Source: a virus. From it: a stretch of DNA of 64,000 bases. The DNA is taken from IMG/VR virus record IMGVR_UViG_3300028558_000027, positions 3,420-67,419 of that record; one strand, given 5' to 3'. Shown here in pieces: positions 1 to 64,000 of the stretch. Below the pieces are notes generated by a model that saw only the letters and a list, made by a program, of their open reading frames with translations, was not told the DNA's origin and made no database searches. Each line of letters opens with the position of its first letter. Within the stretch, counting starts at the first letter, position 1. The translations under genes were made by a program, and so were the position numbers.

Positions 1-516
1 GTATCTAGTCAGGGGATTCGGAGTGGTGCCGGACGCCTTGCGATGTCTAAGGGCTACGTACCAACATCGTCCCGCCTTATATGAGTGAGAGTCTAATCCG
101 AACGCCGCATTCGCTATGGGCACCAAACGGTCGGCAAAATCCTTGGAAGAACAAGCAATATTAGGAGTACACGCGCAGATGTCTCCATCTGCCAAAAGTA
201 ACCCGATCAGCCAATCTCGATCATCCCCTTCTTCGATCGGTTCGTCAGATACCCAGAATTGCTTCACGATGTCGGTTTTTGTCAGCTTTCCAGCTTCAAT
301 CCACCCACGCGCAGTCAAGATCTGATGGTCGCTTGTCGTCCTAAGCTCTTCGCCATTAGTCATACGAATACGGACCGTGTCTTTGATTCCCTGCTGTAGA
401 ACCTCTAGGACTGGATGGAATTCTCCGGTCTCAGTCTGTACAAGAGACCCAGACCTAACGTCTTCGATAGGTACCAATCCGGACCCAGTGCGAACCACGG
501 ATCCTTTAGCAATGCA
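1..516 (-). mobile_element. Intein with LAGLIDADG homing endonuclease in dnaE (partial)
   Basis: After ETYGVM the frame continues CIAKGSVVRT (block A), RTTSDHQILTARGW (block B, TxxH) and WLIGLLLADG (LAGLIDADG-like). Confidence 0.9.
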
Positions 517-3141
517 CATTACGCCGTATGTTTCTGGAACCAGTTCATCAAAAATCTCTAAAACCTCCGAGCTACCAGTAGCTCCACGGGCTCGACGTGC
601 GTACTCGACCAACATGTTGTGACGGCTGCGTCCATCGCCGTCTGGGTCGAGAACAAGAATGTCGAGAGGGCCTGGGCGATCGAGCGCCGTGAATGCCGCC
701 ATGGAGGCGACAGAATCAATCGGGTAGCTCCCGTCCTCACGCTGTGTAGAGAAGTGACTTAGCCACTGCTTCGCGGCCGGCGTGTTGAACTGGAAGACGG
801 TTTCCGTTTTGCCAGTGGCGACATCGGCGAAGACGCCTGCGTCCTCGGGCAGATCCCAGATGTCGTAGAGCTTGCCGTTCAACGGAACCAAACGATGTCC
901 AGGCACCCGCTTGCCACCGATGGTGGTCGAAGCCGGAATCTCCATGCCTGACCTCGACTGAATCAGCTTGATGGCATCGCCCAGATCGTTGAGAGAGTTG
1001 ACTGTGAGGAAGTCCATCTTGAGTCCCCCGACCGCCTCCACCGAAGCCGAGGTGTAGGACGTGACAGGCATCTCACTGACCGTCGTCATCGGGATGAATT
1101 CAGAGATCGGTTTGTTGGCTATGACCACCGCGCAGGCGTGCCGCCCCTTGGACCGAGCGAGACCGAGGCACTTCTGAACGATTTTCCAATCCTCCGGATA
1201 CCTCTTTACGTACTCCTGAAGGGCGACGTCGGTGTCTTTGTGACCGGACTCGATGGACCCCTTCTGGTAGCCTTCGTCATTGTCCTTCCCCATGACGAAG
1301 TCGTAGTCGTCGACACCCTGAGGCGGCATGACGAACTTGCGTGTCCACGCCTCGATGTCAGGAGGGACTTCCTTGTGGAGGAATCGAGCGGTGTCCTTGA
1401 CCGCCATGCGCAACTTCAGGGTGATGTCGACGGAGAGCTGAGCTTGGTGATCGCCGAAACGCTCCTGCAACCAGGTGTTCAACAGCTCGCGCTGTGGCAA
1501 ATCCTGGTCTATGTCCGGGAGCTTGCCAGACCGAACACGGTCCAAAGTAAGGAACCGATCCATCGACAGGTTGTATTTCAGAGGATCGACGTGAGTGATC
1601 CCGAGCAGGTAAGTCAAAAGGAGACCAGCGGCAGAACCTCGACCAGGACCAGTCAGCAAGCCCTTCGACTCGTAAAGCGAACAGCACTCCTCGCCAATAA
1701 AGAAGTAGGGCAAGAGATCGATAGTTCCGTTGTTGTGCAGCAGCTCGATTTCGGCCTGAAGACGCTCGACATACGCCTTGTTCTTCCAGTCCATTCGGCC
1801 GTGCTTCTTGATCAGCTCCATCGTGAACATTAACGAATGGTCTCGCTCGGGAATCTTTGGGTTCTTATGCCACGCATGATCGCAGTAGGCAGGCTCGTAG
1901 AATTTCGTCGGTAGAGATACCGTCGAGTCGAACTTGAAATCCTTGAATCGATCAGCCCACTCGTGGCTGTTTTCCACCCACGACTCGAACGTCGCCGCCG
2001 AGACCCCTAGCGTCGTCTTGAAGTGCTCGAACGACTCTTCCGAGGACTGGCGATGGTAGCTGTTGGAGAAACGCCAATTCCCGGACTGAGCCAGGCGCAC
2101 GTCCTGAACGACCTTCTCCGCGGGAGTGGCGAAGTGACTGTCGTCGGCGACCAAGATCTTGTCGCCGTACTTCTTGGCGAACATCATCATCACCCGGTTC
2201 AGGCCCTTCTGGACATCACCGTCGACTGCCCAAGGGCGACATTCGTTCTTCATGAAGTCTTCGATGTGACGCACGCCAACCAACTCCCGTGGTGGCAGGT
2301 CTTCCCATACACGGCTGTTACAGACGCCGATGAGAGTGGTGTGGCCGCCGTTGTCCTTTCTGGCAAATGCTTCAGCAAGCTCTTCGGCAGACAACTCGCC
2401 AACATTCGTACGGAGACGCTTGCCGGCGTAGTATTTCTGCTTCTTGCCTCCTTCGAGGTCCAGGAAGACGCCCGACACCCAGTTCATATCGCACTTGTGT
2501 GGAAACACCTCGACGAAGAAATTGCCGGGCTTCACCAGGCCGCGCAGGCGCTCATAGTACGCTGTGGCCAGCTCCAGGTTGTCGTGGTCCAAGAGATGTC
2601 GCTGAACCGCCCCGATGAGACAGCCGGTCGTCATCGTTGTGTTGTAGCCGCCCAGCTCCTCCAGGTCGCTCCAAGAGAACAAAGGCTTACGTTCGCTACC
2701 GTGCCGTTCTGCTCTGCCGTCTGCCTTCGAGAGCAGTCGCACCATGCAGGCGTACGCCTCGTAGTCCAAGGCGTGCATCGTGACGTGGTGGTACTTGATG
2801 TACTCTTTGAACGTCCCGTTCGGATAGAGAGCGTATTCCTTGGCTTCTTCGGTCGGGCTGTAGTGACGCTTGGGAATGCCTGCGGCTTTCAGAATGCTGC
2901 AGTCGTCGTCACGCAGATACGCTTCAAGGCCCAGGATCGGGATTATCTTCTGACCCTTTGTGGCCTTCTTGTCGTGCGCGAGGTCGTAAACCTTGCGACA
3001 CGCACCTAGGGTTCCGTGATCGGTGGTGACCAGAGCACCGGTTCCAAGCTCCAGTTCCCGATCGAGAAAGGCATCGGGAGTACTAGCGGAGTCTAGAGAC
3101 TGCTGATGAACGTGGCAGGAAACGTAGTTACGAAAGGGCAC
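1..3141 (-). CDS. dnaE: DNA polymerase III alpha subunit, intein-containing, runs off the window end
   Basis: Not in the ORF track; translated by hand from GTG at 3141. PHP-domain motifs SCHVHQQSLDS and TTDHG; later RGSAAG, LPDIDQD, GRHACA, KMDFL and ETYGVM polymerase motifs. Confidence 0.95.
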   Translation of the reverse strand, partial: MPFRNYVSCHVHQQSLDSASTPDAFLDRELELGTGALVTTDHGTLGACRKVYDLAHDKKATKGQKIIPILGLEAYLRDDDCSILKAAGIPKRHYSPTEEAKEYALYPNGTFKEYIKYHHVTMHALDYEAYACMVRLLSKADGRAERHGSERKPLFSWSDLEELGGYNTTMTTGCLIGAVQRHLLDHDNLELATAYYERLRGLVKPGNFFVEVFPHKCDMNWVSGVFLDLEGGKKQKYYAGKRLRTNVGELSAEELAEAFARKDNGGHTTLIGVCNSRVWEDLPPRELVGVRHIEDFMKNECRPWAVDGDVQKGLNRVMMMFAKKYGDKILVADDSHFATPAEKVVQDVRLAQSGNWRFSNSYHRQSSEESFEHFKTTLGVSAATFESWVENSHEWADRFKDFKFDSTVSLPTKFYEPAYCDHAWHKNPKIPERDHSLMFTMELIKKHGRMDWKNKAYVERLQAEIELLHNNGTIDLLPYFFIGEECCSLYESKGLLTGPGRGSAAGLLLTYLLGITHVDPLKYNLSMDRFLTLDRVRSGKLPDIDQDLPQRELLNTWLQERFGDHQAQLSVDITLKLRMAVKDTARFLHKEVPPDIEAWTRKFVMPPQGVDDYDFVMGKDNDEGYQKGSIESGHKDTDVALQEYVKRYPEDWKIVQKCLGLARSKGRHACAVVIANKPISEFIPMTTVSEMPVTSYTSASVEAVGGLKMDFLTVNSLNDLGDAIKLIQSRSGMEIPASTTIGGKRVPGHRLVPLNGKLYDIWDLPEDAGVFADVATGKTETVFQFNTPAAKQWLSHFSTQREDGSYPIDSVASMAAFTALDRPGPLDILVLDPDGDGRSRHNMLVEYARRARGATGSSEVLEIFDELVPETYGVMCIAKGSVVRTGSGLVPIEDVRSGSLVQTETGEFHPVLEVLQQGIKDTVRIRMTNGEELRTTSDHQILTARGWIEAGKLTKTDIVKQFWVSDEPIEEGDDRDWLIGLLLADGDICACTPNIACSSKDFADRLVPIANAAFGLDSHSYKAGRCWYVALRHRKASGTTPNPLTRY

Positions 3142-3142
3142 A

Positions 3143-3367
3143 TCAGTCTAGTAGCGAAACTCCCATGAGAGTTCGAAGACGCAACACCACACGCTCATAT
3201 TCCTGCTGGGCCGTGCCTTCGGGCAGCATCAACGCCGCCTCAATTACTTTATTTGGGCAACCGTCTGGGTAGCGTTCTAGCAACGCAGCCAGGCTGAACC
3301 CAACCCGCTTGATCGCGACAAAATCAGGCTCGTGAGCAACCTTGGAGCGCATCTCTGCCTCGTCCAT
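3143..3367 (-). CDS. hypothetical protein
   Basis: 74-aa ORF tightly packed in the minus-strand operon. Confidence 0.7.
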   Translation of the reverse strand: MDEAEMRSKVAHEPDFVAIKRVGFSLAALLERYPDGCPNKVIEAALMLPEGTAQQEYERVVLRLRTLMGVSLLD

Positions 3368-3376
3368 TTATGCAAC

Positions 3377-3766
3377 TCACGGGAACTTGATGACCTGTAC
3401 GTACGCAGCGAGGGAAACCCGAATAGCGGCCACGCGCGTGTTCGCGTCGGTTGCAAAGGCGTCGACCTTCGCTAGCTTCGAGTAAGCGTTGGCCAGCTCA
3501 GCGCGTGCGTTGTCGAGCGTAACCTTAGTCAGGTCGCGGGTAGACCGAGACACTTTAAATTCCTCCAAGTCAACCACATCGGCTGATTTAGACTTCATAT
3601 GCGTAACATTGGAGGAGTGGTGCTTGTATGCGTTCTCGTCCGCCTCTACGCGCTCTTCCAATACGGCAATCGCGCTCTTACAGAGCCTACGCTGGCCTTC
3701 GGCGCGCTCAAGAGCCCGTGTCAGATCGCACAGCTCGCTCTCCAGTTCGACTCGGGGAGAGGGCAT
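3377..3766 (-). CDS. hypothetical coiled-coil protein
   Basis: Heptad-rich 129-aa ORF abutting its neighbours. Confidence 0.7.
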   Translation of the reverse strand: MPSPRVELESELCDLTRALERAEGQRRLCKSAIAVLEERVEADENAYKHHSSNVTHMKSKSADVVDLEEFKVSRSTRDLTKVTLDNARAELANAYSKLAKVDAFATDANTRVAAIRVSLAAYVQVIKFP

Positions 3767-4285
3767 TTATTTAGAAACTCCCTTAAGCTTACTGAGAGAT
3801 AAACGTAGATATGAGGCTGCTGCGTCGAGCAGATCTGGCCTATCCCAGAAGTGTCCTATGCCTTTGTTACACGGATCGCACAGAAGACCCCTAATAATAC
3901 CGGTAGTGTGACAATGATCTACAGACAGGTTCTTGTGATCCCTGCGCCCAGAATCTGCACGCAAACAGATTGCGCATTTGCCGTCTTGATCACGCAACAA
4001 AGAGTCGAAGTCATCGAGCGTGATACCGAATTTATTACGTAGCTGTATATTCCTTGCGTATTCAGCGTATCGTCCCGCGTTCCGCATTTTATGCCCAGCC
4101 GAATTCGCTCTCCATTCTGCGCGCAGCTCTTCTGGTTGCGCAGCTCTTCTTGCGCGATAGCGTAGTTTGGTGTGTTCGTTGTGACAAAACTTGCACCAGC
4201 TGCTAAGTCCGTCCTTCATGTTTACATGTCGAGGGAAGGCGTCTCGTTCTTTCTCCTCCCGGCATTTTGTGCAGCGTTTAATCAT
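3767..4285 (-). CDS. Endonuclease VII-family (His-Me) homing endonuclease
   Basis: N-terminal CxxC pairs; CAIC...LSVDHCH...RGLLCDPCNKGIG motif. Confidence 0.9.
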   Translation of the reverse strand: MIKRCTKCREEKERDAFPRHVNMKDGLSSWCKFCHNEHTKLRYRARRAAQPEELRAEWRANSAGHKMRNAGRYAEYARNIQLRNKFGITLDDFDSLLRDQDGKCAICLRADSGRRDHKNLSVDHCHTTGIIRGLLCDPCNKGIGHFWDRPDLLDAAASYLRLSLSKLKGVSK

Positions 4286-4294
4286 CGCGGCGTT

Positions 4295-5065
4295 TCAACT
4301 ATAGTTACGACGCAGAAAGCCTAGAGACACGAACATAGGATCGAAGGTCCCGCCTTCGACTTCGTTGAACATCCAAATGCCGCGCTTCGTGTTGTTACCT
4401 TGAGGCGTTAGATACGCCTCGTCGTGCAGGTACGAAATCCCAGAGAAAAGCGCAATGTTCTGCGTGCTGGGGTGAATTGCGATGTCGACACGCTGGACAT
4501 GCCCCATGACGGCAGAACATTGACGAGTACGAAGAAGAGCTGCCGCAGAAGATACCGGTCTGCCCATTGAACCACTCACGAAGAAGTGGCTGTACTCGAT
4601 GCCGTCGATCTTCACGACCTTGAGAAAGTCGTGGACCTTCCAACCGGCTGCCTTGAAACCGAGATCGTCGACCGAAATGGTTCCCAAGAGCTTCGGATTC
4701 GACTCAGCCTCGCGGGTGATGCGATATTCGTGATTACCGAGCGTCAGGTGGCGGTCCGGCTTGTACTTGTTACGTCGGCCTCGGTTGTAGCTTCTCATGG
4801 GGCTAAGAAGCTTGCCCATCGACTCCTTGCAGTTGGCGATGTCGTCGGCGTAGCGCTTTCCCTCGGACTCAGCCTTCCCTACCGCGTAGGAGTTGAGAGA
4901 GATCAAGTCGCAAAAGTCGCCGATCTGAACGATGACATCGGGTTGCTTTTCAACGATGTAGTTTCCGATCCACGACAGCTGACTGGTATCAACGTCAGGA
5001 CGGCACTGAACGTCGGAAATCACCATGTGCGTACGACCGAGCTTCTTCGACTGAGACTTCGCCAA
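4295..5065 (-). CDS. calcineurin-like metallophosphoesterase
   Basis: ISDVQ, GDFCD, GNHE and MGHVQ motifs. Confidence 0.85.
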   Translation of the reverse strand: MAKSQSKKLGRTHMVISDVQCRPDVDTSQLSWIGNYIVEKQPDVIVQIGDFCDLISLNSYAVGKAESEGKRYADDIANCKESMGKLLSPMRSYNRGRRNKYKPDRHLTLGNHEYRITREAESNPKLLGTISVDDLGFKAAGWKVHDFLKVVKIDGIEYSHFFVSGSMGRPVSSAAALLRTRQCSAVMGHVQRVDIAIHPSTQNIALFSGISYLHDEAYLTPQGNNTKRGIWMFNEVEGGTFDPMFVSLGFLRRNYS

Positions 5066-5162
5066 GAGAGTCCTAACCTCGGTTACAAAGCCACCGAGTA
5101 GGGCGTTGGTCTCGGCTCAACAGGCGCCGAGCTGCCTTAGATTAGGAAGATTGCGACCCGAA

Positions 5163-5753
5163 CTAGTTGAGAGCGGCCTGGACCTCTTCTGCGACTGCCT
5201 CGGGAGCAGTCTCCACAGCGGCCTGGGCTTCGGGAGCCGGCGCCGGCTTGTCGGTAAGGACGTAGACCTCTGCGATCTCGAACGTCCCACCGGTCTCCGT
5301 CGGGAACGAGAATCCCGTCGACTTGCCGAGCAGCTGCTCCTTGAATTCCGGCTTCAGCTGCTGGAAGGGAATCTGGAAGCGCTTCGAGATCTCTGCCCCC
5401 TCAGCATTCACCGTCTTCTCGTACCCAACGAGCAGCGCCTTGTCGTTCACCTCGGAAACAGCCACCACGCGACCATCAGCGATCATCGCATTGAGGGTAT
5501 TGAGTGCGTTCTCCTGCTCCTGACGCTCCTCTTCCTCCTGAATCGCCTGACGAGCGGTCTGGACCTCTGCCTGGCCAACGACGTGAATGACCGCAATCAA
5601 GCTGCGCTCGATATCGGCGAAGCGCTTATCGATCTGGGCGAAACCCTCGTTCACTCCCGTCACCGCCTCAGAGAGAGAATTCTGGAGACCTTTGACGCGC
5701 TCCAGAATCGACAGCTGTTGACCTTGAACCCTCTTGATCGCTCCGCTTCCCAT
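5163..5753 (-). CDS. hypothetical protein
   Basis: 196-aa ORF with an AGGAAG ribosome-binding site, in operon. Confidence 0.75.
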   Translation of the reverse strand: MGSGAIKRVQGQQLSILERVKGLQNSLSEAVTGVNEGFAQIDKRFADIERSLIAVIHVVGQAEVQTARQAIQEEEERQEQENALNTLNAMIADGRVVAVSEVNDKALLVGYEKTVNAEGAEISKRFQIPFQQLKPEFKEQLLGKSTGFSFPTETGGTFEIAEVYVLTDKPAPAPEAQAAVETAPEAVAEEVQAALN

Positions 5754-5789
5754 GTGCTTCCTTTTCTATGCTTTGTGAGTTGGGTGTGA

Positions 5790-6659
5790 CTATTTCTGAA
5801 GTGTTGTTCGTGCGTTCTTTTCGATCTTGGCGGCCTGTTGAGCCGAAAGTGTGTGCGTAGCTGCTGTCATTGCCTCCGGAGAATCCGGAAACGGAACCAT
5901 GCCGGCAGGGCGCTGGATTCTTTGGGCGGTAGTGATCACCTTAGTTCCGTCCGACTTCATGACGACCTTCTTCTGTTCCATCTGGACCGCCACGGGCGGT
6001 CGCCCCGGCTTCTTTTTCGCCGGTGCAGACGGCCTCTGCTGTGCTGCCCGTGGCGCTGGCGCTGCGGTGACTGCAGCCTGCGGCGTTACAGCTTGACGGA
6101 CACGCTGCACGGCCGGTGCAGGTCGCGCGGGCTGCTTGACCGGCGGCGCAGCAGGTGGGGGAGTAGGGGCCCGACGAGGAGCCGTGACAGGCGGCGGCGC
6201 GTCCGGGATCATGCCCTTCTGTCGCATGGACGCGATCAGAATCTTGATTGCTGCGACCTCTACGTCCGAGAACTGACTGACGGGGGCGGCCACGGGAGGG
6301 GCTTCAGGGCGGATGCTGAGAAGCTCTTCGAGGCGACCGCGAATGAACTTGCGATGTTCGCGCTCTACAATCCGAGCGGCAGGAGTCGACTGCGTAAAAA
6401 GAGAAGTACGGCACAGCTCGCGGTAATAGCCCGCAACCTCCAGGCGCTGGTCGACATCCAGCATATAGTCAGTCGACTGCTCTTCGTCTGCCGCCTCTTG
6501 AACCTCTGGCGTCACCAGGCTCTCGACAAACTCGTCTCCCGACGTCTCCTCTGTTACTGGTTCATTGTCGAATTCATCCTGATTAAAAATACCAGACTCG
6601 TCGGAGTCCTGGTCTTCGTCATCGCCGTTAAAGAGTGTGTCCATGAGAGGTACAGACAC
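5790..6659 (-). CDS. hypothetical protein (acidic N-terminus, Pro/Ala-rich linker)
   Basis: 289-aa ORF directly downstream of a GTTTCGCTAC motif. Confidence 0.75.
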   Translation of the reverse strand: MSVPLMDTLFNGDDEDQDSDESGIFNQDEFDNEPVTEETSGDEFVESLVTPEVQEAADEEQSTDYMLDVDQRLEVAGYYRELCRTSLFTQSTPAARIVEREHRKFIRGRLEELLSIRPEAPPVAAPVSQFSDVEVAAIKILIASMRQKGMIPDAPPPVTAPRRAPTPPPAAPPVKQPARPAPAVQRVRQAVTPQAAVTAAPAPRAAQQRPSAPAKKKPGRPPVAVQMEQKKVVMKSDGTKVITTAQRIQRPAGMVPFPDSPEAMTAATHTLSAQQAAKIEKNARTTLQK

Positions 6660-6673
6660 ATGTAGCGAAACTT

Positions 6674-8413
6674 CTAGATTTCACAGACTCCAGAACGACA
6701 ACGACCTTCACTTGCTGCTTCAATCGCGCCCGCTTTGACGTAAGCAACCGCCTCTTCGAGGGAGATCGGGGTCAACGGTTGATTTTCTCGGCTGCCGTCT
6801 GGATAGACAGTCAGGCCTTTCAGCTCGGGCAGAAATTCCATATACAGTTCGCTCAACTCGTCAGCAGACGTGCCCTCGGGCAAATTAATCGTCTTGCTAC
6901 ACGCGTTGTCGAGGTGTCGCTGTGCCGTTCGCTGCATTTCGCAGTGAGCCCGCAACGACAGTTCATGAGCCCCTTGGAAGTGCTTCACACTGCGTCCAGC
7001 AGCAAGGAATTGGCTAAAAAGTGGGTGGACGACAATTTCTTCCTTCAGCTCGTCTCCGTCTCGGAAGCGGCGACGGTAGGCAGGAGCGAACATCGGCTCG
7101 ATGCCCGACGTCACACCCTGAACCATGCTGGTGGTCCCGGTTGGTGCGATGGTAAGAATGGCGCAGTTCCGGATCCCGAACTCGCGAATCTTGGAACGGA
7201 GAGAAGGCTTCAAGGTCTTCGCGAAACCAGAGCGCAGGAACAGTTCCGCGTTGAATCGAGGGAAGCCCCCCTTCTCCTTGGCGAGGTTGATCGAAGCCTC
7301 GTAAGCCTGGTTCTTGATGAAGCCCATCACCTTGTCGACGGTCTCCAACGCAGTGTCTGTCGAGTACTTCATGCCCAACATCAGGAGCATGTCGTGCAGG
7401 CCCATGACACCCAGTCCAATGCGACGGAGCGCGGAGCATTGGTCCTTGATCTCGGGAAGAGGGTAGGTGTTGACCGACAGGACGTCGTCCAGAAACCTGA
7501 CCGCGGTGTGGATCGCCGCCTTCAGTGCGTCGAAGTCGATGCCCTGTGAACCGACGAATCGAGGGAGGACGAGGGCGCCGAGGCAGCAGCAGTCGTAAGC
7601 GGAGAGCCAGATCTCGCCGCAAGGATTGGTGCAGATGAGTTTATCGCTGTACCAGACATTGTTCATCCGGTTAGCGAGGTAGCCGTTGAGAATGCCCGGC
7701 TCGCCACCCCTCAGCGCGTTCTTGACGATCTTGTCCCAAATCTCTTTGGCAGAGACCTCTTTGACGACGCGACCTCCGAAGACGAGAGGGTAGGTGGAGT
7801 CCTTCTTGACCGCCTCGAAGAAGTCCTCGGGGTCCTTGTCGAAAATCACCGAGACGTTCGCGTTGTTGAGCTGGCCCAGGTCGAGCTTGGCATCCAGGAA
7901 TTCGATGACGTCGGGGTGGTCGTGCTCCAGAGCGCTCATCAGCGCCGTGCGACGTCCTCCTCCGGCCTTGATCTCTTCTCCTGCGCCGTTCTGGATGCGC
8001 ATGAGACTGACGGAGCCGGTAGCGATTCCTCCGGTGCCACGAATTGGCGTCCCGCGAGGTCTGATCGAAGAGAAATTGGTACCGATTCCGCCGCCGGTTC
8101 CGCTGACGACGATCGTGTCCGATGCATGGCGGCCCCAAGCTTCACGACTGTCGCCTGTCGGGATCACGAAGCAGTTGAGGAGTTGGCCGCGAGGGCGACC
8201 GGAGCCGTACATGATGCGACCGCCGGGTGCGAAGAGTCCGTCGTAGAGGAGCTGAGCGAACTCCGCCCCGTACTTAGAGATGTCAGCGCCGGTCTCGGCG
8301 GTGGCGACAAAGTTACCAGCCCGCGTACAAGCTTCTCGCCAAGTCTCGTCAGGGTGGATTGCGTAGCGCTTCTGAAAAATCTCTAGACCTAGTCCTGTGG
8401 GCTCAAACGACAT
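6674..8413 (-). CDS. nrdJ: class II (adenosylcobalamin-dependent) ribonucleotide reductase
   Basis: PGGR, LLNCFV, TNPCGE, RRIGLGVMG, IAPTGT, SKTIN and C-terminal CRSGVC motifs; no beta subunit nearby. Start taken at MSFEP. Confidence 0.9.
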   Translation of the reverse strand: MSFEPTGLGLEIFQKRYAIHPDETWREACTRAGNFVATAETGADISKYGAEFAQLLYDGLFAPGGRIMYGSGRPRGQLLNCFVIPTGDSREAWGRHASDTIVVSGTGGGIGTNFSSIRPRGTPIRGTGGIATGSVSLMRIQNGAGEEIKAGGGRRTALMSALEHDHPDVIEFLDAKLDLGQLNNANVSVIFDKDPEDFFEAVKKDSTYPLVFGGRVVKEVSAKEIWDKIVKNALRGGEPGILNGYLANRMNNVWYSDKLICTNPCGEIWLSAYDCCCLGALVLPRFVGSQGIDFDALKAAIHTAVRFLDDVLSVNTYPLPEIKDQCSALRRIGLGVMGLHDMLLMLGMKYSTDTALETVDKVMGFIKNQAYEASINLAKEKGGFPRFNAELFLRSGFAKTLKPSLRSKIREFGIRNCAILTIAPTGTTSMVQGVTSGIEPMFAPAYRRRFRDGDELKEEIVVHPLFSQFLAAGRSVKHFQGAHELSLRAHCEMQRTAQRHLDNACSKTINLPEGTSADELSELYMEFLPELKGLTVYPDGSRENQPLTPISLEEAVAYVKAGAIEAASEGRCRSGVCEI

Positions 8414-8988
8414 TAGGTAGCGGTCACTTTCTGCTGAGCTATACAAAAACCGAGACCCAGCAGAATCGCGTCGGCACGGTCGTTGTCTTTGAGTTTAAGT
8501 CCTAGGTTGTACTTCTCGTTCACCATGTTGACGCTAAGATGTTTCTTCCCAATGCGACCGCGTTTCTTACCGGCGCTAACATCACGATTGTTTTTCTTCT
8601 GCTCGGCACTGAGACGCATGTCAACGACCTTGCGCCATTCGGAAGGATCCATGTACGAAAGCGCAACACGTGGACGCAACGCGATCAAAACCGCCGAGTG
8701 AATGAACTCCAAACAGCGCTGGGTGTTGCGATTGCGGCCCTTGACGGTGTTCTCGATGACAACACGATCGGGAGCGTGCTCGTCTAGTAACGCGAGCGCT
8801 TGCGCAGCGACTTCGGCTGCTGCGTCGATGATATTGAACGGATACTTGGGTGAGCGATTAGGTTCAGCGTTGACGTTGAAGTCGTCGACAAAGACCTTCT
8901 CGGTACCACCGGATGTTATGTAAACACCGTCGTCGAATACGGCCCATCCAGTTTTGGTAGACAGATCTAGAGCAAGTACTCGGGGCAT
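8413..8988 (-). CDS. ruvC: RuvC-like Holliday junction resolvase
   Basis: LALDLSTKTGWA, VVIE, PSEWRK and DRADAI RNase H-fold acidic residues. Confidence 0.85.
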   Translation of the reverse strand: MPRVLALDLSTKTGWAVFDDGVYITSGGTEKVFVDDFNVNAEPNRSPKYPFNIIDAAAEVAAQALALLDEHAPDRVVIENTVKGRNRNTQRCLEFIHSAVLIALRPRVALSYMDPSEWRKVVDMRLSAEQKKNNRDVSAGKKRGRIGKKHLSVNMVNEKYNLGLKLKDNDRADAILLGLGFCIAQQKVTAT

Positions 8989-9028
8989 CGTGAAACCCAA
9001 GATTGCGTTTCACGATGCAGATCCGTCT

Positions 9029-9229
9029 CTACCGAGCCGACTTCACCTCAGCGTAAATAACCTCGTTCTTCTTGAAGGCCTGAACCGGCTTGCCTCCCAG
9101 AATCTGAATGTAAGCAATCGAAGGATCGGCATTAGAGCCGCTCTTGATCACTTGGCCGGGGATGTCGAGAATGTCGACGATCTGTCCACGCTTGTTACGC
9201 ACGATTTCGAGCGCGATGTACGACTTCAT
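9029..9229 (-). CDS. hypothetical protein
   Basis: 66-aa ORF abutting the upstream gene. Confidence 0.6.
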   Translation of the reverse strand: MKSYIALEIVRNKRGQIVDILDIPGQVIKSGSNADPSIAYIQILGGKPVQAFKKNEVIYAEVKSAR

Positions 9230-9526
9230 TTACTCCGCGTCCCCAGTCTCCTTGCCCTTGTCGCCGAGAACGCGACGAGCGAACGCAATCAGCGTCTTGT
9301 TCCGCTTCGTGCCCTCGCGGTAGATCGCGCCCGCTTCCTTCGCGGCTTCCTTCTTCTCCTTGAGATCTTGGTCCTGCTCCTTCAGCTCCATCAGAGCTGC
9401 CTGATCGAGCGAGACCTTCGCGATACGATCGCGAATCTGCGTCTCGTTCATGCCGGCGATTGCCGACTTCTCGTCCTCGTCAAGAATATCGAAAGGGTCC
9501 TTCTTCGGGCGACCGCGTCCTGCCAT
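9230..9526 (-). CDS. hypothetical helical protein
   Basis: 98 aa, strong AAGGAG ribosome-binding site, promoter motif upstream. Confidence 0.75.
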   Translation of the reverse strand: MAGRGRPKKDPFDILDEDEKSAIAGMNETQIRDRIAKVSLDQAALMELKEQDQDLKEKKEAAKEAGAIYREGTKRNKTLIAFARRVLGDKGKETGDAE

Positions 9527-9578
9527 GTGAATCTCCTTTGAATGAATTGTCGAACTAGCAATGATCTAGTAGCGAAAC

Positions 9579-9854
9579 TCAATCATCGAAGATGCTGGTG
9601 AAGGACTGGACGAAGAGAGAATCCTTCTCGAAGACGGAATTAAGCAGGTCTACGTTCACGAGGTCCGGATTTAGGGCACGCAACGTCAACACGCACGCAT
9701 CTAGGCGAGCTAGCGTAATCTTTTCCCCCTCGGTCAAGTCACGGTCCATACCTGCGAGCCGAAAGCGAAGAGGTTGGTCGTTGTAGGCGGAGATCGTGCG
9801 GTCACGGAACTCGGTAATGAGGGCTAACGTCAACTTCGGCATAGGTCCTTTCAC
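9579..9854 (-). CDS. hypothetical protein
   Basis: 91-aa ORF overlapping the sbcC stop codon. Confidence 0.6.
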   Translation of the reverse strand: MKGPMPKLTLALITEFRDRTISAYNDQPLRFRLAGMDRDLTEGEKITLARLDACVLTLRALNPDLVNVDLLNSVFEKDSLFVQSFTSIFDD

Positions 9855-11968
9855 ACGATCCTGGAGATACCGTTGGAGAACTCGATATTCACTCGATGGG
9901 GAATGAGGCCCTTGAATTCGCTGCTGTGATCAACCACGAGCACGAGTCGATCATGGGCGTACTCAGAGAGGATCTCGAAGCACGCCTCCTTGGATACGGA
10001 GTCCAATCCCTCGAAGCACTCATCTAGAATCAGCCACCCAGGACAAGCCCCCTCTCGGCGGCTGATGACGGCACCCACGGCCAGATCGACAGCCAGTTCA
10101 ACCGCTGACTGCATACCTCCAGAGAGACCGGCTTCGAACGGTGCTTCAAAATCCCCGACTGTGATGACGGGAACGATTTTCTTCTGCACGGAGCCCTTCT
10201 GGGTGACCGACTCCGATGCAAACCGAAGTGTGCAGTGCCTGGTGTTGGCGACCGCCCCCAAGATCTTGTTCGTCTCATCCGAAATCTCCGCCAAGACCTC
10301 GTCAAAAATGGCGCCCAGAAATCCCTCGCGCCCGATCATGGCCAAGAAGTCTTTCTCGGCAGACAAGGACGCTGTCGATTCGTTGAGTTCAGCTTGAAAC
10401 TTGGCAAGTAACGCTATGGCGCCGTCACGAGCCTTGTACTGGCTCTCTAGACGGGTCACTTCCTGACGACAGGCCGAGACATTCAGGGCCAACTCCTCAG
10501 TGTCGATGCCATGAAACTCGGCAGTGATTGGATTCAGTATCTGAAGCGTGACCTGCTGAGCGTCCCGGACAGCCTGCAGTTGCTTCTTCTCCAATTCCGT
10601 GACGGCACTCTGCAGTTGTGCCTTCTTGGCGGTGTATTCGGCACGCGCAACCGACTTGAGTGAGGTAAGGCGTTGACGTTCTGCTGCCACTTGGTCACGC
10701 AACTGGGCATGAACGGGCTCCAACTTCGCGATCATAGGATTGGGCACGAACGCTGGTGCTGCCGCTAACGCGTCCGAAAGACGCTTGATCTCAACCTCGA
10801 TGTCGTAGATCGCGGTCAGTTTCGCTTCTACGTCGATGATCTGGCGTTCGATGGCCTTGAGCTGTGAGGACGCCTTATCCCAGGGACGGTTACAGGTTGA
10901 GCAAAGCTCTTGCTCCAGTACGGCAAAATCTACACGAAGTCGATCGGTCTCCGCGACGAGTCCCGCCTTCGCCCCTGCTTTGGCCTTCAGCCCCTGGATG
11001 ATTCGGTTCTGCTGTGCCTTCCAGGAGTCGAGCTGCTGGCGCTTGGTCGCGTCCGCATCCAAGAGCTTCTCGATGCGGTCCTTGGCGCCGGCCGCGAGCA
11101 CCAGGAGACGCTCAATCTCGGTCTCATCATCACCAATTTCAGTCAGCGTAACTCCCGCGAGTTCTTCACGAGCTGCCTGTAGAGCAGGGGCGAACGAAGC
11201 GGCGGCCTCCTTTTCTTCGAAGGCCCGAGTCTTTCTGAAAGCGTCAATATTTGCTTTCAGTTCGGACTTCAGGACGCGTGCCTGGGCCAGGTCGGCTTCC
11301 GACGTCACCAGCAGCTCCTTCGCGACCTCCAGGGAAGCCAGGCCGACATACCCCTCGACGTCAGAGCGCAGGCGATCGACGCCGGTCCTGACGGCTGTCG
11401 TCTTGCCTTCGAGAACCGACACCTTGGTCTTCCCGTCTTCAAGGGCCAACTCGAATTTATCCAGCCCCAAGAGCTGCATCAGAAATTCCTTCTTCTGAGC
11501 GTCACTCTTGGACATGAACAAGCCAGGTTTCTTTTGGCCGCGGTAAGTCAACATTGCCAGCATCTCGGGCTTCAGACCGATAATGCGCTGCAGCTCCTCC
11601 TCGATCTGAGCAGAAGACCCTTTGAAGGGTGTGCCGGCGACCGTCAAGGTGGTCTTCTTGCCGCGCTGAATTACGACGAGACCTTTGTCGGTATCAAACT
11701 CCAGCGAGTGGGCGCCGCCTTTCGGCGCCTGCCAAGACACAAGGTCAACAGCAGAGAAAGGCGCGATCCCGAGGGCACTGGCAATCGCTAGTAAAAACGA
11801 TGACTTACCACTGCCGCTGCTTCCGCCAGTGTCCTTGTTCGTACCCGATACGAGCAAAAGACCGGACCGAGGAAACTCGTAGGAGACGGGCTCGACGAAC
11901 GAGCGGAGCCCTTGTATTGAGATCTTACGGAGTGCGGTAGTCCCATTCCTGGGCATGGGGAGTGACAT
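9851..11968 (-). CDS. sbcC: SbcC/Rad50 (gp46-like) recombination ATPase
   Basis: Walker A SGSGKSS, coiled coils, CSTC zinc hook, LSGG signature, ILDE Walker B. Confidence 0.9.
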   Translation of the reverse strand: MSLPMPRNGTTALRKISIQGLRSFVEPVSYEFPRSGLLLVSGTNKDTGGSSGSGKSSFLLAIASALGIAPFSAVDLVSWQAPKGGAHSLEFDTDKGLVVIQRGKKTTLTVAGTPFKGSSAQIEEELQRIIGLKPEMLAMLTYRGQKKPGLFMSKSDAQKKEFLMQLLGLDKFELALEDGKTKVSVLEGKTTAVRTGVDRLRSDVEGYVGLASLEVAKELLVTSEADLAQARVLKSELKANIDAFRKTRAFEEKEAAASFAPALQAAREELAGVTLTEIGDDETEIERLLVLAAGAKDRIEKLLDADATKRQQLDSWKAQQNRIIQGLKAKAGAKAGLVAETDRLRVDFAVLEQELCSTCNRPWDKASSQLKAIERQIIDVEAKLTAIYDIEVEIKRLSDALAAAPAFVPNPMIAKLEPVHAQLRDQVAAERQRLTSLKSVARAEYTAKKAQLQSAVTELEKKQLQAVRDAQQVTLQILNPITAEFHGIDTEELALNVSACRQEVTRLESQYKARDGAIALLAKFQAELNESTASLSAEKDFLAMIGREGFLGAIFDEVLAEISDETNKILGAVANTRHCTLRFASESVTQKGSVQKKIVPVITVGDFEAPFEAGLSGGMQSAVELAVDLAVGAVISRREGACPGWLILDECFEGLDSVSKEACFEILSEYAHDRLVLVVDHSSEFKGLIPHRVNIEFSNGISRIV

Positions 11969-12087
11969 TTATAGAACTAGTAGCGAAACTAGTAGAAGCG
12001 CAGGCATTGCATCTTACTGCGTCACAATATCCGCAGTCGCAGATGTACGACCACACGTGGAGACCGTGTTGCGTACCGGAGCAGCCT

Positions 12088-12336
12088 TCAGATTGGCTTG
12101 TTTCGGGGGTCGTTTGCGACTCGGTCACGGTTCAGCTCCTCAGCATCAGAAAATCGTTCAACTGCGCGTGTCATTGCCCCGTTGTCGAGGGTCTCTTTGA
12201 GATGGGCGGAGGGGCCCTTGGGGTCTCGACGAAGTTTGCGCCCGCACGTACAGGTCTGCTTCTCGGCTAGTGCAGCATCAAGCACACGCCGAACGCGTTC
12301 CTTGCAGCCGCTGCACTTGAAATAAAAGACCGGCAT
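12088..12336 (-). CDS. FmdB-like zinc-ribbon protein
   Basis: MPVFYFKCSGC...CTCGRKLRR pattern. Confidence 0.7.
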   Translation of the reverse strand: MPVFYFKCSGCKERVRRVLDAALAEKQTCTCGRKLRRDPKGPSAHLKETLDNGAMTRAVERFSDAEELNRDRVANDPRNKPI

Positions 12337-12339
12337 CGA

Positions 12340-12558
12340 TTACAGACAGAGACTGCAATTAGGACCACACGAAGAGGAGTCCTCTTCGTGTGGCAGCGGA
12401 GGAGCCGAAAGGAGAGTCTCAGGCTCTAGGTCGGGGACATTGTCCAGGCGGCGAGTCTTGGCCACATGAACCACTGCGAATCCGCCAACAAGGGCGATGG
12501 CGAAGCAGAAAAAGAACAAAAACGGGACAAGAAAATCCATCTCAGAACTCCTTACCAA
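12340..12558 (-). CDS. small membrane protein
   Basis: One hydrophobic helix; Cys-rich C-terminus. Confidence 0.55.
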   Translation of the reverse strand: MVRSSEMDFLVPFLFFFCFAIALVGGFAVVHVAKTRRLDNVPDLEPETLLSAPPLPHEEDSSSCGPNCSLCL

Positions 12559-13463
12559 GGAAATGTTGTAAAGTCGGCGTCGGTGGAAGGGTCCGACAGG
12601 AAGACGTCGAAACCGACGAGAGTATTTAGTGCCTTGGACGCTGCATTGGGATCGAGCGAGTCGTCTTCCGGCAAAACATCCGTGTAAATAGCCGCAGTCA
12701 AAATGGCCCTGCGCCCGCCGAGATCCTCGCTCGCCAGGTTAACCTGAGACAAACCAGCGCTTCCGTACTTCCAGATGCCACGTCTTTCCATGTCATTTAG
12801 AAAAGCCGCCCATCTAGCTAGATAGACCGTTGGTATATGTCCAGACGGTGACACGGGGACTTTTAGGTGTGCTACGCGAAGAACCGCCACGTGCGTAGCG
12901 TCGACGACGTGAAACGCAGACGAAAGACGGCGCTGAAGAAGTGCCTTCGCAGGTACAGAGAGCGCCCTTGAGACGAACGACTCTAGCGTGACAACCCGGG
13001 TGCTGGGAAATACGCGAAACCAAAGGCGTCGTGAGATCGTGACTGCACGGGCAATGAATACGAGAAGTGCCAGATATAGGCGCGTCGCCAGACGTTGACG
13101 TGCTATGACCTTGTTCGTCTCGTATTGGTGGGGGACGCTGTCTCTGACGTTATTCTGCCGATTCGACGCGCACTCTATAGCTAGAGCGAGTCCGTTACTA
13201 GTGAACGGCTCCTTATTAGCATTGTCGAAAAAGCCCGACGTTCTGAGAGAAGCGGCGGCGAGAGATGGATCTGGCTTTGGTGCCAGAACCTTAGATCTGT
13301 GCCGACCGGTCTGCGGATCGATAGCAACTGGCAGACCATTTTCTAAAAAGAGGGGCGTACCGTCGTCCTTGGCGGCTTGATAAACGAAGGCGCCATTTTT
13401 AAGGATTGTAAGAATGACCGGAACGCCGTTGACAAGTGCCGGCGTCGCTCGTGTTAGCTCCAT
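12552..13463 (-). CDS. hypothetical protein
   Basis: 303-aa ORF in operon; no family recognised. Confidence 0.65.
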   Translation of the reverse strand: MELTRATPALVNGVPVILTILKNGAFVYQAAKDDGTPLFLENGLPVAIDPQTGRHRSKVLAPKPDPSLAAASLRTSGFFDNANKEPFTSNGLALAIECASNRQNNVRDSVPHQYETNKVIARQRLATRLYLALLVFIARAVTISRRLWFRVFPSTRVVTLESFVSRALSVPAKALLQRRLSSAFHVVDATHVAVLRVAHLKVPVSPSGHIPTVYLARWAAFLNDMERRGIWKYGSAGLSQVNLASEDLGGRRAILTAAIYTDVLPEDDSLDPNAASKALNTLVGFDVFLSDPSTDADFTTFPW

Positions 13464-13481
13464 TATGAAAGACCTTTCTGA

Positions 13482-15254
13482 CTACGGGCGCTCGTCTGCA
13501 GGGTTATAGTTCTCGTCTCGGAGATAGCTGGCCGTCGCCCTCGCCTCCGAACGCTCCAGTTCAAGATCGCGCTGGAAAACAACGATGCCGCCGCACGTGC
13601 CGAGCTGGGAGGCAATCGAGATCGAGTTTCGAATAGCCTCCAGGACCGCCGGAGTCGAATCCAACAAACCGCCGTCGTAGGCGTCGACGTGGCGCTGCTC
13701 CAGGAAGTCGTAGACGACAGTCTTACCTGCCGCAATGCCAAGCAAAATCTGCTCGAAGATCGAGTCGGTTTCAGCCTCGTCGACGATCCCGCAGTTCGAC
13801 ACAAGGCGACCGTAGGGCGTACGAAGGGCCGGCTTGATGATCTCGTTGCAGACCTCGTCGTCAGGCAGAAGAGTACAGAGCTTCAGAAGGGTCCAACCAC
13901 CGCCCGGCAGGACGCCGTGCTTGAGGGCCCCTCGCACAGCGCAGACCGCGTCTTCGGCTCGGTCGCGTTTCTCCTTGCACTCGCCGTTCGAAGAGCCGAT
14001 GACTGTCAACTTGGCGATGCCGTAGGCCAGCTTCGCTTTGCGCTCCTTGATGAGCATGCCGTCGAGAGTGGACTCGGGATTGTCCAACATCGCGTTCAGC
14101 TCGTCGATGCGGGCCAAAAGAAGGTCTTCGTCCGCGTAGCCGATCACGTTCGACCGGAAGCGCGAAGCCTCGAACAGCTCGACGCCGGGACCTACAACAT
14201 CGAGGTCGGCACGCTCGGCCGGGTTGGAGAGCGGATTCAGAATTTCCGCTCCCGTGACGGCGGACAGATCTTGGAGAAACTGCAGCTGACCGTTGCTCTG
14301 TTGCGACAGAGGGGCGAGAAGAGGAAAGACGTTGATGGAGCCGTCAGTCTGGAAGTTTAGAGCCAGGCTCGCCAGAACCGTCTCGCTGAAGCCGGTGGCC
14401 ACCAAGACCACGTTATGGTGGTCGAAGTGTTGGCTTTTATCGGACCAAGCGTTTGCGATTCTCTCCAGGAGAAGCTGGACAGCCCCGATCTCCGAAATAC
14501 TACCGTGATACAGGACGAAGACGGGGTTCTCGAGGACGCAGCGCTGGGTGCCAGGATCATTCACGAAGGCGGAATAGAATTTGAGACAGGACTGGTCGTA
14601 GCCGCTACCGATCGCAAACCCCTGGATAGGATCCACTGCGTAGCCGCTGGCGCCGTTTCGCTCGACGATGGTAACGTTTCCTTCGTCTCCGGTGATGGCG
14701 AAGCACTTCATCACCGCATCGGCCAGCGCGCGATCGCCGTTGGCCGAAACGCGCGCCACCGAATGAAGAAGCTTCTTGCCCTTCTTGGTATCGAGCTTGA
14801 CGTTGCGAGTCAGCTTCTTAACACCAGGCTCGATGACGTCACGAAAGAGTTCTTCCAGCCGACGGACAACTCGCTGCGGCGACACCTTAGGGTGCGACTC
14901 GCAGTAGGCGTTCAGGTAGCGCCCGAACGCTTCCGACAGAATCGTCGCGGTGGTGGTTCCGTCTCCAGCTTCGGTAGCTGTTCGTACAGAGGCGTCGCGG
15001 TACATCTCCATCACGCACTGCTGGGCAGGATCGGTAAATCCCAAGGAACGAAAGACCGTGACTCCGTCCTTCGTGATGTTCGGGATGAGCCCCTCTTCCT
15101 GACGCTCGATCAGGACCGGCTGGCCGCCTGGTCCAAGAGTGGCCCCGACGATGTCCGACACGACCCTCATCGTGTCGAGGATCAACCGCTTGAGAGCGGG
15201 GCCCTTAACGTGAATCTTCTTCGAAACCGACTGCACTTTCTGGTACGCCATCAC
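13482..15254 (-). CDS. groEL: phage chaperonin GroEL-like
   Basis: TLGPGG, ITKDGVTV, AGDGTTTA, RAEDA and GVLPGGG motifs. Confidence 0.95.
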   Translation of the reverse strand: MMAYQKVQSVSKKIHVKGPALKRLILDTMRVVSDIVGATLGPGGQPVLIERQEEGLIPNITKDGVTVFRSLGFTDPAQQCVMEMYRDASVRTATEAGDGTTTATILSEAFGRYLNAYCESHPKVSPQRVVRRLEELFRDVIEPGVKKLTRNVKLDTKKGKKLLHSVARVSANGDRALADAVMKCFAITGDEGNVTIVERNGASGYAVDPIQGFAIGSGYDQSCLKFYSAFVNDPGTQRCVLENPVFVLYHGSISEIGAVQLLLERIANAWSDKSQHFDHHNVVLVATGFSETVLASLALNFQTDGSINVFPLLAPLSQQSNGQLQFLQDLSAVTGAEILNPLSNPAERADLDVVGPGVELFEASRFRSNVIGYADEDLLLARIDELNAMLDNPESTLDGMLIKERKAKLAYGIAKLTVIGSSNGECKEKRDRAEDAVCAVRGALKHGVLPGGGWTLLKLCTLLPDDEVCNEIIKPALRTPYGRLVSNCGIVDEAETDSIFEQILLGIAAGKTVVYDFLEQRHVDAYDGGLLDSTPAVLEAIRNSISIASQLGTCGGIVVFQRDLELERSEARATASYLRDENYNPADERP

Positions 15255-15275
15255 AGATGCATGTAGCGAAACTTC

Positions 15276-16769
15276 TCAAACCTTGGTGGGCAGAGCACCA
15301 AGAGATCCGTGTTTCGCCCAAAAAGGCCTCTTCACAGGTTCCCAGTGCGTGCCTCCCGAGACGAAGCGCCCGAGAGCGTAATTGTTGCCGTAGGTCCCGA
15401 TGGTCTGGTCGAAGGGGCAGATGGCGGCGTAGCGAATACGATCGCCCTCAAGACGAGTCTTGCGAACCGCAACGTATGTCGCTCGCGTCGATTTCGACAT
15501 TCCCTTGTTCTCCGTCGCTCCGTTGTCGGTCCACCGAATATCTTCGGCAGGTCCAAGAACAATTGCTGTCGTGCAGATCTTGACGAGATCAGACGATCCA
15601 TGAAAATCCTCCAGCGTCGGCAGGAGCGGCTGATACTTTCCTTTCTCGGACTTTCGAAGGTGAGCGACGACAAGAATCGGCTTGCCGTAGTTCAAGGCGA
15701 GGTCTCGCAATTTTTTGACGGTCTTCTTCATTTCGGCGTTTTCGTTGTCGCTGTCGCCGGTGTCGATATAGTGAATGTGGTCAAGGATAATCAGGTCGGA
15801 GTCTTCCGCGACCTTCGAAATCTCTCTCTCCAACGTCTCGACGGTGAAGTCTCCGTGGGTGCGGTAATAGGTCCGCAGCCCTTCGAGACCTTTCATGTAC
15901 CGATCAGCGTCGTCGCTGTACTGACCGAGGACGTATTGCAGGCGATTCTGCCTCCAAAGGCCGTACTCGATGTGCACGTTCCCTGGATGGCCCTGAGCAA
16001 AATAGGCGCGAGAAATCAGAGAGTATTTCATGCGCATCTCTATCTCGCGGTCCTCTGCTTCCAGGGCAAAGAAGGCCACCCGCTTTTGACCCTCAGCCAC
16101 ACGGCGAGCAATGTTCGTGACGAGCTGTGTCTTACCCGCTCCGCTCTTGCTACCGATGAGGATAACGTCTCGACGCATCATGCAGCCCAGAGCGTCGTCT
16201 AGAAACTTGATGCCGTATGGAATCGTGTGCTTGGCGTCCTCAATCCGGTTTGCTTCCTCCGACAGGACGCGTATCGCACTGGACTCAAACCGGTTCGTAG
16301 TCTGGCCAATCTGCTCTATCCGATTGAGGTCAAGATCGAGCTTGCCGATGATTTGCTTCGAGAGCTGGATATCACCCCTCTTAAACGCCGGCTGCAGCTC
16401 GGTCATGATGCCGGACATAATCGTGCGGCCGGTCGCCCACAGCTTGAGATCCGAGGCTAGGCCGTCTTGCCCAAGCTTTGTCGCAAAATCCAAAGCCACC
16501 GACAGTGTCTGTTCGATGCGTTTTGACGTCTGGGTGTCCTCTCCCGCCGTCGCTGCCCCCTGAACCTCGTACGACGTGGGCTGGCGACTATGACGAACGG
16601 AGAAGACAGCTAGAGCATCCCAGAGCTTCTGATTGAAAGGATCAAGGAACCAGCTCGTCTTCACCCCCCAGACGTTGCACTGCGCAAGAAAATACTTGTC
16701 TTGGATCGCGTGACCGAGGACTGCCGCTTGCTTCTGTAGGGATTGCGTGATCGCTTCGAAGTTCTCCAA
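15276..16769 (-). CDS. dnaB: DnaB-like replicative helicase
   Basis: SKSGAGKT Walker A, FALE, IILDHIH, VAHL and GSSDL motifs. Confidence 0.9.
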   Translation of the reverse strand: MENFEAITQSLQKQAAVLGHAIQDKYFLAQCNVWGVKTSWFLDPFNQKLWDALAVFSVRHSRQPTSYEVQGAATAGEDTQTSKRIEQTLSVALDFATKLGQDGLASDLKLWATGRTIMSGIMTELQPAFKRGDIQLSKQIIGKLDLDLNRIEQIGQTTNRFESSAIRVLSEEANRIEDAKHTIPYGIKFLDDALGCMMRRDVILIGSKSGAGKTQLVTNIARRVAEGQKRVAFFALEAEDREIEMRMKYSLISRAYFAQGHPGNVHIEYGLWRQNRLQYVLGQYSDDADRYMKGLEGLRTYYRTHGDFTVETLEREISKVAEDSDLIILDHIHYIDTGDSDNENAEMKKTVKKLRDLALNYGKPILVVAHLRKSEKGKYQPLLPTLEDFHGSSDLVKICTTAIVLGPAEDIRWTDNGATENKGMSKSTRATYVAVRKTRLEGDRIRYAAICPFDQTIGTYGNNYALGRFVSGGTHWEPVKRPFWAKHGSLGALPTKV

Positions 16770-16776
16770 TGGTCCT

Positions 16777-17529
16777 TTATTTCTGATCCTCTGCCGGAAC
16801 GTATTTCTTAAGCCATGCTGCCAATTCGGGCTCGCCTTCGGCCAAGGCCATCACCTCTCGTCGTGTCTGGCGACACTCAGCTTCGATGTCGCCAATGCCG
16901 TATGTATCGAAAAGATAGCGTTCCCGCTCAGCCTCGGTCGCGGGGGCATAGACCGTCTCGTAAATATGGGTGGGGATCGCGATGTCGTATCCTGGTAAGG
17001 CCGTGTACCCACGAGAGGCCTCGCTTCCTGCTTCAGCGTAATCCCTCCACTGACGCAGGAATTTAATCGCGGCGAAGGTCATGGTACTGTCGCCGACGCG
17101 CTTCTTGTACACACCGACAGCCGACATCAAGTTACGAAAATCCTCCTCGGTCTTGATGTCCTGGTCGAAGAGGGCTTTGGTCTGATCCTTGGGAGAGAAA
17201 TTGTTGGCGGGATACACGCGCCAAAAGGTGTCAAACCAAGAAGGTGCCGGCGGTTTTGGGATAGGCGTAGATTGCTTCTTGGGTTGAAGAGCTGGAGCCG
17301 GCGTCGGAATGTCAGAAGACAAGCCTTCGGTTAGGATGTCAGCAGGCGCCGGAGGTATGTGAGTCACCGGAGCAGGGGCCTGGGCCGTAGTTCTCCACTC
17401 TCCTGCCGCGAGGGCCAACCAGTGGTCCTCTGGGGTGTTGGCGTCAGCCCACCGGAGATAGAGGTTTTTGTCCTCCGGACTCAGTCTGTTGAATCTGTTC
17501 AGGGCTCTCGTCTCCATCTTCGTCTTCAT
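16777..17529 (-). CDS. putative replication initiator / helicase loader
   Basis: WFDTFWRVYP...K..A..F motif typical of phage replisome organisers; directly upstream of dnaB. Confidence 0.55.
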   Translation of the reverse strand: MKTKMETRALNRFNRLSPEDKNLYLRWADANTPEDHWLALAAGEWRTTAQAPAPVTHIPPAPADILTEGLSSDIPTPAPALQPKKQSTPIPKPPAPSWFDTFWRVYPANNFSPKDQTKALFDQDIKTEEDFRNLMSAVGVYKKRVGDSTMTFAAIKFLRQWRDYAEAGSEASRGYTALPGYDIAIPTHIYETVYAPATEAERERYLFDTYGIGDIEAECRQTRREVMALAEGEPELAAWLKKYVPAEDQK

Positions 17530-17860
17530 CGTATTTTATTTTCTCCACCTCTTCGATCAGCGCTTCTACGTCCAGGATTTCAGGGCACCATTTGCCCGCA
17601 AGCTTCGTTCTTCGACGCGCCTTCCTGGCAAAGCAGCTGTCGATTAATTTTTTCTTAGTGTCGAAGACCGTGCTTGGGTTACAGGCAGCTAAAACCGCCA
17701 GACCTTCGAGCCTAAATGGAATGCAGTGTCCTCCAGCGATCCCAGTCGCCGGTTTCTGGCTAAGAGCTAAAATCACGACTGTGCGCTGAGCAGGACTGAA
17801 GCCATTTTCCTTCAGGAGCTTCGTTAAACGGTAATCGATAAATACAAGCGTCTTTGCCAT
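17444..17860 (-). CDS. hypothetical protein, possibly winged-helix
   Basis: First gene of the leftward operon, next to the repeats; helix-turn-helix-like spacing. Confidence 0.55.
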   Translation of the reverse strand: MAKTLVFIDYRLTKLLKENGFSPAQRTVVILALSQKPATGIAGGHCIPFRLEGLAVLAACNPSTVFDTKKKLIDSCFARKARRRTKLAGKWCPEILDVEALIEEVEKIKYDEDEDGDESPEQIQQTESGGQKPLSPVG

Positions 17861-17900
17861 GGTAGTAAGCTGTCGTTTCTAAGTAGCGAAACTTTCGCGT

Positions 17901-18058
17901 TCACTTCGGCCATTCCGAAGTGAAAACGTCACAAGCTCACTTCGGCCATTCCGAAGTGAGAAATACGTCTCACTTCGGCCATTCCGTAGTGAAAGCCAAT
18001 CTCACTTCGGAATGGCCGGCAACAGTATGCATTGATCCGGAATTCATTGATCCGGAAT
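17901..18058. repeat. palindromic iteron-like repeats, probable replication origin or operator array
   Basis: TCACTTCGGCCATTCCGAAGTGA at 17901, 17937 and 17970 (one mismatch); inverted partial copy at 18002; CATTGATCCGGAAT at 18030 and 18045; located at the strand switch. Confidence 0.8.
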
Positions 18059-18252
18059 ATACATTGTAGGCCGCGAGGTGCCTCCGGCTCCTCTCCCCGG
18101 ATTCGGACCGGAGCCTGCGGCTTCGCCTTCGGCCGGAGGGATGCATCGAGATTCGGTCTTGAGTCAGTCCGATGTATCCGAATCGCATCTGAGCAAACTA
18201 TTGCGTCTAACCCCTCCGGGCTTGAGTGGAGTTTCGCTACATGCATTCCTAC

Positions 18253-19707
18253 ATGTTGCGTGTCTCGACTCCTACTCAGCTGCATTTAATCGGCTACGAC
18301 AAACGTAAGTCCGAACTGCTGAAGCAGTTGTCGTACGTTGACAACAAAATCGACTACCAGCTTCGGAAGTTCAAGTCAGGTGCCTCTTGGTTCATTCGAA
18401 GGAACGGACAAGAGGCATACGAACTTCGAGTAAATGAATTACTTGCTGAGAGAACAAAGAGTCTCTTGTTCGAAGACGACTCTGGACTCTGGACCTATAG
18501 CGGACTGGCTACTCAGCTAGCAGAGAGTATGGACGACCGAATCCAAGCAGGACCTGCCCGTCCTTCTCCGAAGGCGATTCCCTGGGCTACTGCCCCTGCC
18601 TACCCGAACCGCTACTACCAGGACAAGGCGGAGGAGAAGCTCCTGGAGGCAGGTCATGCTGGTGTTGAGATCGGAACTGGGCTTGGAAAAAGCACCATCA
18701 TCCGAAATCTTCTGAAGGCCATTGGGCTCCAGGCAGTGATCATGGCTCCGTCCGTGAACATCGCCCTCCAGCTCTATGACGACCTGGTGTTGCACTTCGG
18801 AAAGGCAAAGGTCGGCCAGTTCTTCGACGGCAAGAAGCAGTTCGACAAGCTGTTCACAGTGGCCGTCGCCCAGTCGTTGACCAAGGTCGCGGTCGATTCC
18901 CCTATCTGGAAGAAGCTGTCCCAGGCTGCGGTGTTCATCGCGGACGAGAGTCACCAGTGTCCGGCTGCGACTCTTGCCAGGGTGTGCTTCGGGCTGGTGA
19001 AGAATGCACCGTACCGATTTTTCTTTTCAGGCACCCAGGTCAGGAACGACGGCCTGGGAATGCTTTTGGACGCGATCACTGGCCCTATCGTTTACCGCAT
19101 GACGGTCCAGGAGGGTGTTGACCAAGGCTTCTTGGCTCGTCCTGTGTTCCGCATGGTCCGGATGAAGTCCACGGTGACTGACGACCGAGGTCAGCTGTTC
19201 GACTCCAACGACGTGAACGAGCTGACTCGCGCTCACGTCTACTACAATCCACAGGTTGTAGCCGCCGCCGCCCAGATGGCCAATAAAGCAGTGTCTCTCA
19301 TGGGGAGACAGACTCTGATTCTGGTCGACGAACTTGAGCAGTGGGAGCACCTTGCACCGCTTCTTCGTTACGAGGCGAAATTTGCCAACGGCGGTCCAAA
19401 GTCTGACCCGAAGGAGTTGGTAGCTCGTTTCAATGCCGGCGAGTTTCCGATTCTTGTTGGAACCAGCTGCGTAGCTACCGGCACAGACTTCAAAACCGTC
19501 CAGTGCATTATCTACCTCCGCGGCGGCAAGTCGGAGATCGAGATCAAACAGGGGGTCGGCCGGGGTACCCGACTGGTCCCGGGCAAGGCTGACTGCATCG
19601 TGATTGATTTTGCGATCGATAACGTCGAGCAGCTGGCTCGACATGCCAAGGCCAGGAAGGCTCTCTACTCGGAAATCTACCCTAGCTACTCGGAAGTGAC
19701 CATTTGA
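18253..19707 (+). CDS. superfamily 2 (UvsW-like) helicase
   Basis: GTGLGKS, IADESH, SGT and QGVGRGTR motifs. Start moved to MLRVS, downstream of the promoter motif. Confidence 0.9.
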   Translation: MLRVSTPTQLHLIGYDKRKSELLKQLSYVDNKIDYQLRKFKSGASWFIRRNGQEAYELRVNELLAERTKSLLFEDDSGLWTYSGLATQLAESMDDRIQAGPARPSPKAIPWATAPAYPNRYYQDKAEEKLLEAGHAGVEIGTGLGKSTIIRNLLKAIGLQAVIMAPSVNIALQLYDDLVLHFGKAKVGQFFDGKKQFDKLFTVAVAQSLTKVAVDSPIWKKLSQAAVFIADESHQCPAATLARVCFGLVKNAPYRFFFSGTQVRNDGLGMLLDAITGPIVYRMTVQEGVDQGFLARPVFRMVRMKSTVTDDRGQLFDSNDVNELTRAHVYYNPQVVAAAAQMANKAVSLMGRQTLILVDELEQWEHLAPLLRYEAKFANGGPKSDPKELVARFNAGEFPILVGTSCVATGTDFKTVQCIIYLRGGKSEIEIKQGVGRGTRLVPGKADCIVIDFAIDNVEQLARHAKARKALYSEIYPSYSEVTI

Positions 19708-20741
19708 TTACCAAGGACGACCACTTTGCGGAATTTGCCGGTGTACTGGAGCGCGAGATCGCCCGTACATCTGTCGGGGAACCTGATATCTCGTTCTACG
19801 AGCAGCAGAAAGGGCAGGTTGAAGAGCTGATTGCCCGAGAATCCGCTTTTCGTGAGGCGCTGATCGCCCACCCTCGTGGGGTCGACGTGTATCACGCGTT
19901 CATTCGTCACATCTGCGACAACCGAAAGAATATTTTGGCCGCACGGCCGTATTTTCGTGTTCGCCAAGAGACCTTCACCGCGTCGATCTCGCCTGCTCTC
20001 AAGGGACGGAACCCAGAGGGCATGTTCCCGTTCGCGTTCAACTACCTGTTCGTTGTGTTCGCGATGTCACAGCCCTGGACGGAGGCAGCCGCTGATCGAG
20101 AGCTGGTACGAATGGCTCACGTTATCACCGCCGTGAGGACCCAGCTCATTGTTCGCAACATGCCTCTCGCGATCAGCCGAGCCAGGATTTTTTGGTCACG
20201 CACTCCCGAGAGCCATCTGAGCTACATGGACTTCGTCCAGATCTCGTGTGATGGACTAATGTCTGGCATCGACAAGTTCGTGCCGCCCTTCGGGAAGGTG
20301 TTTCGGGACGTGGTCATTGGTCGAATCGTCGGCAATTTCATCGAGCAATATTCAGAGACGATGTTGCACTTCTTTCCCGCCGACAAGCGGAGGATCTACC
20401 GCGCCCACAAACATATCGGTCGTCAGCCGGACGGAGTCGACTACGACGAAGTAGCTGAGGCGGTCAACACCGATGTGGCAGTAGAGAAAAAGACAAATGC
20501 GTCTGAGATTTCAGAATTGGTCTCGGCTGCCTCGTGTGTGAGTCTAGACCTGGGAGCGACGACAAACTCGGAGCACGGATACGAGGGTATGTTGCCGTCG
20601 CAATTGGCCGTGGCTCCCGATGACACGAGGCCAGACGTACGGGCGGAGACACGAAGCTCGACACAGAAATTGGTCAGGGCGATGAACTCGCTGACTCTGG
20701 TTGAGAGAAAATTGTTGCGCCTGAGCGGTCTAGACCTCTGA
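19704..20741 (+). CDS. phage sigma70-family sigma factor
   Basis: Region 2-like LIVRNMPLAISRAR...SYMDFVQISCDGLMSGIDKF; truncated region 4 (LTLVERKLLRL). Confidence 0.8.
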   Translation: MITKDDHFAEFAGVLEREIARTSVGEPDISFYEQQKGQVEELIARESAFREALIAHPRGVDVYHAFIRHICDNRKNILAARPYFRVRQETFTASISPALKGRNPEGMFPFAFNYLFVVFAMSQPWTEAAADRELVRMAHVITAVRTQLIVRNMPLAISRARIFWSRTPESHLSYMDFVQISCDGLMSGIDKFVPPFGKVFRDVVIGRIVGNFIEQYSETMLHFFPADKRRIYRAHKHIGRQPDGVDYDEVAEAVNTDVAVEKKTNASEISELVSAASCVSLDLGATTNSEHGYEGMLPSQLAVAPDDTRPDVRAETRSSTQKLVRAMNSLTLVERKLLRLSGLDL

Positions 20742-20767
20742 AGAGTTTCGCTACTAGCTAACTCGTA

Positions 20768-21046
20768 ATGATCACGACTAACAGACTCATTGGGTGCTCG
20801 CCTTTTGCCACCAAAGCTGTCAAGGCTGAGGTGAAGAACGGTCTAGCGTTGGTTCAGCAAAAGACGACGCTGACGCCTCTCACGGTTCTCTTTGCTGACG
20901 ACCTGGCGACAGTGAAGGTGGGCGAGACAATTTACGTTCGTGGAGACACGGTTGCTCTGCAGTGGGCGAAGCACGAGTACGAGATCGATGGTGTGAAGTT
21001 CGTGCTCGTCCCCATCAGCGACATTCTTCTGATTAAGGGGGGTTAG
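20768..21046 (+). CDS. groES: GroES-like co-chaperonin
   Basis: 92 aa; VKVGETIYV...YEIDGVKFVLVPISDILLI matches the GroES C-terminal pattern. Confidence 0.75.
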   Translation: MITTNRLIGCSPFATKAVKAEVKNGLALVQQKTTLTPLTVLFADDLATVKVGETIYVRGDTVALQWAKHEYEIDGVKFVLVPISDILLIKGG

Positions 21047-21048
21047 GA

Positions 21049-21672
21049 ATGATGAGTGACGGGCTGCATCTAAAACGATGTAAGTCGACCTTCTGCACGG
21101 AACAACCGGTCGGAGAGTTCTATAAGAAGGCTGATTCTAAAGACGGATATACATCAAAGTGTAAGACGTGTATCCGTCTCCGCAGTAAGAAGTGGCGAGA
21201 TGCGAATTTAGAGCGTGCCAATAAGGTTCACGCTGAGTGGTATGCGGCGAATGGAGAGATTGCGAAGGCGTCCCGAGTTCGTTGGGCCAAGGCGAATCCT
21301 GAAAAGGTACGTGAGGCGGTTAGAAAGTGGAACGATTCTAACCCGGACGTACTGTTGAGGATCGGTCGGAGGTGGGAGAAGGCTAATAAGCTCCAAAGGC
21401 AGGTCTCGGGACGGGCGTTTAAGCTAAAGAAATATAACCTTACGCCATCTCAATATGACGCGCTACTCGACGCACAGGATGGGCGTTGTGCGATTTGTGG
21501 AAGTGATAGTCCTGGGAGGGGACATGCGCATTTTAGTGTTGACCACTGTCACAAGAGTGGGCGAGTAAGAGGTTTGTTGTGTGGTAATTGTAACGTTGGA
21601 ATCGGATTGTTGGGCGACTGTGCGGAGAGGGTGACGGCTGCCGTCCGGTACCTTGAGGGCGTGAAACTATGA
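21049..21672 (+). CDS. Endonuclease VII-family homing endonuclease
   Basis: CAIC...VDHCH...RGLLCGNCNVGIG; paralogue of 3767-4285. Confidence 0.9.
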   Translation: MMSDGLHLKRCKSTFCTEQPVGEFYKKADSKDGYTSKCKTCIRLRSKKWRDANLERANKVHAEWYAANGEIAKASRVRWAKANPEKVREAVRKWNDSNPDVLLRIGRRWEKANKLQRQVSGRAFKLKKYNLTPSQYDALLDAQDGRCAICGSDSPGRGHAHFSVDHCHKSGRVRGLLCGNCNVGIGLLGDCAERVTAAVRYLEGVKL

Positions 21673-22637
21673 GAATAGTGTTGGTTGGTGATTGCCACGC
21701 TGTACCGGAGGAGCTGGACGACTGCCGGGCGTTAATGCGATTGGTCGAGAAGGTTGCGTCAGACAACGAAGCCGAGGTCCTGTTCCTAGGAGACCAGTTT
21801 CATACTCACGCTGTGATTCGAAGTGAGGTCATGTGGTTCTGGCGAGAGAGTTTTTCCAAACTGCTGGCTAACGGGATCAAAATCACAGCCCTGGTAGGCA
21901 ATCACGATTTTAGCGGCGCTTACTCGCAGATCCATGCGATGGCGTCATGCGCTGACTTGGTCAGTGTGGTTGATCGACCGGTTGAGAGGGGTGGAGTGTT
22001 ACTGCTGCCGTATACCGACGACCATGAAGTATTCGTAAAGGAGGCTCGCAAGTCAGAGAAGACCACTCTTATTTGTCATCAAACCTTCACTGGTTCGAAG
22101 TACGAAAACGGTATGTACGCTCCAGACGGACTCGATCCGGAGCTGATTCCTCAGACGACAATTATATCTGGGCATATTCATAGCCCGCAGGTATTTGGGA
22201 AAGTGGTTTATATTGGTGCGCCTCGATGGCGTACCCTGTCGGACGCTAACGTCGAGCGCGCGATCTGGCTCTACGACTTCAACGATGACGGTTCTGTGTT
22301 GTCGAAGCGGTCGTTCGATACAGGTACGGCCTGTCGCAAGATCAGTTACCTCGTAGACACGCAGGAGAATCCGATTCCGGTGGATGACCTCGATTGGACG
22401 ATGGATCATCGTATCGACATCCGCGGCGATTCCGCGTGGGTTGAGGCCAGGAAGGCGTTGTTCAGTCGGCCAGGGGTGAAGGTGCGGGTCTTCCGAAACG
22501 ACGCTCCTACGTCAGCTGTGCGCGAATCAGAAGGCGTTGCCGTGGCGTTCTCTCGTTACGTGAAGACGTACACGCCTCGTTTCGGGACGGCGACTGAAAC
22601 TCTCGAAGCAATGGCCAAGGAGAGGCTCTATGTCTGA
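21669..22637 (+). CDS. sbcD: SbcD/Mre11 (gp47-like) nuclease
   Basis: GDCH, LGDQFH, GNHD, SGHIH and YIGAP motifs. Confidence 0.85.
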   Translation: MRIVLVGDCHAVPEELDDCRALMRLVEKVASDNEAEVLFLGDQFHTHAVIRSEVMWFWRESFSKLLANGIKITALVGNHDFSGAYSQIHAMASCADLVSVVDRPVERGGVLLLPYTDDHEVFVKEARKSEKTTLICHQTFTGSKYENGMYAPDGLDPELIPQTTIISGHIHSPQVFGKVVYIGAPRWRTLSDANVERAIWLYDFNDDGSVLSKRSFDTGTACRKISYLVDTQENPIPVDDLDWTMDHRIDIRGDSAWVEARKALFSRPGVKVRVFRNDAPTSAVRESEGVAVAFSRYVKTYTPRFGTATETLEAMAKERLYV

Positions 22638-23037
22638 TGCAGCAGAGAAATGGGCCCAACTGCTCGCTCTCAGGTCTTTGACGAAGACCATCGGGGCGCT
22701 TCACGAAGCCCAGCTCCTCCAGTTGCGCTATTGGCCCAGGCTGGCTCTTCCCCACTCGACGGCGTGCGAGGCGAGGGTGGACCTGCCCGGCAAGACCGTC
22801 ACCTTCATCGCGACCTTGGGCAAAAGCAAGCCTCCTGCCGACCTGGTTGCCCGGCTGGAGGGGTTGAATAGGTCGGTCAAGGACCTCTTAGACCCAGAAT
22901 TTGCGGTGATTGTCGAAACCAAGGACGGGAAGACAATCTTCGACAGTGGCGGACTCTCGGATGGGACCAAACCTACCGTCGTCGTAACGCCAAAGCCGAA
23001 GCGAAAGAAGAAGAAAGCAAAGCGTGCCCGCAGGTAG
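22630..23037 (+). CDS. hypothetical protein with basic C-terminus
   Basis: 135-aa ORF overlapping both neighbours. Confidence 0.7.
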   Translation: MSDAAEKWAQLLALRSLTKTIGALHEAQLLQLRYWPRLALPHSTACEARVDLPGKTVTFIATLGKSKPPADLVARLEGLNRSVKDLLDPEFAVIVETKDGKTIFDSGGLSDGTKPTVVVTPKPKRKKKKAKRARR

Positions 23038-23632
23038 AGAGCTGACCGTTGAAGAGTCGGCGTTAGCTAAAATCCTGTCCTCCCTCTCCGATAGAGAGGC
23101 TGGGGCATATCGCTATTTTCTGCGTGCCAAGCAGCCAGAGCTGGCTGCGGAACTGTCTGACGAGCTATTCGTGCTCTTTTGTCAGGGGCGCGACTGCGAC
23201 GAGATCCGAAAGGTCAAGCCAGGTCTTGGCCTGGGCCCTATCGTACACGCTCGAATCAGGGACAAGTGGGACGAGAGGCTGGCGGAATATCAGCGCGGCC
23301 TGGTCCAGAAGGTTCCTGTGTTGGTTCAACAGACGCAGCTGGAATCGGCCGAGTTTCTGACCAGTGTAATGGCTGCGGGTCACATGTTGGTGCAGAAGCA
23401 GATTGACGACTTCATGGCTACCGGCAACAAGGACCATCTGAAGGGCACGTTTCTGGAGAACATGACGCTCGGGCAATATCAAAAAGTGCTGGAGATGCTC
23501 ATGAAAGTCACCGGGCAGGACAGCAAGAAAACGATCAATCACACGGGCGGAATCACGATTGCACCAGCGAAGCGCGTGAGCGGGGCTGATGCTGCGGCAA
23601 TCCTTGATGCGTTGGAGTTGCCGGCGAAGTGA
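23024..23632 (+). CDS. putative terminase small subunit
   Basis: Helical protein overlapping the start of the large terminase; assignment is positional. Confidence 0.55.
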   Translation: MPAGRELTVEESALAKILSSLSDREAGAYRYFLRAKQPELAAELSDELFVLFCQGRDCDEIRKVKPGLGLGPIVHARIRDKWDERLAEYQRGLVQKVPVLVQQTQLESAEFLTSVMAAGHMLVQKQIDDFMATGNKDHLKGTFLENMTLGQYQKVLEMLMKVTGQDSKKTINHTGGITIAPAKRVSGADAAAILDALELPAK

Positions 23633-25527
23633 CAGTCGAAGAGCCCCAGCAATCTGACGACGACCTGAAGCGAAGCGTACTGTTCGTCCCCTGCACGAGC
23701 AAGCGACATCTCCATAGGTGGATCGAGATGTTTTTGGGGCTCGACATTCCGGATTGCATCGTGGATCCGGAGTCGACGTCATCGCCGATGGACATGATTT
23801 ACGAGATCTACTCCAAGGCCCTCGCCAATGACGACGAGACCTTCAGCCGGGTGCTCTACTACGCGGCACGAGATTCGTTCAAGACTATCGCGGCTTCGAT
23901 CATCGAGGTGCTGAGCGTTCTCCACTTGGGGCGCTCCGTCGCGCACATGGCGGCTATCGAGATTCAGAGCCAGAAGTGCGCTCAGTACGTCAAGGATTGG
24001 CTCGGCAAACCGTTCATCAGAGAGTACCTCGTTGGCAACAACAAGGAAATTATCTGGGTGGTCCGGTATGAACATAAAGAGACCGGCCAGAACATCAACC
24101 TGGACACCTTCCAGAAGCTGAGCGAGTCCGACAAGAACCAGTACAAAGAGATCAAGCACTACATCACGATCGTCGTCTGTACGATGGCGGGCGCCAACGG
24201 TGCTCACACGCCTCTGTTCGTCGTCGACGAGGTTGACGTCGTAAGGGATCCGAAAGCCTACGAAGAGTCGAAGTTTATCCCGGCTCCGTACGAAGGCAAA
24301 ATGCCGATTACCGTCCTTACCTCCAGTCGAAAGTTCGCTATTGGGCTGGTTCAGAAGGAGATCGACAAAGCGGCCACGTCTGGCCTCCACATCCGGCACT
24401 GGAACATCATCGACGTAACGGCTGCGTGCCCTCCGTCCAGACACCTGCCGCTTGCTGACAAGATCCCTATCTACGTCAATGACGACGAGATTAGCGCGAT
24501 CAGCGAGGAAGCCTTCGCCAAGCTTGGATCTGAAGAGCAACAGAAGTACGTCAAGACTGAGGGGTATGGAGGCTGCCTCAAGAACTGCCAGCTGTTCGCC
24601 AGCTGCAAGGGCAATCTGGCCACCAGGCAGCTCTCTAAGTCGAGCCTGCTGAGGCCTATTTCTCACACGACCAACCAGTTCAAGACGGCGTCTCTGCCAT
24701 CGGCGATAGCTCAGCTTCTCTGTCGGAAACCGTCTACCGAGGGGATGATTTATCCGAATTTCAGCCGTGAGGTTCACATGCTCACGCCGGCTGAAATGGC
24801 GGAGAGAATCACCGGCGACCCCCATGATGAAAATCTGACGAAGGAACAGCTCATTCAGATCATGAAGGGCTTGGACCTGAAGTGGAACTCGGGCATGGAT
24901 TTCGGGTACACGCACAATTTTGCTGTCGTGACGGGGGCGAACGATGGCTACCGCCTCTTCGTGGTGAACGTGATTGAGAAGCCTGGCCTGGAGCCGTCTG
25001 ACATCGTCGATGAGTGCGAAAAAAATCTCAGAGACCTGGCTCCTAACATTTTTGGCGATCCCGAGAATCCTCAGATGGTCAAGGTACTCCACAAGCATGG
25101 GTTCAACATGCGGAAGTGGAAGAAGACGCCTGGCTCGGTTGTCGGTGGTATCGACACTGTTCGAATGAAATTGCGCCCCACGATGGGCGAGCCTCAGATT
25201 TTCATCCTCAAGGGTGACGAGATGTGTGAGGTCCTGGCCACGCGGTTGGCGAATTACCACTGGAAGCTCGATGCGGCCGGAAATCTCACGAATGTTCCGG
25301 ACGAGGAAGAGGACGACCTCTGCGACGCGATCCGCTACCTGGTAATGAACGTGTTCGGCATCAAGGGGAAGATCTCAGTTCCCAAGGAGACCGACGCTAA
25401 GCAGGCTCAGCCAAAGGGATATACGTTCGAAAATTGGATGGCCAAGACCATCCAGGAGCATGTCGGAGATGCGGTAGCCCAAACCCCTTTGAAGGGGAAG
25501 TCCGGCAACTTCAAATTCGACATGTAG
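23629..25527 (+). CDS. terL: terminase large subunit
   Basis: ARDSFKT Walker A, VVDE Walker B, GMDFG and DDLCDAIRY nuclease motifs. Confidence 0.92.
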   Translation: MTVEEPQQSDDDLKRSVLFVPCTSKRHLHRWIEMFLGLDIPDCIVDPESTSSPMDMIYEIYSKALANDDETFSRVLYYAARDSFKTIAASIIEVLSVLHLGRSVAHMAAIEIQSQKCAQYVKDWLGKPFIREYLVGNNKEIIWVVRYEHKETGQNINLDTFQKLSESDKNQYKEIKHYITIVVCTMAGANGAHTPLFVVDEVDVVRDPKAYEESKFIPAPYEGKMPITVLTSSRKFAIGLVQKEIDKAATSGLHIRHWNIIDVTAACPPSRHLPLADKIPIYVNDDEISAISEEAFAKLGSEEQQKYVKTEGYGGCLKNCQLFASCKGNLATRQLSKSSLLRPISHTTNQFKTASLPSAIAQLLCRKPSTEGMIYPNFSREVHMLTPAEMAERITGDPHDENLTKEQLIQIMKGLDLKWNSGMDFGYTHNFAVVTGANDGYRLFVVNVIEKPGLEPSDIVDECEKNLRDLAPNIFGDPENPQMVKVLHKHGFNMRKWKKTPGSVVGGIDTVRMKLRPTMGEPQIFILKGDEMCEVLATRLANYHWKLDAAGNLTNVPDEEEDDLCDAIRYLVMNVFGIKGKISVPKETDAKQAQPKGYTFENWMAKTIQEHVGDAVAQTPLKGKSGNFKFDM

Positions 25528-25544
25528 CCGCAATCTTAGAGGCG

Positions 25545-26525
25545 ATGTCCACCCTTACCGTCATTTCGTCTGCTGTAGCCTATAACGACGACGCAGCTAG
25601 CAGCAACCCTACCCAGTTGCCAATTAATTGGCGGCGCACGAACGTCGGTGTGCCGGTAGATGTGCCCGAGACGACACCCTTCAGAGTCGTTCCTCTTGGA
25701 ACAGCTACTCTGATTAACGGTAGCAGGACGACGACGATCGATGGAACGACGGCGTTTAGCGTGGCCACTAGTGCTCTCGAATCCACGCGCTATCGGATCA
25801 CGGCGACCGGAGGCACAGCACCGGGCTTTCGCACGAACCGCAACCTGGCTTGCAACAATATTGCCCTGACCCTGACCGTCAACTCGAACCTGTCGATGTC
25901 GGTCGCAGCGGGAACGGGCACTCCCTTCAGCGCCGTCCAGGTCGGTGATGTCGTATTCATTCCCGGTACATCTACCGGTGATCCGGCGAGCCCGTTCAAC
26001 CCGCTGAACGAGGGGTATTGGACAGTGTTGTCCTCCGGAAGCGCCTTGATGACTCTGGCAAGGGACCCGTCGGTGGTATTCGCCGGTGCATCTCAGGTGG
26101 TTACCCCTTCCGGGAACTCTTTCATTCAGGCGTTCTCTTCGGACGGCGTCCAGGTCGGAGACACGGTGGAGATCGCGTCTGGATTCGCTGCCCCGGCACT
26201 TCATTCGTATGGAGTCGTGGCGGTCAATCCTCTGTGGGTTGAGTTCGAGAGTACTTCCCCACTGGGAAGCCAGACGGGAATCACCCCCGGCGCCTCTGGC
26301 TTGCTTTTTTACACAGCCTCGAAGCGGTGGCTGCGTATCGAGGCTGACCAAGAGTGCGTGCTTCGCCTGAATGGTGACTCGGGTAACAGCGTTCGTCTCG
26401 AACCCATCATCGCCGGTGACAGGGCGAACGTTGGATGGTTCGAAATCTTCGGATCGGTGTGGCAATTGGTTGTCGTTAACCGTTCCACAGGGGTTCTGAA
26501 CGTCACGATGTTGGCGGCCGAGTAA
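25545..26525 (+). CDS. virion structural protein, beta-rich
   Basis: Starts MSTLTV just after a CGCAATCTT motif; Thr/Ser/Gly-rich; between terminase and portal. Confidence 0.7.
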   Translation: MSTLTVISSAVAYNDDAASSNPTQLPINWRRTNVGVPVDVPETTPFRVVPLGTATLINGSRTTTIDGTTAFSVATSALESTRYRITATGGTAPGFRTNRNLACNNIALTLTVNSNLSMSVAAGTGTPFSAVQVGDVVFIPGTSTGDPASPFNPLNEGYWTVLSSGSALMTLARDPSVVFAGASQVVTPSGNSFIQAFSSDGVQVGDTVEIASGFAAPALHSYGVVAVNPLWVEFESTSPLGSQTGITPGASGLLFYTASKRWLRIEADQECVLRLNGDSGNSVRLEPIIAGDRANVGWFEIFGSVWQLVVVNRSTGVLNVTMLAAE

Positions 26526-28705
26526 TGGCGACGCCCAAGGTCATCAATATGAAGCCGGCGCCTCTGGCGAAGACCGCCAGGGATCTGGTTGTGTCCAAAT
26601 ATGCGAGTGACGATGTGCCGCGGAACCGTCGGCAGGTCATCTTTATCGCGGACGAGGTAGAGAAGCAGGAGCCGGAAGAGACCGTCAAGCAAGAAAGTAC
26701 GGAGATTTCGAGCCTTTCGAAGTCGATTATTAATCACCTGAACGGCCCCAAGGGTTCCATCGAGCGATTGGCGTTTGAGGTCGATCCTACTGATAGTAAA
26801 TTTGCCTGCCTCTATGAGCAGAAGCTGAGGCTTCTCCCGGACGACGTTCTAAAGAGGGTGGCGATCCAGGATGATTTGGTGGCCAGCATCGCCATGGTGC
26901 GGTCGAATCAGACCTCCGCTCATGGAGAGCCTAGGGCAGAGCGTTTTGCGACCGGCTTCGTCCTCGAACCGAATCCTGGTGTAGTGGACCGTCTGACGCC
27001 GGCAGAAAAGGCGGAGCTGGACACTCAGATCGCAAAGGCCGTCAAAAAGTTTGCGACCTGCGGTTCGACGAAAGGATGGGACGACGAGGACAAATGCTCT
27101 CTCGCGACCTGGCTTTCGATGTCTACGCGAAACGCGATCATCAACGGCAAGATCGCGACCGAAATTATTTGGGCTCAAGATGCCGCCGGGAACGACGTGT
27201 TTCACTCATTCCGGGCCATCGACGCCGGCACTATTTACAGAGCCGCTAAGCAACAGGCTCAGGCAGAGTCGGTTCGTGAGACCGCCCTGAGACTGCTTGA
27301 GCAGATCAAGAATAAAGAGCTTGAACCAGAAAAATACAAGCAGGACCAGTACTCCTGGGTTCAGGTTATCAACGGGACTCCGAGACAGGCCTTCACGTCG
27401 AAGGAATGCGTTGTCTACAACTTCTATCCCGTAACCGACGTCGAGCTGAACGGATATCCGGTCACGCCGATCGATACGATGATGAGTGCGGTCACGACGC
27501 ACATCAACATCACGGCCCATAACCGAGTGTATTTCCAGACGGGCCGGGCGACCCGCGGGATGCTCGTCATCCAGAGCGACGACGTCGATGAGTCGGTGAT
27601 CGGGCGCATCAAGCAGCAGTTCAACGCGTCCATCAACAGCGTCCAGAACGCGTGGCGCATGCCGGTGTTTGGGGTCGGTAAAGAAGACTCCGTCTCGTGG
27701 TCCTCGATCGATAGCGGCGCGAGAGACATGGAGTTTCAGTACCTAACCGATATGAACGCACGCGTTATCTTTTCTGCGTTCCAGATGTCCCCCGAAGAGG
27801 TGCCCGGATGGGCATATCTTTCGAAGGGTACAAACAACCAGGCCCTGTCGGAGTCGAATAACGAGTACAAACTTGAGGCGGCTCGTGACGTTGGTATCCG
27901 TCCTCTTCTTACGAAGTTCCAGGATTTTCTCAACAGCTCCATTTTCCCGCTGATCGACGCCAAGCTGGCGGAGGTGTGTAAGTTCAAGTTCGTCGGATTA
28001 GACGCAGACACGCCTGAGAAAGAGTCCGTCCGTCTGCAACAAGATATACCCGTTCACATGACCTACGACCAGGTCATGCGAAAGGTCGAGAAACAGCCAA
28101 TCGGTAAGGAATTCGGCGGAGAGTTTCCTCTTCAGCCCCAGATCGGCGCTATCCTGGACGCTCATTTCACCGTTGGGGAAATCGAGGAACATTTCATGGG
28201 TAGAGTGGGGGCGTCCCAAGACCCGGCTCTCGCCTACCGACGAGATCAGTTCTGGTTCTCGTTTCAACAGCTTCAGCAGCAAGCACAGCAGGCGCAAATG
28301 CAGCAACAGCAGGCTGCTCAGCAGGCTCAGCAAGGGGGAGGGGACCCGAATTCGTCTCAGACTGAGCCGGCAGGCGTGTCGGATGAGCAGTCGCCTGGCG
28401 GCGCGGCCCCAGGTGGAGATGACAAGACGAAGCAGCAGCAGTCCGACCAGGCTGTTCAGGCGAACGCCGAAGGTAAGGGAAACGTCGACGGGACGGACAC
28501 TACGGATCTGACTCGTTCGCTCGATCAGGCGATTGGAGTGTTGACGAAGTCTGAGGACCAGTTGCCTCCGTCGAAACGCCGGATTTTAGCTCATCACAAG
28601 ATGACCATTAAGCAGGCATTGGACGGCTGGGAGACTGACCTGATGGCGACGACCAAGGAGATCTTGGCAATCGCTGAACACCACTCTCCCGCTAAGGGGA
28701 AGTAA
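26525..28705 (+). CDS. portal protein
   Basis: YFQTGRATRGML, DMEFQ, FQMSPEEVPG and GIRPLL portal motifs; Gln-rich C-terminal extension. Confidence 0.9.
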   Translation: MATPKVINMKPAPLAKTARDLVVSKYASDDVPRNRRQVIFIADEVEKQEPEETVKQESTEISSLSKSIINHLNGPKGSIERLAFEVDPTDSKFACLYEQKLRLLPDDVLKRVAIQDDLVASIAMVRSNQTSAHGEPRAERFATGFVLEPNPGVVDRLTPAEKAELDTQIAKAVKKFATCGSTKGWDDEDKCSLATWLSMSTRNAIINGKIATEIIWAQDAAGNDVFHSFRAIDAGTIYRAAKQQAQAESVRETALRLLEQIKNKELEPEKYKQDQYSWVQVINGTPRQAFTSKECVVYNFYPVTDVELNGYPVTPIDTMMSAVTTHINITAHNRVYFQTGRATRGMLVIQSDDVDESVIGRIKQQFNASINSVQNAWRMPVFGVGKEDSVSWSSIDSGARDMEFQYLTDMNARVIFSAFQMSPEEVPGWAYLSKGTNNQALSESNNEYKLEAARDVGIRPLLTKFQDFLNSSIFPLIDAKLAEVCKFKFVGLDADTPEKESVRLQQDIPVHMTYDQVMRKVEKQPIGKEFGGEFPLQPQIGAILDAHFTVGEIEEHFMGRVGASQDPALAYRRDQFWFSFQQLQQQAQQAQMQQQQAAQQAQQGGGDPNSSQTEPAGVSDEQSPGGAAPGGDDKTKQQQSDQAVQANAEGKGNVDGTDTTDLTRSLDQAIGVLTKSEDQLPPSKRRILAHHKMTIKQALDGWETDLMATTKEILAIAEHHSPAKGK

Positions 28706-29479
28706 GTGGGTGCTATCATCCTGGGCCAGAAAGCCAGGAAAGCGATTGGCCTGGCGGTGGATAAATTATTTGACCGTGTGAAGGCGCGCTATCTTGGTCC
28801 GTCGTCTATCCAAGGGCGTAGCGACAAGCAGATCAAGATCGGCTATGTCCCCCAACTCACTCTCCAGGGGCTCTATGAGACTGCCGCGCGCGAGGAGTAT
28901 ACGAGGCCGGATCCACAGTCGGTGCAGCACCTAGCGGACATGGCGAGCGGGTATCTAGACCTGGCTCGTGACAAGGCGAAGCTGAAAGCCGTCCACGCTG
29001 TTGAGTCGTGTCTTCGCGATGCCGACGCTTCTGGCGTCAAAACAGACCTTGAGACGGTTCTTGGCGGTCACCTGGCTGACGTATGGGCTTCTGCGGCGAC
29101 CGAGGTGAAGAAGATCGTAGACACCGAAGCTACGAAGGCGAGAAACCTCGGGACCCTTGAGGGGATCACAAAGGTGAACGCGGCGAGCGGCATCGAGGAC
29201 CCCGTCGTTTTCTTTGTGACCGTGAGAGACAGTGATCGGTGCGAGGAATGCACCAAGATCCACTTGCTCCCGGACGAGGTTACGCCGAGGGTGTGGTACC
29301 TGAGCGAGGTCCAGGCCGGCTACCACGAGCGCGGAGTCGACAAGCCGTGTCTCGGAGGGCTGCATCCTAGCTGCCGCTGTAGCCTCGTGACGCTCATGCC
29401 TGGGTACGGGTTCGACAAGGCCGGTCTCGTGACCTACCGTGGGCAGGGGCACAACGAGATGGCGGCTCAGCGCGGATAA
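28706..29479 (+). CDS. MuF/SPP1 gp7-like head morphogenesis protein
   Basis: RCEEC and LHPSCRC motifs; follows the portal gene. Confidence 0.8.
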   Translation: MGAIILGQKARKAIGLAVDKLFDRVKARYLGPSSIQGRSDKQIKIGYVPQLTLQGLYETAAREEYTRPDPQSVQHLADMASGYLDLARDKAKLKAVHAVESCLRDADASGVKTDLETVLGGHLADVWASAATEVKKIVDTEATKARNLGTLEGITKVNAASGIEDPVVFFVTVRDSDRCEECTKIHLLPDEVTPRVWYLSEVQAGYHERGVDKPCLGGLHPSCRCSLVTLMPGYGFDKAGLVTYRGQGHNEMAAQRG

Positions 29480-30723
29480 TAAACCCAGCGAGTCTTGCCG
29501 CAGTCCCATATGCGGTCCCAGCCGTTGCGGGACATTATATCCCATTCGGTGTCTTCCGTGGAGCCGCCATATGTCGCCAACGCGACATCTCGTCTCCAGT
29601 TGAACCTATGTATCCGCCGCGTTTGATCGCCCGGCCTAAAATACCAATAAGTGGGTAGTCCTACTCGGTCTTTCACAAATCCGGCTGCTTTATACATAGC
29701 ACCGACACTCCAGCGATTGTCTGAATAGCTGATAACCGCTCTACAGCTAGTCTGTCTCAAGAAGGCGTGGATTAGTCGCGATACTCCACCTGCTATTGCA
29801 AGCTCCGGAGACACACAGTATCTATTGAGTTCCCAAGTTTCTTCCGGAAGCTCCATTCGTTTGGAACTTCCAACTTTGGTAAAACTGGCAGCAGCCACCG
29901 TTTTGCTGTTGAAGGACAGAGAGTAGGTAACGCCAGGAGGCGCACCCTGTAGGTGATGTTCGGAAATAAAAGACCGACCTTCATTCGGTACGACAGAACA
30001 CTCTCTAGCTCCGATGGAGGTCTTTTGACCAAATATGGACGCAAGATACCCCTTTACAGCATCCCGATTACTAACCCATTCGTCTTCGAAGATTGTAAGA
30101 AGTCTGATGCCTGCGCTTTCGCACTCTTTGAATTTGTAGAAAGAGGCCAGTTTGTGTTTTCCTGCCGCCAGAGATTGCTTCTCTCCGTGCCAGTAGAGGC
30201 CATCGAATTCTATTGCTAGACGCTTGTCAGGTATCCAGATATCCAGCTCAAGTGGTGCTATTTGCGTTCGGTCGTGTTGGATTACGTCACACTCGGATAT
30301 TGACGATACGAAGAAGAACAAATCGGTCTGTAGGAATGACTTTGCACATCCACACGAGCGGGTGTTGCCCGAAAGTAAGGCGCCCGAGGTCACCGTCTTG
30401 GAACTTCCGCAGGGAACGCATTCCACATCCCAGCGCGCCTTCCCAGCTGGAGTCGACCCGTTTCGTTTTTCGACCTTAAGAGCTGTGAAGGTTATTCCCT
30501 TTAGGTCGCGAGTTCGTCTATCTGATCTAGAGCGTCGCCCTTCGCATCCGCAAGACACAGTTCTCTTTAAGTTTCCTGCCCTAACTTCTACGACGGTTTG
30601 ATTGGGGCAATCGCAGATGCAGATCCAGATCGTATCTCGGCCCTTGCTCTCTCCTCTGTGAAGAACGGTGAGATGTCCGTTCTTCTGGCCCGTTTTGTCT
30701 TTGAGTGGCCGGCCAGTTTTCAT
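29467..30723 (-). CDS. homing endonuclease-like protein (Zn-binding repeats, PD-(D/E)XK/Vsr-like nuclease, Mom-like GNAT)
   Basis: Two W.C.C...SCGC repeats; ELDIWIPDKRLAIEFDGLYWH; HHLQG, ELNRYC, SYSDNRWSVG and IWDCG motifs. Confidence 0.75.
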   Translation of the reverse strand: MKTGRPLKDKTGQKNGHLTVLHRGESKGRDTIWICICDCPNQTVVEVRAGNLKRTVSCGCEGRRSRSDRRTRDLKGITFTALKVEKRNGSTPAGKARWDVECVPCGSSKTVTSGALLSGNTRSCGCAKSFLQTDLFFFVSSISECDVIQHDRTQIAPLELDIWIPDKRLAIEFDGLYWHGEKQSLAAGKHKLASFYKFKECESAGIRLLTIFEDEWVSNRDAVKGYLASIFGQKTSIGARECSVVPNEGRSFISEHHLQGAPPGVTYSLSFNSKTVAAASFTKVGSSKRMELPEETWELNRYCVSPELAIAGGVSRLIHAFLRQTSCRAVISYSDNRWSVGAMYKAAGFVKDRVGLPTYWYFRPGDQTRRIHRFNWRRDVALATYGGSTEDTEWDIMSRNGWDRIWDCGKTRWVYYPR

Positions 30724-30735
30724 CGGATATCTATG

Positions 30736-30809
30736 AGCCCTCCGTCGGATTCGAACCGACAACCTACTGAGTACAGGTCAGTTGCTACCGCCAGTTGAGC
30801 TAGAAGGGC
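30736..30809 (-). tRNA. tRNA-Thr(UGU) with atypical anticodon loop, no encoded CCA
   Basis: Cloverleaf: GCCCTTC/GGAGGGC acceptor stem, ACTGA-CCTGTAC-TCAGT anticodon arm, GTCGG-TTCGAAT-CCGAC T arm. Confidence 0.88.
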
Positions 30810-30817
30810 GAGTCTTG

Positions 30818-31207
30818 TCAAGATTGCGTGAACGGCTTCGACGGATCCTCTCCGTCGAGAAACTCTTCGAGAGACAGCATGAGTGAAGGCGCGGTTTTCT
30901 GTCGAGCATAGAAGACGCCGAGGTCCAGACATTTCTCGTCGACCTTCACGATACCGAACGCGTAGGTCTGGTCTCCGTTCACCATGTTCTTGATGGCCTG
31001 GCGAGCGATGCTCAGTTCGTGTGGTGACACAGTCCAGATCGACGACAGTTTCCAGCCGTTCGAATCGGCCACATCCACGAAAGGAATCGAGAAAGGGAAT
31101 GTCTGGAAGAGTGCGTCGACTTCGCTTTCATCGAAAAGCACTATTGGGGAGCCGTCCTGGCGGCCGATCGTGCTGGAATACTGCTTGATGACGTCGAGGC
31201 TGTGCAT
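30818..31207 (-). CDS. hypothetical protein
   Basis: Start MHSLDV with a GGAGGAG ribosome-binding site. Confidence 0.65.
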   Translation of the reverse strand: MHSLDVIKQYSSTIGRQDGSPIVLFDESEVDALFQTFPFSIPFVDVADSNGWKLSSIWTVSPHELSIARQAIKNMVNGDQTYAFGIVKVDEKCLDLGVFYARQKTAPSLMLSLEEFLDGEDPSKPFTQS

Positions 31208-31211
31208 CGTG

Positions 31212-31355
31212 TTACTCCTCCTCGGTGTGATGGTGGTTGCAAGACAGGCGATCGTGGATCCACGACCGGATCTTGAAGACAAGGATGTGCGCCCACGGGA
31301 AGAAGAAGGCCAGGGCGTTCAAGATGGCGTAGAGTTCGTCGGCGCAGAAGTGCAT
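31212..31355 (-). CDS. small hydrophobic protein (47 aa)
   Basis: Hand-translated MHFCADELYAILNALAFFFPWAH...EEE; ATG 11 nt after GTTTCGCTAC. Confidence 0.55.
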   Translation of the reverse strand: MHFCADELYAILNALAFFFPWAHILVFKIRSWIHDRLSCNHHHTEEE

Positions 31356-31652
31356 TTAATTATCTTGTAGCGAAACTCCCTGAGCGAGCTGCTCGCACAA
31401 CCGATGGGCTTCGATGGCGTTGCTGTTGAAGCCCTGGATGTGCGAAAGCGAGGCCAGTTTGTCGGCGAAGGCCTGGACGATGGGGTGCTTGTTGACCCAG
31501 TCTGTGCCCTTCTTCTGCTCGTGGGCATGCTCCCAAAGCTCGGAGACTACCTTCGAGAAGGAGTGGGCGACACCTGACAGGTTGCAGGCGTTCTGGACGT
31601 CGATCGCTAACTGTGCCAGCTGCTGGATGGTGCGGACGGTGTCGTTTGCCAT
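31356..31652 (-). CDS. hypothetical early protein
   Basis: 98 aa; host-type promoter TTGACG-N18-TAGTAT immediately upstream. Confidence 0.7.
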   Translation of the reverse strand: MANDTVRTIQQLAQLAIDVQNACNLSGVAHSFSKVVSELWEHAHEQKKGTDWVNKHPIVQAFADKLASLSHIQGFNSNAIEAHRLCEQLAQGVSLQDN

Positions 31653-31703
31653 GGAATGATACTATCAAAAATGTAAAAGAGTCGTCAAGCGCAATCTTAA
31701 GGC

Positions 31704-34700
31704 GTGTCTTCTACAGGAATGCTGCTGGACGGAATTTTTGCGTCAGAAGCCTGCGATACGTCTGGTGAGCGAATCATCATCAAAGGTCTTGATATCACTG
31801 AGCTTGAGGAAGGTCGCGGAATCGCGAACTACGAGCACAAGGGTGAAGACAAAGGCAATGGTGAGGAGATTGTCGGCCGAATCGTCTACGCCAAGAAAAT
31901 ATTCGGTGAAGACGACTGTGAGACCGAACGCCAGTTGGACTGCTGGAAGAAAACCAAGCTCCCTCTGCTCTATGGCGTGGTGCGTCTCTACGACGGTGCC
32001 GGTCACGAAGGAGCCAAGGCTTTGGCCGCCGCGATCCGCGACCACGTGGCCAACGACGAGAAAATCCTGCTCCGCTACTCGATTGAGGGCAGCACGCTGA
32101 ACAAAGAAGGCAACGAGCTGCGTGAGTGCGTGGCTCGTCGAGTGGCTCTGACCTGGAAGCCCTGCAATCGGAGCTGCGATACCGGTCTTTTGGAGGACCC
32201 CAACGCACCTGAGGGTTTCGAAAAGCAGCACGTCACCCGAGACCCTTTGTCTTTCCTCGATTCGAAAAAGTCGGAGTTCGAAGATCCGCTCTACGCCCGT
32301 CTGGGCGGGTCTGTGACGACTGAAGGAAATCCGATTCTGGATGGAACCGACCTCGCTAAGGCTTATACGGCCGGCAGCACTGCGTCTGCACCCGGGTCAT
32401 TGGTTGGAACTGCAGCTCTACAGCGCGAAGACAGTGGTCTGAAGAAGAAAAAGGCGGCTGCCCTAGCTGCGATCCGCGATTACTCGGGGCTGTTCGATCG
32501 CGACAAATTCAAGACGTTCGCAAAAATGCGGATGCCCGAGGCTTCTGACGAGTTCTTGGATCACTTCGCGAATCTTGCCGAGGACTACCACGTCAAGCGC
32601 AAGCAGTTGGCGAAGAAGGAAAGTCCGACTGTTGCGCCGAAGGCCAAGGTAAAGAAGCCGGCAGCGAAGACGCCTGCTAAAGCTGCCTCCAAGCCGGCAA
32701 AAGCTGCTCCACCGAAGGAAAAGCAGACTGTCATCGCCGGCACCGAGCCCTCTGAGAAGGCGACGATCCGTGGAGTTCCGATCGAGCCGAACCCGACCGT
32801 CAAGAACCCTGTGTTCGACGAGGACAAGGGGATTCTGCACACGTCGTTTGGGTCCTTCCCTCTGCATAGGCCAGAAGCCGAGCACTTCAACAAGATCCTT
32901 TCGGACCCGAAGGTTGAACAGGTCCACAACCAGGCGATGGCCGGTTGGGTGAAGGTTCACAAACTCCTCAAGGAAGGTCGCCTTCCTCCTGAGGTCGTGA
33001 TGCATGCAGCGTTGTTCGCTAATTTGAGCCCAAATACGCCCGTTCCGATGCAGGAGCTGATGTATGGGCACCTTGTCGATTCCATGCGCCACACTGGAGC
33101 GGACGCGCGGGAGCCTGGGTTCTCCGACAAGACCAAAGCCGATTGGGTTAGTCGAGACGGCGGTAAGAGCTATCCGGAGAACACGCGCGAGTTCTTCACC
33201 AACCATCCCGGTATTCACTTGAAGAACGCTAGTAAGCTCACCGGTAGGTCGGCCGGCGAAGTGGGCGGGTTCATGTTGGCAAACAACAAAATGACCAACA
33301 TGGATCATTATCACGAAAACCACCACCACTTGATGGAGTTGGTCAACAGGAACCGCGAGAACGTGCGGGCGTCTGCCAACGAGCTGATGCAGCACAAATA
33401 CAAGGCTGCACTCTGGGACAATCGTCGCCAGACAGCGATTTCGAAGGACAAGCCAGATATCGGCCCATACGCTGGTCCCGCGGTCCCTGGCCTCGCTCCT
33501 AAGACGACCCGCTACATGATGGGTATGATCGGTGGCGGCAACGTGTTCGTTCCCGATACGCACATGGTTCGTCACCTAGCCGGCCTAGAGCAGGGCAAAG
33601 ATCCTCAGACCAATGACGACGTCAAGAACCTGATGTGGGACGAGAGAAACAGCCACATTCTCGACGGCATCGATCGCTGGTACGCGAAGAATCATCCGGC
33701 GGTTCAGCACATGCTGCAGCATCCGACCTGGGGTAAGCATTTCGAGAAGCCCGAGGATGCGATTTTCCCGGCCTTCTGGAAGCACTGGATCGGCATCGCT
33801 CCTGACGAGCGATCGCGTGGGATGAGAAACACCAACGCAACAGAGGGCACGACTCACGAACCCTTCTGGAATGCGATTGATCCGTTCGTTGAGGGTGAAA
33901 TCAACAAAGCGGAGGTCGATGAGACCCTGCCTCAGCGTACAGCGCGAATCCACGCTCAGTACATCCGTGACTACGGTGAAGTGCCGGCGTCGATGTTGTA
34001 TCACGCCTACTTGCTTCCCCACCTGCTGGATGCCGCGGAACAGAGGGCCAAGCGCGGCTCCACGTTGACCTTCATGGCGAAGTCGGACGCGCTCGACATC
34101 TCGTTGAGGAAGGCGATCGCCGAGTTCGAGAGTCATCCGACGTTGTTGGAGCCCGAGATGCCGTCGGTCCACAAGGTCCATATGAAGATCAAGGGCCAGC
34201 ACCACCCCGCTGGGCGTTACATGATCATCGGAAACAATCTCCGTCACTTGGAGGACTACCACGGGTTGATGGACAAGTTCTTGCCCGAGGGACCGGTCAC
34301 GGAGCAGACGATTTCTAGAATCCACGGTTTGAAGATGTCGCCCCACCTCTCCATCGAGGAGGACCCGATCCCAACGCAGCCGGAGCCCGACACAAACAAC
34401 GCCCATCCGATCGTCCTACCCTCGGCTCCGCCCGCTCCTAGGAAGCCCTCGGTGTTTCATTACACACGTGTGGGTCACGACCGTCCTCATACGCTGGAGG
34501 TCCAGAACGGCGCCTATACGCTCGACGGTAAGCGTATGTCTTACCCAGAAGTTCAAACTGTCGTCGCCAACGTGAGGTCAGGCGCAGGAAAGATTCGCTA
34601 CAAGACTAGTGAGGTAGCTAACCAAATAAAAAAGATGGAAGACCTCTTCGAAACATACCTGGGCAAGGCGGAAGAAGAAGAGAACGCCATGGATTTCGCC

Positions 34701-35414
34701 ACGATGCTGGCCCATATGCGGGCGGCAGAGGCCGCGGGCCACCTTCCCAAGGGAACTAGCGCTGCTGCAACGCGCCACGGTTACGAAGACTCCATGATCC
34801 CGGGCATGGGCAACAAGGCTGCTTGGAACGACTTTCATGCTCAGAAGAAGCCTGGCGTCTATGTCGGTCTAGACGGTACAGATTTCTCGGCGATCAATAA
34901 CTCGCATGGCCACGCTGTAGGAGATCAGGCCATCAAGGCGTTTGGGGGCGCTGTCAAGGCGGCGGCGGAAGAGGCTGCGCCGGGAGCCTACAAGAGCTTT
35001 CGTCCAGGCGGCGACGAAATCAATGTGCACCTCCCCTCACATGAACACGCAGCTCGCTTCGCGCGTGCTCTGCATCAGAGACTGGAGGCCATGCCGGCAA
35101 TCGGCGGCGTCCACAAGCTGGCAATGGGTATGGGATTTGGGACCACACCTGAAGAGGCCGACAAGGCGCTCTACAAAGCAAAGGACCAGAAGTATCTGCC
35201 TGGTCAAGATCGTATCCCACAGCGAGAGCGCAAGAGAGCGTTCCCGATCGGTCAAGCGCCCAACATGGCCCATAGCCTGGTTCCGGGACACGAAGGCGCT
35301 ATTCCTTTACCAAGCGCTAATTCAGCGGCGGTTCACCAGTTGAAGACACCGGAACCGAACGGAGCTATGCCTGAGGCTCCGAAGTTGCCGCACTTGCCTG
35401 CAGCGGCTGCTTAA
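31704..35414 (+). CDS. prohead protease fused to HhH-GPD glycosylase-like and GGDEF-like domains
   Basis: Protease motifs NYEH, YSIEG and ALTWKPCN; PGLAPKT...VPDTHMVR; LDGTDFSAINNSHGHAVGD...RPGGDEI. Confidence 0.85.
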   Translation: MSSTGMLLDGIFASEACDTSGERIIIKGLDITELEEGRGIANYEHKGEDKGNGEEIVGRIVYAKKIFGEDDCETERQLDCWKKTKLPLLYGVVRLYDGAGHEGAKALAAAIRDHVANDEKILLRYSIEGSTLNKEGNELRECVARRVALTWKPCNRSCDTGLLEDPNAPEGFEKQHVTRDPLSFLDSKKSEFEDPLYARLGGSVTTEGNPILDGTDLAKAYTAGSTASAPGSLVGTAALQREDSGLKKKKAAALAAIRDYSGLFDRDKFKTFAKMRMPEASDEFLDHFANLAEDYHVKRKQLAKKESPTVAPKAKVKKPAAKTPAKAASKPAKAAPPKEKQTVIAGTEPSEKATIRGVPIEPNPTVKNPVFDEDKGILHTSFGSFPLHRPEAEHFNKILSDPKVEQVHNQAMAGWVKVHKLLKEGRLPPEVVMHAALFANLSPNTPVPMQELMYGHLVDSMRHTGADAREPGFSDKTKADWVSRDGGKSYPENTREFFTNHPGIHLKNASKLTGRSAGEVGGFMLANNKMTNMDHYHENHHHLMELVNRNRENVRASANELMQHKYKAALWDNRRQTAISKDKPDIGPYAGPAVPGLAPKTTRYMMGMIGGGNVFVPDTHMVRHLAGLEQGKDPQTNDDVKNLMWDERNSHILDGIDRWYAKNHPAVQHMLQHPTWGKHFEKPEDAIFPAFWKHWIGIAPDERSRGMRNTNATEGTTHEPFWNAIDPFVEGEINKAEVDETLPQRTARIHAQYIRDYGEVPASMLYHAYLLPHLLDAAEQRAKRGSTLTFMAKSDALDISLRKAIAEFESHPTLLEPEMPSVHKVHMKIKGQHHPAGRYMIIGNNLRHLEDYHGLMDKFLPEGPVTEQTISRIHGLKMSPHLSIEEDPIPTQPEPDTNNAHPIVLPSAPPAPRKPSVFHYTRVGHDRPHTLEVQNGAYTLDGKRMSYPEVQTVVANVRSGAGKIRYKTSEVANQIKKMEDLFETYLGKAEEEENAMDFATMLAHMRAAEAAGHLPKGTSAAATRHGYEDSMIPGMGNKAAWNDFHAQKKPGVYVGLDGTDFSAINNSHGHAVGDQAIKAFGGAVKAAAEEAAPGAYKSFRPGGDEINVHLPSHEHAARFARALHQRLEAMPAIGGVHKLAMGMGFGTTPEEADKALYKAKDQKYLPGQDRIPQRERKRAFPIGQAPNMAHSLVPGHEGAIPLPSANSAAVHQLKTPEPNGAMPEAPKLPHLPAAAA

Positions 35415-35724
35415 GTTTTCTACACTTAATGCATATCTTTTTGTTGCCGTAAAAGGCAACGAACAACGGCAGTAGTTCGCCGCATGTGCCAATGCACGTG
35501 CGAAGCCCGGACTCCTCGTTGCATTTGACACACACCTTGTTTGTATCAAGGCGCCTGTGACGTAGGCATTGGGCGCAGATTGTGTCGGGGAAGAGCCTCT
35601 CAAACCGAGCCTCTGAACGACACGTCTTGCACCGCGACGTTATTTGCCGTGGCCGGTCCGTGGCAAACGCCTGGTGGAAGTCGTTGGCGTCTTTGTTGTC
35701 GTTGCATTTCGAGCAGGTGGGCAC
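35365..35724 (-). CDS. multi-CxxC zinc-finger protein
   Basis: About six Cys pairs; probable GTG start at 35724 after a CCTAATCTT motif variant. Confidence 0.6.
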   Translation of the reverse strand: MPTCSKCNDNKDANDFHQAFATDRPRQITSRCKTCRSEARFERLFPDTICAQCLRHRRLDTNKVCVKCNEESGLRTCIGTCGELLPLFVAFYGNKKICIKCRKLKQPLQASAATSEPQA

Positions 35725-35882
35725 TGAACCCAAGATTAGGGTTATTGCCCAAAAGTTGTTCCGTACTAAATCGCAATCTTCTGAATTGCAAAGAGAACTG
35801 CCCCGCAAGGGGACATTGAAATGGTGAGCACCTGAGTGCTCCCGTTACGTAACGGCACGAAACACACAGGAGATTTCAATAA

Positions 35883-36335
35883 ATGTCTACATCGTATAAA
35901 GCACTGGCCCTCAGCGCAACGCTCGCGGACGAGCTGCGCAAGCGCCTCTCGGCTACTCTGTCGGCGACCCTCGTTGAGGGGTTCGACACCAATGGTAATC
36001 CGACGATCGCGATCGGCACCGGCAGCCCCGGCGCCAAGAACGCGTTCATCCGCACGCAGCCGATTTCGTGGCCGCTGGCGAAGGACATCGTTGGCAACAC
36101 CTCGCAGGTGTATGCCCCGAGCGTCATTCAGCTCGCAACCGAGACGGATTCCGGCTCGGACATCCTGACTCCCGTCGAGCTGCTTGCGATCCTTAGCGCG
36201 ATCCAGCTGAAGGGCGCGAAGATCGAGTGGTACCAGTCGACCAACGGCACCGCCCCGGTCGTCGCCACCATCACCGGCACCCCGGTCGCGACGTTCGACG
36301 CCGACCTCTACTGGAACATGCAGGCGTCGTCGTAA
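35883..36335 (+). CDS. virion protein (head decoration candidate)
   Basis: Strong AGGAG ribosome-binding site, biased codon usage, first gene of the capsid operon. Confidence 0.7.
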   Translation: MSTSYKALALSATLADELRKRLSATLSATLVEGFDTNGNPTIAIGTGSPGAKNAFIRTQPISWPLAKDIVGNTSQVYAPSVIQLATETDSGSDILTPVELLAILSAIQLKGAKIEWYQSTNGTAPVVATITGTPVATFDADLYWNMQASS

Positions 36336-36371
36336 TCGACCCCTCAAAGGTCGAGAAGAAAGGACGCAGTC

Positions 36372-37262
36372 ATGAAGAAAACCTACAAAGACAGTGAGCT
36401 TCAGGATCTCCTGAAGGCTGTTGAGACCGGCATTGCCGATCTCGTGAAGACCGAGCAAGAAGCTCTGGCAAAGGCCAACCCCGGCGAGGAAACGTCGGAT
36501 GAGGCTCCTGCAGACGATTCGGCAACGTCCGATGCTCCTGCAGACGGTGGCGATTCCGAGAGCGCTCCTCCGGCTTCGGATGGTCCTCCGGCTGCTGCTG
36601 CCTCGGCGCCCCCGGCGACCGATGCTCCTGCAGCAGCACCTCCGGCTGACGCAGCGGCGTCGGCGGACCCGGCTGCTGACCAAAGCGCGGATCCCGCTGC
36701 TTTGCAGGCTGAGTACGCTCAGCTTCCTCCCGAGGACCTGAAGGCTCACTACATCGCGTGCAAGGCAGCTCTGTTTGCTGTCATGGGCGCGGGCGCCGGT
36801 GACCCTGGCATGGACCCCGGCATGGATGCAGGGGCACCCCCGGCACCTGCTGCAGCTCCTCCGGCACCCCCGGCTGCTTCTCCCTCGGCTCCTCCCACCC
36901 TCAAGGGCGAGAAGAGCGCAGAGATCGGTCCTCCGAACGGTGAGAACCCCCTGAACAAGGCTCAGGCCGAAATCGTCGTGCTCAAGGAGCAGGTCGAGAA
37001 GGCAAACAAAGGGATGAGCGATCTGATGACCGTTGTTGAGACGGTTCTTGGGAAGCCCCGTCGCAAGGCAATTACCGGTCTCGGTGCTGCCGTTGCAAAG
37101 AGTGAGCAGAAGACGGTTCTCACGCGAGAGCAGGTCAAGGCGAAGCTGAAGACGCTCGTGTCGTCCAAGCCGCTCAATAAATCGGACCGCGAACTCGTTT
37201 GCAGATTCGACCTCGGAACAGTCAGCGTTGAGCAGGTTGCCCACTTGCTCACGGATAAGTAA
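36372..37262 (+). CDS. putative capsid scaffolding protein
   Basis: Acidic, Ala/Pro-rich with a coiled coil, directly upstream of the capsid gene; many x-x-K-[AS] sites. Confidence 0.7.
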   Translation: MKKTYKDSELQDLLKAVETGIADLVKTEQEALAKANPGEETSDEAPADDSATSDAPADGGDSESAPPASDGPPAAAASAPPATDAPAAAPPADAAASADPAADQSADPAALQAEYAQLPPEDLKAHYIACKAALFAVMGAGAGDPGMDPGMDAGAPPAPAAAPPAPPAASPSAPPTLKGEKSAEIGPPNGENPLNKAQAEIVVLKEQVEKANKGMSDLMTVVETVLGKPRRKAITGLGAAVAKSEQKTVLTREQVKAKLKTLVSSKPLNKSDRELVCRFDLGTVSVEQVAHLLTDK

Positions 37263-37325
37263 CTCGGGCAACCAACGGTTTCGGCAATTTCAGTAACGAA
37301 GAAAAGAACTTAGGAGAATTTACCA

Positions 37326-38747
37326 ATGAACGACGCACTCGAACGAATCAATGACCTGATCAAGGCGATGGAAGGTGGCTCGTATAACGCAGCCCCCGGC
37401 CAGCTGGTTCAGGGTGGGGCCCTTCAAACAGAGGACCTGAGCAACACGATGCACACTGTGACCTTCTCGGAAGAGCACATCAAGCTGCAGAAGATGCTCA
37501 AGGTCGAGACCTGCAAGTCGACTCTCGCGCAGTTCGACCGCCAGCTCAGCTACGGTGAGTTTGGTGGTTCGGCTCAGCTGGAGGGGCATATCGGTCAGGA
37601 AGAGACCTCGGACTTCGTCCGTGTGGTCGTTCCGATGTGCTTCTACTCGCACGTTCGTCGGGTGACGATCGTTGCGAACCTGGTGGACACCGTCGACGGC
37701 GTGAAGGCCGAAGAGCGGGCTGCCTCGGACGCGGCGCTCAAGCTCGCTGGCGACATCGAGTTCGACTGCTTCCGCGGTCTCTCGGACTTCAGCAACGCTG
37801 GCGTGTTCGATGGTAACCCGAACACCACCCCTGCGCTGCCGAACATGCACGGTCTGGGCCTCCAGATCCGTCAGTCGGACACGCAGTACCAGGCGAAGGA
37901 CCTCATGTTCTCCGAGTTCGGCTCGGACGACACGGTCGTTCTCTCGGCTGGTGGCAACCTGGCCCAGGAGATGCTGGAGGACGCAGCCCTTCGCAGCTCG
38001 CTGAACTTCGGTTCGGCGGACCGCCTCATTGTCGACCCGACTGTCAAGTCGGCGTACAACAAGCTGGCTTACGGCAAGGAGCGCATCATCCTGGCCGGCA
38101 GCCCGCAGGAGTCGACCGGCGCGGACCTGCGTAAGCAGTTCGTGTCGACCGGCACCGTGACGGTGGAGTCGAGCCAGTTCCTCCGTGGCAAGAGCAAAGC
38201 CGCTCGCGCCCGCAGCAACGGCCCCCTGGCCCCGACGTCGATCGCGACTTCGGTCCCCAACACGTCGACAACCGACGCAGCGGCACCGACGGCGTTCCTC
38301 GCCAATCAGGTCTACATCTACGCGGTGACGACCTGCAACGAGGTCGGCGAGAGCCCGAAGACGAACACCTACTCGGTGACCATCGCGACGTCTGCCGACA
38401 AGGTGGCTCTGACCATCACCCACGCAGCGACGACCAACCGCTACTTCAATGTTTACCGCACGGCTCCTGGTGGCGCTGCGGGTACCGAGAAGTTCATCGG
38501 TCGCGTCAAAGCGTCGACTCCCGGTTCGGGCACCACGGTGTTCACCGACCTCGGCAACAAGTTGCCGGGCTTCGTCACCGGCTACCTCCTGGACAAGGGC
38601 GAGAACCTGGCGCTCAAGGAGCTGGCTCCGTACAGCCGCCTGAAGCTGGCGGTCACCGAGCTGTCGCAGCCCGAAGCTTTCTACAGGTTTGTCAGCCTCG
38701 CGGTCAAGGAGCCGCGCAAGCTGGTCCTCGTCGACAACCTGATCTAA
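37326..38747 (+). CDS. major capsid protein
   Basis: 473 aa; IKAM...GALQTEDL N-terminus resembling SPO1/Twort-type capsids; FN3-like insertion (YIYAVT, YFNVYR); followed by a terminator. Confidence 0.9.
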   Translation: MNDALERINDLIKAMEGGSYNAAPGQLVQGGALQTEDLSNTMHTVTFSEEHIKLQKMLKVETCKSTLAQFDRQLSYGEFGGSAQLEGHIGQEETSDFVRVVVPMCFYSHVRRVTIVANLVDTVDGVKAEERAASDAALKLAGDIEFDCFRGLSDFSNAGVFDGNPNTTPALPNMHGLGLQIRQSDTQYQAKDLMFSEFGSDDTVVLSAGGNLAQEMLEDAALRSSLNFGSADRLIVDPTVKSAYNKLAYGKERIILAGSPQESTGADLRKQFVSTGTVTVESSQFLRGKSKAARARSNGPLAPTSIATSVPNTSTTDAAAPTAFLANQVYIYAVTTCNEVGESPKTNTYSVTIATSADKVALTITHAATTNRYFNVYRTAPGGAAGTEKFIGRVKASTPGSGTTVFTDLGNKLPGFVTGYLLDKGENLALKELAPYSRLKLAVTELSQPEAFYRFVSLAVKEPRKLVLVDNLI

Positions 38748-38771
38748 GCATCAGCGGTTAGATAGTATCAA

Positions 38772-38809
38772 AAACAGCCCACCCTGACTTCGGTCTCGGT
38801 GGGCTGTTT
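38772..38809 (+). terminator. intrinsic terminator after the capsid gene
   Basis: AAACAGCCCACC...GGTGGGCTGTTT inverted repeat plus T-rich tail. Confidence 0.8.
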
Positions 38810-38832
38810 GCGTTTTTCGCTACATAAATATC

Positions 38833-39399
38833 GTGAAGACCTGTTCAAAGTGTGAGACTCCCAAAGAAGTAGGTGAATTTAACAAGCGGGCCGCTAGTCC
38901 CGATGGGCGTCAACCAATATGTAGGCAATGTCAGAGAGCAAAAGATACGGTCTACTCACGAGATAATAGTGAAAAGAAGTCGGCGCGTGCCACTGCTTGG
39001 ATTAAGGAAAATCCCGAGCGCTTTCGCGCCACCCGCAAGGCATATCAGAAAAGGAAGACGCAGACGGACCCGAACTATCGTCTAGCTAGGCTCCTTCGTT
39101 CCCGCCTATACAACGCACTGCAGGGTAGATTCAAAGCCGGCTCCGCTGTTGACTCACTTGGCTGCACTGTCCCCGAGCTTCGGGACCATCTTGAGAAACA
39201 ATTCCAGCCCGGCATGACCTGGGAGAACTATGGCAAGTGGCACATCGACCACGCCAAGGCGTTGGTCACGTTCGATCTAACGGATGCTGGCCAATTCGCC
39301 CAAGCCTGCCACTACACCAACCTGCGCCCGCTGTGGGCCACAGAAAACATCGTCCTGGGAGGAAAGCTGCGGCATTTCAAACGAGTTGTCCCGTCCTAA
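38833..39399 (+). CDS. HNH homing endonuclease
   Basis: CSKC and CRQC; WENYGKWHIDH...CHYTNLRPLWATEN. Confidence 0.85.
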   Translation: MKTCSKCETPKEVGEFNKRAASPDGRQPICRQCQRAKDTVYSRDNSEKKSARATAWIKENPERFRATRKAYQKRKTQTDPNYRLARLLRSRLYNALQGRFKAGSAVDSLGCTVPELRDHLEKQFQPGMTWENYGKWHIDHAKALVTFDLTDAGQFAQACHYTNLRPLWATENIVLGGKLRHFKRVVPS

Positions 39400-39454
39400 A
39401 TCCCAATCTTCAAGAGCAACCAGCTACCTCAACCACTCTTGAAAGGAACCGACT

Positions 39455-40177
39455 ATGTCCACTGAAATTATCTCCAACGGCCAGAATTTTCTCGTCAAGC
39501 GCCTCGACCGTAAGTTCGGTGGAAAGCGTTCGGATGCCTTCAAGATTGACGGTACCACCGGCGCGGTTACTGTCGGTACGGTTGACGTCCCCTCGTCGCT
39601 GACCATCAACGGAACGACCAACTTCGGTGCAAGCACTCTGGCCTCCCTCTCGGTGGCTGGCGCTTCGTCTCTGAAGGCTCTGACGGTTACCACGCTCGCG
39701 ACGACTGGCAAGAGCACCTTCACTCCTGCAGCTCAGACCGCGCGAACGGCTTCGACCGAGGTTGTGAACTTCGACGTCGCCAACTCGGCCACGCAGCAGT
39801 GGGCCACCGGTGCCCTCACCACGCAACGCGAGACTTTCGTCCGCAAGCCGACGTATGCGTTCGTCGGCGCGAGCACCATCACCTCGGCGGCGACCTTCGC
39901 CATCGAGGGCGCTCCCGTCGCCGGCACCAACGCGACCATCACCAACGCCTACGCCCTGTGGGTGCAAGCTGGCGCGACCCGTTTCGACGGGAACTTCGGC
40001 CTCAACAAGACTCCCGTTGCTCAGCAGACTGCGCTTGGTACCACGACCGGCTTCACCGCCGCGACCGGCACCGCGGTCCTGGCTGGTTCGACTTTCACGG
40101 GTGGCACCGGCGCATCCGCCTACACGATCGGCGATCTCGTCCTGGCTCTGAAGAACTTCGGAATGCTCGCCGCGTAA
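39455..40177 (+). CDS. head fibre / decoration-like structural protein
   Basis: Thr/Ala/Gly-rich, C-terminal LVLALKNFGMLA, late motif variant upstream. Confidence 0.65.
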   Translation: MSTEIISNGQNFLVKRLDRKFGGKRSDAFKIDGTTGAVTVGTVDVPSSLTINGTTNFGASTLASLSVAGASSLKALTVTTLATTGKSTFTPAAQTARTASTEVVNFDVANSATQQWATGALTTQRETFVRKPTYAFVGASTITSAATFAIEGAPVAGTNATITNAYALWVQAGATRFDGNFGLNKTPVAQQTALGTTTGFTAATGTAVLAGSTFTGGTGASAYTIGDLVLALKNFGMLAA

Positions 40178-40202
40178 TTCAAAAACCTTAGCTTACCTAT
40201 TT

Positions 40203-40239
40203 AAACGCCCACCCCGGTTGCTGCCGGCGGTGGGCGTTT
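40203..40239 (+). terminator. intrinsic terminator
   Basis: AAACGCCCACC...GGTGGGCGTTT inverted repeat. Confidence 0.75.
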
Positions 40240-40254
40240 CGCTACATACAGTAT

Positions 40255-40536
40255 GTGAGCGATCCAGTTATATCGGAACATGGCGTCAAGCTAATACTAG
40301 ACGCAGCAAATGCGCTATTGACGCAAGCGCCCGTGCTTGTCGAAGGTAACGTTCACTATGCGATCGGTGCCCTGAGCATAGCCCTGGGCACCGCCGCTGC
40401 GATGGCCGGAATGTCTTATGACGAGCTGATAAAAATGCTCTCCCAGCACTATGAGCAGCAGCTCTTGAAGGAAATCGGAGACAGCCTCAAGGAGACAACC
40501 GCAGAGATTCTGTTGCCGAAGAAGGGGACCCATTGA
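40255..40536 (+). CDS. hypothetical protein
   Basis: 93 aa; GTG 9 nt after GTTTCGCTAC. Confidence 0.65.
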   Translation: MSDPVISEHGVKLILDAANALLTQAPVLVEGNVHYAIGALSIALGTAAAMAGMSYDELIKMLSQHYEQQLLKEIGDSLKETTAEILLPKKGTH

Positions 40537-40859
40537 AAACTCCAGTGGAGCCTGCGGCGTTTCACGTCGTCAAGGTCGCTCCTAACATAATGGCTGCTTG
40601 GAAGGGGAGGGCCACGATCAAGCTGGCGCTGCAGGAATCATTTCCTGTCGGAACGCGCGTTCTCTTTGTGGAGTGGGCTGGCCAGCAAACTGGGCGGGCT
40701 GATCTGTGTCACGTACTTCAGAAGGATGAAGCGACTACTCTAGCTCGTAGCTGGTGCTGGCACTCGGACAAGATCGATTGCGACTTGTCATTCTTGAGTC
40801 TGACGGCTCTGCCTGCCGAGCATCCTATGATTACAGATGTTTCGCTACTAGATGTCTAA
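40533..40859 (+). CDS. ASCH/PUA-like (DUF3850-like) protein
   Basis: FPVGTRVLFVEW...TGR pattern. Confidence 0.45.
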   Translation: MKTPVEPAAFHVVKVAPNIMAAWKGRATIKLALQESFPVGTRVLFVEWAGQQTGRADLCHVLQKDEATTLARSWCWHSDKIDCDLSFLSLTALPAEHPMITDVSLLDV

Positions 40860-40873
40860 AGGTAACGAAACCA

Positions 40874-41050
40874 ATGACCACTTCAGCATCTAAGAAACGT
40901 CTAGACGAAATCGCAGCAGCTATCAAAGCAGGAGCACGTCCAGAGTCCTTCAAAGCAGAACTCGATCGTCTGCTTGGTACAGTACTTTCGGAGCGAGACG
41001 AAGAGATCGAGATAGCTTGGGAATCGAACTACAGGGGTAAGGATGTCTAA
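40874..41050 (+). CDS. hypothetical protein
   Basis: MTTSASKK start downstream of a promoter motif. Confidence 0.55.
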   Translation: MTTSASKKRLDEIAAAIKAGARPESFKAELDRLLGTVLSERDEEIEIAWESNYRGKDV

Positions 41051-41369
41051 GGCGCCTCCTACCAGCCTGTCTGACGTTCACGATCTTGTCGTCGAGATGT
41101 ACCGCAAGGGCGAGATCAATGCGGACATCTACTACCGAACCACGCTTTCTGTGGCGAGCGAGATGGCACTGACAAGTATGGAGGACGCTCTGTTTTTGTT
41201 ACGCTCGGTGTCTGCCGAGTACATCAGAGGCATCTTGCCGGCTCACATGGCTGGTGACGAGTTCTTCTCGACTGTGGTTCACCGGTTTGCGGAGAGCCTT
41301 GTTGCAGCTGGACAAGCGGTTCCTCTTAATGAAGAGGCGTTCTGGTTTCTCAGGCCTGGTCTTGCCTAG
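41043..41369 (+). CDS. hypothetical protein
   Basis: 108-aa ORF overlapping the upstream stop codon. Confidence 0.65.
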   Translation: MSKAPPTSLSDVHDLVVEMYRKGEINADIYYRTTLSVASEMALTSMEDALFLLRSVSAEYIRGILPAHMAGDEFFSTVVHRFAESLVAAGQAVPLNEEAFWFLRPGLA

Positions 41370-41736
41370 CAAGGGTGAAGCTGGGGCTACCATCGGCTAA
41401 AATTTCGATTTTGGAAATTCCGGCCTCTTTCATCTTGGCCGCCACATCAGTCAACCACGCTAGGTCCGTTTTGGGCTCTGGGCTCTGGGCAGAAAGGGTG
41501 GGCAAAGGTTGTTCAGGGTTGGCTCTCGTACGAAGACCTACGGCTTGGATGGCGTTCCTTTCCTCTCCGATAAGTCTGTTCATGGCGCCTGCGTTCATCG
41601 TCTCGCCGAAATGCTCGCGAAGCTGTTCTCGGTACGTAGCTGTGGTCGCGAATGGATCTTTTCGTACGAGAGCTTTCAAGAACTCCCTCTTGTCGTCGGT
41701 AGCCACTTTCGGTCCCCCTGGTTCGATATCTTCCAT
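41350..41736 (-). CDS. putative HTH DNA-binding protein
   Basis: Resembles 53494-53856; host-type promoter TTGACG-N16-TACACT upstream. Confidence 0.6.
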   Translation of the reverse strand: MEDIEPGGPKVATDDKREFLKALVRKDPFATTATYREQLREHFGETMNAGAMNRLIGEERNAIQAVGLRTRANPEQPLPTLSAQSPEPKTDLAWLTDVAAKMKEAGISKIEILADGSPSFTLARQDQA

Positions 41737-41899
41737 GGCGCTGGTTCAGTACGGACCAAAGTGTAGGTCTTTGTACCTGGCACGTCAACGGAAGTTTTGC
41801 AACTTTTCTTGTATCGGACTTAACGTGAAAAACCTACTGAACAGTCGGACAGTGAATAATCGCGACAAGGACCAACGCAATCTTGGGTGGGAGGTCTAA

Positions 41900-42301
41900 A
41901 TGCTCCTATCCGTTCGGTTCCTGACAGATGTCCAAAATGTTAACAGCTGGGAGGAGGTCTCTGCTGTTGAGATCTATTCTGGCGACGCGCAGACCATTTA
42001 TTTTCGTCTAATTGACGCCAGCTTGGATCGAAGTAATCAGGGCTACTCTCCAGCTGGTCGTCGATACATGGCTCCTGCCACTTCGACTCTGTCGGTGACG
42101 CTGGTCAACATAGACGACGCCAAACAGGTGGTGCGGTCGGCCACACAGCCTTTCAGCCAGGACCCGTCGATCTGGAGCATTCCGATTCTAGCTAGCGACC
42201 CGATTGTCGGCTCGGTGGCGATGAACTTCGTTTTAACGCAGCCCGGACCGGTTGTGTTGAACGCTCGCTTCGCTCCTGGCGTTCTTTTGAGGGTGAAGTA
42301 A
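41900..42301 (+). CDS. virion structural protein
   Basis: Late motif plus GGAGG ribosome-binding site; beta-rich. Confidence 0.65.
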   Translation: MLLSVRFLTDVQNVNSWEEVSAVEIYSGDAQTIYFRLIDASLDRSNQGYSPAGRRYMAPATSTLSVTLVNIDDAKQVVRSATQPFSQDPSIWSIPILASDPIVGSVAMNFVLTQPGPVVLNARFAPGVLLRVK

Positions 42302-43153
42302 GTGAGCGATTATACGATCAGTAAGCCAGGAATGGGGGCGCAGTTTCCCGCTGGAGCCGTAGCTTCGTCATGGGGACGTCTGGAGCCACTGATAACGCCT
42401 GAGCAGTTGGTGAATCGACAGCTGTTTGGGATTCCTTTGGTGTCGGGTACGAAGGACCCCGATACGGGCGTGGCTGATCGTTTGACCCAGGACATGCTTC
42501 AAGACGAGATTGACCGAGCCGTTTCTGAGGTCGAGCTGATGACTCACACGGATCTGATGCCGACTCAGATTCAGGAGAGGCACCCTTGGGACCCGCAAGA
42601 AATGAAGAGTCTGGGGTACCTGCGCCTGAGACATCGTCCAGTCGCCAGCATTGAGTCGGTTGCGATTGCTACCACAGACGGAACGCCCATTTTCACATTC
42701 GATTTGAACTGGATCGAAACAGGTAACTTGGATCAGGGGCAGTTGAACATCATGCCTCTACTTCTGATGCTTGGGCAAAATGGCGGAACAACCGCTATTG
42801 CTGGTACGGCTGCTACGTCCGCTTATTTGAGTTTGTTCGGGGGAAATAGTCGTTGGGCAGCTGCTCTCTTGACGATCGTTTACACCGTTGGCTTCGAGGA
42901 CGGGTTGTTGCCCAAGGTATTAAATGATCTGGTCGGAATTACCGCTGCGATGGCTATTCTTAGCTTTCTGGCTCCTACGTACGGCAAGTCGAATAGCTCG
43001 TCTCTCTCTCTTGACGGTATGTCGCAGAGCATCTCGGGGAACGGCCCAGAGATCTTTACGAAGAGAATGGCCGATCTAGAGAAGATGCAGGCGATGTTGG
43101 TGAAGAAGATCAAGGCGAAGGCCGGTCAATCGATCTTCACTGGCAACGTCTAA
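42302..43153 (+). CDS. head-tail adaptor / neck protein
   Basis: LRHRPVASIES, IVYTVGF and SLSLDGMSQSI patterns typical of adaptors. Confidence 0.7.
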   Translation: MSDYTISKPGMGAQFPAGAVASSWGRLEPLITPEQLVNRQLFGIPLVSGTKDPDTGVADRLTQDMLQDEIDRAVSEVELMTHTDLMPTQIQERHPWDPQEMKSLGYLRLRHRPVASIESVAIATTDGTPIFTFDLNWIETGNLDQGQLNIMPLLLMLGQNGGTTAIAGTAATSAYLSLFGGNSRWAAALLTIVYTVGFEDGLLPKVLNDLVGITAAMAILSFLAPTYGKSNSSSLSLDGMSQSISGNGPEIFTKRMADLEKMQAMLVKKIKAKAGQSIFTGNV

Positions 43154-43165
43154 AGTCCAAAGCTG

Positions 43166-46100
43166 ATGCCCAAAGCAGTCTCACTCGTCATGTGCTACAA
43201 CGCCGCGGGAGAACTCCTGCTCGGCAAGCGCAAGGACACTGGCGAGTACACTCTTCCGGGCGGACACGCCAACGACGACGAGTCTCCCGAAGACTGCGCT
43301 CGTCGTGAGCTGATGGAGGAGGCCGGCATCGAGGCCCAGTCACTCAGTCCCCTCACAACGGTAGAGACGCCGCACGCGACACTGTCCTTCTTTACAGCGT
43401 ATTGCGGGAACGAGCCTGTGGTTCACTCAGAGAATGATCCTGACCAAGAGGTCGAGTCTGACGACTGGCAGTGGGTTTCCGTTAAGGACGGTCTCCCCAA
43501 GCGCTTCTACGATCATCTCGCGGGGCCCGACGATGACAAGAACATCGTTCGGCAGATCTTCGACATGGAGAAGAGCGAGGAGCCGCTTGTAAAAGCCCCT
43601 CCCTTCAATCCAGCCGATGTACCGGCTAATGAGAAACATCTGATTAGACGCTGGCAAGGCGCTCCTGGTCGTAAAGCCGATCGAGACAAGCTTCCGCGAA
43701 TGGAAGGAGCTGCGCGGCTTCGCGCCTTGAGCTGGATCTCAAAGAACACCCAGCATCGAATGAACCCGACTACGAACCAGCGTGAATACTTGTTGCATCG
43801 TGGGATCGGACCGAAGGAACGTAAGGCGATCGGCTCGGGCAATTCTGTCACACACGAGAAGTCCTCTTCCTGGACGCCCTTTGCGCATGTAGCAGAACGA
43901 TTCGGTTCAAAAGATAGACATAGGGGAGGAACTCTTTCGGCGTGGGTTTCGGAGAACGCAATCCATACCGTGCCTCATCAGTTTGGCGATGTTTGGGGTG
44001 GTGGAGAAAGACAAGGACCGAATGCGTTTGCGAATGAAGGGGAGGTGGTAGTGGCTCCCCATACGTCAACTTTGGCCACACCGCCTTCGAGTCCTCGTGT
44101 CGCCAAATCCGAAGACGAAGTCTCCACGCTCCTTCAACATCCGAACCCCGCCGAACGCCTCATGGCTCTCCGTCTCGATTCCGTGAATCCCGTCCATCTC
44201 CAGACAGCCTCTCTCGATCCCGACCCCACCGTTCACGAGGCAGCCATCGAGCATCCGTCCTTTGGTTCCGCCCAGGGCATGCACCTGCTTGAAGCGACCG
44301 CCGATGCTTCGGGGAAGCCTCCTACGGCGCAGCAGCTGGCGTTTCTGTCGCACGTTGACCGAGTGCAGCCTGGACACCTGGACACAGCTCAGAGGCTCTC
44401 CCAGGGCCGTCTAGACGATACCCTGGCTAAGCATCCGGGAATGAATCCCGATCTCATTCGGCAGATGTTCCAGGACCCTCACGTGTCTTTGAGACACCGT
44501 ATGGACCTGCTCCGCCACCCGCAGGCTCCCGCGGACCTCCTCGGAGAGGTCGTGAAGGCCCAAATGCTGGTTCCTTCGGTGGATTCCTCGAAGCTCGCGG
44601 AGACGGCCTTGGCTCATCCTAAAATGTCGCACGACATTCTGGCCCAGCTAATCCACGCTGGCGCCGATCCGATGGTCCAGCCGCATCTCCACGTCCTCGC
44701 GATGCATGCCCTGCAGAACTCTTCGGTGCCGCATGATTTGATCGACGAGCTGTTCGATCAGGGAGCTTATCGGGCGACGGGTGGGCACGCAGCTCTGCGC
44801 TACTCGGCTGCTTCCGGTCCCTCCGCTACCCCCGAGCACATCGAGAGCGCCCTCAATGACCGCGATCCCTTGGTGTGGAAGAATCTTGGACAAGCCAAGA
44901 ACCTCCAGCCACGTCACGTAGGAGTCATTCTCCAGCGCCTGATGGCGGAGAACCCCCGAGACCAAGCAGCGATGCAGGCGCTGTCGGGTTCCAAGGCCTT
45001 CAACATGGGCCATTTGAATCAGATGCTCGGCCAGCCGATAATGAAGAGCGAGCTGTCCAAGGCCATCAAGCCGGAGCATCTCTCATCGATCGCCAAGGCT
45101 GTCGACAAGAACGCCTATAAGGTGGTCGACCACACTCCGGATCTCACGGCCCACCCAGCTGTCAACGGGGCTCACGTGGAGGCCTATCGCCAGCAGGTTT
45201 TGAACTCTCCCAACGAGATCAAGAAGAAGACGGGCGGTGCGGCGAGTCGAAGCGCCGGCATAACGCGTAAGGTCGTGTTTCAAGCACAGGTGCCGGGTGA
45301 AGAGGGTGTATCAAAATTTATGGTGAAGCCGTATCACGAAAGGGTTATACGGCGCGTCAGCGGCTGGCAGAAGCACCCTCATCAAGGGTGGGCAGAAATG
45401 ACGAACCAAGCCCTTTATCATGCAGCTGGGATTGGGCATCTTCATCAGAATGTGTCAGTATCAGAACATGACATGGGGCCCGGTCATGAGAAAGAGCCAG
45501 CACTAGTGATTCATATCAAACCCGGTATGAAGAACCAAGCCGACGCAGGGACTCTTCCTGGTGATCCGTTTTCTCAGGAGTCTGGTCCCCATCAGGATGC
45601 GCGCAAGATAGCCGTCATGGATATGCTCTCAAATAATCTTGATCGACACTACGGCAATCTCCTTCAAGGACAGGACTCTAGTGGCAAGCCGACGCTGCTT
45701 GCCGTCGATCACTCCAGGTCTTTTCAGTACATCGCTCCCCACGATGGGTTGCGTTCTCCCAAGAAGCATGGCGAACTTGAGGATACGTTTGGATCTTATC
45801 ATCAAGATTCTGCCGTCGACGGAGCTAGCCCGGCCATCCCGGAAATCCCTCACTCAGACTGGAAAAAACAGAGCAACAGAATCAATTTGGCTTACGCCGC
45901 TCAAATGAAGACTCTCGAATCGTACCAACCGGTCATCAACGACTGGTGGAGTGAAGTGGGGCCAAAGGTCCGTCAAGAGTTTCATTCGAGACTAGACCAA
46001 ATCAAAGACCCACAGATTCGTGCACACCTGAAACGTAATTTTGATGCACGAGCCGACTGGCTGGATGAGAGAGCAGAGCATGGCATCGAGAACTACGGTG

Positions 46101-46198
46101 TAACCGATTGGCACAAGGATCCGATTCCCATGTTCCGTCCTGGTGAGCTGACGGACAAAGAGAAGGAAGAGAAGGAAGAGAAGGAGCGCTCCAAGTGA
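43166..46198 (+). CDS. multidomain protein: Nudix, ADP-ribosyltransferase-like, HEAT-like repeats, PI3/4K-like kinase
   Basis: Nudix box GGHANDDESPEDCARRELMEEAG; LHRG/SSWT/EGEVVV (R-S-E); LxHP helical repeats; MVKP, AE, NLDRHYGN and VDHS kinase motifs. Confidence 0.8.
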   Translation: MPKAVSLVMCYNAAGELLLGKRKDTGEYTLPGGHANDDESPEDCARRELMEEAGIEAQSLSPLTTVETPHATLSFFTAYCGNEPVVHSENDPDQEVESDDWQWVSVKDGLPKRFYDHLAGPDDDKNIVRQIFDMEKSEEPLVKAPPFNPADVPANEKHLIRRWQGAPGRKADRDKLPRMEGAARLRALSWISKNTQHRMNPTTNQREYLLHRGIGPKERKAIGSGNSVTHEKSSSWTPFAHVAERFGSKDRHRGGTLSAWVSENAIHTVPHQFGDVWGGGERQGPNAFANEGEVVVAPHTSTLATPPSSPRVAKSEDEVSTLLQHPNPAERLMALRLDSVNPVHLQTASLDPDPTVHEAAIEHPSFGSAQGMHLLEATADASGKPPTAQQLAFLSHVDRVQPGHLDTAQRLSQGRLDDTLAKHPGMNPDLIRQMFQDPHVSLRHRMDLLRHPQAPADLLGEVVKAQMLVPSVDSSKLAETALAHPKMSHDILAQLIHAGADPMVQPHLHVLAMHALQNSSVPHDLIDELFDQGAYRATGGHAALRYSAASGPSATPEHIESALNDRDPLVWKNLGQAKNLQPRHVGVILQRLMAENPRDQAAMQALSGSKAFNMGHLNQMLGQPIMKSELSKAIKPEHLSSIAKAVDKNAYKVVDHTPDLTAHPAVNGAHVEAYRQQVLNSPNEIKKKTGGAASRSAGITRKVVFQAQVPGEEGVSKFMVKPYHERVIRRVSGWQKHPHQGWAEMTNQALYHAAGIGHLHQNVSVSEHDMGPGHEKEPALVIHIKPGMKNQADAGTLPGDPFSQESGPHQDARKIAVMDMLSNNLDRHYGNLLQGQDSSGKPTLLAVDHSRSFQYIAPHDGLRSPKKHGELEDTFGSYHQDSAVDGASPAIPEIPHSDWKKQSNRINLAYAAQMKTLESYQPVINDWWSEVGPKVRQEFHSRLDQIKDPQIRAHLKRNFDARADWLDERAEHGIENYGVTDWHKDPIPMFRPGELTDKEKEEKEEKERSK

Positions 46199-47541
46199 AG
46201 GTCTACGTAACCAACATCCAGGACGACTCCGAGCGCCTCTTCGAAGGCACCGACGCTGAGATCGAGCGTCAGCTTCTCTTCGCCTACCCCTGGCTTCGTT
46301 CCAAAGATATCTCCGATCGTGGAGACCTTGAAGGCACGTTGGAGCATCTCGACACCACTCAGATGTATTCCGTGAGCACGGACGACGGCTCCTCTCCGCT
46401 CAACAAATCAGAAGAAGGTCCACCCAATCCCGACTCCGAAAATGTTCGCGACCAGCTCGGATACAGGCCACACCTCGATGCAGCCTTTCGCGCGGCTCGA
46501 TTCCTCTCTGGTCGTCCCGAGGTCTCTCCCGAGGCCGTTCGAGCCGCTCTCTGGGAGAACGACGGTGACCCGAGCGCGACGGCGCTGCTGGTCTACGGCC
46601 TTGAGGTCTCGCCGGAGAACCTGAAGGCCTTGAAGGCTGTTCAGGCGATGGAGGGGATGAAGAAGGCGGAGTCCGTGACTTTGCCGATCCCGGACATCGC
46701 CGCTGCCCACTCTGAAGGCAATGATGTCGCCGATGAGGTACGTCGGGCGTTCAACGACCACTTCGTATTCGAGGTCACGCTCTCGGGCAAGCACTCCGAT
46801 GGGACACTGCTGGCTCACGATGAGAAGACCGGTCACGCCTGGTTGCTTAAGCCAGGTTCCGGAGGGCAGTCGTCCGCGGCTGGTGCGAATGAGGATCCGT
46901 CTACCCAAGCAGCTCGCGAGGCTCTCTTCTATCACGTGGCGAAGACTTGGGGCCTCTACGACTCGTTCCCACGCGCGGAGCTACTGCTCCTCAACGGCAA
47001 GCAGTTCGCTGCCCTGAGGTTCCTCGGCCAAGACTTCAAGACCCTTGGCAAGCTCGAAGATACCGACCCGAGCGCCGGCCGTCGCGTGTTCGCACCGTAT
47101 CTAAATGACGGGCGACTGCATGAGTGGGCGGTCTTGTATTTTATTCTCGGGGAAACGGACGCGCACGCCCAGAATTGCCTTGTAAATGCCGACGGTCTCG
47201 TCCAGTTCATTGACCACGGCGCCGCGATCGCAGGGTCTGACTTCGACCCGGCCAACGACCACAAGTCGTTTGTACCTTGTTTTTTGCGTGCCTGGGGCTC
47301 CAAGAACTTCAACAATCTGCCGGTGGAGAAGAAATTGGCCTCGATGCCTACGGTAAGCAAGCAGGTTGGTACGCAGCTGACTGCTTGGCTGAATTCCATC
47401 CACGCTGACGAGCTGGAAGCAATTCTTTATCGCTACGGGTCGAACCCGGCGGCGTGCCTGGACCGCCTGGCGAAGGTCAAGACGGTCGCTGCAGAGATCG
47501 GCGTCGACGCCGGCATTAACCGGCTCTGGGTCACGGTCTAA
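46195..47541 (+). CDS. PI3/4K/HipA-like kinase-domain protein
   Basis: WLLKP, REA, TDAHAQNCL and FIDHG motifs. Confidence 0.75.
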   Translation: MKVYVTNIQDDSERLFEGTDAEIERQLLFAYPWLRSKDISDRGDLEGTLEHLDTTQMYSVSTDDGSSPLNKSEEGPPNPDSENVRDQLGYRPHLDAAFRAARFLSGRPEVSPEAVRAALWENDGDPSATALLVYGLEVSPENLKALKAVQAMEGMKKAESVTLPIPDIAAAHSEGNDVADEVRRAFNDHFVFEVTLSGKHSDGTLLAHDEKTGHAWLLKPGSGGQSSAAGANEDPSTQAAREALFYHVAKTWGLYDSFPRAELLLLNGKQFAALRFLGQDFKTLGKLEDTDPSAGRRVFAPYLNDGRLHEWAVLYFILGETDAHAQNCLVNADGLVQFIDHGAAIAGSDFDPANDHKSFVPCFLRAWGSKNFNNLPVEKKLASMPTVSKQVGTQLTAWLNSIHADELEAILYRYGSNPAACLDRLAKVKTVAAEIGVDAGINRLWVTV

Positions 47542-47792
47542 GCGTCGCCCCTAGCTGAGGCTTCGACTCTACTTTTCGCTTCTTCGAGTGATTCGCATCT
47601 GCCTAGCCATTCGCGCTCGGCCCCTAGATTCACGATTTCGTTCCAGGCATACCAGAGCGCGGGCTCCGCTTCGTAGATTTGACGCAATTGGACGGAACCT
47701 ATCAGGCACCATTCTTTACGTTGCCCGACGACGTTTTGTTGCACAAGAAAATAGCTATCGTCAATATGTATCCACTTTAGTTCGTGAGCCAT
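47538..47792 (-). CDS. hypothetical early protein
   Basis: MAHELKW start 7 nt after TTGCCA-N18-TAGTAT. Confidence 0.65.
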   Translation of the reverse strand: MAHELKWIHIDDSYFLVQQNVVGQRKEWCLIGSVQLRQIYEAEPALWYAWNEIVNLGAEREWLGRCESLEEAKSRVEASARGDA

Positions 47793-47845
47793 GAATTTGA
47801 TACTAGCAGACGCGTCGGTCATGTGGCAAGCGCAATCTTCAATTT

Positions 47846-48154
47846 ATGCAGCTACGTAAGGAAGACATCGAGTCAAAAAAGACCGTAGGAACCCTGGACG
47901 GGCATGCGGTCATCGAGATTGTGACTACGGGTGGATTAAACATGCTGGTCGTCTCCAAGGGCCAAGGGCGTATGGAAACCCTCGCCTGCGCTCCTCACCG
48001 GGCCGTGGGCCGCTACTTGGCTTCCAAGCGTCACCCCACGATTCGCTTCACCGAGCTGCAGAAGAGTGAGCAGGTGGACCCGAAGATGTTCCAGCATCTC
48101 ATCCCGAAGTACGAGGCGCTTACCGTTCGGTGCAACCAGCTCCTGGGACGCTAA
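47846..48154 (+). CDS. hypothetical late protein
   Basis: ATG 6 nt after CGCAATCTT; contains an LQKS site. Confidence 0.7.
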   Translation: MQLRKEDIESKKTVGTLDGHAVIEIVTTGGLNMLVVSKGQGRMETLACAPHRAVGRYLASKRHPTIRFTELQKSEQVDPKMFQHLIPKYEALTVRCNQLLGR

Positions 48155-48155
48155 G

Positions 48156-48989
48156 ATGTCCACGAAGCCTCTGGAGAACGGCGTACGTCTGGAGTTCCCC
48201 AAGGGGCAGGGCGTAGCTTTCGACGCCGATGCTTTCGACGCCGCCATCAGAAGCCAAGGCGTCCAGCTAGTTCACTGGAGAACCTTCAGATGTCCTGTCG
48301 GTCTCGTCGATCTCTATGACGACCGTCGTGTCCACGACGACCACTCGGGGTGCTCCAACGGCATGATCCACAAAAAGGCCGGCGTGGTCACCGGTACGTT
48401 CATGGCGTCTGGAAGCAAGCTAGACCAGAACGACATCGGTCTTCTTGACGGGAGCACGGTCCAAATCACTACGCCCAGAACCTATGACGACCCATCGACT
48501 GAGCCCATCCAAATTCTTCCCTTCGACCGACTCTTTCTCCAGGAGGAGGCAATTACGGTCCCTCATTGGCAGTTGGTCGAAGCTCACGTCACCGGGCGTG
48601 ACCGTTTAGACTTCCCAGCGGTGAGAGTCTTGGACCTCATGGACTCGACTGGGAAGTCGTACGATTCGTCTGCTTTCACAATTCAAGACGGACAGATTGT
48701 GTGGAAGCAGGGTGCCGGCCCAGGATTCGATCCTATTTCTGATAAGGGCGTGATCTACTCGGTTCGTTACGAGTACAGGCCGTATTTTATCATTCAGCGC
48801 ATCATCCACCAGGTTCGCGTGGCGCAAACCGAGAATATGATCGAGCGCAAGGTCACTCGTATGCCTCAGCAGTTTATCGCCCAAAGGGAATATGTTTCTA
48901 TGAAGGAAGCGAAAGACGACCAGGCTCCCGGTGCTGATGGCCAACGTCAGGTGATGGGTCCTCGTAACGGACTATTTGGTCCACGCTAA
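48156..48989 (+). CDS. neck / head-closure protein
   Basis: FDAAIRSQG...RCP...C.NG and YSVRYEYRP, as in myovirus neck proteins. Confidence 0.65.
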   Translation: MSTKPLENGVRLEFPKGQGVAFDADAFDAAIRSQGVQLVHWRTFRCPVGLVDLYDDRRVHDDHSGCSNGMIHKKAGVVTGTFMASGSKLDQNDIGLLDGSTVQITTPRTYDDPSTEPIQILPFDRLFLQEEAITVPHWQLVEAHVTGRDRLDFPAVRVLDLMDSTGKSYDSSAFTIQDGQIVWKQGAGPGFDPISDKGVIYSVRYEYRPYFIIQRIIHQVRVAQTENMIERKVTRMPQQFIAQREYVSMKEAKDDQAPGADGQRQVMGPRNGLFGPR

Positions 48990-49013
48990 CCGACGCAATC
49001 TTCTGTCTACACA

Positions 49014-49949
49014 ATGAATTCAGAGTCGCTCCAATTTATGGCCTCGGTTCTCGGCGAGGCAGGCGTCCAGGCGCTTAACAAGGTCGCCGAGCGGTCTCAA
49101 GAGATTGGTAACGTTCTGCTTCCCCGGACTATTCTGGCCTGGATTCGCAGTGAGGACGAGTTCGACGGAGAGCTGCCTGGTGTAGTCGGGTCGTCCATGT
49201 CCTTTATGAAGGCTGAAGGCGGTTTCACGGGCAGCGTTGATATCGCTGGGCAACCGTACGCTTTTCAGGATGTGTCGATTTTCCACCTGGTGGCCGCCAC
49301 TGCGGTGGCGCTTGGTGAAGAGTCGGCGTCACCCCTTGACCTGCGAGATCTCGACCTAGAACGACTCGGCAAAAATATCGACCTTCTCGCACGCACCAAA
49401 ATGATCGCTCGCGAGATGAAGAAGAACGCCGAGCTGTCGAAGAAGTCAGATGAGTGGATGGGCGATAATCCCGGTGATGAGAAGCTCTCGGATGAAGAGT
49501 TCGCTCGGAAGTACGACTGCGATCGCGAGACAGTCCGCGCACGAATGAAGAAGGACGAGCTGGAGAAGGCCGCCAAAGGGCCTGGCCAGCCTGCAGCCGC
49601 CATCGCCCCGTCGGCTCCTACGGCACCGACAGCCCACGCGCCTGCTCCGACCGCAGCCGCCATGAAGCCACCGAAGGTGAAGCCGAATGCACCGCTGACG
49701 CCAGCCAAGCCTCCCACGGTCAAGCTCACGCGATCAGAAGCCGCTCACGCCTGTTCGCTCTGCGGCTCTACCCAGTTCCGCCCGATTGCTGGTCCGGGTT
49801 CGATGATCGCCTTCCTCGGGTGCCATTGCCTGTCGGAGCTAACTAAGAGCGCTGTGTCCACCGAGGTCGCTGACGGCTATGTAGTCCAGCTCAAGGGCTG
49901 GGACCGTGAGAGCCTGCTTACTTTGCTCGAAGCTGTCGGGCGGGTGTAA
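49014..49949 (+). CDS. hypothetical late (probably virion) protein
   Basis: Late motif upstream; several x-x-K-[SAD] sites; C-terminal Cys cluster. Confidence 0.7.
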   Translation: MNSESLQFMASVLGEAGVQALNKVAERSQEIGNVLLPRTILAWIRSEDEFDGELPGVVGSSMSFMKAEGGFTGSVDIAGQPYAFQDVSIFHLVAATAVALGEESASPLDLRDLDLERLGKNIDLLARTKMIAREMKKNAELSKKSDEWMGDNPGDEKLSDEEFARKYDCDRETVRARMKKDELEKAAKGPGQPAAAIAPSAPTAPTAHAPAPTAAAMKPPKVKPNAPLTPAKPPTVKLTRSEAAHACSLCGSTQFRPIAGPGSMIAFLGCHCLSELTKSAVSTEVADGYVVQLKGWDRESLLTLLEAVGRV

Positions 49950-50365
49950 TGGCCAACATTCTTCATAGCTGGTTGGGCAAGTACCCGATCACCGACCCTG
50001 ACCACACCGATCATCTAGAGACGTCTGCAGCCTTGCACCAGTTCCATAGCGGAAAACAGCAGCACGAGGCAGAGGAAGCCGCACACGCCGAGTACCGCAA
50101 GGATCAGCTCCACGAAGCTGCGGCCCACCATTTAAATGGAATGAAAGCAGCTCTCGGCGCGGGCGATCACGACGCTGCCGGCAAGCACGGCGCGATGTAC
50201 GGAATGATCATGAAAGAGCTTGGTCACCCTATTGTCGGCGAGCCGCCTCCCGAGGTGGTAAACAAAGCCAAGCACATGCCGAAGTCTGTCTATAATTTCA
50301 AGGCGCACAAGGCGGATGCGTTCGCTCTGCCGCCGAAGAAAGAAGAGAAGCCCAGTGAAGAGTAA
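49949..50365 (+). CDS. His-rich hypothetical protein
   Basis: 138 aa, coupled to the upstream gene. Confidence 0.7.
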   Translation: MANILHSWLGKYPITDPDHTDHLETSAALHQFHSGKQQHEAEEAAHAEYRKDQLHEAAAHHLNGMKAALGAGDHDAAGKHGAMYGMIMKELGHPIVGEPPPEVVNKAKHMPKSVYNFKAHKADAFALPPKKEEKPSEE

Positions 50366-50669
50366 AATCGTGCGCCCAGATGGCACCGTCATCGAGATCG
50401 AAGGAACGCAGCAAGAGGTCGCGGACCTTCTGCAGAAGCTTGCTCCTGCGCCTTTCACGTGGCCATCATCGGTGACAACCACCCCGGTTCCGTGGGCCGA
50501 GATCAAGTGGCCAGCCATCACCTACGGACCGTGCCAGCACCGTTATCCCGCGGTGTGGATGTCGGTATCGCCTCCGCAGTGCGAGATCTGCCATGAGCCG
50601 GCGGCTGCGGTTAGCCCTCTCTGGTCTTCGAGCGGCTATTTCTACTATAACAACGTAGCGTCGACCTAA
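50355..50669 (+). CDS. hypothetical protein
   Basis: GTG start MKSKIVRPDG; contains CxxC. Confidence 0.55.
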   Translation: MKSKIVRPDGTVIEIEGTQQEVADLLQKLAPAPFTWPSSVTTTPVPWAEIKWPAITYGPCQHRYPAVWMSVSPPQCEICHEPAAAVSPLWSSSGYFYYNNVAST

Positions 50670-51160
50670 GACGATGCTGTGAGCTTGCTCGTCATCAGAC
50701 GACGCAGCAACGACTGACCAAGCTTCAGATCTTCGGCGACACCACGGCTGTACTTCGATGGGCGGCAACCGTTCGCGGGTCGATTGTATTTTGTCAGCCA
50801 ATGCCAAGAGCACTTCTGTTGTTTCTGAGCCATGTAGCTCACGCCGAGGTAAATGTTCAACGAGATGTTTGAGAGCTGCGCGTTGGTCATCTTGGCGTAG
50901 GCTCCTTGTACGGCACCTCCGCGCTTGACCTGCATCAGACCTACTTCACCCTTGGTCCCGATCGCGCGCTTGTTGTAGTTGCTCTCGTGCCAGATGTCGG
51001 CCGCGACCGTGTCTTTGGGAATGCCCGTCCCGACTGTCGCGTTCTCGATGGCGTCAGCGATCTCCACTGCTTCTGCATTGTTCTCGCAGGACTCCATCGG
51101 CATCCCGCGTGGGTCCAGTAGAGACAGGACGCAGGCGAAGAGGACCTCGGCGCCGGTCAT
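50666..51160 (-). CDS. SLT-family lytic transglycosylase
   Basis: HESNY, GLMQV and NIYLGVSY motifs; hydrophobic N-terminus. Confidence 0.85.
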   Translation of the reverse strand: MTGAEVLFACVLSLLDPRGMPMESCENNAEAVEIADAIENATVGTGIPKDTVAADIWHESNYNKRAIGTKGEVGLMQVKRGGAVQGAYAKMTNAQLSNISLNIYLGVSYMAQKQQKCSWHWLTKYNRPANGCRPSKYSRGVAEDLKLGQSLLRRLMTSKLTASS

Positions 51161-52371
51161 TCGTAGTCCCGAATCGCCTTGCCGATCGGCAAGTAGAGAG
51201 AGCCATCGGCCGTCCAGCGCTTGAAATTCACGGTCAGCTTCTTGCCCCGCCAAAGCTCGGGCTTATCCATCAGCTCGCGACGCCGCGCGTAGGTGGCCTT
51301 GAGGCGCACGTCGCAGGTCTTGCCGTTGGGCAACTCGACGGTGAAAGTGGCGACGGTGCCTGCATCCTTCCCTCGTCCGTCATTGACGCCGAGGATCTTG
51401 AACTCAGCGTCGATAAACTCCTTCATCTTCTGCAGGTGCTTCGAGCGTTTGTCGGACTCGTACGTGCCATGGACGTTGCGTGCCATGCCGCCCTCGTAGC
51501 CCCGGTCGAGAGCCTCTTGGTACGAGGTCTTGAGGTGCTCGAAAGTCGAGATCTTATGCGTGTGGACGCGCTTGATTGGCATCGACTGGTCGATGTTGAC
51601 GAATAGTAAATCGACGTACGTGTTGCGGAAGTCGAAGGCGTCCTCCATCGTCCCGTGAGTCTTTCCGCCCGGTAGCTCGTCCGGACCCCATTGGGGACAG
51701 TCGTAGACGTGATACTGCGCGTTCAGGTACTCGCCATCGCCGTCGGGCTCATCGGTGCGCAGGATCGACATCAGGTCTTCGAAGCGGTCCTTGTAGTCGT
51801 GGTTGTACAATTCGCCGTCGATGACTATGCGGTAGTGGCCGGCGAAGGCCTTCTCCAGCGCTGCCACAATGTGCGGCACGACGTTGATGCGCTTCCGGGT
51901 GCGGCTCCACAGCGTGCACTTGCCGTCTTCGATGATGGCAATGCAGCGCATGCCGTCGAGCTTGGGCTGGAAGTAGCACGGGAAAACGATCGACTTAACG
52001 AGCAGGTCGTCCTTGGGGTACGATTTATTCGGCGCCAGCATTGGCGCCAACCCACCTTCGATGACAGCGTCCACCTCGCCTGCCTCAGCGGCTTCGACGG
52101 AGTCGACATAGCCCTTCTTGAGCTGCTTCGTCCACCGCGCCTTGGCCTCCTTCTCGGCCTGCTCCAGCGGAGTGGTGGCGTTCTTCTTGCCCGGGTTTTT
52201 CCCCTCCTTGATCGTGTCGGATGTGGTCTGGAGCTTCCCGCCGACCTGTCCGTGTTCGGTGACGAGTACGCCCCACACCGTCGCCGGACCAAGGGCCGAG
52301 TCGACGCCGATCGTCCACTGTTGGATCGCGCCTGTCTGGGTTTTCTGAAAAAGTCGGGGAAGGGTCTTCAT
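51157..52371 (-). CDS. lig: ATP-dependent DNA ligase with N-terminal WGR-like domain
   Basis: PKLDGMR, IDGELY, YEGGM and KMK motifs. Confidence 0.92.
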   Translation of the reverse strand: MKTLPRLFQKTQTGAIQQWTIGVDSALGPATVWGVLVTEHGQVGGKLQTTSDTIKEGKNPGKKNATTPLEQAEKEAKARWTKQLKKGYVDSVEAAEAGEVDAVIEGGLAPMLAPNKSYPKDDLLVKSIVFPCYFQPKLDGMRCIAIIEDGKCTLWSRTRKRINVVPHIVAALEKAFAGHYRIVIDGELYNHDYKDRFEDLMSILRTDEPDGDGEYLNAQYHVYDCPQWGPDELPGGKTHGTMEDAFDFRNTYVDLLFVNIDQSMPIKRVHTHKISTFEHLKTSYQEALDRGYEGGMARNVHGTYESDKRSKHLQKMKEFIDAEFKILGVNDGRGKDAGTVATFTVELPNGKTCDVRLKATYARRRELMDKPELWRGKKLTVNFKRWTADGSLYLPIGKAIRDYE

Positions 52372-52379
52372 GTGTTCCT

Positions 52380-52586
52380 TTACGAAGTCAGTCCGAAAAG
52401 AGTCAGAGCGAGCATCGCCACGACGATTCCGACGGAGAGTGCTTGCGGGATGGTGTTGATGAAGAAGTTCTGTCCAGGGTGCTGGTTCTTCGTGTCACGT
52501 GCCCAGTGGCTACGGGTGTAGAGCACCGACCCAGTCACTGACCGAAGGGGCAGGTGGGGGCACTTCTTATGGCGACAGAGCTTCAT
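52380..52586 (-). CDS. small membrane protein
   Basis: C-terminal transmembrane helix; ATG 10 nt after GTTTTGCTAC. Confidence 0.5.
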   Translation of the reverse strand: MKLCRHKKCPHLPLRSVTGSVLYTRSHWARDTKNQHPGQNFFINTIPQALSVGIVVAMLALTLFGLTS

Positions 52587-52625
52587 GGGATTGATAGTAG
52601 CAAAACTAACGAGCCGACTCAACCG

Positions 52626-53408
52626 CTATCGGAGGCGGTTGTCTCCGTAGCTGTCACGCATCACGCCAGCTACTTTCGCCAAGAGATCTCCGACCGTCAG
52701 GTCGTTGGAGAGAGTACGGGAGTAGAAGTGGGGTGGAATCGAGTCGATCTCCGTCTCACTCTTGTGCCCGTAGAAGCCGGCTTTCATAAGGTCTTGACGC
52801 GTCAGACGAAGAACAACTCCTCCTTCACTTCTGACGTTCAAAATCTCGTTGCGAAATCGAATGTCGGTGATGATCGAGTAGTCGAAGGCCGCGCCTTCGT
52901 CCTTGAATAGGCCGCGAGTCCTGGTGTAGTTCCAACCGCCTTTGAGGAGGGTCTTGCAGGTGAAGATCGCGTCGAGGTTCCACATGTCCATCGAGATGTG
53001 ACGGCCCCACTCGGTCCCCAGAGGTTGGAGCGCCGATCTAGGGGAAAGTTCCTCCCCCAAATCGTGAACCCACGACATCAGTCTGGTGAGGGCGACATCT
53101 TGGCGATGTATGGGAACAACGGATTCAACAAAAGCTTCTCCGAGAGAGAGATTGCTGTCCTCGTGACGCTCGTGGAGACGCCTGACGGCCTCGACTCGGT
53201 TGATCTTACATACGGTGCTGCGCAGCTCGCTGGGGCCCCACAGCTGGTCTTCGTTCCAATCTAGGAGAGCAGCTAGAAAGCGCTTCATTCGATCGGCCTG
53301 ACCTACGCACACACCGTTATAGGCTTGGGCCAAAAATGTTCCGACCGTATCCTTCCCGCTACCTGCTTTGCCGGCTATACCGATGATGGGGGTCGAGGTT
53401 ACGATCAT
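52626..53408 (-). CDS. deoxynucleoside monophosphate kinase
   Basis: GKAGSGKDT, R..LQ.LGTEWGR, ITDIRFRNE and H.SE motifs. Confidence 0.9.
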   Translation of the reverse strand: MIVTSTPIIGIAGKAGSGKDTVGTFLAQAYNGVCVGQADRMKRFLAALLDWNEDQLWGPSELRSTVCKINRVEAVRRLHERHEDSNLSLGEAFVESVVPIHRQDVALTRLMSWVHDLGEELSPRSALQPLGTEWGRHISMDMWNLDAIFTCKTLLKGGWNYTRTRGLFKDEGAAFDYSIITDIRFRNEILNVRSEGGVVLRLTRQDLMKAGFYGHKSETEIDSIPPHFYSRTLSNDLTVGDLLAKVAGVMRDSYGDNRLR

Positions 53409-53439
53409 GCAACGTAAGTAGCGAAACTCCATCAAACGC

Positions 53440-53476
53440 AAAAGGCCCGACCGCCAAAAAGGCAAGCCGGGCCCTT
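53440..53476 (-). terminator. intrinsic terminator
   Basis: GGCCCG...CGGGCC stem followed by TTTT on the minus strand. Confidence 0.6.
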
Positions 53477-53493
53477 ATGGAAAGCGAACTGAT

Positions 53494-53856
53494 TTAGCGT
53501 CGGTTGATCATCACTCCGTTGTCTGAGGCGCGGACCACGGCGAGATTCGTGGCCCCTGCTTTCCGCAAAGTCTCGAATGTGCGGACCAGGAGCATCTCGG
53601 GGGTTTCTCCGTTGAAGAAGTAAATCACCTGAGGCAGCTGCTCCTGGCGCTTCCCTGGTCTTCCTGCGCTCACGGTCTTCTTGGGTGCTCCCCGCACCTC
53701 GTGCACGAGCTGGTACAGGCGGTTGGTTCGCAGAGGACTGCCGTACACCTCTTCGAGCTTTCGGTTGATTTTTGCAGCAGAGAGTTCGGGCTCGTCCTTT
53801 AGCAGCTTGGCGGCGTACCGCTCCTTCTCTAGCGACTCTTCGTTCGAGATTTTCAT
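53494..53856 (-). CDS. putative HTH DNA-binding protein
   Basis: Resembles 41350-41736. Confidence 0.65.
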   Translation of the reverse strand: MKISNEESLEKERYAAKLLKDEPELSAAKINRKLEEVYGSPLRTNRLYQLVHEVRGAPKKTVSAGRPGKRQEQLPQVIYFFNGETPEMLLVRTFETLRKAGATNLAVVRASDNGVMINRR

Positions 53857-53956
53857 TTAATCCTTGTCGGAGTTAGGTCGGCGCACACCAGTCTGACGAT
53901 ACAGTAGCAAAAAAGTATGTGAAGCGCTATCAAAATACACCCGCAATCTTGGGGAG

Positions 53957-56350
53957 GTGATTCTTTACCTATCTTGGGACGGCGACGGCATAGGAAAACA
54001 GGCCGGCCTGGCGCGTTTGAACGACGACCTGGCCGAGGTGCGGCGTGTATCGAACGCCATCGACGCCGGCAACGCCTTGTGGGTGGCCCTGGCTGAGCGC
54101 TCTGGCACCCACTCGATCGAGGCCGGTGGAGACGAGGGAGCGATCGAGCTGCCTGTTGATAAGCTCCCAGAAGTCCCTGGAATCGCTAGTCAATATCGCG
54201 ATGCGGTCGGCGCTACGTGTTCCGTCGGTATCGGCACCAAGCTCAGTGAATCGTCCAAAGCCCTGCTGGTGGCCAAGCTTCGAGGAAAGGATCGTATCGT
54301 CCTCTGGGAGCCTGAGATGCAGTCGGAAATCGACGCCGCCAACGCCCATCCCAAGACCGAAGAGGAGAAACTCGGGGAAGAGTACCTCGGCAAGCACGGA
54401 GGTAACCAAGGCACCCACGCTGGGTTTGCTGGCCACACGACGCCGGGCGAGCCTCACATCGATAAACCCACCTCGGGCCAGAAAGATCACTCCGCTGCTT
54501 CTGTCACAGAACATGTGATCCAGAACGCGAATGATGCTGCCGCGAATGCGCCCCAGCCCCAGCAGCCAGACGACGATTTCGAATCACAGCTGCACTCAGC
54601 TGCCCAGGATCAGGAAAAGCAAGACCGAGACTCGGTCATCGAAGACGACGCAGGCCTCGATCAGCTGAAGAAGCAGCTAGTGCAAACATTGGCGGGTGTG
54701 AAGGCACAAATGCCGATCCTCTCGCAGATGAAAGCCGCAGCCCCGGAGGCCTACCAAACGATCATGAGCCTGGTACAGGGGCTGATCGCTCTCGGTCGTC
54801 AGGTGATGAAGGACCAGCCTGCGGTTTCGGACGAAGATCCGCAGCACATCGATACCGAGGTGAAGAAGAGCGATGACCGAGACGACTGCGCTGACTGCGG
54901 TGCGTTCCTCGGCGTAAACATCGACTGTCTGACATGCGAAGCGTACGCCGACAAGCACTGGGGGTTGAAGAAGTCTGTCGCCGGCATCCAGGCAGGCCCC
55001 AAGACGTCGGCTGGTGCTTTTGACTATTCACACATTCTCCCGGACGCAGCTAAACAGGCCGGCATCACGATGCACCTGACACATGCTCCGGCTAGCCATC
55101 CGTCTGGAGAGCACCTCCAGGTCAATTTACACCACAACGGCCAGCCGATCGGCAACACCACCGGCTACGTGCGCTCTGCGAAGGATTCGAAGGGAATCGA
55201 GCCGCATTCGGAGCTGGAGTCGGCTTATCGGGGCGGAGGTCTTGGCCAGGCGATGCACGAAGCGACCTACGCCCACGCGAAGAATGTGCTGGGGATCGGT
55301 CACGTCCAGTTCGGACCTCACTCTGAAGACGCACATAAAATGCTTCAAAGCTTGGCTCGTAAGCACGGCTTCGAGTACCAGGCTCATAGCGATCCGAAGA
55401 TGGCTCGATATGGCTACGGATTCACTCCTGGGTCGTACGCCATCAAGAGCGAGGCAGAGGAACCAGAGGAGAGTGGTCCCGGGTTTGGGTCGGTGTTTAT
55501 CCGCGAAGACCTCTCCAAGAGCGTCGCCCAAATTCAACCTGGGAAGAGAAGTCTCACCCCGGGTCGTGTGTCGTTCGACTACTCGCACGTTCTCTCTCCT
55601 GAACACAAGGCGCTTGGTCTCCAGATGCACGTAACACACGTAGCGCCTTCCGGTCCGGTAGGAGAACACACCATCACCACGCTACAGCACCACGAAGGCG
55701 GCAAGCACAAGGTGGTCGGCAGTGTGACCGCCTATATCGACGGCAAAAAGGGCGACAAGAGTATTGAGCCGCATTCGATGCTGCTTCCTAAATTCCAAGG
55801 TAAAGGACTCGGTCAATCGATGTACGAGGCTTCGTACGCACACGCGAAGAACGCGCTCGGGATTTCACGTGTTGAAGGCGGCATGCACTCAGACCAGGCT
55901 CACTCCCTGCATCAGCGACTGGCGGCGAAGCACGGATTTGAGTATTCCTCTACGACTCCGGCCGATCTTGCGGGTACGGACTATCCGCACAGCCCCTACT
56001 CGTACGCAATCAAGGACGAGATGGCTCCGAACATCGACGATTGCGACATCGTTGGTCCCGGCAAGGGCGTTACGTTCCACCGCGGCGAGATCGTGAAGGA
56101 CGAGATGGACGGATCGCCGCCGTCGGACGATGGAGAGCTGGACAAGGCTGGTGGCGGTGGAGGTAGAGAAGCCGGAAGGCAACATCTCAAGCTGCCGGTG
56201 GGATCGATGGTCGATCAGAAAATCAAGACGACAAGAGCCGATGGTCACGTTGGCTGGACGTCAGTTGCCAGCGGTATGATTCAAGGGCAGCAAGGCGATC
56301 CTCTGGGAAATCCTCACGCGGTGAGTAGCAGAAAGCCCGGCGCGAAATAA
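53957..56350 (+). CDS. multidomain protein: mCpol-like nucleotide cyclase plus two GNAT acetyltransferases
   Basis: YLSWDGDGIG, GGDE, CSVGIG and AKLRGK; YRGGGLGQAM and FQGKGLGQSM acetyl-CoA-binding motifs. Confidence 0.8.
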   Translation: MILYLSWDGDGIGKQAGLARLNDDLAEVRRVSNAIDAGNALWVALAERSGTHSIEAGGDEGAIELPVDKLPEVPGIASQYRDAVGATCSVGIGTKLSESSKALLVAKLRGKDRIVLWEPEMQSEIDAANAHPKTEEEKLGEEYLGKHGGNQGTHAGFAGHTTPGEPHIDKPTSGQKDHSAASVTEHVIQNANDAAANAPQPQQPDDDFESQLHSAAQDQEKQDRDSVIEDDAGLDQLKKQLVQTLAGVKAQMPILSQMKAAAPEAYQTIMSLVQGLIALGRQVMKDQPAVSDEDPQHIDTEVKKSDDRDDCADCGAFLGVNIDCLTCEAYADKHWGLKKSVAGIQAGPKTSAGAFDYSHILPDAAKQAGITMHLTHAPASHPSGEHLQVNLHHNGQPIGNTTGYVRSAKDSKGIEPHSELESAYRGGGLGQAMHEATYAHAKNVLGIGHVQFGPHSEDAHKMLQSLARKHGFEYQAHSDPKMARYGYGFTPGSYAIKSEAEEPEESGPGFGSVFIREDLSKSVAQIQPGKRSLTPGRVSFDYSHVLSPEHKALGLQMHVTHVAPSGPVGEHTITTLQHHEGGKHKVVGSVTAYIDGKKGDKSIEPHSMLLPKFQGKGLGQSMYEASYAHAKNALGISRVEGGMHSDQAHSLHQRLAAKHGFEYSSTTPADLAGTDYPHSPYSYAIKDEMAPNIDDCDIVGPGKGVTFHRGEIVKDEMDGSPPSDDGELDKAGGGGGREAGRQHLKLPVGSMVDQKIKTTRADGHVGWTSVASGMIQGQQGDPLGNPHAVSSRKPGAK

Positions 56351-56375
56351 GGGGCAACAAATTTTCAATATTAAT

Positions 56376-57218
56376 TTGGACGTATCGGCGTTGGCCGACT
56401 TGACCAACCTCAAGGAGATCGCGCAGAAAGAGGTTCAGAAAGCAGCCGCCGATCTCGCTGCGATGGCCAAGGCGAAGATTCACGAGTTGGCGAATCAGAA
56501 GCTCCACGCTCGTCGTCAGCTGTACGTTGACCACCTCTCGTACTCGAAGATGTCGGCTGACGTCTACGTCGTAACCCTGGAGGCTAAGGCGCGTTGGATC
56601 GAGGACGGTCAACAGGAACACTCCATGATCGACGACCTGCTTGCGTCACCGAAGGCCAAGACGGCGCGAGACGGTTCAAAATATTTAGTCGTCCCCTTTG
56701 GCCACGGTCCTGGGAAGGGGTCAGGAAGCAACAGCCCACCTCAGAACGACATCGTAGCCACTCTAAAGAAGGAGTTAAAAAAGCGTGGTGTTGGGTTTGG
56801 GAAAATCGAGAGGAATCCAGACGGAACTCCGAAGACGGGGCGCCTGCACTCATTCGACATCAGCAAGGACCCGTTGAAGAGCGGGCAGGGGCCTGGTCAG
56901 GGTTGGGGACCTGTCGGACAGGTTCGTCAAGGACCGAATCAACGTCAGGTAGTTGGGGGTGGGCCTGGTGGAGGAGGTACTCCTTTCCTTCATGGGATTT
57001 CGATCTACCAGACGCCGGACGACAAGGCCAAGAGCGGAGTGAAGCGCTCGATTACCACCTACCGAATCGTCTCTTCCAAGCACGCAAGCCAGGGGCGATG
57101 GATGCATCCGGGCCTGGAGGCTGTGAACCTTATGGACCTTGGTTTCGAATGGGCTTTGCAGGAGTGGGAAACAAAGCTCGGTCCGGAGATCGTCGCGAAG
57201 ATTACTTCGTCGGTCTAA
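56376..57218 (+). CDS. neck / tail-completion protein
   Basis: IEDG...KYLVVPF...YRIVS...WMHPG, as in myovirus neck proteins; start uncertain. Confidence 0.65.
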   Translation: MDVSALADLTNLKEIAQKEVQKAAADLAAMAKAKIHELANQKLHARRQLYVDHLSYSKMSADVYVVTLEAKARWIEDGQQEHSMIDDLLASPKAKTARDGSKYLVVPFGHGPGKGSGSNSPPQNDIVATLKKELKKRGVGFGKIERNPDGTPKTGRLHSFDISKDPLKSGQGPGQGWGPVGQVRQGPNQRQVVGGGPGGGGTPFLHGISIYQTPDDKAKSGVKRSITTYRIVSSKHASQGRWMHPGLEAVNLMDLGFEWALQEWETKLGPEIVAKITSSV

Positions 57219-58198
57219 CGGCCGACCACAGTGAACGTCGGGTCGATCGTTGCTCGGTACTGAGTCCAGCCGCGCAGGTTTCCTGACCATATCCGCGTTG
57301 TTGAGCACGAAGGAATGTCGTGGTCCTGGTGACGACACTTGTTCTTCGGCATCGCCTGCGCCACGTGTTCGAAAGGGCTCCAGTGACCAGCTTTCGACAG
57401 GCGATTGGCAAGCGTGACATCCTCTTCCATGTCACGCTTGCCTTCATGTGTGAGGTACGAGACTCGGGCACAGCGACCCGCTGATACTTTGCAAAGGTAC
57501 TCGCAGAGCGCTTTGTTGTCTGCTTTTCCATCGACCAGAGCTTGACCAGTGTTCCCGATTGGTTCTGCAAGAACTTCGTCGTCGAAGTCGATAAGCGGGA
57601 GATGCCATTCTCCTGCCACAAGGCACCGCGGCAAGGTACTGTCGTACTGGCGCTTCATCTCCTTGGCGACCCAGCCGATCTCGGGCTGAGCATCAGGGTG
57701 GCAGCGGAGTCGGAACCAGTTGTCGAACTCGGTCGCCGTCAGAATAACCTCGATGAACATCCACGGCTCCAGAATGCGGTTCGCGATTTGCTTGTGGAAG
57801 CCGACCTTGGTCATCAGCCAAGCCATCAGAAGGGCTCCCCAACGGGCCGAAAGCCACAGGCGCTTCACGAGCGCTAGTCGCCAGCCCGTGAGCTGCTCAC
57901 GTGACTGCATCCCCGCCTGGTTCTTGCCCCAAAACACCGGGACCGCTGGCTCTCGGCGTATCTGCTCCATCAGCTTCTTGGTCGGGATCGCACGAGAGGA
58001 AGCGCTGTTCTTGCTAAAGAGTCTGTGAGTTAAAAGCTCCGCATGGACGAACCGAGGGTAGCGAAGCAGCCACGTCGTCAGACGAACCCTGTTCGGACCG
58101 ACAGAGTCAGTCAGGATTCTGACCCGGTATCCACGCGGTCCAGGCTCAACGAGAGTGCTCGTTGCGACCCCTCCCTCGTTGTAGACCGTCTCCATCAC
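57215..58198 (-). CDS. thyX: flavin-dependent thymidylate synthase
   Basis: ELLTHRLFSKNSASSR, LRCHPDAQPEI, ARVSY and HWSPFEH motifs. Confidence 0.9.
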   Translation of the reverse strand: MMETVYNEGGVATSTLVEPGPRGYRVRILTDSVGPNRVRLTTWLLRYPRFVHAELLTHRLFSKNSASSRAIPTKKLMEQIRREPAVPVFWGKNQAGMQSREQLTGWRLALVKRLWLSARWGALLMAWLMTKVGFHKQIANRILEPWMFIEVILTATEFDNWFRLRCHPDAQPEIGWVAKEMKRQYDSTLPRCLVAGEWHLPLIDFDDEVLAEPIGNTGQALVDGKADNKALCEYLCKVSAGRCARVSYLTHEGKRDMEEDVTLANRLSKAGHWSPFEHVAQAMPKNKCRHQDHDIPSCSTTRIWSGNLRGWTQYRATIDPTFTVVGR

Positions 58199-58500
58199 GC
58201 GCTCGCTTTCTTGATCTGCCCGATGGTGGTCGCCAGGATGTCCACGAAGTCGTGCGTGCTGCAGGCGTCCTCGGGATGGGTCTTGTTGAACTCTCTTGCG
58301 ATGTCACCCAGCAGGCTGAGCATTCGCTTTGTAGACGCTCGCAGCCACTCCACTCGGTAGTGGTCGGGCTCCGGTCCGTCACCGTTCAGAGCCGCCCCGA
58401 TCTGGGCACGTAGCGCTAAGCCGTTCTTCAGGCGGCGATTTTGATGCGACTGGGCGTCAAGGAGGGTTTTTTGAACAAATGCAACTCGGTCATCGGCCAT
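58195..58500 (-). CDS. hypothetical protein
   Basis: ATG 9 nt after GTTTCGCTAC; coupled to thyX. Confidence 0.7.
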   Translation of the reverse strand: MADDRVAFVQKTLLDAQSHQNRRLKNGLALRAQIGAALNGDGPEPDHYRVEWLRASTKRMLSLLGDIAREFNKTHPEDACSTHDFVDILATTIGQIKKASA

Positions 58501-58540
58501 GAATATCTAGTAGCGAAACTTCCGAGACAATCTTGCGAGT

Positions 58541-59545
58541 GTGCTGAATTTGCAGACGACCAAGGCCCTCGGGATTCACCAGTCGGATTTAATTATTCGG
58601 ACTGCGATCATCGCCGGCATCGCGGACATTCGTAGAAACCCCTGGCTGCTCGATTACTGCTTTGCGTCAATATCGCAAGACACCCTCACCAAGGACGTCT
58701 ACGGCGCCAAGAGCGCTGAGCAGGCAAAGAAATATTTTCTGTCATCGAATATCCCGGTTTTTATGGACACCAGGGTCGACTCCGCGAAGCTCCCCGCGAT
58801 CAGTATCCACCTCCAAAGCTCTGACGAGGCCGAAAACACCACTGCAGACATAAATTACGACGTGTCTGAAGCGACTGAGGCGCCCTGGACACCTCTTGCG
58901 GGCCCCTTCGCCCCCTCGGCTTACGTTGCGTCAACGGGGAAGATGACAATCCCCGCGGCCTCTATCGGAGACCTTGTGCTCGCCCCCGGCATGTTCGTGA
59001 TCGACTCGGTGGGGCTGGCGCACGAGATTCAAGATGTACTGGACGACGGCACAGTGCTGGTTCAGCCGGGTACAACGTCGGATTTTCGTCGTTCGTACAT
59101 CAAGGGGTCGCAGCCCCGCCTGATTACCTCGTTGGAGTCGGTGACGTTCAAAGAGACGTACACGCTCGGGGTCCATGTTCAGGGGGAGGCGAGCTACCTC
59201 ACTTATTTGCACTCGATTTTGGTCTTCATCCTCCTGCGGTACAAAGAAACTCTGCTGGAGGCCCGTGGATTCGAGCGTTCGGTGATTTCTTCGTCAGACG
59301 TTCGTCCTGATACTTCGACGGAAAAGGAGCTGGCATGGGTTCGGTATATGTCGATCACCGGGTACGTGAAGCAAATCTGGCCCAAGGCTGTCAGTGAGAG
59401 AATTCAGTCAACGGTCACTCAGCCGACCATGGGATTTGCCGGAACACAGGGGCCGGGAGTTACCGACGCTGGTAAATCCGGCACCGACGACGACTCGTGG
59501 CTTGCTGACCAAGACGCCTTGGCGGCAGGATTCCTTACCCGCTAA
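58541..59545 (+). CDS. putative tail terminator / completion protein
   Basis: LPAISIHL..DE motif; late motif upstream; located before the sheath gene. Confidence 0.6.
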   Translation: MLNLQTTKALGIHQSDLIIRTAIIAGIADIRRNPWLLDYCFASISQDTLTKDVYGAKSAEQAKKYFLSSNIPVFMDTRVDSAKLPAISIHLQSSDEAENTTADINYDVSEATEAPWTPLAGPFAPSAYVASTGKMTIPAASIGDLVLAPGMFVIDSVGLAHEIQDVLDDGTVLVQPGTTSDFRRSYIKGSQPRLITSLESVTFKETYTLGVHVQGEASYLTYLHSILVFILLRYKETLLEARGFERSVISSSDVRPDTSTEKELAWVRYMSITGYVKQIWPKAVSERIQSTVTQPTMGFAGTQGPGVTDAGKSGTDDDSWLADQDALAAGFLTR

Positions 59546-59560
59546 CGCAATCTTGTGTAG

Positions 59561-60202
59561 GTGCTACGAGTAGCGCCTTTACGAAAAGACGAGGATACAG
59601 CCCCGCAGGGGAACCTCTATCGTACTCCGCCTGCTCCCGTAGCCGATCATCCGTTGTTCTCAGGTTCCAACTCGGTTGGTCTCATGACTGCCGAGGCTCC
59701 GATGTATCCGGCGAAGGACAGCGGTGGCAACAAAGGCCTAGAGCAAAAGCTAACCACTATGGGTTTGAGGTTTGAGCCCACCACGGGCTCTTACGGCGGC
59801 GGTCTAGAGCACAGCTACATCATTCATGGTCCGACCAGGGAGCAGATGTACCAGCTGGGTCATGAGCACGGTCAGCATGCCGTTATATACAGTCAGAACG
59901 GCAATCACGAATTACTGATGACCCACGGGCCCGATGCGGGCAAATACCATCCGTCCCTGCCCGTTATTCGTTACTCGAAAGACGCTCCGGAAGACTATTA
60001 CACCGCTCTTCCTGGTCGCGGTCACGTCACGCTTCATTTTGCTCAGGACAAGCTTCTAGACTCGCCTGTCAAGCACACGATGCCAGCGCACGCTGGCGGA
60101 CCTGCAGGGCATCCGGCGCAGCAACAGCTGCAAGCGATGAAGCACGAGATCGCCACCGGCCTACTGGCGATCCTCCGCAAGGCGCAGAAGGAGCTGAGCT
60201 AA
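59561..60202 (+). CDS. SAM lyase-like (T3 SAMase/DUF3293-like) protein
   Basis: GLMTA...N..L...L...GSY...EHSYII...LGHEHGQHAVI...YYT pattern. Confidence 0.55.
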   Translation: MLRVAPLRKDEDTAPQGNLYRTPPAPVADHPLFSGSNSVGLMTAEAPMYPAKDSGGNKGLEQKLTTMGLRFEPTTGSYGGGLEHSYIIHGPTREQMYQLGHEHGQHAVIYSQNGNHELLMTHGPDAGKYHPSLPVIRYSKDAPEDYYTALPGRGHVTLHFAQDKLLDSPVKHTMPAHAGGPAGHPAQQQLQAMKHEIATGLLAILRKAQKELS

Positions 60203-61132
60203 ATGGCTTGGGCAGGAGCGTACGCGTACCACGAGTCCAAGCCGCACCACAAGCAGTCGAAGGGGCACGGCGTCCTGTTGACGACGAAGCAGTTCATGGA
60301 CCTCACCGGGCTCGCCAAGAAAGAGGGCGACCCTCCCACGCAGCCGACTCCTCCAGCTCCTCATCCAACGAACGAACAAGCTGCCGGTGTTGGAGTGTCG
60401 ACCTACGCCAAGCACGCGGCTCCCTTTGGAACGGTCAACAAAGGCGTTCCTTCGAATCTAGAGCACTACCCGATGAAGGGGACCAAAGACAAGGTCAACC
60501 AGCTCGTCAAAGACCACGGTTACCAGGTCTATTACATGGGCGGAAAACACGGCAAGCCCGATCTCGCCAACCGCAACTACGAAAACGGCCACCTAGCGAT
60601 TTGGGATCCGTCGGCAGGCTCTGGTGGCGACTTTGGTGAAGAGGACGTTACTGACAACTGGCGCAAGGTACATGAACTTGCCCACGCTCTCACTCTGCCT
60701 GCTCTCAATCAGAAATACGGCGAAGGTCGCCGCATGGGCGGCCTCGGTAAGCATCGTACATTGCGTGAGGCCAAACGCTCAGTCGAGTGGGAGTACAACG
60801 TCGCCCACAAGCAGCGCGACTTGAACAAACAGCTCGGTATCCATGTGCCGGATGAGGTGTTCCACAAAGAATTGAACACCGTAATGCATGATGCGGTGCA
60901 TCGGGCCGTGACCGGCAAATTCACGGAGTCTAGCGCCGAGGGCTTTGTGCCTCATTCACACAAGGTTCCGTTGGAGACGTCGTTAGGAATGCTCGACGAG
61001 GCTGCGAAGGAAATGGGTCTCCCCGATGAGCATTCATTGGTCCGTAAATCCGAGCGCGAGTACACGGCGCATGAAGCCGCTGTCCTGGTGTTCGAGAGGG
61101 TCAAAGAAACCCTCAGAAAGCATGCGCGGTAA
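60203..61132 (+). CDS. zincin-like metallopeptidase-domain protein
   Basis: VHELAH (HExxH) with a downstream Glu (VEWE). Confidence 0.6.
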   Translation: MAWAGAYAYHESKPHHKQSKGHGVLLTTKQFMDLTGLAKKEGDPPTQPTPPAPHPTNEQAAGVGVSTYAKHAAPFGTVNKGVPSNLEHYPMKGTKDKVNQLVKDHGYQVYYMGGKHGKPDLANRNYENGHLAIWDPSAGSGGDFGEEDVTDNWRKVHELAHALTLPALNQKYGEGRRMGGLGKHRTLREAKRSVEWEYNVAHKQRDLNKQLGIHVPDEVFHKELNTVMHDAVHRAVTGKFTESSAEGFVPHSHKVPLETSLGMLDEAAKEMGLPDEHSLVRKSEREYTAHEAAVLVFERVKETLRKHAR

Positions 61133-61245
61133 CCGCCTTGTCCCGCAGTTTCAGAAACAGCAGCCGCAAACCCGCTGTCCTTATGGCCATTCAGACCGCG
61201 TTGTCCCGTAGCGAACATAACCTTCCTTATTAGGAGACTTGAACA

Positions 61246-62532
61246 GTGAGCGAGAAAATCCATACCGCCAAAGAGGTCAGTGCAGCGCTTCTGAAGCATT
61301 CGAAGGAAAAGTTGGAAGCAGCCGCAGTTCAGATCAAAGACATGCGGTCTCGCGAGTTGCGCAAGTCGGCTCGCACCCCGGGCTCGAAGAAGCTGGTGAA
61401 GGCTGAACTGTGCCTGTTGTGCGGCAATCTCGATCGTCCCGGTTCGTGCACCTGCGTTCTTCGCAAGGATGAAGACGGAGCGAAGTCGAAGGCGTGCCCG
61501 CATTGCTCGAAGGACGTGTCGGTCGTTGATGGCAAGATCGGTCATCATTTCGAGGGTCGCCAGGCGAAGCCCTGCAAAGGTGTTGGCTGCGCTCCGAAGT
61601 CGATGGAGAAGGACGAGAAGTCGCCCGACAAGGCCCCCGGCGCAGTTCTTCCGGGTGATAAAGACGCGAAAGAGACAAAGGCCCCGGGTAGCGGTGGCAA
61701 GGTCTCGAAGATCCCCGGCCTGAAGAAGTCCGCAGCTCTTCGCAAGTCTCCGATGGACATGGTGATGGGGCGAGAGAAATTCAAGGCCCCTGGGACGATG
61801 GCCCCAGCCCCTCTGCCCGGGATGGGTCCGGTGAAGGTCAACGGCATGCACCCGGACACTCACGCGAGCCTTCAGGATGCGAAGGCCGCCCGTCCTTCGC
61901 CTGCCGCCGCATCGGTTGCGACCGCGAACAAGGAGCTGGGTGGATTCAAGTCGATCGCGAGTAGCCCGGTTATGGGCGGCGTGAAGCCGATCGCTCGCGG
62001 CCCCATTGCTATCGCTGCAAATGCCAAAGCCAAGACAGCAGCTACGCCTCCGCCGATTCCAGCAGCCGCTCGCAAGGACGAAGTGCCGCATCAGCATTAC
62101 GAAGCAGGCGGTCAGGTCGATAAGGGCCATCGTGCTGTGGCTGCCCGAGACCTTGCCGAAGACAAGCGCGCGGCCGGCGTTGGCTTCCTTTCGAATCTCA
62201 TCACTCGCTTCAAGGGCGTAGGTAACAAGACCTGGGGCCAGACGGCAAGGACCAGCCCTCGTGCTTCTGGTGTGCGGCCTCTTCAGCGTTCGGCGAAGCC
62301 CGAGACTAAGAAGCCCTTCTCGATGAAGAAGGAAGAGATGGGCAAGTGCGCAATGTGCTCGAAGATGGAGCACGACGGCACCTGTAAGAAGCTGGAGGTT
62401 CCTCCTTCTACTGAGGGGCTTTCTATGACCAACCACAACCGTTCCTTGCTGACGCTCGACAAGAGCATCAAGCCGGCTCTTCGCCAGGGCTTCAAGAAGC
62501 GCAAGAACATCATGGCCCCAACGCGCCGCTAA
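61246..62532 (+). CDS. basic, low-complexity protein with small Zn fingers (probable internal head protein)
   Basis: AGGAG ribosome-binding site; three Cys clusters; many x-x-K-[SAD] sites. Confidence 0.65.
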   Translation: MSEKIHTAKEVSAALLKHSKEKLEAAAVQIKDMRSRELRKSARTPGSKKLVKAELCLLCGNLDRPGSCTCVLRKDEDGAKSKACPHCSKDVSVVDGKIGHHFEGRQAKPCKGVGCAPKSMEKDEKSPDKAPGAVLPGDKDAKETKAPGSGGKVSKIPGLKKSAALRKSPMDMVMGREKFKAPGTMAPAPLPGMGPVKVNGMHPDTHASLQDAKAARPSPAAASVATANKELGGFKSIASSPVMGGVKPIARGPIAIAANAKAKTAATPPPIPAAARKDEVPHQHYEAGGQVDKGHRAVAARDLAEDKRAAGVGFLSNLITRFKGVGNKTWGQTARTSPRASGVRPLQRSAKPETKKPFSMKKEEMGKCAMCSKMEHDGTCKKLEVPPSTEGLSMTNHNRSLLTLDKSIKPALRQGFKKRKNIMAPTRR

Positions 62533-62570
62533 TCTGACCGCAATCTTACCTCAGGGAGAAATATAGAATC

Positions 62571-64000
62571 ATGGCACTGTCGTCTACCACAGATTTTGGG
62601 ACCGTTTATATTCCCGGCGCCTACCCGACCATCGCTGTCCAGCCCTCCGTTAGCGGTCTGTCGACGACTGGCGTGTTGATGCTGGTGGGTGAAGCCGATC
62701 AGGGTCCCGACTACAGCCTCGAAGCAGACCTGAACCAGAATGGGTACGGCCCCGACCAGGCTGGCGACGTCACCAACAAGTACAAGAGCGGCCCGCTGGT
62801 GGATGCTTTTAAGGCGGCATGCGATGCGGCCAACGACCCCCAGATTCAGGGCGCGTTTGCTCGTATCATTATGGTGAAGACCAATCCTTCGACCAAGGCC
62901 ACGTCGAGCATTCTGAAGTTTACGGGTGGCGCCTACGCTACCCTGCAAGACAAGAGCTACGGCAAGCTCGGGAACCTTATCTCGCGCGTCATCACTACCA
63001 AGACGGCGGAAGTCATCCCGACGACCGGCAGCTTCCTTTTTCTCCCCCCGATCGCAGCGACAGACGTTGGCGTGCGCGTGAACGGCGGCACCATCGCTAC
63101 GATCACCGTGGCGGCAAACACCCTTCCGGCCGCGTTCGCCACCCAGATGGATGGCATCGCAGGTGTCGACGTCGCTGCTGGCTCGGGCGTCGATCGCGGC
63201 GTCCTCGCCTCGGCAACAGGCACCCTTGCCTTGACCGTGGTTTCGGGGAACAACGTCACAATCACTCGATCGGTGAACTGGTCGGTCGCGCCGTCCGTCG
63301 GCGACACCCTCTATATTCCGGCGTCGACAGCTTTGTCCACCTCGCAGGCGACGAACGCAGGCGCCTACGTCGTCACGTCGGTGAGCGCAGCATCGCTGAA
63401 TGCAACGAAGTTGCTCAACATCACCGGCAGCCCCACGGTCATCACCGCTCCTGTCAATCAGACGGCTGTCAGCTCGGCATCGACCACTGACGTCCGCTGC
63501 TTTGCACCGGTGACGGTATCTCTCGTCGCCGGCAACCCGACTGACGGAATTGGCAAGAGCCTGAGCATCGCCGACATGGCGACCAACACCGGGCTCTTGG
63601 CGTACCTCTGCTACACCTACTCGGTCGGTGGTGGCGCCCTTCCGGTGACCTGGATTGCCTCGGGCACCTCGCCGACCTCGATTCTGACGTCGGCCACAGA
63701 GTACTGCCCCACTCTGACCAACGCTCGTCAGCTGGACAACCTCACCGAGGACCTGTCGGCCGGTGGCAACATCGGTCTCAAGATCGGCTATTCGGGTTCC
63801 TCGGCGACCGCGTCGGTGGTCATCACCGCGACTACGATGACAATCACTGTCACCGGCGGTACGGGCACCTCGCAGACCCCCATCACTCTGTCGGCCCTCC
63901 CGTCGATCGCCGATCTCGCTACGTACATCAACACTCTGACCGGTTTCGCCTGCGCTGTGGGCAGCACGGCAGCTGGCCAGATGCCGACGACGACCCTGGA
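62571..64000 (+). CDS. tail sheath protein (partial)
   Basis: Hand-translated MALSSTTDFGTVYIPGAY...LMLVGEADQGP...YKSGPLVDA...DKSYGKLGN; no stop codon seen before the window end. Confidence 0.85.
   Translation, partial: MALSSTTDFGTVYIPGAYPTIAVQPSVSGLSTTGVLMLVGEADQGPDYSLEADLNQNGYGPDQAGDVTNKYKSGPLVDAFKAACDAANDPQIQGAFARIIMVKTNPSTKATSSILKFTGGAYATLQDKSYGKLGNLISRVITTKTAEVIPTTGSFLFLPPIAATDVGVRVNGGTIATITVAANTLPAAFATQMDGIAGVDVAAGSGVDRGVLASATGTLALTVVSGNNVTITRSVNWSVAPSVGDTLYIPASTALSTSQATNAGAYVVTSVSAASLNATKLLNITGSPTVITAPVNQTAVSSASTTDVRCFAPVTVSLVAGNPTDGIGKSLSIADMATNTGLLAYLCYTYSVGGGALPVTWIASGTSPTSILTSATEYCPTLTNARQLDNLTEDLSAGGNIGLKIGYSGSSATASVVITATTMTITVTGGTGTSQTPITLSALPSIADLATYINTLTGFACAVGSTAAGQMPTTTL

Follow-up and report, generated by a model that had tools for sequence, protein, structure and literature searches.

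Why would a phage carry a diguanylate cyclase in the same polypeptide as the protease that matures its capsid? The question is raised by a single open reading frame (ORF) in a 64,000-nucleotide stretch of viral DNA (IMG/VR record IMGVR_UViG_3300028558_000027, positions 3,420 to 67,419; hereafter the window), in which an earlier note had described a GGDEF-like domain fused to a prohead protease. Many bacteria regulate motility, pili, matrix, and development through cyclic di-GMP (c-di-GMP), and to our knowledge phages tamper with it only by means of small peptides or prophage genes. The reading that we prefer, to which we assign a probability of about 0.45, is that the ORF encodes a prohead protease that carries cargo in a large Mx1-like myovirus, and that the cargo is a head-packaged diguanylate cyclase that lacks feedback inhibition.

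The layout of the ORF and of the surrounding head genes is given in Table 1. Translation may begin at a GTG (31704) or at an ATG (31719), and the database copy of the protein (P0005) begins at Met6. To see whether a promoter or terminator might split the ORF, the plus strand was searched from 31000 to 37400; it contained no promoter-like sites, with counts close to the shuffled expectation. The first part of the C-terminal tail contains a conserved AHSLVPGxEG motif and is modeled with high confidence within the cyclase fold, and the last part is Pro-rich and variable. Downstream, the position and composition of an acidic protein suggest that it acts as a scaffold.

Table 1. Features of the polyprotein ORF and neighboring head genes (positions in the window)
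Feature	Position	Strand	Basis or detail
Large terminase	23629-25527		With portal, marks start of head module
Portal protein	26525..28705	+	With large terminase, marks start of head module
Protease-anchored polyprotein, 1236 aa (P0001)	31704..35414	+	Single ORF
Prohead (capsid maturation) protease domain, predicted, residues 1-190	31704..32273	+	N-terminal; His45 31836-31838, Ser126 32079-32081
Copy of N-terminal peptide of major capsid protein (MCP), residues 216-243, DLAKAYTAGSTASAPGSLVGTAALQRED	32349..32432	+	BLASTP against MCP
Middle domain, residues 371-860 (490 residues), no family match	32814..34283	+	Family alignment
S module, residues ~820-1005	34161..34718	+	AF2 model, pLDDT 91.5
GGDEF diguanylate cyclase domain, residues 1006-1170	34719..35213	+	Pfam match 1040-1163
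Active-site codons	Asp1057 34872-34874; Asn1065 34896-34898; Asp1074 34923-34925; GGDEI 35007-35021	+	
C-terminal tail	35214..35411	+	Alignment and model
Scaffold-like protein, acidic, Ala/Pro-rich	36372..37262	+	ALQAE motif at residue 110; no family match
MCP	37326..38747	+	phrog_752, E 2.7e-48; 56.9% identical to Mx1 MCP

The residues on which the earlier note based its claim (PGVYVGLDGTDFSAINNSHGHAVGDQAIK...FRPGGDEI...ADKALYKAKDQ) are obtained when positions 34851-35189 are translated in the frame of the ORF, and they belong to a genuine GGDEF domain. Pfam PF00990 matched residues 1040-1163 with an E value of 1.4e-10 and a score of 41.6 bits (curated cutoff, 23.8), and NCBIfam diguanylate cyclase models gave weak matches over the same stretch. 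When the region was compared with the PDB by phmmer and with a family profile, the matches were solved diguanylate cyclases only. The domain has the GGDEF fold, and, as judged from sequence, its similarity to this family is far beyond chance.

We compared the active-site residues in a set of 70 sequences, made up of the Mx1 cyclase, two entries for the window's protein, and 67 relatives. The metal-binding Asp1057 is invariant (70/70); in solved cyclases its counterpart is the Asp that opens the DVDDFK, DADHFK, and DLDHFK motifs. Of the two Asp residues in D-x-D, the second is replaced, as had been noticed, but not by the Gly that had been proposed: in HMMER alignments with solved cyclases, Thr1059 occupies the position of the second Asp and Gly1058 that of the middle x. 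The relatives have Asn (54/70) or Thr (15/70) at position 1059. Asn1065 and Asp1074, which we take from work on PleD to be guanine-contacting positions, are present in 70 and 61 sequences, respectively, and the nine variants at the latter position are Asn (8) or Thr (1). Arg1100, Gly1102, Gly1103, Asp1104, and Lys1160 are each found in 69 of the 70 sequences, and Glu1105 is found in 68. The active-site loop (residues 1102-1106) reads GGDEI in the window's protein; the GG[DE]E core is intact in 67 members of the set, 48 of which have GGDEF. The Lys of the D-x-D-x-F-K motif, which GGDEF proteins generally conserve, is represented by Ser1062 (Lys 45, Ser 19, and Arg 5 of 70), a substitution that could lower activity. 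The RxxD product-inhibition site (Arg at -9 and Asp at -6 relative to GG), which is common in the GGDEF family but does not define it, was found in none of 67 sequences, and the window's protein has PGAY at this place.

Of all segments of the polyprotein, the GGDEF segment has the highest proportion of columns that do not vary (17%; protease, 13.3%), at a mean identity of 54.4% (protease, 57.6%). The concern that the domain might be catalytically dead and unconserved is allayed by this proportion and by the near invariance of the catalytic residues, and we consider it likely that the domain is a real, active cyclase that uses GTP. A prediction for a homodimer of residues 820-1236 gave a score of 0.01 (mark, 0.42), which speaks neither for nor against pairing.

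The assignment of the N-terminal domain to the prohead proteases is supported by fold and gene position, but not by any sequence model that we tried. In a fold search, the predicted structure of this domain showed the fold of T4 gp21 and herpesvirus assemblin. Pfam, PHROGs, NCBIfam, and a PDB profile search gave no protease match in residues 1-370, and hhalign comparison of the family alignment with T4 gp21 returned a probability of 1.45%. Three candidate catalytic residues (His45, His101, and Ser126) are the same in all 87 sequences compared, and the ORF lies between the portal gene and the scaffold-like and MCP genes, an order that is the same in Mx1. The likeness to T4 gp21 and assemblin consists of the fold, possibly the invariant His and Ser, and, for T4, the place in the head gene order. 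T4 gp21, however, shows no detectable sequence similarity to the predicted protease, and it has 212 residues and no cargo, whereas the polyprotein has ~1050 more residues, including enzymes.

A second link to the capsid is provided by the MCP, whose N-terminal 38 residues are duplicated within the polyprotein: a 28-residue copy that follows the protease domain aligns MCP residues 10-37 with polyprotein residues 216-243 (BLASTP E 2e-6). The MCP N-terminal peptide also matches residues 227-267 of the Mx1 polyprotein (E 5e-9), and the same pair of peptides is present in three further loci (L002, L005, and L007). The copy ends in ALQRE-D, and the only [LIVMA][QKRTS]xE site that half or more of the 43 sequences in the alignment conserve is that at Glu242. 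An ALQxE peptide is common to the polyprotein, the scaffold-like protein, and the MCP, and it is from this shared motif that we infer cleavage at ALQxE. The copy is a likely site for protease cleavage or capsid targeting, and it offers a concrete candidate for the recognition site of the protease in a little-studied group of phages.

Two further regions lie between the protease and the cyclase. The middle domain contains four invariant residues (K600, D618, H620, and R623), is missing from the short (700-790 aa) relatives, and has no Pfam or PHROG match, even at an E value of 10 in the case of Pfam. An ESM Atlas match to the viral DUF7178 (0.91, with 158-168 shared features) was not confirmed by Pfam. 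A likeness to the HhH-GPD glycosylase motif (GLAPKTTRY...VPDTHMVRHL) was likewise set aside, as Pfam gave nothing at an E value of 10 and PF00730 nothing in the record. The S module is modeled as two small β-rich subdomains and long helices that run into the cyclase. It had no match in the Atlas, and its fold-search matches were taken up by the GGDEF domain. The module accompanies GGDEF in most relatives, either fused or separate, and was undetectable in 19 of the best 149 representatives.

The fusion had been regarded as unusual, and a survey of related proteases had been suggested. In our survey the fusion recurred: protease and GGDEF domains occur in one chain in 66 of 119 relatives, 14 of which are without the middle domain. 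Within one sizeable group of uncultured Mx1-like phages, the arrangement is the norm rather than an oddity, and phage GGDEF genes have already been annotated elsewhere. Because the fusion is common to so many uncultured relatives, an enzyme inside the virus head is suggested. Among the best 149 representatives of the S-GGDEF module at 50% identity, 42 carry the protease domain and 107 do not (some of the latter are fragments from short contigs), and so the fusion is not required for S-GGDEF function. Where the cyclase module is unfused, it is encoded by a separate gene between the protease and the scaffold/MCP genes in all four informative loci (Mx1/L001, L003, L005, and L007). Other enzyme-like domains (PI3/PI4-kinase-like, DUF3293, and GNAT), and also inteins, are swapped or added on the same anchor in relatives.

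In the pathway that we propose, in which packaging, ejection, and the product of the cyclase are all presumptive, the protease domain and the capsid-like peptide would draw the entire polypeptide into the prohead as it assembles. During maturation, a cut by the protease at the conserved ALQxE site would free a polypeptide of ~994 residues (243-1236), which would remain alongside the DNA in the head. At infection this freed part would be ejected and, given GTP, its GGDEF domains would pair and produce c-di-GMP without product inhibition; host c-di-GMP would then rise from the first minutes, with a resetting of functions such as motility, pili, exopolysaccharide, and development. That the cyclase is located inside the prohead or head is, in our estimation, somewhat probable; that it is ejected and acts early in the next host is less likely than not. 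Once maturation is over, T4 gp21 degrades itself and its fragments leave the head, and cargo fused to such a protease could therefore equally be destroyed. The T4 internal proteins, including Alt, have a short targeting peptide at the N-terminus, which gp21 cleaves off, and they are not known to be fused to the protease. They nevertheless provide a precedent for an enzyme that is packed in the head and ejected, and the T4 record describes Alt as 'carried in the phage particle'.

The cyclase might instead act late in the phage-producing cell, raising cytoplasmic c-di-GMP ahead of assembly or while it proceeds (for instance, as a block to superinfection, motility, or development), with its entry into the prohead being incidental or a form of disposal. 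Such a role is consistent with the location of the gene in the late head operon, where internal promoter-like sites are lacking, and with the prevalence of free-standing S-GGDEF modules, and the missing RxxD site would fit any unregulated use. Late action gives no reason, however, for repeated covalent fusion to a protease that functions only in the prohead, it leaves the fixed place of the unfused gene unexplained, and the capsid-like peptide points to the capsid interior. We consider late action unlikely.

Less likely still is that the enzyme is an active palm cyclase with a product other than c-di-GMP, namely a cyclic di- or oligonucleotide that serves as a decoy or competitor against CBASS, type III CRISPR, or Panoptes-like defenses alongside the phage's own mCpol. 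Some GGDEF enzymes make cGAMP, and the position of Asp1074 varies in the family as described above. The window does encode the second palm-domain cyclase that the earlier note had reported, a 797-aa protein (53957-56350) in which an N-terminal Pfam mCpol match (41.8 bits; cutoff, 26.4) is joined to a GNAT domain. Bacterial mCpol makes decoy cyclic nucleotides in the Panoptes system, according to two reports (PMC12657218; PMC11974786), and Mx1 withstands a CBASS/type III-B island that is effective against Mx4, according to another (PMC11506125). That the GGDEF domain has no catalytic role at all, and serves the prohead core as a structural or nucleotide-binding component, either broken down or retained as an inert internal protein, is very improbable: degenerate domains that only bind nucleotide are common in bacteria, Ser1062 replaces a Lys, and GG[DE]E is broken in 3 of 70 family members, but near-invariant metal-, base-, and phosphate-contacting residues at only ~54% identity are hard to account for unless the domain is catalytic.

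A close comparison for the preferred reading, a head-packaged cyclase carried by its protease, is Myxococcus phage Mx1 itself, in which the homologous parts are encoded in the same order and place (WNM70322-WNM70324, annotated as 'putative prohead protease', hypothetical protein, and 'nucleotide cyclase'). The second of these, WNM70323, is a 150-aa homolog of the S module, and the Mx1 cyclase scores 38.4 bits against the Pfam GGDEF model. In Mx1 the parts are spread over three genes, whereas the window joins all of the homologous parts in one frame, and the Mx1 protease protein ends in ~380 residues that are missing from the window's. The words cyclase, protease, and GGDEF have 0 occurrences in the Mx1 genome paper (PMC10720576). 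The relation to this phage (43% identity for the polyprotein and 57% for the MCP) is the one pointer to the host. Because Mx1 can be cultured on a laboratory strain of Myxococcus (M. xanthus DK1050, used in PMC10720576 and PMC11506125) and has the same genes, the idea is directly testable.

The polyprotein also resembles the phage 'polyvalent proteins', for which delivery with the DNA has been predicted and among whose listed domains GGDEF appears (Iyer, Burroughs, Anand, de Souza, and Aravind, 2017; PMC5512222). In both cases unrelated enzyme domains share a chain and the sets vary between relatives, with protease and GGDEF here and other domains in related phages. In the available text of that paper, however, GGDEF is found in other combinations (for example, with SNF2 ATPase, methylase, and ART domains), and a prohead-protease anchor is not mentioned (PMC5512222). 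A broader and rather doubtful extension of our reading is that Mx1-like phages use their prohead protease as a general loading dock for effectors, with cargo that is fused or encoded just downstream (S-GGDEF, PI3/PI4-kinase-like, DUF3293, or GNAT) being headed in, freed at the MCP-like site, and injected with the DNA. If this were true, the GGDEF cargo would be the first known virion-delivered diguanylate cyclase, and c-di-GMP would flood the (probably myxobacterial) host at entry, such that motility, pili, or development would be frozen or nucleotide-based immunity disturbed.

The fusion of protease and GGDEF joins kinds of parts that are already known in a new arrangement. Among the paper texts that our literature search covered, none connects GGDEF to a prohead protease or reports a diguanylate cyclase in virions, and in a review of jumbo phages GGDEF occurs only in the reference list (PMC7824862). 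Conserved in large uncultured phages across well over a hundred sequence clusters, a cyclase that belongs to the capsid machinery would represent a new route for delivery of a second-messenger enzyme, and its carriage would be a new use of a prohead protease. Phage manipulation of c-di-GMP has been described for the GGDEF genes of the temperate siphoviruses Vojvodinavirus and Yuavirus (PMC8471281) and for the YIP peptides of Pseudomonas phages, which activate a host cyclase (PMC8085984). The siphovirus GGDEFs differ in being small genes that stand alone and are presumed to work from the prophage, and neither they nor the YIP peptides belong to a head module. The GGDEFs of Bordetella phage CN1 and other phages also match the GGDEF model. 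Compared with bacterial GGDEF cyclases (PF00990) such as PleD, WspR, DgcB, and GcbC, the window's protein lacks sensor and receiver domains as well as the RxxD site, has Ser for the motif Lys, and is joined to a capsid protease. Its distance from cellular GGDEFs is reflected in a search with residues 820-1236 (a 417-residue query), which matched 828 of 1.84 billion representatives at an E value of 0.001.

A single open reading frame of 1236 codons in the head gene region of the window encodes a polyprotein that varies on three known kinds of protein, the GGDEF cyclase, the prohead protease and the polyvalent phage protein. An earlier note had flagged part of this frame, which translates as PGVYVGLDGTDFSAINNSHGHAVGDQAIK...FRPGGDEI...ADKALYKAKDQ, and the GGDEF sequence quoted there is borne out. 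The Pfam GGDEF model matched residues 1040–1163 (41.6 bits, E 1.4e-10; curated cut-off 23.8), and NCBIfam diguanylate cyclase models matched the same stretch weakly. Diguanylate cyclases were the only PDB proteins matched by phmmer with the domain or by a profile of 43 full-length relatives. The polyprotein matched just four PHROGs families, of unknown function, in the C-terminal part of each profile.

In HMMER alignments with solved cyclases, Asp1057 aligned with the first Asp of D-x-D-x-F-K, Asn1065 and Asp1074 with the N and GD, FRPGGDEI with RxGGEEF, and ADKALYKAK with ADxALYxAK. We counted residues in 70 domains (67 relatives, the separate cyclase of Myxococcus phage Mx1, and the window protein twice, as P0001 and its database copy P0005). 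Asp1057 and Asn1065 were present in 70/70; Lys1097, Arg1100, Gly1102, Gly1103, Asp1104 and Lys1160 in 69/70 each; Glu1105 in 68/70; Lys1163 in 67/70; and Asp1074 in 61/70 (8 Asn, 1 Thr). GG[DE]E was intact in 67/70, and in all 67 the position five residues upstream lacks the canonical RxxD feedback site. We take the roles of individual GGDEF residues to be those established for PleD and WspR. At the second Asp of D-x-D the window protein has Thr1059 (column: Asn 54/70, Thr 15/70), the Gly reported by the earlier note lying one position off, and the motif Lys is Ser1062 (column: Lys 45, Ser 19, Arg 5 of 70). The share of invariant columns was highest for the GGDEF segment among the six polyprotein segments (17%; protease, 13.3%), and its mean identity to the window protein was 54.4% versus 57.6% for the protease.

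The N terminus matched no protease family in Pfam, PHROGs, NCBIfam or a PDB profile search, and hhalign against a single T4 gp21 sequence was not significant (probability 1.45%). An AlphaFold2 model of residues 1–190, built from 87 aligned relatives, was confident (pLDDT 91.6, pTM 0.88). The Foldseek matches listed for it were herpesvirus proteases and T4 gp21, at weak E values (8e-3 to 3e-2) and with top-ranked probabilities of 0.9–0.98, plus a few low-ranked MlaD/MCE chains. Asp18, Glu22, His45, His101 and Ser126 were invariant in 87/87 sequences. Because of the predicted fold, the invariant His and Ser and the gene position, we accept the N terminus as a putative prohead protease, consistent with the label "putative prohead protease" in the Mx1 record.

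The window is part of a large phage genome; the source is a 67,419-base IMG/VR virus record of 41% estimated completeness. Mx1 (169.6 kb) was the sole phage in the GenBank collection with a protein similar to the polyprotein. The major capsid protein (MCP) shares 56.9% identity with that of Mx1 and 25–28% with the MCPs of SPO1-like phages and other large myoviruses. Homing-endonuclease-like genes, among them HNH/Mom-like, Lar-like zinc ribbon and endonuclease VII types, are dispersed across the head and replication modules. Mx1 has a similar-sized ORF at the place equivalent to the 150-aa ORF downstream of the polyprotein.

Features of the window discussed in the text
Feature	Position	Strand	Remark
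Homing-endonuclease-like gene	3767–4285	-	
Cpn60/TCP-1-type chaperonin	13482–15254	-	Phage-encoded; Pfam 104.5 bits
Homing-endonuclease-like gene	21049–21672	+	
Large terminase	23629–25527		First in head gene order
Portal	26525–28705		After large terminase
Homing-endonuclease-like gene	29467–30762	-	Between portal and polyprotein
Polyprotein	31704–35414	+	Contains flagged stretch 34850–35190
Middle domain of polyprotein	32814–34283	+	Residues 371–860 (490 residues)
Homing-endonuclease-like gene	35365–35808	-	50-base overlap with 3' end of polyprotein ORF, opposite strand
150-aa ORF	35883–36335	+	Between polyprotein and scaffold-like gene; no match in family searches
Scaffold-like protein	36372–37262		Acidic, Ala/Pro-rich; upstream of MCP
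MCP	37326–38747		After scaffold-like gene
Homing-endonuclease-like gene	38833–39399	+	
NUDIX protein, 1010 aa	43166–46198	+	Structural gene region; N-terminal NUDIX domain, Pfam 69.5 bits
mCpol protein, 797 aa	53957–56350	+	N-terminal mCpol, Pfam 41.8 bits (cut-off 26.4)
DUF3293 protein	59561–60202	+	Pfam 27.0 bits (cut-off 25)

Apart from the window's own copy, a whole-protein word-indexed search found 119 relatives, and many of them lie on 150–200 kb contigs. We mapped six segments of the window protein onto them with phmmer (E 1e-3). The full architecture was present in 47; another 14, of 700–800 aa, had the protease, linker, S module (the region preceding the cyclase) and GGDEF domain without the middle domain (tail detected in 12, undetected in 2); 6 were smaller variants with GGDEF; and 52 had no GGDEF. 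The domain was thus found in 67/119 relatives, 66 of which also carry the protease. The fusion described by the earlier note is real and more general than its author could tell. An exhaustive HMMER search with residues 820–1236 against 1.84 billion representatives gave 828 proteins at E 0.001, of which 149 reached E 1e-30. Among these best 149 of the 828, the window's own excluded, 42 had the protease domain and 107 did not, the latter being mostly S-GGDEF proteins of 350–480 aa and some clearly fragments.

In Mx1, three consecutive genes encode a "putative prohead protease" of 1239 aa, a protein of 150 aa and a "nucleotide cyclase" of 243 aa with a Pfam GGDEF match (38.4 bits). On visual inspection the 150-aa protein looks like the S region; phmmer (E 1e-3) made no link. 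We also compared seven IMG/VR loci, three of which end too early to show the arrangement. L002 has the same fusion as the window. In L003, L005 and L007 GGDEF is encoded downstream of the polyprotein ORF, and in L005 and L007 this coding region precedes an ORF bearing a capsid-type N-terminal peptide. The cyclase is encoded a short way downstream of the protease gene in 4/4 informative unfused loci (Mx1/L001, L003, L005, L007), and it lies before the capsid gene in Mx1, L005 and L007.

A capsid peptide is duplicated in the polyprotein: MCP residues 10–37 (DLIKAMEGGSYNAAPGQLVQGGALQTED) match polyprotein residues 216–243 (BLASTP E 2e-6), a short way past the protease domain. Residues 227–267 of the Mx1 polyprotein align with MCP residues 1–38 (E 5e-9), and the pair recurs in L002, L005 and L007. 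Scaffold-like proteins have a recurring ALQAE motif, and of the four occurrences of AL[QK]xE among the 68 ORFs of the window, three fall in the polyprotein, scaffold-like protein and MCP. Only at Glu242 was the relaxed motif found in at least half of 43 aligned sequences (35/43). The shared peptide may be a protease recognition site or may let the polyprotein co-assemble with capsid subunits; under either role, the downstream part would be inside the prohead.

We infer a mechanism in which the protease domain and the capsid-like peptide bring the chain into the prohead and cleavage follows Glu242. The other 994 residues, which comprise the linker, middle domain, S module and cyclase, would be retained in the head and exit with the DNA; the cyclase domains would then pair in the newly infected cell and presumably produce c-di-GMP free of feedback inhibition. 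The c-di-GMP or immune effect on the host suggested by the earlier note is likewise conjectural. Its interpretation is partly supported: the conserved GGDEF domain fused to the protease stands, as does the second palm cyclase, mCpol. The unfused state of most S-GGDEF representatives (107/149), the protease's lack of sequence-level support and Ser1062 in place of the motif Lys weigh against the proposed mechanism. Its main rival has the cyclase acting late, in the cytoplasm of the phage-producing cell. A lesser rival is a different nucleotide product, perhaps tied to the phage's own mCpol protein. A non-catalytic role of the GGDEF domain is likewise a lesser rival.

GGDEF domains have been noted in phage "polyvalent" proteins, whose delivery is predicted to occur when the phage invades (Iyer et al., 2017, PMC5512222), and temperate Bordetella and Pseudomonas siphoviruses have annotated GGDEF genes (PMC8471281). 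Some phage peptides are known to act through the YfiN cyclase of the host and so raise c-di-GMP (PMC8085984; PMC11461919). A CBASS/type III-B CRISPR island stops phage Mx4, and Mx1 is resistant; the authors suggest that the larger Mx1 genome holds additional countermeasures (PMC11506125). The Mx1 genome note (PMC10720576) does not mention the protease or cyclase genes, and the main text of a 2026 myxobacterial-virus preprint contains no GGDEF, diguanylate, c-di-GMP or cyclase. Among the open-access article texts searched, none described GGDEF fused to a prohead protease or a diguanylate cyclase carried in virions. In BFVD, our model matches several further phage GGDEF proteins, and the top match is an S-GGDEF protein of 396 aa from an uncultured phage (E 4.7e-21).

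The invariant residues of the middle domain, Lys600, Asp618, His620 and Arg623, lie within GLAPKT...VPDTH..R, which resembles the HhH-GPD glycosylase signature, but Pfam and PF00730 searches were negative. Because relatives P0070, P0098 and P0041 carry inteins inside it, the domain seems to hold an important active site. Relatives without GGDEF usually have 250–450 further C-terminal residues instead, and in many, Mx1-like C-termini included, this region matches the PI3/PI4 kinase catalytic loop. Scores above the cut-off of 27.1 came from P0038 (37.6 bits), P0108 (34.9) and P0095 (30.7), with P0049 and P0054 slightly under; P0038 combines GGDEF and the kinase-like part in one protein. Other GGDEF-less relatives have DUF3293, a GNAT domain, or inteins in the middle domain, and in P0120 and P0121 DUF3293 is fused after the middle domain.

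The mCpol (minimal CRISPR polymerase) that the earlier note named alongside the GGDEF domain is present. The protein also has a GNAT acetyltransferase domain (residues 583–655), and its residues 338–688 match a large Mx1 protein annotated "NUDIX hydrolase." We speculate that an mCpol encoded by a phage could restore the supply of decoy nucleotides on which Panoptes-like defences depend. The 1010-aa NUDIX protein, which has a longer homologue at the equivalent place in Mx1, looks like a further enzyme domain on an apparent virion protein.
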